Positions 1-64,000 of a stretch of DNA of 64,000 bases are shown here, one piece after another (position 1 is the stretch's first letter; every line of letters begins with the position of its first letter). Both the position numbers and the translations under genes were made by a program. The stretch covers positions 39,742,001 through 39,806,000 of the forward strand of contig OZ024748.1 in NCBI GenBank assembly GCA_964016885.1, given 5' to 3'. The DNA comes from Eledone cirrhosa (Eukaryota). Under the pieces are notes generated by a model. The model was not told where the DNA came from and did no database searches. It worked only from the letters and a program-made list of their open reading frames with translations.

Positions 1-2692
1 CCATCGTTTTCGGTCTTTTCTTCACCCAGGACTGCAGCTCCGTTAGCGAGACGAGCTGTGGGAAAGCCTGACTCACAAACGGTTCCCACACCGGTTGGGG
101 GTCGTTGAGGAATACCTGGAGATGCCGCAGCCTCAGCGCAGGTTTGCGGATCATCAGCCACGGCATTTCCAGCCCTCCGTTGGAAGGGTGCTGACAGCAG
201 ACGGATCTCCTCACCAGCGGAGCCTGCTTCTTCCACAGAAACTGGAAGAGCATGCGGTCCATCTTGGCGAGGTGTTCACGGGGACAAGGCACGACAGTCA
301 AGCGGTAGTAGATGACGGACGCTATGAAAGTGTTCGCCACCTCCGCTCGACCTTTCAAGGACAGTTTGCACTCTGCCCACTTCTGAGTGAGTGCAAACAG
401 CTTGGCCGTGACCTCGTTCCAGTTTTTCTACACCTGGAGGTCTGGACCGAACCAGACCCCGAGCAATTTCACCGGTCCGTCCAGCGTCCAACGACGCTGT
501 CGGATGTCATCGGTTTGCCTCTCCACGTACCGAGTTGCAAACCGACAGACTTGTCTGGGTTTAGTTTTGCTCCCGTCAGCGTTACGTATTCTTTCAGTAA
601 GTTGCCGATCACCCCGATTTCCGATGTGCTCGACACCATTACCGTTACGTCGTCGGCATAAGCCGACGCCGCTTTGCGCAGTCCCGGTTCTAGGGGATGC
701 CCTGCAACAGCTCCAATTTCCGCAGTAGTGGCTTTAGAGTCAATACATACAGAATGGAGGAGAGAGGGCATCCCTGTCGAATGGAACGCGTGATTGCGAA
801 CGGCTCCGATAAGTAGCCGTTCACCTTGACCCTCGAGCAGATGCTGGTGTGCATCGCCTCGATCCATCCTCTGAACACGGGACCGAAACCGGCCGCCTTG
901 AGAACCGCTGGTCGACCCTATCGAATGCCTTAGACTGATCCAAGTTGATCAGGGCCCCACCGAAGCCGGGTTTACACCCTACCCTCTCTATGATGTATCG
1001 CATGAGGTGGAGGTTGTCGTGTATGGACCTGGTCGGGATTGCGCATGTCTGCACTTCTCCCACCAGGTTCTCGACGACAAGCGCCAGCCTCTTTGCCAAC
1101 ACCTTGGCCAAAATCTGTAACTCTGTGTTTAGCAGAATTATGGGCCGGAAGTTGCCTATGTCATCCCCCTTATTCTCGTCCTTCCTGATTAGTGTGACCA
1201 CACCCCCGGTTACAGAACTGGGAAATCTCCCATTCTGTTGCCAGTTGAAGTAGACCGCTTCCAGGAGACCGGAGAATAAGTCCGGCATTGCTACGTAAAA
1301 TTCGTAGGGTAGACCGTCGAGACCTGGAGATTTGCGTTTGCTGCATTGGCTCAGCGCGTCCCCTATCTCAGCGGCTGAAATCGGCTTTTCGCAGAACTTT
1401 GCCTCGCTGTCCGAGAGTCGCGGTAGGCCGTCGAGGTATGGACCGAAATCCATAGCCCCTCCCGGCGCGCCGCCCCTCCCGAACAGTTGAGCAAAATGCC
1501 GCTGAAAGGCCGCACACATCTGCTTCGGCTCACGTATCACGCGACCCTTTTGGTCCTTCAAAGACCGAATCGTGGACTTGTTGCCACTTTTTGCCTCCGT
1601 CACTCGGGCCCAGCTAACAGCTTTGGCTCACTCATTTCCCAGAGCACGTATTTTGCTTCTGACAACGCAGCCCTCGTGCTTTGCGTCGAAGAACTGGTCC
1701 AAGGCCGTTATCGTTGCTAGCACGCTGGCTACGTTGCCACTTCTAATTGCCTCTCTACTTTATCTACCAGTTCCTTCTCGGTTCTATTTCTATCTAACGC
1801 TAATTCTTTACTAAAAATTAACGAGTCTAATCTAACTGCCCTCTTGAGAGAGTACCACCATCTGTTGTTGACAATGGCCCCTGTCAAGTGCTGTTTAACT
1901 AAAGTGCTAATCCGCCTACTGTAAGTGTAAGTGTAAATTTCTTGTGTTGTGTTTGTTTTTGTCTGTAGTTCTTGTGTGTGCTTTCGTTTTGTTGTAGGTA
2001 TTTTGTTTTCAGGAGGTGGGGGTTTTGTTTGTGATGTTTTTTGTTGTTTGTGTTGGTGGTTGTATGTTTGTGGTAGTGTTTGCTGGTTTTTTGCTTTTGT
2101 GATGTCTTTTCTTTCTTTTCGAGCGATGGGGTTCTCCCTCGTCTTCACTGGGTGATGGCGAGATAGCCTCATCTGTTGTATCGTCTGTGTGATTGGAGAG
2201 GGGTATGTCTTGGGGAGCTGTTGTGTCTGTATGTGATTTTGCAGTGGTTTTAGGTGGAGTGGGGTTGGGTGGGACTGTGTTTGTTGTGGTTATTTTTGTG
2301 TGTTGGCGTTGTTGTTGTTGTGGTGGTGTTGGTGGTTGTGTTGTTTTGATGGGTGTCGGCAGAAGAGCCTTTTTTTTATTCATTAATTTAGGACAGGAAG
2401 CCCTCAGGTGACCCCTGCTAAAGCAATGGTAACATGAAGGCCACCTACCCTCAACCGAAAAGTTTATGTAAGTGAGTCCGTCCAGGAGTACACGCTGTGG
2501 GATCATAGCTATTCGCTCTGGGCTCATTTGCACCAGAACTTCAATGCTAGTCCCATTGAATACATCTCTGGGGGACTTGCCTACTGACAGTATTCTGTCT
2601 TCATCAAAATTGATGAAGCCGCACAGTATCCACCATATGTTCACCTTTGGTGTGACACTCGTGATTTTGATCTTTTGTGTTATTTTTCCCAG
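1..2692 (-). mobile_element. Degenerate Tx1/L1-like non-LTR retrotransposon, copy 1 (runs off the window start)
   Basis: RT motifs in broken frames (KSPGLDG, NFRPIILLN, DQSKAFDRV, RQGCPLS, AYADD). ORF1 zinc knuckle CYHCFSRGHLRASC in ORF 2009-2716. No recognisable endonuclease domain. Confidence 0.85.
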
Positions 2693-2694
2693 CC

Positions 2695-2724
2695 ATGTAC
2701 TTATACCTATATACATACATATAT

Positions 2725-2761
<37 letters not shown>

Positions 2762-2851
2762 AAAAATGGAGTGGTTCGTTGTGGCACATGAGTTACATAT
2801 GAATAAAATTAGTCCTTCATCAATGATCTTCCATTCATTGGTATTTCAGCG

Positions 2852-2922
<71 letters not shown>

Positions 2923-3366
2923 GACGTAAAATAAGAAAATTTTAAAAATAAAAAATTAACTTACTTACTAAAATTTTCACACACAAATCTTAGTAAGTAA
3001 GTTAATTTTTAATTTTTAAAATTTTCTTGTTTTACGTCTTTCATATAATTGTTCTGTTCTGCATTCACCTGCATAGAGCCACATAGGTACTAAGACATAA
3101 CTTATATATTTGCGAGCATGAGTGTACATCTGTACACATATGTTGGTAGATGTACTAATTCTCTCTCTCTATATATATATATAGGAACAAGTAAGACCCC
3201 GACGGCTGAGCTCAAGCCGTTTCGACGGCTAATTAGCCGTCGAAACGGCTTGAGCTCAGCCGTCGGGGTCTTACTTGTTCCTATTACCCACTCTACTACC
3301 CTAAGTATTGAGTACTTTGGTGCGTTATGGTCCACCTGGTTCCTTACCACATTTCCTTCGTTGTAT

Positions 3367-3460
<94 letters not shown>

Positions 3461-3550
3461 CGCTGAAATACCAATGAATGGAAGATCATTGATGAAGGAC
3501 TAATTTTATTCATATGTAACTAATGTGCGACCACGAATCACTCCATTTTT

Positions 3551-3639
<89 letters not shown>

Positions 3640-3670
3640 ATATATGTATGTATATAGGTATAAGTACATA
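2695..3670. repeat. Nested foldback (inverted-repeat) structure embedded in (TA)n tracts
   Basis: ~2695-2855 is the reverse complement of ~3457-3670. Internal hairpin at ~2915-3046 and perfect palindrome at 3181-3284. Confidence 0.8.
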
Positions 3671-3925
3671 GGTTGGTGGTGGTGTTGTAAAGTGTGAAAT
3701 CCCACAAAGGTGTCAAATCAAATAATACAGACAGTTACATAAATGTAAACGAATAATACATATATATGTGTGTGTGTGTATATGTATATGTATATATTAT
3801 ATTATACGTATTCATTACGCACACTAATATATAGGTGTCTGTGTAGGGTATATAAAAACAGGGATAGGTGTGGAACACATTTATTAATACGTTGTAAAAA
3901 AGAATCTCTGTAATTATGTAATTAT

Positions 3926-6385
3926 TTAGATAGGGTTAGGGTTAGGGTTAGGGTTAGGGTTAGGGTTAGGGTTACAGTTAGGGTTAGAGTTAGAGTTAGG
4001 GTTATAGTTATGTTTAGAGTTAGGGTTAGAGTTAGGGTTACAGTTAGGGTTAGAGTTAGAGTTAGGGTTATAGTTATGTTTAGAGTTAGGGTTAGAGTTA
4101 GGGTTTGAGTTAGGGTTAGAGTTAGATTTAGAGTTAGGTTTAGAGTTAGGTTTAGAGTTAGGCTTAGAGTTAGGGTTAGAGTTAGGGTTAGAGTTAGATT
4201 TAGAGTTAGGTTTAGAGTTAGGGTTTGAGTTAGGGTTAGAGTTAGATTTAAAGTTAGGTTTAGAGTTAGGGTTAGAGTTAGTGTTAGAGTTCGGGTTTGA
4301 GTTAGGGTTAGAGTTAGGTTTAGAATTAGGCTTAGAGTTCGGGTTTGAGTTAGGGTTAGAGTTAGGTTTGGAATTAAGCTTAGAATTAGAGGTGGGGTGA
4401 GAGTTAGAGGTAGGGTTAGAGTTGGGTTTAGAGTTAGGGCTGGGGTTGTAGTTATGGTTAGATTTAGGGATAGAGTTAAGCTTAGATTTAGCCTTAGAGT
4501 TAGAGGTAGGGTTAGAGTTATGTTTAGTGTTAGGGTTAAGGTTAGGGTTAAGGTTAGGGTTAGAGTTAGCGTTAGGGTTAGAGTTACGGTTAGAGTAAGG
4601 GTTAGGGTTAGGGTTAGGGTTAGGGTTAGGGTTACGGTTAGAGTTAGGGTTAGAGTTAGCTTTAGAGTTAGGGCTAGGGTTAGTGTTAGGGTTACAGTTA
4701 CGGTTATAGTTAGGTTTAGAGTTAGAGGTAGGGTTAGTGTAAGACCAGTTCATAGGTAAGGTTACGTTTAGTATCAGATGGCGTTGATTAGTTAGAAATA
4801 GGGTGAGGGTTCATTAGAGTTAGGGGTTTCATTAGGGTTAGGGTTAGAGTTGGGGTTATAGTCAGAGTTAAGGGTACAGTTTGACGTAGGGTTAGAGTTA
4901 GGGTTAGTGTTAGGTATAGAGTTAGCGATAGAGTTAGGGTTAGAGTTAGGGTTAGAGTTTGGGTTAGAGTTAGGGATAGAGTTAGGGTTAGAGGTACGGT
5001 TAGAGTTAGGGTTAGAGTTAGGGTTAGAATTAGGGTTAGAGTTAGGGTTAGAGCTAGGGCTAGAGTTGGGCTTAGGGTTAGAGGTAGGGTTAGAGTTGGG
5101 TTTAGAGATAGGGCTGGGGTTAGAGTTAGGTTTAGACTTAGAGGTAGGGTTAGAGTTATGGTTAGAGTTAGGATTAGAGTTAGGGTTAGAGTTATGTTTA
5201 GAGTTTGGGTTAGGGTTAGGGTTAGGGTTAGGGTTAGAATTAAACTTAAATTTAGAGGTAGGGTTAGAGTTATGGTTAGGGTTATATTCAGAGTTAAGGG
5301 TAGAGTTACAGGTAGGGATAGAGTTTGGGTTAGAGTTAGGGTTAGAGTTAGGGTTAGGGTTAGGGTTACAGTTAGGGTTAGAATTAGGGTTAGAGTTAGG
5401 GTTAGGGTTAGAGTTATGGTTAGAATTAGGCTTTGAGTTAGAGGTAGGGTTAGAATTCGGGTTAGAGTTAGGGTTAGGGTTAGAGTTCGGGTTAGAGTTA
5501 TGTTTAGAGTTAGAAGTAGTGTTAGGGTTAGGTTTAGAATTAGGGTTAGATTTAGGGTTAGTTTTAGGGTTAGAGTTAGGGTTAGAGTTAGGGTTACAGT
5601 TAGGGTTAGAATTAGGTTTAGAATTATACTTAGAGTTAGAGGTAGGGTTTGAGTTAGGTTTAGAGTTATGGTTAGGGTTAGAGTTAGGGTTAGAGTTATG
5701 TTTAGAGTTAGGGTTAGAGTTAGTGTTAGGGTTAGGGTTAGGGTTAGAATTATGGTTAGAGTTAGGTTTAGAATTATTGTTAGGGTTAGAGTTAAGGTTA
5801 GAGTTAGAGGTAGAGTTAGATTTAAGGTTAGAGTTATGTTTAGAATTAGGCTTTGAGTTAGAGGTAGGGTTAGAGTTAAAGTTAGAGTTAGGGTTAGGGT
5901 TAGAGTTAGGGTTAGAGTTAGGTTTAGTGTTAGGGTTAGAGTTAGGGCTAGAGTTAGAGGTAGGGTTAGATTTAAGGTTAGAGTTATGTTTAGAATTAGG
6001 CTTAGAGTTAGAGGTAGGGTTAGAGTTAGGGTTAGAGTTAGGGTTAGGGTTAGTGTTGGGGTTAGAGTTAGGGTTAGAGTTAGGTTTAGAGTTAGGGTTA
6101 GAGTTAGGGCTAGAGTTAGAGTTAGAGTAAGGTTTAGAATTAGGCTTAGAGTTAGAGGTAGGTTTAGAGTTAGAGGTAGGTTTAGAGTTAGAGGTAGGTT
6201 TAGAGTTAGATTTAGAGTTAGGGTTAGACGTAGGGTTAGAGTTAGGTTTAGAGTTAGAGTTAGGGTTAGGGTTAGAGTTAGGGTTAGGGTTACAGTTAGG
6301 GTTAGAGTTAGGGTTAAAGTTAGGTTTAGAATTAAACTTAAATTTAGAGGTAGGGTTAGAGTTAGGTTTAGAGTTAGCGTTAGAG
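3926..6385 (+). repeat. Interstitial degenerate telomere-like array (TTAGGG/TTAGAG)
   Basis: Hexamer array of TTAGGG, TTAGAG, TTAGGT and variants. Confidence 0.9.
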
Positions 6386-6534
6386 TATACTTATATATAC
6401 ATATATATATACACATATATATACATATACACACACATATATACACATATACATATACATATATCTATATGTATCTCTCTCTCTATATATATATATACAA
6501 AAGTTTAAGCAAAGAATCGCTGCTTATTACTATA

Positions 6535-6797
<263 letters not shown>

Positions 6798-7324
6798 TTA
6801 TTAAAATAACAGATTAAAGTTTAAGCAAAGAATCGCTGCTTTCACCTTTAACGGGATCTTCTAAAACTAACAAGGTCAATCTGTAAACGCAGAAGTGGAT
6901 ATTTCAAATTTATTTTAATAAATATTTGCTCTAGTCTTATATATTTGATATATACTTATCCTTATCGAGCCCTCTTTGGATTTTAGTCTTCAAATTTATT
7001 ATTATTACTATATATATATATATATATAGCCTGTTGACCTAAGTGGCAACGGGAATATTTCAACTTTGAAAAGAAGAATAAAGCTTCGAGGTGTTTTGAC
7101 TAGTTTAAGTAAACAGGTGAGACATATATGTCAACGAATCGCTATTATATAAGGTAAGGTGTGAAGTTAACTAACTATTATTAACAATGTAAAAGCAAAC
7201 GTATCCTGTTCGGTTTGTATCGGCAATAATAATAACTTCTGATTTAGGTACAAAATAATGATAGAAATAACAATAAGTTTTACTATAGGCACAAGACCAA
7301 CAGTATAAGAGGGGGGAGAGGCAA

Positions 7325-7630
7325 TTAAATCGACCCCAGTGTATTACTGGTACTTTATTTTATCTACCCTGTAAGGATGAAAGGTTAAGTTAACCTCGGC
7401 AGGATTTGAACTCAGGATGTAAAGGGCCGTAACTCTATGTTGATGAGCTTTCCGACGCTGTACCAATTCTGTCAGCACAATTGTAGGCACAATGTCAGTA
7501 ATTTGGTGGAAGGGAAAGTCGATGATTAAATCGACCCAGTGCATGACTGGTACTTTATTTTATCGGCCCTGTAAGGATGAAAGGCAAAGTTAACCTTGGC
7601 GGGATTTGAACTCAGTTTGTAAAGGACCGT
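7325..7630 (-). mobile_element. Two tandem SINE fragments (tRNA-derived family)
   Basis: Motif tggtactttattttatc..aaggatgaaaggcaaagttaacctcggc.ggatttgaactcag occurs twice; B-box-like gagttcaaatcc on the minus strand. Same family at 22890, 27470, 31960 and 61790. Confidence 0.75.
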
Positions 7631-8144
7631 AAAAAATAAGGATTTCTTTATTACATTCATTTATTTCGTGGATCGTGGGTTGTCTCCCCTTCCCGCTTCG
7701 AGGCGCTATGATACTTCCTCAGCCAAAAACTGCTGGAATTTCAAATTTGGCAGTCATTCGAGGCGAGAGAGAGTAACTTTACGGACACGATTTTTGACTG
7801 CGGTAAGAAATTATTTTCTTATATCAAAGTTTAACGGGCTTCCACTGATGATTTATAAGTGCCACCTAAATATATTCGTACATGAATATATATTAGGCTT
7901 CTACATAAACTGGAAACATTCTCCCAACTTGTAGAAAACTTATAATGAAACAATTGTTTGGAAAGAGATATACTTTAACTTTAATTATATCTCATAAAAT
8001 AATACAACTGGTTTTTCCACATTATACATATTGTTAGCACCCCAAACACTTAAATTGGGTTTATATTTAAATATAACCTACTGTTTGTTGAGTGAGATGG
8101 TTACCAGTCAGAGTTTAGCTTTAAACTATCTCTGTTATTGTATT

Positions 8145-8229
<85 letters not shown>

Positions 8230-8440
8230 ATATTTGGGGAGGGTCATATTTGCGTAATATTGCCAGAATTAATAACAGAACACACTCACTGTTTGGTTGG
8301 TTTTCGCTTCTCGCTGTCTTTTATATATATATATCTGCGATCTAACTTACTCGGTCCTCAATGTTGCCAGTGACTGACCGGCGGTCAAAAATAATACAGA
8401 TACAATATAGACACAAACACATATATATAGTTTACATAAT

Positions 8441-8484
8441 TTACATAAATCTTTCGTTGCACATCTGCAACATCGTCAGTGGTG
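8441..8484 (-). ncRNA. Minimal hammerhead-ribozyme-like motif in the Penelope 3' region
   Basis: Minus strand reads cca-CUGACGA-u-guugca-gaug-ugcaac-GAAA-gauuua-ug. Stem II is perfect; stems I and III are weak. Confidence 0.5.
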
Positions 8485-8747
8485 TTATATTCATTGTTCC
8501 TCCTGTTGTGTTGTATGTCTACGCCATTTTTTTTGTTCAGTCTGTCTATATATTTATTTATTTATTTGCTTGTTTGTTTATCTTATTTTATTTTGTCTTC
8601 TTTGCGCATGCGTTTGCGTATGTGTATAGTGTTATGTGTGATGTGTGACTAGTGTGTATAGTGTTGTGTCTGCTGGGTGACTAGTGTGTGTTTATGTGCT
8701 TGTGTATGTATTTGTTTATCTTATTTTATTTTATTTTATTTACTTAT

Positions 8748-11700
8748 TTATACTTCTCTTAGGTCAGTGTTGTTTGTTTGGGTGTTGTTGTTGTTGCACT
8801 CATTCTTTCTGTTTAGCTTTGGTCTTCTAATTTCTATTTCACTGGCCTCTCTGATTTGCCTATCTGCTGGGTCATTCCTATGTTTAGATATTATTCTAAT
8901 TTCTATGTTGTCTATGTTACCGTCATGTTGTTGTCTAGCATGTTCGTATAGTACTGACCCGTTTTTTCGTCCTTTTAGTTCCCCCCAGTGTTGGTCTATC
9001 CTTTCACCTATGCTACGAGCTGTCTCACCTATGTATGTTGTTGTCATGTTTCTGCAAGTACCCTCTGTACATCTTATGCTATAGACTACGTTTCTAGTAT
9101 TACAGTTTATCCGGGGGTTCACCTTACATATGATACATTTCCTATTGGTACAGTGGGTTTTCTTAAAAGGGTAGGTTTTGCTGATCAGGGATTTTATGGT
9201 GGTTCCTGGCTTTTCTACCACCTTTATTTTTAAGTGGGTCTTTCTCAGGGCCTTTCTACACTGGTTAGCTAATTTCCCTCCAGGGGTGGCGTCCACAAAT
9301 ATGACACTCTGATATCTCTGGTTGTCGTACCATGATGTGGCCTTCCCTATCTTATGTCTAGCCCTATCTAAGCTATTCCATGATTTGCTCCTGTATAGTG
9401 GGCAAATTCCTTTCATGTCCAGTTCTATGAGGGTCTTATACTTTTCCATGGCTCCTTCGTATACTCTGACTCTGTCTCTTTGGTTGTAGCCAGAGAACTG
9501 CATGCGGTTGATGAAGTGTTGGATGTGTCCTTCCATTTCTGTTGGGTCGCACATTCTGGACACATTCTTCATCACTCGTACCAAATCTGCGATCAGAATA
9601 TTAAACTTAGCACTACTGGACATCGCTGAGTTTTTGAGTATTAGGTATTTGGAGGCCATGGGTTTAGCATAGTGTGAGTGGAGAATTTGGGCTCTCTCGT
9701 CTATAGTGTTAATCCAGAGTTCTGTGTCTAATACAGGTAGTCTATTGTTAGGGTGTTTGGGAGGGAAGTCTATAGTTACAGTTATACTCTGGTGTATGGA
9801 ATTAGCTATCTGCTGGATGCTTTCCATCGTGCTACGTTCTAAATCAAACTTGTTAGTGCTCTCTAGTGGGGGTGTTCTTATAACTATATTGATATCGTCT
9901 ACATAACGAGAGTACATGATGAGGTCTATGGAGCTTTCATTAAGGAGATCTTTAAGTCTCCTTTCCCACCATACCATGAAAAGGTTGGCAACATCACCAG
10001 CTATGCTGACGCCGATGGCTGCTCCCTCATTTTGGGTGTAGATTTTCTCATTGAACTTAAATATGTGGCCCTTTAGGGTAGTTTTGATACTAGCCCCTAT
10101 TGCATGTGCGACCATTTTTCTTACCTGATCAGTGTTTTGGGGGGTCCGTATAGCTTTGGTCCACCCAATCCACCTTCCTATGGGAGTCTTTTTAGCCATT
10201 GAGGTTATGGTGGGGGGTCTACCTCTTATAGGTCTACTAGGGCAGAAACATCTAAGGTCATGGCTGTCTAGGTAGTCAGTGTCGTAGGTAAGTCTAAGTA
10301 GGAGGCCCAGTTCGTCTGTGTCGACGTCGCAGAACTTCACCCCACTCTCAATGATCATCTCCACACATCTTTTCACAGCAAAATCAATGTTAATGGATGG
10401 GTACAGTGACACCACATCCATGCTGCCTATTATGCAGTTGGATAGGCTCCTGTTTTTGTTGCACTCACTGATTCTGCTGAGGAGGTCCTCTGTACTTTCA
10501 CATACATCTGGGGACATCTTGATTATGGGGCGTATAACCATTGAGAGGAAGTAGGAGATCCTGTAGTTGCTAGCTATATTAGCTCCGCATACGGGTCTTG
10601 TTGGTGGTCCTGTTGTCGGGTCGTCGACTGTCTTGTGGTCTTTGCGGAGCCCATACAAGGGTGGTATGCCATTGTTAGACGCCTGGAAGTTGTTGGCAGT
10701 GTGTCTGCCTGGCTTTCGGATGTCAGTCCACATCATCATGTGAGCGTTGAGGATTTTTTCTCTCCCATCGTGTGTTAGTTGTGCAACTTCGCTCGTGTTG
10801 GTGATGTGGGGTTGCATTGCCTCGATGTAGTTCGGCATGCTATCTATTGACATCCTACCAGACTTATCTGTGGGTAGACACACTACCTCACCATCCCTTG
10901 TGCGCTGCTTGAGGCTAACCAAGCCTTCTACAGGTTTTATCCCAAGTTGTTGGGCCTCTGGTCTGCTCTGTCTCATAGTGTACCTGTCTACTACTTGTCT
11001 AATCTTATTTCTAGCTATGGTGAACTGTGCCTCCGTCTCGTCATCTATTTGCTGTGGTATGCAAACTCTTTTATTAAAGGGTAACCTCGTAGGATAGATA
11101 TTACCCATCTTATATGTTTTGTCAGCTGGGTTGAAAAATAGTTTCTCTAAGGGGTTGTCGTTATTTCTATCGTCATAGTTGTGTGTGTTGCTATTATTGT
11201 TATCATGGTGGTTGTTGTTGTTTCTATCATTAGCATTAATATTATTATTGTTATGATTGCTAGATGTATTGTTGTTTACTTCACCGTTATTGTTGTTGTT
11301 GTTACTGCTATTTCTACCATTGTGGTTGTTACTATTATTATGTTTCTTGTTTTTGTTGATGTTGCTACATGTACTATTTCCATTATTACCACTGTGGTTA
11401 TTGTTGTTGTTGTTGTTCGTATTGTTACCGTTATTACTACTGTGGTCACTGTTGCTGTGTCTGTGGTTAACGTTTCTATTATTATTATTATTGTGGTTGT
11501 TGTTGTTCTGTCTATCGCTAGTATTATTGCCATTATCACTATTTCTCACTTTCCTGCCATTGTTATGGCTGTTATTTCTATACCCAGAGTTATTGTTTAT
11601 ATTACTACTACCGTTATTATTGTTGTTGTTGTTTACCTTTGCATTCCAACGTATTTTTGTGAAACACTTTTCCAGCTCCGTTTTGCATTCCATAGGGTTA

Positions 11701-12290
11701 ATCTTTTTGTAGATGGCAAATTTTGGTGGTAACTTTAGGATTTGTTGTTCTTGTTCACTGATTAAAGTGTTCCCATAGATATTTACTGTGTGGTCATTGG
11801 TAAATTCTTCCGGTAGTTTTACATCACTCATACGGATGTTGTCGATGTTATCTGGGTATTTTTGAGAATATTCGATTTTCCTTTCTTGTAGTTTTTTCTT
11901 ATTCATCCATTCTAATTTCTTCTTGAAATGCCTACAGCATTCGTTTTGAGCATATTTCGTTTCGCGTCGGATGACGCTCATGAAGTCATCTCTCTCGTTT
12001 GCTGTGATGAGATTTCGGATTTCCTTACCGTTGATGCGTTTTTGTCTGTAGAGTGCGTTGACTTTTGTGTATGTTGTTCTTTTCATATTAACTGTTATTG
12101 TGTGTTTTAGCCGTTCAGCTTGTGTTTTGTTCAATAATAAATTATTTACTTGTTTTGATATGTTTGTTGTGTATGTTTTGGAGGAAACACAGTGTTTTAA
12201 GAAGCGGATTTGTTCTGTTGTTATTGTAGTTTTTATATAACAGAAAACAGTGTCTTTCAATAACCTTTCAGCTATTCTGTATGTAAACAC
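8748..12290 (-). CDS. Penelope-like retroelement ORF: reverse transcriptase plus GIY-YIG endonuclease, with a long Asn-rich insert
   Basis: 1180-aa uninterrupted ORF with TDKSG, LYGLRKDHK, RPVC, SMDVVSLYPSI, GAAIG, YSRYVDD, a Cys cluster CTNRKCIIC..NC, and NVVYSIRC..YIGET..R...H. Confidence 0.92.
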   Translation of the reverse strand: MFTYRIAERLLKDTVFCYIKTTITTEQIRFLKHCVSSKTYTTNISKQVNNLLLNKTQAERLKHTITVNMKRTTYTKVNALYRQKRINGKEIRNLITANERDDFMSVIRRETKYAQNECCRHFKKKLEWMNKKKLQERKIEYSQKYPDNIDNIRMSDVKLPEEFTNDHTVNIYGNTLISEQEQQILKLPPKFAIYKKINPMECKTELEKCFTKIRWNAKVNNNNNNNGSSNINNNSGYRNNSHNNGRKVRNSDNGNNTSDRQNNNNHNNNNNRNVNHRHSNSDHSSNNGNNTNNNNNNNHSGNNGNSTCSNINKNKKHNNSNNHNGRNSSNNNNNNGEVNNNTSSNHNNNNINANDRNNNNHHDNNNSNTHNYDDRNNDNPLEKLFFNPADKTYKMGNIYPTRLPFNKRVCIPQQIDDETEAQFTIARNKIRQVVDRYTMRQSRPEAQQLGIKPVEGLVSLKQRTRDGEVVCLPTDKSGRMSIDSMPNYIEAMQPHITNTSEVAQLTHDGREKILNAHMMMWTDIRKPGRHTANNFQASNNGIPPLYGLRKDHKTVDDPTTGPPTRPVCGANIASNYRISYFLSMVIRPIIKMSPDVCESTEDLLSRISECNKNRSLSNCIIGSMDVVSLYPSINIDFAVKRCVEMIIESGVKFCDVDTDELGLLLRLTYDTDYLDSHDLRCFCPSRPIRGRPPTITSMAKKTPIGRWIGWTKAIRTPQNTDQVRKMVAHAIGASIKTTLKGHIFKFNEKIYTQNEGAAIGVSIAGDVANLFMVWWERRLKDLLNESSIDLIMYSRYVDDINIVIRTPPLESTNKFDLERSTMESIQQIANSIHQSITVTIDFPPKHPNNRLPVLDTELWINTIDERAQILHSHYAKPMASKYLILKNSAMSSSAKFNILIADLVRVMKNVSRMCDPTEMEGHIQHFINRMQFSGYNQRDRVRVYEGAMEKYKTLIELDMKGICPLYRSKSWNSLDRARHKIGKATSWYDNQRYQSVIFVDATPGGKLANQCRKALRKTHLKIKVVEKPGTTIKSLISKTYPFKKTHCTNRKCIICKVNPRINCNTRNVVYSIRCTEGTCRNMTTTYIGETARSIGERIDQHWGELKGRKNGSVLYEHARQQHDGNIDNIEIRIISKHRNDPADRQIREASEIEIRRPKLNRKNECNNNNTQTNNTDLREV

Positions 12291-12293
12291 ACA

Positions 12294-12912
12294 GTTTGTC
12301 TGTGTGTTTACATACAGAATAGCTGGCCACTCACAGTAAAGTGATCAGTGAAAAAAAACTTGGTACATCTACATATGTATACGTGTGTGTATTCATATAC
12401 ATACTAGTATTTCAGTATACATATATGGATGTACATCTTTGACTTAATTGTTTGAGCGTCAGTCATACAAAAGTGAGTTACAAACGAAACGAAATTTAAT
12501 TTCGTTTCGTTATTTGTTTTTATCGTCTCCGTTGAACCGGTACTTACTCACACTCTATGCAAGTTGGTCTGCCCACTACTAATTTTCATAGAAAAAGCAT
12601 ATAGCGATATGTGCTTTTACGATTCTCTAGAGAGGCCGGAAGATAGGTAAATATTGCTGATGAGTTGTAACAACAACGAAACTAGTTCAATATTCCTTGT
12701 CTGGCTTTCTGGAGAATAGAGGAAAGGTGTTTCCTCAAAAACCAGTATGACTCTAAAAACCGGTTTGTCTGTGTGTTTACATACAGAATAGCTGGCCACT
12801 CACAGTAAAGTGATCAGTGAAAAAACACTTGGTACATCTACATATGTATACGTGTGTGTATTCATATACATACTAGTATTTCAGTATACATATATGGATG
12901 TACATCTTTGAC

Positions 12913-12918
<6 letters not shown>
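12294..12918. repeat. ~155-bp direct repeat pair (12294-12449 and 12762-12918); a hairpin (12269-12325) joins it to the Penelope 5' end
   Basis: gtttgtctgtgtgtttacatacagaatagctggcc...ctttgacttaatt occurs twice. 26-bp perfect inverted arms at 12269-12294 and 12300-12325. Confidence 0.8.
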
Positions 12919-12939
<21 letters not shown>

Positions 12940-12943
<4 letters not shown>

Positions 12944-14015
12944 CTATAAAGCTAACGGCCGTATGTATGTAACAAACTTTTCGCCAAACGGCTGGACCAA
13001 ACAGAACAAATTTGCACTATAGATGTAACTTTTTCCAAGTAAAAAAGTGAGGGTATTTTTGTCTACTGAATTTTGTTAAAAGATTAAAGACATTATTTAA
13101 ATATTCACTTCTTTAAAATTTCAAATGTCAACACTTCCTGTTATACGACATTCCTCACTTTTTTTCGTCGCACAACATTCCCCTCTTTTTCTTAGTCTGT
13201 CTTTTTAGATAGATATAGGGCTATAACGTAGCGTCTTTATATGTCTCTGTAGGTCTGGCTGTCTGTATTAGATAACGTTTTTCGAAATATTTACTTCTGG
13301 GTTCACAGATTGATTTTTTTTAGTTTCAGAAGTTAAGGGTGAAAGCCTTTGCTTAAACATTGTTATTTTAATATATATATTCGTGTACAGATATTTTGCA
13401 TACACAAAAACAAAAACCTATTTATTTCACTAAAGCACAGACGGCTTATCGTCATTGTTACTGTTCGAGGTTAGAGGACCACAGTCTTTCCAAGATCTGA
13501 GAACCATCAATAGCCAACAATGTTCCACTTACCGTTTGGCTTGCCAGATGCGTGGTTTGTTACACAATGACACCTATTGGCACCTCACCCTACAAGAAGC
13601 AGCAACTACTAAAATCCCTTCTCAGCTGCGAAAACCTTTTGCTATTATGCTGCACAACTGTGATCTCGCCACCCCGAAAGTCTAGCTGAGGACATCCTCC
13701 ACCGCACACGCAGACACAATCCGAGCGTAACATACGATGTCGTTTTCAATGAGGCGCTCATCTGTCTTGAAAACAGTCTCCTGGAGATTGATGGTAGGCT
13801 TCTAAGTCACTACAGCTTACCTGCTCCTGGCAGGAGTGTCCTGAGGTCAATGTCTACAGAGCTTCTCCGTGAGACGAGCTACGAGATCAGTGCTTCTCCA
13901 GTGGTCAATTGTATGTAGGATGCTCTAGGGTGAGCTCGCCAAACAATCTCTTCATCTTTGCTCCGGAGGGCTGAACAAAAAATATTGTATACTCTGAGGC
14001 TCTAACAATGTAATT
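12940..14015 (+). mobile_element. Internally deleted Helitron remnant
   Basis: VRGPQSFQDLRTIN..TYRLAC..RGLL..D..W..TL.EA (Rep-Hel linker) and FSSGQLYVGCSRV..TKNIVYSEAL (helicase C-terminus, with a stop) at ~13893-14010. Confidence 0.8.
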
Positions 14016-14522
14016 TAAATATTTTCTGTTACTTGGAATTTTCATTTTGGTTGTACAAATTATTGTTTGTTAAAAAATATGTTCTCTGTTCAGCCTTTAT
14101 TGTTGTAACTCTCAATTATCTTTAACGTACTGGCTGCTGAACTGGGGAATCCTAAAACTATTCAAACCCAACATCAGAGCACGTTAACCATTTGGATAGT
14201 GAAAGAAAAAGAGAAAAATTTCAAATCTTTTATGAGGGATATGCAAATGAAGTAGAAGGGTAGACTGAAAATATCGTTATATTTAGACGCCAGGTACATT
14301 TAAATAATTATTAGGATACTTTATAAAAGAAGATGAAGCAGAAGAAGGAAGAAAGATAGGCTCATATTATTATTAGGGTGCAAGTAGATTTAAAAATTTA
14401 AAATGTGTTGAAGTGGTAGAATACTAAACCAAAAAGTTTTCAATATATAACCAAATCATGAGTTATAATATATATATAATGTATATAATTATTTTTTAAG
14501 GAATTAAGGTTGTAGGTACACT

Positions 14523-14635
14523 TTAGCTTATTATATTGCAACCAGTCAGTTTAGCTTATTATATTTAAACCAGTCAATTTAGCTTATTATATGGAAACCA
14601 GTCAATTTAGCTTATTATATTGCAACCAGTCAATT
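14523..14635. repeat. 28-bp minisatellite, about 4 copies
   Basis: tttagcttattatattgcaaccagtcaa repeated. Confidence 0.85.
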
Positions 14636-14739
14636 ATATACATATTTATATAAATAGATAAAAATATATACATGCTGTTATTAATTCAAATATAATTTAA
14701 GGGTTACGAAGGATATGTGTTTACATTTTCAATATATAG

Positions 14740-14810
14740 TTAAGAAAAAAAAGTCCAAGATGGCACGGATGGGGTGGTCAGGAAGGAGACGTCCATACCA
14801 TAATGCCAAT
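14740..14810 (+). CDS. Candidate small upstream exon of the tryptophanase-like gene
   Basis: tag| acceptor at 14739; open frame LRKKSPRWHGWGGQEGDVHTIMP; ATG at 14803; phase-2 donor AT|GTAAGA at 14810/14811, compatible with the acceptor at 15368 (gives MPISDFIEPF). Confidence 0.5.
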
Positions 14811-14909
14811 GTAAGACAGTAGCTATTGTCATTTTATCGTGTCAGTTGATATTACGTTAAATATAATTCCGGTTTTATCTGTGATTTACTGATATAGCTT
14901 ACGTCAATT

Positions 14910-15300
14910 GTTTCTTCTTCGTCCAGTTATTTCTGAGAAGGTCGTGGGGTCAGAGTACTCCAACACTCCTTCCAGCAAGTCAGGTCAGAAGCAACCGTTT
15001 CCAACTGATCCGGCTGGATCTCCCAAGCATGACCAGCCAAGCTCATGGATCTTAGCAAACCATCTTACTCAGGGTGGGTCGATCCCTGGGTCTCTTGTCG
15101 GTTTGTTTTGCCCGTAAAATCTGTCCGGTGATTCTTTCCTGAGACAATCTAACCACATGTCCATAGTATCAGAGCTGTGATCTCTCAATTCGGAGAAGTA
15201 GCGGCTCTACCTGGAGTAACTCTCTGATCTCAGAACTACGCACTCTATCGAGTAACATTACTCCAAAGACCCTTCAGAGGAATCCCATTTCGACCGCTTG
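14910..15300 (-). mobile_element. RTE-like LINE 3' fragment (intronic in the proposed model)
   Basis: Similar to 18585-18960; same family as the fragment encoding LTYGHESCVMTE. Confidence 0.7.
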
Positions 15301-15368
15301 TATTGTTTCTATTTACGAAATAACACAACTGAGGATTTTAATAGTGTCAAATTTTCGTTTCCTTTCAG

Positions 15369-16865
15369 TTCCGACTTTATCGAACCATTTAAAATACATA
15401 TTGTAGAGAACATAAAGATCAATAACCGTAACGACAGATTAATTGCTCTCGAGAAAGCTGACTACAACATCTTTAAATTACAACCTGAAGATGTCATGAT
15501 CGATTTCCTTACAGATGCTGGCACTAATGCTTTCAGTCTTGAACAAAACGCAAGAATATGGATGGGTGATGAAAGTTATGCCGGATCTACTAGTTATGAA
15601 ACTTTGAAAGACACGGCAACATATATTTCTGGTTTTGAAAACATTCTGCCAGTTTTTTCTGAATGTATCAGCGAAGAGATTGTCGCTTCTTATTTCACAA
15701 AAGCTGGAGATAAGGTTATTGGGAATACTTTTACTTATTCACTTGAGAAGCATATAAAGGATCTTCATGCTGAAGCGATTTCTTTGTTAGATTGGTCAGA
15801 TAATAATTTTGCAGGAAATCTAGATGTTCAAGCACTCAAAAACTTATTGGCAGAAAATGATAAAAAATCAATTTCCTTTCTTATAATGAATGTACCAGCA
15901 AAAAGTAGTGGTGGCCAACCAGTTAGTATGTCAAACATGAAAGCAGTTTCTGATCTCTGTCGCGAACATTCGATTCCGATATACATCGAAAGTAGTATGT
16001 ATGGTGAGAACTGTTGGCTCAATAAAATGTACGAAGAGGCTTACTTCAATAAATCGTTAGTTGAGATATCGCAAGAAATGTTTTCTTTTTTCGATGGCTG
16101 CATTATTTCTGCTAAAAGAGATGGTAGAAGTGAGATTGGAAGTGTCATTTGTCTTCAAGACAAAGAAATTACTCGAAAATTGGGCACTGTTATTACTCTT
16201 AAAGCAGGTTTCATAACTTATGGTGGGATGGCTGGCCGAGATATGGAAATGGTAGCGGATGGCATGCGAGGTGCTTTGGATGAACAACTGCAAGACTATC
16301 GACAAAAACAATTGGCATTTTTCAAAAGATCCCTGAAGGAATTTGGTGTTCCGATTGTGGAGCCAGTCGGTTGTAATACCATCTTCATTGATGCCGAAAA
16401 TGCTTTTCCTAACTGTAAACACGCGTTTTATCCAGCCTGGTCTTTATCTTGTGCTGTTTATATCGTCGGGGGTATCCGATGCGCAGAGTTTGGTCAAGTT
16501 ACTCGTCCAACAAGTAGCTTACCCACTAATCATTTTCTGAAAGACCGAGAATTACTAAAGCTTGAGATACCTCGTTTCATCTATACGACTTGTCACATTT
16601 TCTATGTTGCCTATGTTTCGCTCAGCTTATTTCACATGAAATGCTTTCTGGAATGAAACTTATTGCCTGCTCCGAAGACCAAATAAAAATCGTGAAAATA
16701 AAAATGAAGCCAAATCATTCTCTGGAATATGACGATATCCAACTCCTTCCGGTACAAGACTGTAAACACATTCACTTCTTTAAAAACATATCTAATCAAA
16801 GAGTTATGAAAAGAAATTCAATCGCCGAGGTATCTTCTATATGGTCAGTCGACATTCCTTCTTAA
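15369..16865 (+). CDS. Tryptophanase/tyrosine phenol-lyase family domain A: lacks the PLP lysine, retains the trans-acting catalytic Tyr; 1-bp frameshift at ~16617
   Basis: EPFKI, DFLTDAGT, GDESYAGS, GGQPVSM.NM, SAKRD (K->R), TYGGMAGRDME, PIVEPVG, IPRFIYT. Acceptor tttcctttcag at 15368. Homology continues in the shifted frame (FAQLISHEMLSGMKL) to TAA at 16865. Confidence 0.88.
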
Positions 16866-17060
16866 AAAGGGGACAAACACGTTAGATAATGTAATCGTAG
16901 ACACAAAAAAGACGTGGTAGTCATGATTGGAACGTCCCTGATCATATAATTGCTCTGTCAATGTTGACCTGAACTTAAACAACAGCAACAACAACACAGA
17001 GATTTTTTTTTTGTTGCACCCAAACAGGGTTCTGTAAATTCTAGATTGTACATTCTTTTA

Positions 17061-17203
17061 TTCTTTTACTGGTTTCAGTCATTAGACTGTGGCCATGCTG
17101 GGGCACTGTTCTTTTACTGGTTTCAGTCATTAGACTGTGGCCATGCTGGGGCAGTGGTCTTTTACTGGATTCAGTGATTCTACTGTGGCCATGCTAGGGC
17201 ACC
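17061..17203. repeat. ~47-bp tandem repeat x3, possibly SINE-derived
   Basis: ttcttttactggtttcagtcattagactgtggccatgctggggca repeated. Confidence 0.7.
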
Positions 17204-17417
17204 AATTGATTGTTAGTTTATTTTTTTTAATTGGTTTTATTACCAACAATTAAACTATTGAACATGATTTTGAATAGAAAGTAGGGGAAAACATTGACAG
17301 TCTTGTCAAATATAGTTTTAATATTATGTTAACAAACCATGAAATAAAATATCTTTGGAAACTTAAATATATTTCTTGTGATGTTCTTTTTACAATTATT
17401 TCACAAATATATAATTC

Positions 17418-17682
17418 ATATGAAACATTGTGATGTATGTTTCACCAATATATAATTAATATCAAACATTGTGATGTATGTTACACCAATATATAATTAA
17501 TATCAAACATTGTGATGTATGTTTCACTAATATATAATTAATATCAAACATTGTGATGTATGTTACACCAATATAAAATTAATATGAAACATTGTGATGT
17601 ATGTTTCACCAATATATAATTAATATCAAACATTGTGATGTATGTTACACCAATATATAATTAATATCAAACATTGTGATGT
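17418..17682. repeat. 41-bp minisatellite, about 6.5 copies
   Basis: atatcaaacattgtgatgtatgttacaccaatatataatta repeated. Confidence 0.9.
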
Positions 17683-18584
17683 GGTTGTGATAATTCGGGG
17701 AAAGATGGTACAACGAATATTAGATAAACTAAGGTGAAAAGATACAACAAATCAGCATTTTAAACTTTCGTCTTATATTTCTTGATGTTTTGAGGTGAGA
17801 AACTTTTTTCAAAAGAAAGAAATGGAGTCTGGTCTTGTCAACGCCCAAAGAAATGTTGATAAACGATTTATTTACATCAACTTATTATTGATGGTGACAT
17901 GCTTTTGTTTCACTTTAAAAAAATATTATAATAAGGTGACATACTAATATAAATATTATTTTAAAAATAAAAAACAAATCTTGAAACATCTTATGACTGT
18001 GGCAGTGGCAAGGTTTATAGAGTTAAGAAGCCTCACAACCATCTGATTTCTGGTTCCTTTAGACTACATGGCATCTTAAAGAAGCGTCTTTCTGCCATAG
18101 GTTCGAGTCAACAAAACGGACAGTTTGCCCTTTTCGGCTTGGCGGGCAGCAGGGCCTGGACTGGTGGTGGAATGCACCAGGTTGGCACTTGCAATTAATT
18201 GTAATATAACTGATAGATGTTGTTTCAATTCTGTGCCATTAATTGTAGATCAACGACAACATTGTTGCAGTAGTTATTTCAATTATGTGCCATTAATAAT
18301 CTGTGTTACGAACACTACATAAATAGTCTACAGGTGTTACCTTGATTTCACCAGATGGAAATATCAAAATCAAAATTGATTATGTAATTGTTCCAAACAA
18401 TATTCTCGAAATGGTGAAAAACTGCCATGTGTATATTTCTACAGATATTGGTCTAGAATATTTCAACTTAGAGACTGGAAAACACAAACGTTATTATCAT
18501 AAATGTACTGTGATTGTGTGAGGCTTAATTATTAAAGATTGTAAAATCCATTCCCTGTGAATTATATCCAAGAATTTTCTTTTT

Positions 18585-19380
18585 CTTCCTTCACTTATTC
18601 CTGAGAAGGTCGTGGGGGAAGAGTCTTCAAACACTCCTTCTAGTAGGTCCTGTCAGAAGCAATCATCTCCAACTGATTTGGCTGGATCCCCAAGCGAGAC
18701 CTGCCAAGCTTATGGATGTTATCCAACTATCTTGCTCAGGGTCTACTCCTGGGTCTCCTGCTGGTTGGTTTTGCCAATAAAATCTGTCCAGTATTTCCTT
18801 GGACATTCTAGCCATATAATATGTAATATCAGAGCTATGATTTCTCAATTCGGAGAAGTATCAGTTCTACCAGGAGTGATTAAGAAGTCTCCAAGCTACA
18901 CACACTATCGAGTAATGATACTCCAAATACCCTTTTGGAGGAACCCCATTTTGGCCACTTGTATTTGCGATTGTATTCTTTCAGTCATTACACAAGATTC
19001 ATGACCATAGGTAAGGGTTGGCACGAAAACCGAATTGAAGATAGTGAGTTTGGTGTTTACACCTACCTCCCTTCTTCTGATTACCAAATGCCAAAGCTGT
19101 CACATTACTGCAGCAGCTCCTGCAATTATTGCACTTAATTCGGCCTCCTGCCTTCCATCACTCGTGACCATGGCCCTGAGATACTTGAACTTCTCTACCA
19201 ACTTCAGTAGAACTCCTTTCGCATGTAGAATGCACTGCGCAGGCTTCCTTTAGAAGACGAGTGTCTCAGTTTTCACAGCACTGAATTTCATTCCAGCCAT
19301 GCAGCACTCTGCATCAAACCTATCAAGTGCAAGTCAGAGATCACCTTTTGTTGAGTTTGTAACACCATGTTGTCTGCAAA
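18585..19380 (-). mobile_element. RTE-like LINE 3' fragment
   Basis: KLTIFNSVFVPTLTYGHESCVMTERIQSQIQVAKMGFL, plus FADNM and EKFKYL remnants. Confidence 0.8.
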
Positions 19381-19469
19381 TTCCAGCCACAAATTGCTGG
19401 CCATGTGCCTAAATTAGAAAACCTTATTCCTGCAAAAGGTCCTGTTAATCCTTAATTATTATTAAATAT

Positions 19470-19625
19470 AACATATATACAAACTGGAGCTGTGTCAGGG
19501 ACCAGTCCGCAAACATATATACAAACTGGAGCTGTGTCAGGGACCAGTCCGCAAACATATATACAAACTGGAGCTGTGTAAGGGACCAGTCCGCAAACAT
19601 ATATACAAACTGGAGCTATGTCAGT
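19470..19625. repeat. 42-bp minisatellite, about 3.5 copies
   Basis: acatatatacaaactggagctgtgtcagggaccagtccgcaa repeated. Confidence 0.85.
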
Positions 19626-20789
19626 GACAATGTCTGCAAACAATGAGTTGAAAATTTTAACACCAAGAAATATATGATAAATAAAAACTACAGTTAACAG
19701 ATTTTTGTGTTTTGAATTACTAAAGTGACTCGTTGCCACAGTTATGACCAGTCATGATCTTGTCGATTGAATACTACACTAGGTTTTGGTCTGTGATCCT
19801 CTAACCAAGGAGTGCTCACAGTTTGCTGAATGGACAATACTACTTACACGCCATCAATGGACTTACACACATCCCCGGGGTTTTGTTATATTATTTTGTG
19901 TTGGGTAACACACCTCCACCACTCAAACACTTATCTTAAAGGCCCGAGGGCCCATTTGACGGGAAAACGCACACACTGACACCTTAACTCAAATACCCAA
20001 CCCTACATGGAGCCCCTTGTTGGCCTACATGGCAGGTGTTTGCACGCACAGACTCGGGGACCCAGATTCTCAACGGGACAACGGCACATATAGAGTTCGA
20101 TACGAGCTGACTACTTGCTCTACACATGGATGTGTATATACCAAAACATACACTATTTAGACGATACAGATGTTACAATTCAATCGATACACGTATAGCA
20201 GAACGTTGAAGGGAATTTACTTGCGTGTGTATAGTGTTGTGGTTGACCCAATTTTTTTCTAATTTACATCGTGAAAATTGAGATTTGACCAATATAACGT
20301 TTGTTGTTTTGTAACCTAACTTTTGGTGCATACTGTGTTGCTGTGTATATTTTTTTTTCTCTGACCTCGCGTCGGTGTGTGTGAGTGTGTGTGCACTCAA
20401 TAACACTAATTGTGACGGACCAAAATTCTACAGATCTGGTGCTGAGATTAGACCTGTCCAGCGTCTTTTACAGCTATTGAGAGATAGAGACTTGATAGAT
20501 TTATGACCCTGACTGAAGACAATAGCAGTTGTCGTGTTTTGGCTGCTGATTATTCATATGGGGAACAAAACTCCAGTGAGTGAACATCGTTAGTTTTTCC
20601 TCCCTCATATCAAAGATTTCAAGACATTTCATTATTCACCTGAGATCAGTGATAATCGATCATGACCACACGATCGATCCCTTATTGAAACATGTGTCGT
20701 GATTAAAATGATTGGAAATGTATACCATGCCTTCGGATCTTTATTTTGATATATATATATAAAACTGAATTTACATTTTTTTTTTCCAG

Positions 20790-22179
20790 TCTCCAAGCAA
20801 TGGAACCTTACAGGATTAAGGTATTTTATCCAGTCAATTTAATCCCCAAGTCTGACCGTATTGCATGTCTAAAAGCTGCCAACTACAACCCCTTTCTACT
20901 TAAATCGAAAGACATATTTATAGATTTGCTAACAGATTCTGGTACAGGAAGTCAAAGCAGTGCCCAGTGGTCGGCTATGACTAAAGCCGGCTATTCAACT
21001 ATTAATTCCGAATACGTTAAGGAATTTGTACGTACAATTCAACACATTACCAATTTCAAACATGTATTTCCAGTTCATCAAGGTCGAGGAGCCGAAGGTT
21101 TGTTGGCAAAACTCCTACTGAATAAAGAGAGTGTTGTACTGAGTAATTCTCTGTTTGACACAACACGAGCACACGTTGAGTCATCTGGTGCAATTGGAAT
21201 AGATTTGGCAACAAAGTCTTCAAAATTCTTAGGTGATGCCGATGTGGAAAAATTTGAAGAAACACTGGATGAATATGGTTCTAGAGTTCATCTTGTAATA
21301 ATAACCTGCACCAATAATGTGGTAGCCGGAGCTCCTGTGAGCATGCAAAATATAGAAATCATAACAAAATTATGTCGAAACAAGAATATCCCAGTTATAA
21401 TGGACGCATGCCGTTTTGTTGAAAATGCTTATTTTATCAAGACCTTAGACGAAAAATATTCTAAACACACAATCTTAGATATTGCCAGCGAAATGTTTTC
21501 TTATTTTGATGGTGCAACTATGTCTTTAAAGAAAGATGGTATGAGCAATGAAGGTGGGTTTATAGCTTTCAACAACGACAAATGGGCCACCAAAATATTT
21601 GACATAATCGAATATAAAAGTGGTTATTCAACTTACGGGGGAATAACTGGATCAAATCTTGTAGCATGTACTGTCGGAATTTCTGAGGCTATGAACGAAA
21701 ATTACCTCCGATCAAGAATCTATCAGGCTAAATTACTGGCTGATTTCTTGGAAGATAATAATATTCCCGTATTTAAACCAGTAGGGGCCCATGCCGTCTA
21801 CGTGAAAGCAAACAAAGTCTTGCCACACCTTGATTTCTTGAAGTATCCAGCATGGTCCCTTAATTGTGCCGTATATATCGAAGGTGGTATTCGATGTGCA
21901 GAAATTGGCAATATAATGTTTGGTGAAAATTCAGATGGAACAAAACAAATTCATCCCTTTGAATATGTGCGTTTGGCTTTACCCAGAAGAACCTATACGG
22001 TCAACCATCTGCATTTTGTGGCCAAAACTTTTGGTTTTGTTGCCAAAAAAGCCCATTTAATCCACGGAATGGAAATTGTCAAATCTTCGCATCTCCTAAG
22101 ACATTTCACAATTTGGATGAGACCATTAAATGAATACCACCTTGAAAAGAATAATAATCAGAAAAAAATAAACTGTTGA
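20790..22179 (+). CDS. tnaA: Tryptophanase (tryptophan indole-lyase)-like domain B: PLP site intact, GDEAY catalytic-Tyr motif lost
   Basis: MEPYRIK, YNPFLL, DLLTDSGT, HQGRGAE, FDTTR, TNN, DACRFVENAYFIK, MSLKKD (Lys at 21532), GAHAV, EIG, RLALPRRTYT, LRHFT. Strong acceptor t(10)ccag at 20789; ATG at 20800. Confidence 0.93.
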
Positions 22180-22884
22180 AGTTTGCCATAAATTACAATG
22201 TCAGTTATCTCTTGTGTACAGAAGAAGTTCATTAGAAGTATATATCACACTGGCCAAATTACCCACACCTTGCTGCGTTTCACACTTTTTTTTTTTTAAA
22301 GAAAATGATGAATGATTTTAAATCAGCGATATAATTTATGGAGAAAAACTCTGCATTTCAATATTACTCAATGTAAAATGTAATGCATGAAAAATTGGAA
22401 AACATTATTTTTTGTTATATATCAAATCAAAATTACATTATTAAATCTGATTCTTATTTTGTTTCTTGTAAATAATTTTTTTCAAAATATCAATTCAAAA
22501 CTTTTGTGAATAGGGCATCATATCTTGTCATTTACCTATGGTTTAAATTTCATATAAATCGAAAGGAAAAAATTTTCAGCAGGGATTTGTGCCTCCGGGG
22601 AACCCTTTGATTAAAATGAAATATACTTATCCAAGTAACCTGGGAAATGTAGTTTCAGAATATATATGGTTATGGGGATCTAGCTCCAAAACTATAGGAG
22701 GAGTTCATGAACAAACAAACAGACAGGAACTACAACTTTATATATATAGATTACTACCTACGTTTAAATGGGTTTTATATAAATGAATTTAAATGGCTTT
22801 TAATGGGTACATGTGTGTGCTTATATTAGTGAAGAAGTGCTTGCTTAAGAACTATGACATATGACTTCATAACACATATTATTG

Positions 22885-23040
22885 TGGTGGATTGGCAGTA
22901 TTGGGAGAGGGTCGGATGCCATGCTTTGACGTATAGAGTTACGGCCCTTGCCATTCTGAGTTCAAATCCCGCCGAGGTTAACTTTGCCTTTCATCCTTAC
23001 GGGGTCGATAAAATAAAGTACCAGTAATGCACTGGATATT
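22885..23040 (+). mobile_element. SINE (same family as 7325)
   Basis: ctgagttcaaatcccgccgaggttaactttgcctttcatcc..ataaaataaagtaccag. Confidence 0.75.
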
Positions 23041-23639
23041 TGCTGACCGTGTGCCTAACTTAGAAACAATTATAAAGAGAAATTCGTATTTTCTTGCATG
23101 TTTACATGCCTACATATTAAATATATGTATAGTTCTACACACAGTCTCAGCTACACACTCTGTATTTATACAGATATAATTTTATCATTCACTATGGCTG
23201 TTAGCATACTTCTTAATATATATATATTAAATAAGTACCAATACAACGCTAATTAAATGCAAATTAATTTCATTGGTACAAGAGATTTCAACACATTCTG
23301 CTTTTCAACTCGGCAAAAATACAGAGAGTTTGGCTAATATAGCAACATAGCTACACACACTTGCTAACCCTAACCCCTGCCGAAATTGAAACTAGCTGAG
23401 TTTGCTTCACAGGTTACTAAATATCACGACTATGTATTCTACAATTGCACACACAATATACTGCATGTATACTTGCACCTTTTTCTGTTTTCATTGCTGC
23501 ACCTTAACAACGAAGTAAATCATTTTATAAATAAAAATATTTAAATTAGCAGTGTCTTGTTTATTTGTTAATTCTTATCCACGTGATTTGGAAAAATCAT
23601 CTTACCCAGGGTAATATCACTTCACAGTACACATCAGGA

Positions 23640-24175
23640 GTGGTTTATTTGACCAATACGGTCAAACTTCTCTGGACTCGCAGACATACTTGGCATTGCT
23701 TCACCAACATAGTAAAACCAACCAGCAGGAGTCCCAGGGGTAGACCCCAAGCAGGATGGATGGATAACATCCATGAGCTTGGCTGGTCTTGCTTGGGGAT
23801 CGAGCCAGATCAGTTGGAAACGGTTGCTTCTGACAGAACCTGCTGGAAGGAGTGTCTGAGGATTCTGCAACAGCATTTGGAAGATTATACTGAAGACTTG
23901 GGCATGTGGAAGAGCTGCATGAAGCTACTGAGTGATGAGCAGAAGGAGCGACATGTGCAGGTGCGTAAGCACATCCTCAAGCATTTTGAAATCAAACCAG
24001 ACATTTTCCTTTTCCCCAAGCTGAAGAGGGTCATCAGAGGAACCTGAGGTAGAAGCCATGAAGAGGGCTATATTAGCAGAGCTATGGAGAATTCTGGGTG
24101 AATCCATCCAAGAGTGCAGGGAGAAGAAAAATGGGAAATTGTGTTTGACCCAAGGGGGATTATTCTGAAAAGGAA
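23640..24175 (+). mobile_element. RTE 3' fragment followed by a mariner-like transposase remnant
   Basis: RSPRGRPQAGWMDNI..DRTCW (RTE); EDLGM..KLLSDEQKERHV and DIFLFPKLKRVIRG (mariner). Confidence 0.6.
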
Positions 24176-24245
24176 AACTTCTAGTTCGGATTTAAAATAT
24201 TTTATTTTGCAACTTCTGTCCTGTTTCTTTTCATATATATATATA

Positions 24246-24575
24246 CATGGCTTAGTGGTTAGAGCATTTGCCTTGCAATCGAAAGGTTTGAGTTCAATTC
24301 TCAGACCGGGTGATGTGTTGTTTCCTTGAGCAAGACACTTTATTTCACATTGCTCCAGTTTACTCAGCTGTAGAAATGAGATGATAGGGACTGGGGTCCC
24401 TATCATTCCACTGCAAAGTGGTCATGGAGGTGCCATGGCAAAAAAGCACCCAGCGCTCACTGTAAATGAGGTTGGTGTTAGGAAGGGCATCCAGCTGTAG
24501 AAATCAAGCCAGAATCAGTTCCCGTCCTACCCTTGCAAGCAGGGAAAAGTGGACGTAAAATGATGATGATGATGA
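24246..24575 (+). mobile_element. Full-length tRNA-derived SINE with a (GAT)n tail
   Basis: A box ggcttagtggttagagc, B box gagttcaattc, core ccttgagcaagacactt. Near-identical copy at 32947. Confidence 0.85.
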
Positions 24576-25333
24576 TATATATGGATAATAGGATGAATTT
24601 GGTACAACCAATAAATTATAAAGGCAACAAATATTTTCTTGTTTTAATATTGCAGTTTATACATATCTTAAGAAGCAGTATAAGAAAAGCTTACATTTCA
24701 TTTTCAAACTTAAGTAAAAAATAAAATATATATTTATTTTCAATTTTTAAAATGCGAGCAAAAACATAAAATCGATTTGAATATTCATCACACACACATA
24801 TATATACATGTATATTATTTCGAAAAAAAAGGGGGTGGGGTAAAGTTTTATACAAAAAAATGATGACCAGTTCGAATATTTGAGAGAAAACTCAAGTATA
24901 TTCGAACTGCTCAGATATTAAAAAAATTTCTTTTATTAATATTCAATATTTAACATCTAATATTTGATAAAATTGTTTTACCAATCGAAACCAGTTATAT
25001 TTAATGCAACAATTATAAAATTATTCATTCTGTCAGATTAAAGAAAAAATAATCTTTTAATATTCCCTGGACTTTGGCAATTTCAACCCCCTACCAACAG
25101 TTCTGCTGGTTCACTCTGGGTCACAGCGTCTGAGACAAGTCAGAGCGTAGAGTCCAAATAATTATTTTAAATTATTCTATGAAAAATAAAAATTAATTAC
25201 ACGTATCTAAATATCACAATTTGTTTTGTTGGATGATCTACCAACTTTGCCATCAACCAGTCATTTCTATCAAATAATTTCCAATAATATTTGTGAATAT
25301 GAAAAGGTAAAGAAAGATCGATATATGTGCGTG

Positions 25334-26258
25334 TATATATAACGTCTGAATAGCTCAGGCTGTCATACCTGATAGTCCTCAGTGAAATGTGTATAACGTC
25401 TGAAGAGCTCAGGCTGTCATAACTGATAGTCCTCAGTGAAATGTGTATAACGTCTTAAGAGCTCAGGCTGTCATACCTGATAGTCCTCAGTGAAATGTGT
25501 ATAACGTCTGAAGAGCTCAGGCTGTCATACCTGATAGTCCTCAGTGAAATATGTATAACGTCTGAAGAGCTCAGGCTGTCATAACTGATAGTCCTCAGTG
25601 AAATATGTATAACGTCTGAAGAGCTCAGGCTGTCATACCTGATAGTCCTCGGTGAAATATGTATAACGCCTGAAGAGCTCAGGCTGTCATAACTGGTAGT
25701 CCTCAGTGAAATATGTATAACGTCTAAAGAGCTCAGGCTGTCATACCTGATAGTCCTCAGTGAAATATGTATAACGTCTGAAGAGCTCAGGCTGTCATAC
25801 CTGATAGTCCTCAGTGAAATATGTATAACGTCTGAAGAGCTCAGGCTGTCATACCTGATAGTCCTCAGTGAAATATGTATAACGTCTGAAGAGCTCAGGC
25901 TGTCATAACTGATAGTCCTCGGTGAAATGTGTATAACGTCTGAAGAGCTCAGGCTGTCATACCTGATAGTCCTCAGTGAAATATGTATAACGTCTGAAGA
26001 GCTCAGGCTGCCATAACTGATAGTCCTCGGTGAAATGTGTATAACGTCTGAAGAGCTCAGGCTGTCATAACTGATAGTCCTCAGTGAAATATGTATAACG
26101 TCTGAAGAGCTCAGGCTGTCATAACTGATAGTCCTCAGTGAAATATGTATAACGTCTGAAGAGCTCAGGCTGTCATAACTGATAGTCCTCAGTGAAATAT
26201 GTATAACGTCTGAAGAGCTCAGGCTGTCATAACTGATAGTCCTCGGTGAAATGTGTAT
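25334..26258. repeat. 54-bp satellite, about 17 copies
   Basis: tataacgtctgaagagctcaggctgtcatacctgatagtcctcagtgaaatatg repeated. Confidence 0.95.
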
Positions 26259-26476
26259 AGCAGAGTTTTAAATAAATCTGAATCGACTGGTAATGGCCTC
26301 CAACCTTTTAATAGTGTGTGTATACATATGAGATTGTTTAGCCTTATATACCTTTCCACAATAATATATATATATATATATATAAGTAAAAGTGGTATTT
26401 AATTTGTTGGAAGTCCGACAAACATAGATGTTTATAACTGATTTAGAGCACTCAACAAATTACTGGAGTAAATATT

Positions 26477-27331
26477 CAATGATATTAAATAAATGGAAAC
26501 TATATTTATAAAAGTATATTTATAAACTATAGTTTTATAAATATAGTTTTTTAAATATAGTTTTATAAATATAGTTTATAAATATAGTTTTATAAACTAT
26601 ATTTATAAAACTATATTTATAAAACTATATTTATAAAACTATATTTATAAAACTATTTTATAAGACTATTTTATAAAACTATTTTATAAAACTATATTTA
26701 TAAAACTATATTTATAAAACTATATTTATAAAACTATATTTATAAAACTATATTTATAAAACTATTTTATAAAACTATTTTATAAAATTATATTTATAAA
26801 ACTATATTTATAAAACTATATTTATAAAACTATATTTATAAAACTATATTTATAAAACTATATTTATAAAACTATTTTATAAAACTATTTTATAAAACTA
26901 TATTTATAAAACTATATTTATAAAACTATATTTATAAAACTATATTTATAAAACTATTTTATAAAACCATATTTATAAAACTATATTTATAAAATTATAT
27001 TTATAAAACCATATTTATAAAATTATATTTATAAAACTATTTTATAAAACTATATTTATAAAACTATATTTATAAAACTATATTTATAAAACTATATTTA
27101 TAAAACCATATTTATAAAACTATATTTATAAAACTATATTTATAAAATTCCCTATCCAGTGAATTTCCAACCGATAAGGTATGCTTTTCGTGGGTATGTC
27201 TCTATTTATAAAACAAACTTTGTATTTTATCTGATGAAAGCATACCAATGTAGTCTTGGTTACCCTTGAAATATATATAATAAAATAAATATGGTTTTAT
27301 AAATATAGTTTCCATTTATTTAATATCATTG
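26477..27331. repeat. 14-bp AT-rich tandem array inside ~35-bp terminal inverted repeats
   Basis: (aaaactatatttat)n. caatgatattaaataaatggaaactatatttataaaa at 26477 has its reverse complement ending at 27331. Confidence 0.8.
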
Positions 27332-27339
27332 TATATATA

Positions 27340-29121
27340 TATTCATTAGTTAAGCAAAACAAGACAACAAATTTCACAAGGAAGACATTATTAAAAGATT
27401 GTCAACATATTTTAATTTGATGTAAGGAATGTAGAGAATAATAATAATTTCTACTTTAGGCACAAAGCCAGCTATTACCCGGTACATTACTGGTACTTTA
27501 TTTTATCGACCCCGTAAGGATGAAAGGCAAAGTTAACCTCGGCGGGATTTGAACTCAAACCGTAAAGGGACGTAACTATGCTAGAAAGCATGGCGTTCAA
27601 CACTCTGCCAATCCACCGCCCTTTTATATAATAATATTAATAATAATAATGTCCGTTTACAATTGTTTCGCTACTCCATATAATATTTCTGGATCAAATG
27701 ATTATATATCATTATTGATCTGGTTCAGTTGAAAATAATTACTATAGGTAAAGATAGAGCAGCTCATCGGAACTTCAAAAGGAATATAAATTAAAATAAG
27801 GAAAGAATGTTACATAAATGTAATGTTCCATATATTGGTATTTCACTATGGTGACCTGGGTATATCAATTGTCTGCCATAGTCGAGCAGTATTCTTCTGT
27901 CGAGGCTGCATTGTGTGAGATCTGCCTATGGGTAACAAGATGGCCGCCAATGTACATATTTACCTTACTAATTAGAGGGTGGTTTCAGGGGAAGTAACTC
28001 CTCGAGAGATTAGAAATTGTGGGTAGTTTATAGTTAAGTGCTAATTTTTTTTATTTTGAGACAATGTAAGGGAGGTAACTTATAATTATTTAAGTTAGTT
28101 ATAGCTATTTAACTTATTAGCTACAAGTAAAAATGGGGCTAGATGACTATGTTGGCGAAGGAATTAGCCCTTCGATGTTGACAGCTAATAGTTACCTTCG
28201 TTCTATCATTAATCAGTAGAGGTTGTGATAGAGTTATGTAATATGCTTCGGTAAGACAGAGGTCACAAGATTTTCTTCGTCCATTGAACGGTTGGGCCCT
28301 GAGTGTTAGTGAGTGTTCAATGTTGGTTAATTTAAGGTTTTTAATGAGCCTAGCTAGAGATGTCGAACATCTGTTGTTAGGGTCTCAGAAGGAAAAAGAG
28401 TGCGCGTTATAGCGTACCTTAAAAGGGTTAGAGGTAGACCCAATATAGGAGCTGGTATGCGAAGCAGTTTTAACTGTGCACCTATAGACTATGTTGGGTG
28501 TCAGGCAATGTCCATTTAGTGGGCATGCATTAGGGTAACGGCAGTTGCAGTTACTTCTGCGGTTAGTGAGAGTAGGGTTGTTTAACCTAAGCGGTTGGTC
28601 AGTGCTAGAAGGATTAGATGGGGGACGTGTGCTACTAGAGTAAGTATTGGTGTAGTGGCGTGGTGTATCCGATGGGGGGTGGTGGTACCGCGGTGTGGGA
28701 GTTATACTGTCTTAGTTTATGATGGTTACTGAATGTGATGTGGCAAGCTAAGTTAGGTATTGTGGAGAATGAGATTTTAATGTTATTTTTATTAAAGAAT
28801 TTGTAATATCTATGGTGGGGGAGGGGTTTAGATAGGATAGACAAGAAGCATTTAGGGATATTAGTGGCTAGATTAGATGAGAATGGGGGGTTAAGCTAGG
28901 TGATATTTCTAGGCATATTCCTTCTAGGGGTTCTAGTGGAGTTGGAACATTACATTTATGTAACATTCTTTCCTTATTTTAATTTATATTCCTTTTGAAG
29001 TTCCGATGAGCTGCTCTATCTTTACCTATGTTAATTATTTTCAACTGAACCAGATCAATAATGATATATAATCATTTGATCCAGAAATATTATATGGAGT
29101 AGAGAAACAATTGTAAACGGA

Positions 29122-29156
<35 letters not shown>

Positions 29157-29256
29157 GTCTCTACATTCCTTACATCAAACTAAAATATGTTGACAATCTT
29201 TTAATAATGTCTTCCTTGTGAAATTTGTGGTCTTGTTTCGCTTAACTAATGAATAT
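27340..29256 (-). mobile_element. 5'-truncated Penelope-like element with an inverted terminal repeat; SINE inserted in the left repeat
   Basis: Minus strand: HRYYKFFNKNNIKISFS, CNCRYPNACPLNGHCLTPNIVYRC..YIGSTS..FKVRY (GIY-YIG). 27340-27830 and 28943-29256 are inverted copies. Confidence 0.85.
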
Positions 29257-29410
29257 GTCCAGCTCTGTGCACCTAACCTCTGCATGAACCCAGCCACCTA
29301 GCTGCTTTCTACTGCATATTGCACATTGAGCACATGCCTTTACGCTTTGGCTTCTAACTAATTCACCAATCTCTCCTTTATCTCTCTCTTTAAGATTGGT
29401 TACTCTTGAA

Positions 29411-29452
<42 letters not shown>

Positions 29453-30258
29453 TCGTTCACAGAATACATAAAAAAAATGTTTAATATTTCATATTTATTA
29501 AGATTGTTATACTAATCGAAACTGATTATAATAAATGTAACAATTATAAAATTATTCCTTCCGTCGGATTAAAGAAAAAAGTATTCGGCGGCGTCGTCGT
29601 CATCATCGTCATCGTCATCTATATATATAATAGAAAAAATGAGGAAGTTTCATTTACATATGAAAATATATATAAATAGGGATAGAGAGAGGTATGTAGA
29701 TAGATAGAGAAACACATTATATATATGTATATATATATATATATACTAAGACAAAATACAGGTCTGTACCAGCAAGACATGGTCTCCTGACCCAATTTAT
29801 CTCATAACGCAACAAGCCATCTAACATCCAACACATGCATGTGTGGAAAATGGACCTTAAATGATGATGATTGTAATGATGACACATACAGACACACAAT
29901 TTAACATCTGTCTTATGAAAACATGTTAAAGGGTTAGTATGCAATCACTTTGATGTCTTTGAAATGCACAAAATAGGATTATATAATTTTGTTATTAAAA
30001 TAATATGTTATTTCTCTGAGGAACTGGAATCATATGATTCCAGTTCCTCTAAGAGATATAACAACCCAACCAGGAACTGGGCATATCGGAGTATTGACAG
30101 AGTTAAACACCTCAACAACATGTGTACCCGTCTCTACCACACCAATTCGGACTGCCTGAAGAGGTCACAGCCAAAGATGGCTGTCACCAAAATATATATA
30201 GCAGTACACCGTTAATAAACGAAGCCAAATTTTAAATATTTGACTAATTTATTTTGTT

Positions 30259-30289
<31 letters not shown>

Positions 30290-30989
30290 TACAAAGAGAG
30301 ACGGTTTTATGTATACATCCTCTGTTTATTATATAATCCTGTTTTGTGCATTTCAAAGACATCAAAGTCATTGCATAATAACCCTTTAACATATATATAT
30401 ATAGATATATATATATAGATATATATATATATATATATATAATGAACCAGTTGTCCAAGGGAGTTAATTTATTTCAGGTAAGATATCATAGTTAATTTGG
30501 ACCTAGCCGTTACTATCAAACATGTGATCAAAATCATATTCATAGTTGGGAGAAAAGTCTTCTAAATTCAGATCCGCAATGCTGAAAAGTATGGAAGAAA
30601 AACACAGAAAAAAGACAAATCAATGTTTATGAAGGAACAAGAAAATAAGAGAGGCAAGTTAAAACAATTATATTTCAAAGACTCAATGTATAGTCATGAC
30701 ACAAGTATTATAACGAGGAATTGGTAGACACATTTACTCTTAACGCCTGTTTTACATGAAACCACATTAGTAGGACACTCTTGAAAAGTTCAAAACAAGA
30801 CTATGACTGCATCATATTAAGTATTCAAGTCTTTAGTTTACAGCAAATTTTCACAACAGTGTGTCCAATTGTAAAGACACTATAAACATTAGAATAAACA
30901 AACCAGTTTTTAGATATTTTCTATTGAAGAATTGCAAGATGTTAAGAGTTCAATGTCAGCTTAATTCATTACCATATTTCTCACAAAAG

Positions 30990-31481
30990 ATACTGTATGT
31001 CATTAATCCTTTCATTACCTTATTTCTAATGAAAGACAAAGTCTATGTCATTAACCCTTTCATTACCATATTTCTAATGAAAGACACTGTCTATGTCATT
31101 AACCCTTTCATTACCATATTTCTAATGAAAGACACAGTCTATGTCATTAACCCTTTCATTACCATATTTCTAATAAAAGACACTGTTTATGTCATTACCA
31201 TATTTCTAATGAAAGACACTGTCTACGTCATTAACCCTGTCATTACCATATTTCTAATGAAAGACACTGCCGATGTCATTAACCCTTTCATTACCATATT
31301 TCTGACACTGTGTATTTCATTAACCCTTTCATTACCATATTTCTAATGAAAGACACTGTCTATGTCATTAACCCTTTCAATACCATATTTCTAATGAAAG
31401 ACACTGACTATGTCATTAACCCTTTCATTACCATATTTCTAATGAAAGACACTGTCTATGTCATTAACCCTTTCATTACCA
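30990..31481. repeat. 48-bp minisatellite, about 10 copies
   Basis: tatgtcattaaccctttcattaccatatttctaatgaaagacactgtc repeated. Confidence 0.9.
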
Positions 31482-31609
31482 AATATGCCAATAATAATAA
31501 TCTATACTATAAAAGAGAAGCTGTTTGTCCCTCTGTCTGTCCGTCACAACATATAGGTAGAAGTGAAATGGGAAGAAGTGGATTGTTGTTGTTAAGAGAG
31601 AGAGAGAGG

Positions 31610-31687
<78 letters not shown>

Positions 31688-31959
31688 CAGAGAGAAAGAG
31701 TATGTGAAATAAAGATAAATAGTTTAAAGTGTAATTCAAGGATTATGATGAGAATAAATTAACATATTTCAATATCTTTCTTTAGGAAATATTTTCTCTC
31801 GCGTTTATTTGCTTAATAATATTCAAAGTGTTATTAAAGTTCAGCAAGAAAGTCAATCTATTATTTGAACAATTTATAAAGGTAAGTACATGATGATTAA
31901 CAAATACTTTTACTGGCAGTGTAGCAACAATATAATAACAGCAATTTTGGAGGAGGGGA

Positions 31960-32082
31960 AAGTTGACTAAATCTACCCCAGTGTGTTACTGGTACTTTAT
32001 TTTATCGACCCTGTAAGGATGAAAGGCAAAGCTAATCTTGGCAGGATTTGAACTCAGAACATAAAGGGCCGTAACTCTATGT
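31960..32082 (-). mobile_element. SINE fragment
   Basis: Same family as 7325. Confidence 0.7.
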
Positions 32083-32102
32083 CGCGAATACTTATATACA
32101 TA

Positions 32103-32135
<33 letters not shown>

Positions 32136-32946
32136 TACGTAGTACTTACTGTGGCATAGGGCTATCTTCACACTCCATTCTATCAGTGTCATTCTGATAA
32201 ATGTTTTCGTCCATTCTAAATTGTGAGATAAAGCATCGAGATTAGATTCAAGTTACTATAGGAAGAATTAAACTGTCTAAAAGTTGCTTCAAATGTATTG
32301 AAACTACCTTGGCCAGAAAATAACGCACAGCATATATAGAAATAATTCTTTTACTGATTCCGGTAACTGCAGCCATGAAATATACTTAATCATATCAACT
32401 CCAGTACTAATCTTTAGTCAACCATAACACAAATCTATACAATTAGAAATATACCCATTTGAAACTTGTCCCAATTTACCTGTCACACCCTGTGTGTGTA
32501 GAGAGAGAGAAATTGCTGTATATGTGTTTACTCATCTCTTAATGAGCAAAGAGAGATCGATAAAATATGTTACTTGACTTAAAACTAAGTACTGGGATCA
32601 ATATGATTGACTTAACATTTCTAGGTTGTGCCCCAGTATGACCAGTTTCATGGCCGAAAGCAAGAATAATGAAATAAGAAATAAAATACATTTTCCTTAC
32701 CCAGGTACGCTATCAATAAGGGTATTTGGTACATAGCCATGCAGCATCATCTGTCCATTGTCTTCTGAAGAATCACAAGAAAAAAAATTAATTAATGAAG
32801 AATTTTGAGTTATTTACTAAAATTATTAATTTTTTCAATACTAAGACAGTAACGTAACCCTTTCATGGCCACATTTCTAATGAAATACACTATTTTAATT
32901 AACTAATGAAGTATTTCAAGTTATTTACTAAAATTATTAATTAGGC

Positions 32947-33282
32947 ACATGGCTTAGTGGTTAGAGCATTGGCTTTGCAATCGAAAGGTTGTGAGTTCAA
33001 TTCTCAGACCGGGTGATGTGTTGTTTCCTTGAGCAAGACACTTTATTTCACATTGCTCCAGTTTAGTCAGCTGTAGAAATGAGATGATAGGACTGTGGTC
33101 CCTATCATTCCACTGTAAAGTGGACGTGGAGGCGACACGGCAAAAAAAAGCACCCAGCACTCACTGTAAATGAGGTTGGTGTTAGGAAGGGCATCCAGCT
33201 GTAGAAATCAAGCCAGAATCAGTTCCTGTCCCACCCTTGCAAGCAGGGAAAAGTGGACGTAAAATGAAATGATGATGATGAT
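32947..33282 (+). mobile_element. Full-length tRNA-derived SINE
   Basis: Near-identical to 24246-24575. Confidence 0.85.
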
Positions 33283-33480
33283 TTCATTACTAAGATAGTA
33301 ACTTAATGTAAGGTTCTTATATAAAATTATGTTGGGAGATTTTAATTTAAATTGGAAACATTAAAAATGGGTTTTATTTTATAGAATCAGCAGCAGTTTT
33401 GGCCGTGACGAGGGTTAGTAACTAAAGGGTGGGAGTTGGTAACTAAAGGGTGGGGGTTGGTAACTAAAGAGAGAGAGAGA

Positions 33481-34775
33481 TTAATAAAAACAATGAATAA
33501 AAACAAAGAAACAGTTCCTTATATTAACAAATTCATCATTTTACGATCGTTTCTAGGATATATATGTGTGTGTTGGTATGTATATCATATAGATCTATGT
33601 AAACATTTTACAAACTATCATAGGAAATATACATACCTACACATATATATGCTGAATATATGAAATAATGATATTTGTTTATTGAAAAACACCAACAAAG
33701 ATTTAATATAAGTCTGTTTGGGAACAGGTTTTTAATTGACCAATAGAAGAGTAGTAAGTGGTCAAGTTGATAGAATAGTAGTAGTAGAAATTTAATTTAG
33801 GGGTAGAGGAATGCAGACTTCAGTTTTGAAGGGAAATAATACTTTGAATGAAAAGATTACTTTGGGGATGAAAAGAGGTCAAGCCGGTGAAAGGTACACG
33901 AAAATTTTATGTTATTAAAGAATAATGCTAATGTTAAAATCGAAGGAGAATAAAATTTTAGGATAAATGTGTTAGTGAGAAATACCAATCTTATTAAAAA
34001 CATAAGGAATTTAGATCTATAAAAAGAAATTAAATTAATTAATAGGTATACTTATAGGGATAAATTTATATTAATTCATATAGATGTGATAAATAAGAGT
34101 TAGATGTTATTAAAGAATGTTGTTAAAAACGAAGGAAAAAAAATTGAGGGTGGGGGGATAAATGTATTAGTGAGAAATAACAAACTTATATAGACTACAA
34201 GGAATTTAGATTCATAACAGGAAATTAAAATAGTTTATATGTATACTTATAGGTATTAATTTTAGGAAAAGATAGCTGTAACAGGGAAATAAAATTATGA
34301 AGTTCTCAGTAGTAAAATACTAATTATAGGTTAACTAAATTTAAAAAAAGCTAATTATAAGAATTTGTAATATAAAAGTGTATATTAATTAGGTTTATAA
34401 TATTTGAAAGTTCTTCTAATTCTATGATTGCACGATATAATTAATTCTTGTCGCTTCTTTAATAGGATATCCTTAGATTTCATTATTTCAAAAAGTTCCT
34501 GGGAACATAATCTACACTCATATCTGTTATTTTGATAAGGGGTGGCCCTTCTGAGCACACTCCAGGTCAGGTTATAATCGATATACTTTTTTCTATAATT
34601 ATTAATTATTTCAGCCAAGGATGTTATATTAGCTAATGCGGCATTTTTAAAACTGTGTTTGTGGGTATTAAATCTTACTTTAAATTGGTTAGTAGTAGCT
34701 CCTATAAGTTGAGTCCTTAGTGCTAATTTTACATTTATATACTATGCTATTAATAAGGCAATTTCCTTTTAATGG
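33481..34775 (-). mobile_element. Penelope-like 3' fragment (GIY-YIG C-terminus plus 3' repeat); inverted copy of the repeat at 37981-38624
   Basis: WSVLRRATPYQ..CRLC..E..LLKKRQELI.SCNHR and upstream CPLKGNCL..IVYKC..IGATT..FKVRF. ~640-bp inverted repeat. Confidence 0.8.
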
Positions 34776-34779
34776 GCAA

Positions 34780-37700
34780 TTTGCATTGTTTCTCAAGGAT
34801 CAATTTCCCCCTCGTCCTTCTGCATATGAAAGTCTGCTGTCCAGGTTGGTGGTTTGCGACTTCTTTGCGATCTCCGCAGTGTTGGGGTGGCACTTTGGGT
34901 TTCCTCTTCCTCGGAGTCCGTTGACACAGTGATTCTACGGACATCCAGGACATGACGTGGTACTCCGTCCAAGGACACATTGTTCTGGGAATTTACGGCC
35001 GTCACCGTTCCCCTTCCCCATTGAGATGTGCAACGTGCATATGGGGGCTTAACCCAGACTTCATCGCCCACCTGCACGAATGCACTCTCTCTCCCCACTG
35101 GCCGTTGTGATGGCGTGCACGGGTGCCGCCACTCGTATCTGAATACTGCTCTGTGTGGCACCGATTCCTCGACCTGTCTCACCCGAGGGGACATGTTGTA
35201 CCAGAACACTGCCTCCATTGGTGAGATATGGCCCCGCTCCGCCATTGCCTTGATCGTCCGGTGGTGTCGCTCTACAATTCCATTCCCGCTCGGCCTGTGC
35301 GCTGCTCTGAAGAAACGGTCCACCTTCCATCCATCGAGCATCACCCTCAGCGCCTCCGAGCGCAACGCTGCGCTGTTGTCCATCAGCAGTTCGTCCACAG
35401 GGCCCCGCTCCAAGAACACCTCTCTCAACGTCCGCATGATTTCCTCGGCCGTTCCAGTCTTCATCTCCCTCCTTATCGCCATCCGTCCTGATCCACAGTC
35501 GACCATCGAGAGGTACGTTCCCTGTCGGTAGTGCGTTACATCCACCGCCAATCGCTTCCAGTCGCGATCCACCGGGAGGCTTCCCGTTTCATGCACACCC
35601 GGGGCGGGATCAATGGACTGACATCGGACGCACCCTCTAACCACCCTTTGAACACTGTGTCTGTTAACGTCCGAGTCGATTCTCCTGGCTAGGAACAGGC
35701 TCCTATCCACTCCCATGTGGTGCATGTCATTCAACCCTTTCAGATCCGACTCGGTCAGCCGACACACGGCAGCTATCTCATCATCTACCTCCTCCGGTGC
35801 TTCCATCCAGGTTTTATTCACCCTAGTTAAGACGTCCGCCCTATTTTTCTCTGAGAGCACGAAAACTACACTCAGCTTCGGGTCGAACTCGGTGGCCAGC
35901 TCTCCTAAAGTTCCCAGGCGGCGCTTTATCAGCATCTCCGCCGCCCCTCTCGTTCGCACTCTCTTCTCACTGGTGAGCACTGATCTCACCCATCCGAGTA
36001 CAGTAGCCGAGTCGGTGCGTATCTCGATGGATGCGCATTCCCCACCTCAGGGCGAGGTTCACCCCTCTCAACACTGCGTCCAGTTCGGCTACATTGATGT
36101 GGTTGCAGTCGTCCTTCTTCCTAAGCCAGGCTGCATCCTCGACCTCAACACCTCCTATCTTCAACGTGACACCCAGCGCTATGCTGCTGGCATCGCACCA
36201 TACGGTCCCGCTCTGTGATTTGGGAACATACCACCCTCCCCACGAACTCCTGCATCGTGGCCATCTCTTGACATAGCTGCATGCCGTCCGGAGCCACCCA
36301 GCAATCGGGTAGTCACCCACCAACTTTCCACACACCGAGAAAAGCTCCCGCCTACTCATACTTGGGCCCAGTTCTGGAACTTCATTTCCCCTCTGGAATA
36401 CCAAGACGCCCGTCCTGTCTCGCCGTAGCCTAAGTCCCAGTACGGCTCCTCCCTCCAACGCTTCTGACGGTTTCGCAGCCAGTCCATACCCCTGTAAATG
36501 GCTCCTGACCTCCGCCGCCGACACCACAAACTCGTCCACTAGGATGTCGTCATGTAGGAGTTAGTGGCCCTCTTCATCTTGTCGGCCTTTCCCAGAATGG
36601 CCTTGAGGACCACCGCCATGATCTTCGGTGCGGAGCTCAGCCCGAAACCGAGCCTGGTCAGGCAATGTGTCCGGCCCTTATACCTGACCAGCTGATACTG
36701 CCAGAGCTTCTCATCTATATGCAATTGCAAGTATGCCGACTTTAGATCTACGATTGCGTCTCCACTCACGCAGGGTTTCCCCCACAGACATCCGTGACCT
36801 CGCCACTCGTGTGGCATGACACGTGCTCGTTCAGTTCCCGAAGGTCCAGCACCGGCCTCACCTTGTTCTTCGTGGGTTGCGCCACCGCCATTAACGGCAA
36901 TACTCTGCACTTCACCTCCTCTTTCCAGGGAAGCAGTATGCCCTCCTCAATCCATCTCTCTACCTCTCGCTCGAACTCGCCCCTAATGTTTCCCTTCAAT
37001 GTGTGTTGATAGCAGCCCACTTTGGTCTTCAGTGTTGGTGGTTCTCTCTTCCAGTACCACTCAACAACCCATCGCTGCCTATCGAACACGGCCTTGAAGT
37101 CTTTGTCCTGCACAGTGTAAGCGGGGTATTTCTCCTCGTGGGCCTTCTGGTTCTCCTGTCGCGTACTCACAGCGCATACCGATGCAGCGGCGCCAAACGA
37201 CACACCGACGTTGTTCACTGTGACAACTCCTAGACGGCGAATTGCGCCATGCCCATAACCACGCCGATCCCATCCACCACGCTGTCTACTACGATGGCAG
37301 AAAGCCTTATTTTCCTTCCCCGTACCGCTATTTCCATCTCGCTGCGATCTCGGCATTCAATTTTCGTGCCATCGACTGCCCTTATGCTGCTCTTCCCTCT
37401 TCACCTCTGCGCCACCCCCGCGATCACCAGTGTCGTCGTACAACCCGTGTCCACGAGGGCTCGCTGTGGCTTTCCCCTCACGAAGACACCCACCACGGAG
37501 AGCGCCTCTACTCGTAACGGGCAACTACCGGCGCAGTAGTTCCTCTTGGATCGTTTCCCTGGTCGCAGTTAGTAGCGATGTGGACTGGTCGCTTACACCG
37601 GTAGCATATTATTTCCGGCCTTGACTCTCTGCAGTCTCTAGCCATGTGCGGGCCCTGGCACCGAAAACAGCGACCTCTAAACGTTCGCGGGCGACCGCGT

Positions 37701-37972
37701 GCCGTGGTTGCCTACCTTTCACCATTTCGCTGCCAGCTGTCTTGAGCCTCTGTAGTTGCTATCGCCGCGACACTCTTCTTGGCATCTTCTGCTATGATCC
37801 GGGCTATTTCCACCAGTGAACGCATTTCCATTTCTTTGTAACACCGTTGCTGGTCACCACTAGAGAGAGGCCGATCTGCTGGCACTTCCGGTCGAGCATC
37901 CTTCCGGCCAAGCACCCTTCCGGTCGAGCACTCCCCCGCTTCCGGCCACCGCACGCCACACCATACCCACAT
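34780..37972 (-). mobile_element. Degenerate Ty3/Gypsy-like LTR retrotransposon internal region
   Basis: Integrase (H..H, C..C, AVD, MDN, GNGIVERHHRTIK), RNase H (WCDAS, HINVAELDA, NRADVLTR), RT (RPVLDLR.LN, DLKSAYLQ, LGFGLSSAP), protease ALVDTGC and gag zinc-knuckle remnant, in broken frames. GC-rich island. Confidence 0.9.
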
Positions 37973-38755
37973 CAATTAAATCTTTAATAACATCTAACTC
38001 TTATTTATCACATCTATATGAATTGATATAAATGTATCCCTATAAGTATACCTATCAATTAAATTAATTTAATTTCTTTTTATAGATCTAAATTCCTTAT
38101 GTTTTTAATAAGATTGGTATTTTTCACTAACATATTTATCCTAAAATTTTATTCTCCTTCGATTTTAACATTAGCATTATTCTTTAATAACATACAATTT
38201 TCGTGTACCTTTCACCGGCTTGACCTCTTTTCATCCCCAAAGTAATCTTTTCCTTCAAAGTATTATTTCCATTCAAAACTGAAGTCTGCATTCCTCTACT
38301 CCTAAATTAAATTTCTACTACTACTATTCTATCAACTTGACCACTTACTACTCTTCTATTGGTCAATTAAAAACCTGTTCCCAAACAGACTTATTATATT
38401 AAATCTTTGTTGGTGTTTTTCAATAAACAAATATCATTATTTCATATATTCAGCATATATATGTGTAGGTATGTATATTCCCTCTGATAGTTTGTAAAAT
38501 GTTTACATAGATCTATATGATATACATACCAACACACACATATATATCCTAGAAACGATCGTAAAATGATGAATTTGTTAATATAAGGAACTGTTTCTTT
38601 GTTTTTATTCATTGTTTTTATTAATTTATCTTGACTCTGTTTTCCTGTGATTTTCATTGAAAACATTTTTGAATACATCTTTTCTTTTCATGATATTTTG
38701 ATTACATTGAGTTCTTCATACGGATTGGACACTACCGTATATTTTGGTAGATTTA

Positions 38756-38827
<72 letters not shown>

Positions 38828-38869
38828 TAAGTAAGTTTTGAAACAGTGAGCGAGTTTGAAATTAGAAAT

Positions 38870-54328: not shown

Positions 54329-64000
<9,672 letters not shown>

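Follow-up and report, generated by a model that had tools for sequence, protein, structure and literature searches.

Cephalopod tryptophan indole-lyases, reportedly named TIL-alpha and TIL-beta by Yuasa in 2023 (J Mol Evol 91:912, PMID 38007709), are said in that work to be inactive as single subunits and to become weakly active on L-Trp when co-expressed as a heterotetramer. The two octopod proteins described here, A and B, very probably correspond to this pair, being likewise two tryptophanase-like proteins that each carry disabling substitutions and would be active only as a heteromer. The core of the A/B system has very probably been published already as this TIL pair, and the statement of an earlier note on this locus that no such description was known for the family very probably fails. 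There is a laboratory counterpart: in 2002, Phillips, Johnson and Kamath are said to have rescued the activity of E. coli tryptophanase in hybrid dimers of H463F and Y74F. There, a mutant in the same-subunit set reportedly makes up for a mutant in Tyr74 and vice versa, as is predicted for A/B, although these are laboratory point mutants and A/B is an evolved pair.

A and B share fold and family with bacterial tryptophanase (TnaA; EC 4.1.99.1; PDB 1AX4, 2OQX) and tyrosine phenol-lyase (TPL; EC 4.1.99.2; PDB 2EZ1), in which the active site is built by two subunits, as we propose for A/B. TnaA splits L-Trp into indole, pyruvate and ammonium. Both enzymes are, however, homotetramers with four sites, whereas octopod A and B each lack the full residue set. 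In E. coli TnaA, Tyr74 touches the PLP of the neighbouring subunit and the Y74F exchange nearly abolishes activity (excerpt of PMC2770544); the roles of Lys257 and Tyr71 are treated in an excerpt of PMC10170061. Eukaryotic serine palmitoyltransferase SPT1/SPT2 (excerpt of PMC6148460) and glycine decarboxylase, as alpha/beta subunits or a fused P-protein (excerpt of PMC7259800), resemble A/B as fold-type I PLP homodimers turned heterodimers with one lysine-bearing half. Both nevertheless belong to other families with other reactions and consist of separate genes or a fused chain, not of alternative exons. As far as their available parts go, PMC8537960 lists an octopus tnaA and contains no active-site analysis, PMC4962025 is a gastropod study, PMC12980246 cites Yuasa 2023 only in its reference list, and PMC13342648 and PMC13237955 cite only the other Yuasa paper. 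A literature search for alternative last exons yielding both subunits found none, which is a weak negative (match on 5 of 6 terms).

The window analysed here, a stretch of 64,000 nucleotides, is octopod DNA and carries two tryptophanase-fold exons, A and B (Table 1). Bacterial contamination was ruled out, as both exons have spliceosomal signals and are surrounded by animal repeats on a contig of 60.6 Mb; their GC contents of 0.375 and 0.373, against 0.372 for the window, also count against it. With TPL residue numbers counted from a HMMER alignment to a solved TPL chain, a residue check found every motif that the earlier note had named in A and B at its codon. A has lost the PLP lysine together with the rest of the same-subunit catalytic set, including the arginine of position 404 (KLEIPRF, with Lys at this position), and keeps the Tyr71/Glu69 and YGG loops. 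B is its mirror image and carries RLALPRR (R404) and RHFT, with His448 at 22102.

Table 1. Features of the A/B locus in window coordinates, with TPL residue numbers.
Feature	Position	Strand	Remark
Intron remnant	12885..15368	+	98% identical to intron of leader-bearing unit
Pyrimidine tract and AG acceptor, exon A	15336..15368	+	phase 2
Exon A, tryptophanase-fold subunit	15369..16860	+	predicted to lend Tyr71/Glu69 loop and YGG loop; lacks PLP lysine
GDESYAGS in A	15565..15588	+	predicted to be lent to partner's site; Glu69 15571, general-acid Tyr71 (TAT) 15577
FSECISE in A	15655	+	residue check
Lys at N185 position in A	15901	+	residue check
ESSM in A	15988	+	residue check
Arg (AGA) replacing PLP lysine K257 in A	16117..16119	+	Arg in 8/8 A sequences
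YGGMAGRDME loop, kept in A	16219..16248	+	
Asn at H343 position in A	16375	+	
1-nt deletion in T-run (near 16615)	16612..16618	+	real or consensus error
Pyrimidine tract and AG acceptor, exon B	20761..20789	+	phase 2
Exon B, predicted PLP-binding subunit	20790..22179	+	lacks Tyr71/Glu69 and GRDME part of YGG loop
AGYSTINS in B	20986..21009	+	Thr 20998 at Tyr71 position; Tyr 20992 at Glu69 position
HQGRGAE in B	R100 at 21085	+	
N185 of B	21316	+	
D214/R217 of B	21403/21412	+	
PLP lysine (K257 equivalent, AAA) of B	21532..21534	+	
H343 of B	21790	+	

The reciprocal loss was found in all eight A and all eight B sequences compared, down to 43% (A) and 55% (B) identity, and is therefore not due to chance. 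The PLP lysine and the general-acid tyrosine never occurred in one polypeptide, Lys being present only in B (8/8) and Tyr only in A (8/8), and the motifs retained by A are conserved in all A sequences compared (8/8). The 75 intact relatives share 127 invariant columns, of which A alone retains 12 and B alone 31. The earlier note had considered that the Tyr at 20992 might rescue B; this is rejected, as the other seven B sequences do not conserve it (His, His, His, Phe, Val, Phe, Phe). At the YGG loop the division is incomplete, since B retains the aromatic residue of this loop (Tyr in 4/8, Phe in 4/8).

The split single-site heteromer proposed by the earlier note is the best reading of these sequences. 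With a probability of roughly 0.9, the octopod tryptophan indole-lyase would have passed from an ancestral homotetramer to an obligate A/B heteromer, encoded by two alternative exons of one gene; behind this stand, as observations, the reciprocal residues and their conservation, the tree, the leader exon and the matching splice phases. A single intact ancestral exon, of the form still intact in a chiton, would have been duplicated in tandem inside its gene, and a common leader exon (MDFSD+CT) would be spliced to exon A or to exon B. In the predicted A/B catalytic dimer, B would bind PLP and tryptophan through K257, N185, D214, R217, R404 and His448, and A would reach across the dimer with Tyr71, Glu69 and the YGG loop, which would give one working and one dead site. 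Two such dimers might then assemble into A2B2 with two sites. For splicing in this species, binding, activity and stoichiometry, this scheme is a prediction.

The presence of the whole PLP site in B would also fit an enzyme that works wholly or largely by itself when its substrate has a good leaving group (serine, cysteine or S-substituted cysteines); A would then be only a stabiliser or regulator. Y74F TnaA retains about 0.4% activity on SOPC (0.2 vs 45.7 U/mg; excerpt of PMC2770544), which leaves room for B acting alone, and for such substrates the earlier note may go too far in expecting both homo-oligomers to be inactive. Moreover, a suspected regulatory role of a lysine-less partner is discussed for SPT1 (excerpt of PMC6148460). 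We nevertheless regard activity of B without A as improbable, since A keeps exactly Glu69/Tyr71 and YGGMxGR in 8/8 sequences while the same-subunit set is lost, which is more than a mere scaffold requires, and since B keeps the tryptophanase-type specificity residues D124 (FDTT), His448 (RHFT) and, in place of R381, Ile (CAEIG). None of the 75 intact near relatives departs from these tryptophan-type residues; Asp124, the absence of Arg381 and His448 form the tryptophanase-type signature.

The signature of tyrosine phenol-lyase (Thr124, Arg381, Phe448) is absent, B having Asp, Ile and His. Both proteins score above the cut-off of 285 bits for PRK13238, the NCBIfam beta-eliminating lyase family (A 390.4, B 495.1). 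They reach neither the canonical tryptophanase equivalogs TIGR02617 (cut-off 825.8; A 272.6, B 348.5) and NF053783 (cut-off 750; A 326.9, B 390.5) nor the tyrosine phenol-lyase model TIGR02618 (cut-off 720.7; 316.2 and 382 bits). In a quick tree without bootstrap, A and B form one clade with moderate support (SH-aLRT 88) beside the enzyme of the chiton Liolophura (97), which has a single intact enzyme; the A clade and the B clade, with the Octopus and Argonauta proteins, are each supported at 100. The tree comprises 87 rows and omits the A of the window, the O. vulgaris A, P0328, 19 of the 36 bacterial fusions discussed below and most near-identical or garbled reference rows.

RefSeq predictions from two Octopus species present A and B as isoforms X1 and X2, both beginning with MDFSDL. 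In the genome studied here, six of the ten A copies are preceded, at a distance of 6.1-7.0 kb, by a leader exon that has an ATG and a GT donor. The phase-2 acceptors of A (at 15369) and B (at 20790) fit the same leader MDFSD+CT and would give MDFSDL-SDFIEPF and MDFSDL-LQAMEPY, matching O. bimaculoides isoforms X1 and X2, respectively. To judge from these sequence features, a single small leader exon seems to serve A and B as alternative last exons, and neither two genes nor one fusion is likely. The two tryptophanase copies with reciprocal loss described by the earlier note stand; its view of them as paralogues or domains of one chain gives way, on the evidence of the common leader and the RefSeq isoforms, to probable alternative last exons. 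It has also to be asked whether splicing joins A to B in a single chain with two domains, as in the tandem fusions of bacteria or in single-chain glycine decarboxylase. Genuine fusions do occur in bacteria, and an Argonauta gene model (P0001, 847 aa) joins B and A. This model, however, has the order B-then-A, with a B about 80 residues short, and lies between two other B models, as expected if the predictor links neighbouring tandem units; it is likely an artefact. Furthermore, A and B have separate stops, both in this genome and in the Octopus records, and each has its own acceptor fitting the same leader, so that a single chain appears very improbable.

The unit in the window belongs to a tandem array of ten units and is damaged, being leaderless and having a frameshifted A; five complete units are found elsewhere in the array, one of them at 39.70-39.71 Mb. 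Homology of the window's unit to a leader-bearing unit breaks off at 12885, and further upstream it has no leader exon; a search of the window for this exon by two ways did not find it. The deletion in the T-run is private to this A copy and changes the reading frame for the final stretch of A: the reading frame ends early with a stop at 16656, and the stop at 16863-16865, next to the natural end of the exon at approximately 16860, lies in the shifted frame. Such damage would suit a decaying pseudogene whose retained motifs are leftovers, as would the greater distance of A than of B from intact enzymes (37% vs 46% identity to the chiton protein). Against this, of the ten full-length A copies that the genome contains, nine lack the T-run deletion and can be read through to the natural end, and A is open in all other species seen. 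A is also 70-77% identical to the Octopus and Argonauta proteins (B, 80-83%) and shows the same losses on both sides of a 43%-identity split. Decay of A in general is thus hardly credible, and the pseudogene reading fits only the window's own A copy. The tandem array is recent and the window's unit is an extra copy. The B copies within the array vary with no apparent constraint, 16 of their 20 changes being non-synonymous, a point against the heteromer scheme. The frameshift in A, the phase-2 acceptors and the missing leader exon are features beyond those of the earlier note.

Uncultured bacteria show the same split, independently arisen, in tandem fusions of TPL type (P0004, P0035, L052, L067, L073, L082, L090). 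As in A/B, one half, the N-half, keeps GDE[AT]YAG (30/30) and the YGG loop, and the C-half keeps the PLP site with K257 (30/30); this comparison omits six of the 36 fusions, which showed other patterns. Unlike A/B, the fusions form one chain, have tyrosine-type residues (FTTT, MERG, RFF) and are of separate origin. Exceptions are a Lys in the K257 column in 4/30 N-halves and a Tyr in the Y71 column in about one quarter of the C-halves. Four of the 12 columns kept by A only are N-half-only in the fusions and 13 of the 31 kept by B only are C-half-only, with one crossed; over all 127 columns, losses in the octopod split and the bacterial fusions correlate with rho 0.42. A ready-made transfer of the octopod pair from such fusions was rejected by tests of shared origin (p-AU 0.011 and 1.6e-5). 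A pattern scan of GTDB gave mostly intact enzymes; among the matches listed, the 80 of 120 loci with flanks included at least eight reciprocal fusions, two of them cut by contig ends, and no split pair in the form of separate genes.

Complementary loss as a route from homomer to heteromer has been shown experimentally for yeast Fcy1 (excerpt of PMC10888846), and A/B would be a clear-cut example from nature in which an enzyme passed from homomer to obligate heteromer in this way. The shared transcription unit, the bacterial parallel and the amplified locus may be additions beyond the apparently published core. Both subunits apparently come from one transcription unit and would therefore stay linked and co-regulated, and since an independent bacterial lineage lost overlapping columns, the repeatability of such splits becomes testable. 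Only tentatively, we suggest that one gene supplies both subunits via duplicated alternative last exons, that splice or poly(A) choice sets the A:B ratio and thereby tunes tryptophan cleavage from tissue to tissue, and that the same residue-level split in bacterial tyrosine-type fusions is a natural replicate of homomer-to-heteromer evolution. The roughly tenfold amplification of the octopod locus may point to a role in dosage, or to no more than a region prone to duplication. The database names "tryptophanase 1" and "tyrosine phenol-lyase-like" are misleading for the lysine-less A protein.

Re-reading of the window confirmed each motif listed in the earlier note at its codon; residue numbers are those of tyrosine phenol-lyase (TPL), counted along an alignment to a solved TPL chain. 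Exon A encodes Glu69 (15571), which we take to bind K+, Tyr71 (15577) and YGGMAGRDME. Its PLP lysine is replaced by Arg (16117), N185 by Lys, DATR by ESSM, H343 by Asn and R404 by Lys. Exon B encodes the complete same-subunit set, with K257 at 21532, Thr at the Tyr71 position and tryptophanase-type specificity residues (FDTT, CAEIG, RHFT). In profile searches both scored above the cut-off of PRK13238, the tryptophanase/TPL family model, and below the TnaA (E. coli tryptophanase) and TPL equivalog cut-offs; the nearest proteins to both frames were from Octopus and Argonauta (70-83% identity). Tyr74 of TnaA is described as acting on the neighbouring subunit's PLP, and the Y74F enzyme as retaining 0.2 U/mg on SOPC against 45.7 U/mg before the change (PMC2770544); roles are also described for Lys257, Tyr71, Arg381 and Thr124 (PMC10170061).

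The reciprocal residues, the conservation and the tree lead us to judge the split, single-site reading of the earlier note correct: A and B would form a heteromer (probability about 0.9) in which B would bind PLP and tryptophan and A would lend it the general acid and the site-closing loop, giving one live and one dead site per predicted A/B catalytic dimer. Such a pair would resemble SPT1/SPT2 (PMC6148460) and glycine decarboxylase (PMC7259800), which these sources present as fold-type I heteromers with one lysine-less half. As a default guess, the physiological use of its product might be low-rate indole production or tryptophan turnover.

In a 240-row alignment, GDESYAG and YGGM[AS]GR were kept, with Arg at K257, in all eight A sequences (one intact copy from the E. 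cirrhosa genome, three Octopus species, Argonauta, and the homologues P0040, P0041 and P0350); conservation of these lending motifs had been proposed earlier as a check. HQGR, FDTT, N185, D214/R217, KKD, H343 and R404 were kept in 8/8 B sequences (window B, two Octopus species, Argonauta, P0204, P0205, P0325 and P0328), and Tyr71 in 0/8. The refuting case put forward in the earlier note, that B might use the Tyr at 20992, was decided in favour of the split site: the seven remaining B sequences have His, Phe or Val there, so this residue was rejected as a stand-in acid. A rival reading, in which B acts alone on easier substrates, appears improbable. The chiton enzyme of Liolophura (P0045) carries the full residue set, both A-kept and B-kept. 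The 75 intact near relatives share 127 invariant columns; A alone keeps 12 of these and B alone 31, both keep 54 and neither keeps 6, the other 24 being mixed. In an 87-row tree, the A and B clades (support 100 each) were sisters (88) and grouped with the chiton enzyme (97); both split in parallel into an octopod and a more distant group, so the A/B duplication is older than that split. The B-type proteins P0206, P0327 and P0328 are further altered in their C-terminal part (VPNR, HL[MT]) and possibly represent a third variant; near-identical normal B proteins exist (e.g., P0325).

For both O. bimaculoides (A, XP_014791032.1; B, XP_014791033.1) and O. sinensis (A, XP_036366181.1; B, XP_029647098.2), RefSeq models present A as isoform X1 and B as isoform X2, and each of the four proteins starts with MDFSDL. 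In the E. cirrhosa genome, a leader exon encoding MDFSD plus two bases, followed by a GT donor, is located 6.1-7.0 kb upstream of 6/10 full-length A copies. Both window acceptors (exon A at 15369, exon B at 20790) are phase-2, and in silico splicing of the leader to either yields the RefSeq N-termini. The simplest reading of genome sequence and database models would be a single gene in which A and B serve as alternative last exons. That A and B form a single fused chain, as in the Argonauta model P0001 (847 aa, a shortened B joined to A), is very unlikely; P0001 is flanked by two other B models and resembles a gene prediction spanning tandem units.

Within 1.0 Mb, the assembly contains 10 A exons and 9 B exons, together with two A fragments in inverted orientation. 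In five units the leader is present and both A and B are open. Of the others, one is interrupted by a stop in B, two are missing the leader ATG and carry a frameshift in B, and one consists of A only. The unit in the window has no leader, and its A carries a 1-nt deletion near 16615; "pseudogene" is true of this copy only, and for A in general is extremely unlikely. Array copies differ by ~1% or less and many distinct changes are non-synonymous (23/36 in A, 16/20 in B; rough dN/dS 0.46 and 1.1, sequencing error possibly accounting for some differences), which argues that the array is young and partly decaying. At least three B models lie side by side in Argonauta hians, so such amplification may have happened more than once among octopods. 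Directly upstream of one leaderless A copy, a PIF1-type, Helitron-like helicase frame (L018:3-1082) may mark the event that removed the leader.

The window (G000:C8:39742001-39806000) comes from an animal genome of 3.0 Gb, where it lies on a contig of 60.6 Mb; it has many simple repeats and retroelement pieces, and spans about one 54.3-kb duplication period. Its 1180-aa frame, by eye a Penelope-like retroelement, had no Pfam or NCBIfam match at 0.001 and is missing from the next copy (gap 8921-12332).

Features of the window, the array and the paired bacterial loci
Feature	Location	Strand	Remarks
Repeated stretch of the segmental duplication	1-8920 and 54329-63392		Window start recurs near window end, 90-98% identity
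1180-aa open frame	8748-12290	-	YVDD-like and C-terminal GIY-YIG-like motifs
Broken LTR-retroelement-like pol pieces	34793-37356	-	Weak integrase match, under Pfam cut-off
Fragmented LINE-like element	47-2845 and 53607-57140	-	Duplicated along with the unit; weak zf-RVT match
Tandem array	G000:C8:39.12-40.13 Mb (L001-L020)		Near-identical units; three inverted leader copies
Bacterial loci with paired intact-looking genes	L030, L034, L045, L048, L055, L057, L059, L062, L064, L070, L093, L108

Yuasa very probably found two tryptophan indole-lyases (TILs) in cephalopods, reportedly derived from a duplication that preceded the separation of octopuses and squids; each TIL reportedly, and again very probably, carries disruptive substitutions and is inactive alone, co-expression giving a weakly active heterotetramer. 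The reference list of PMC12980246 includes titles of Phillips et al. (2002), on rescued activity in H463F/Y74F hybrid dimers, and Yuasa 2023, both on the tryptophanase family. The Yuasa title by itself makes an earlier description likely; the core of the octopod split tryptophanase has very probably been published, and the earlier note's remark that no description was known for this family very probably fails. Remaining interest would lie in the probable single-gene architecture, the tandem array and the independent bacterial parallel.

Longer homologues numbered 38 (25 tandem double-domain proteins, 12 other fusions, 1 Argonauta model). Of 36 aligned fusion representatives, 30 were reciprocal; six with other patterns were removed before counting. 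GDE[AT]YAG was present in 30/30 N-halves and K257 in 30/30 C-halves, with exceptions in the form of Lys in the K257 column of 4/30 N-halves and Tyr in the Y71 column of about a quarter of C-halves. The lost columns match those of octopods: 4/12 A-only columns were also N-half-only, 13/31 B-only also C-half-only, and one was crossed (Spearman 0.42; p-values 6e-4, 3e-5 and 8e-7, optimistic because columns were taken as independent). Unlike the octopod pair, the fusions have tyrosine-type residues and are placed elsewhere in the tree, and tree constraints that grouped A and the N-halves together, or B and the C-halves, were rejected (p-AU 0.011, 1.6e-5). The bacterial split thus appears parallel to and independent of the octopod one. 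In a GTDB pattern scan, among the matches listed, reciprocal-type fusions occurred at 8 or more of the 80 loci with flanks; the labels of the genomes concerned include Acidobacteria, Planctomycetota, Deltaproteobacteria, Chloroflexi and Nitrospiraceae.

At least 12 bacterial loci among the matches listed, mostly Bacteroidota, each have a pair of adjacent, apparently intact genes of the tryptophanase family; such pairs could be precursors from before a split, or two enzymes of different specificity. The tandem fusions P0002, P0003, P0354, P0355, P0359 and P0388 show other decay patterns, for example Phe at Tyr71 in the N-half with a nearly intact C-half, and are possible intermediate stages. 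The stand-alone proteins P0375 and P0436 are B-like, keeping the PLP lysine, with the Tyr71 motif absent and the YGG loop decayed. Other bacterial tryptophanase fusions carry a DMATS-type prenyltransferase (P0022, P0023, P0025, P0027, P0029) or flavin-dependent oxidoreductase domain (P0020, P0033).
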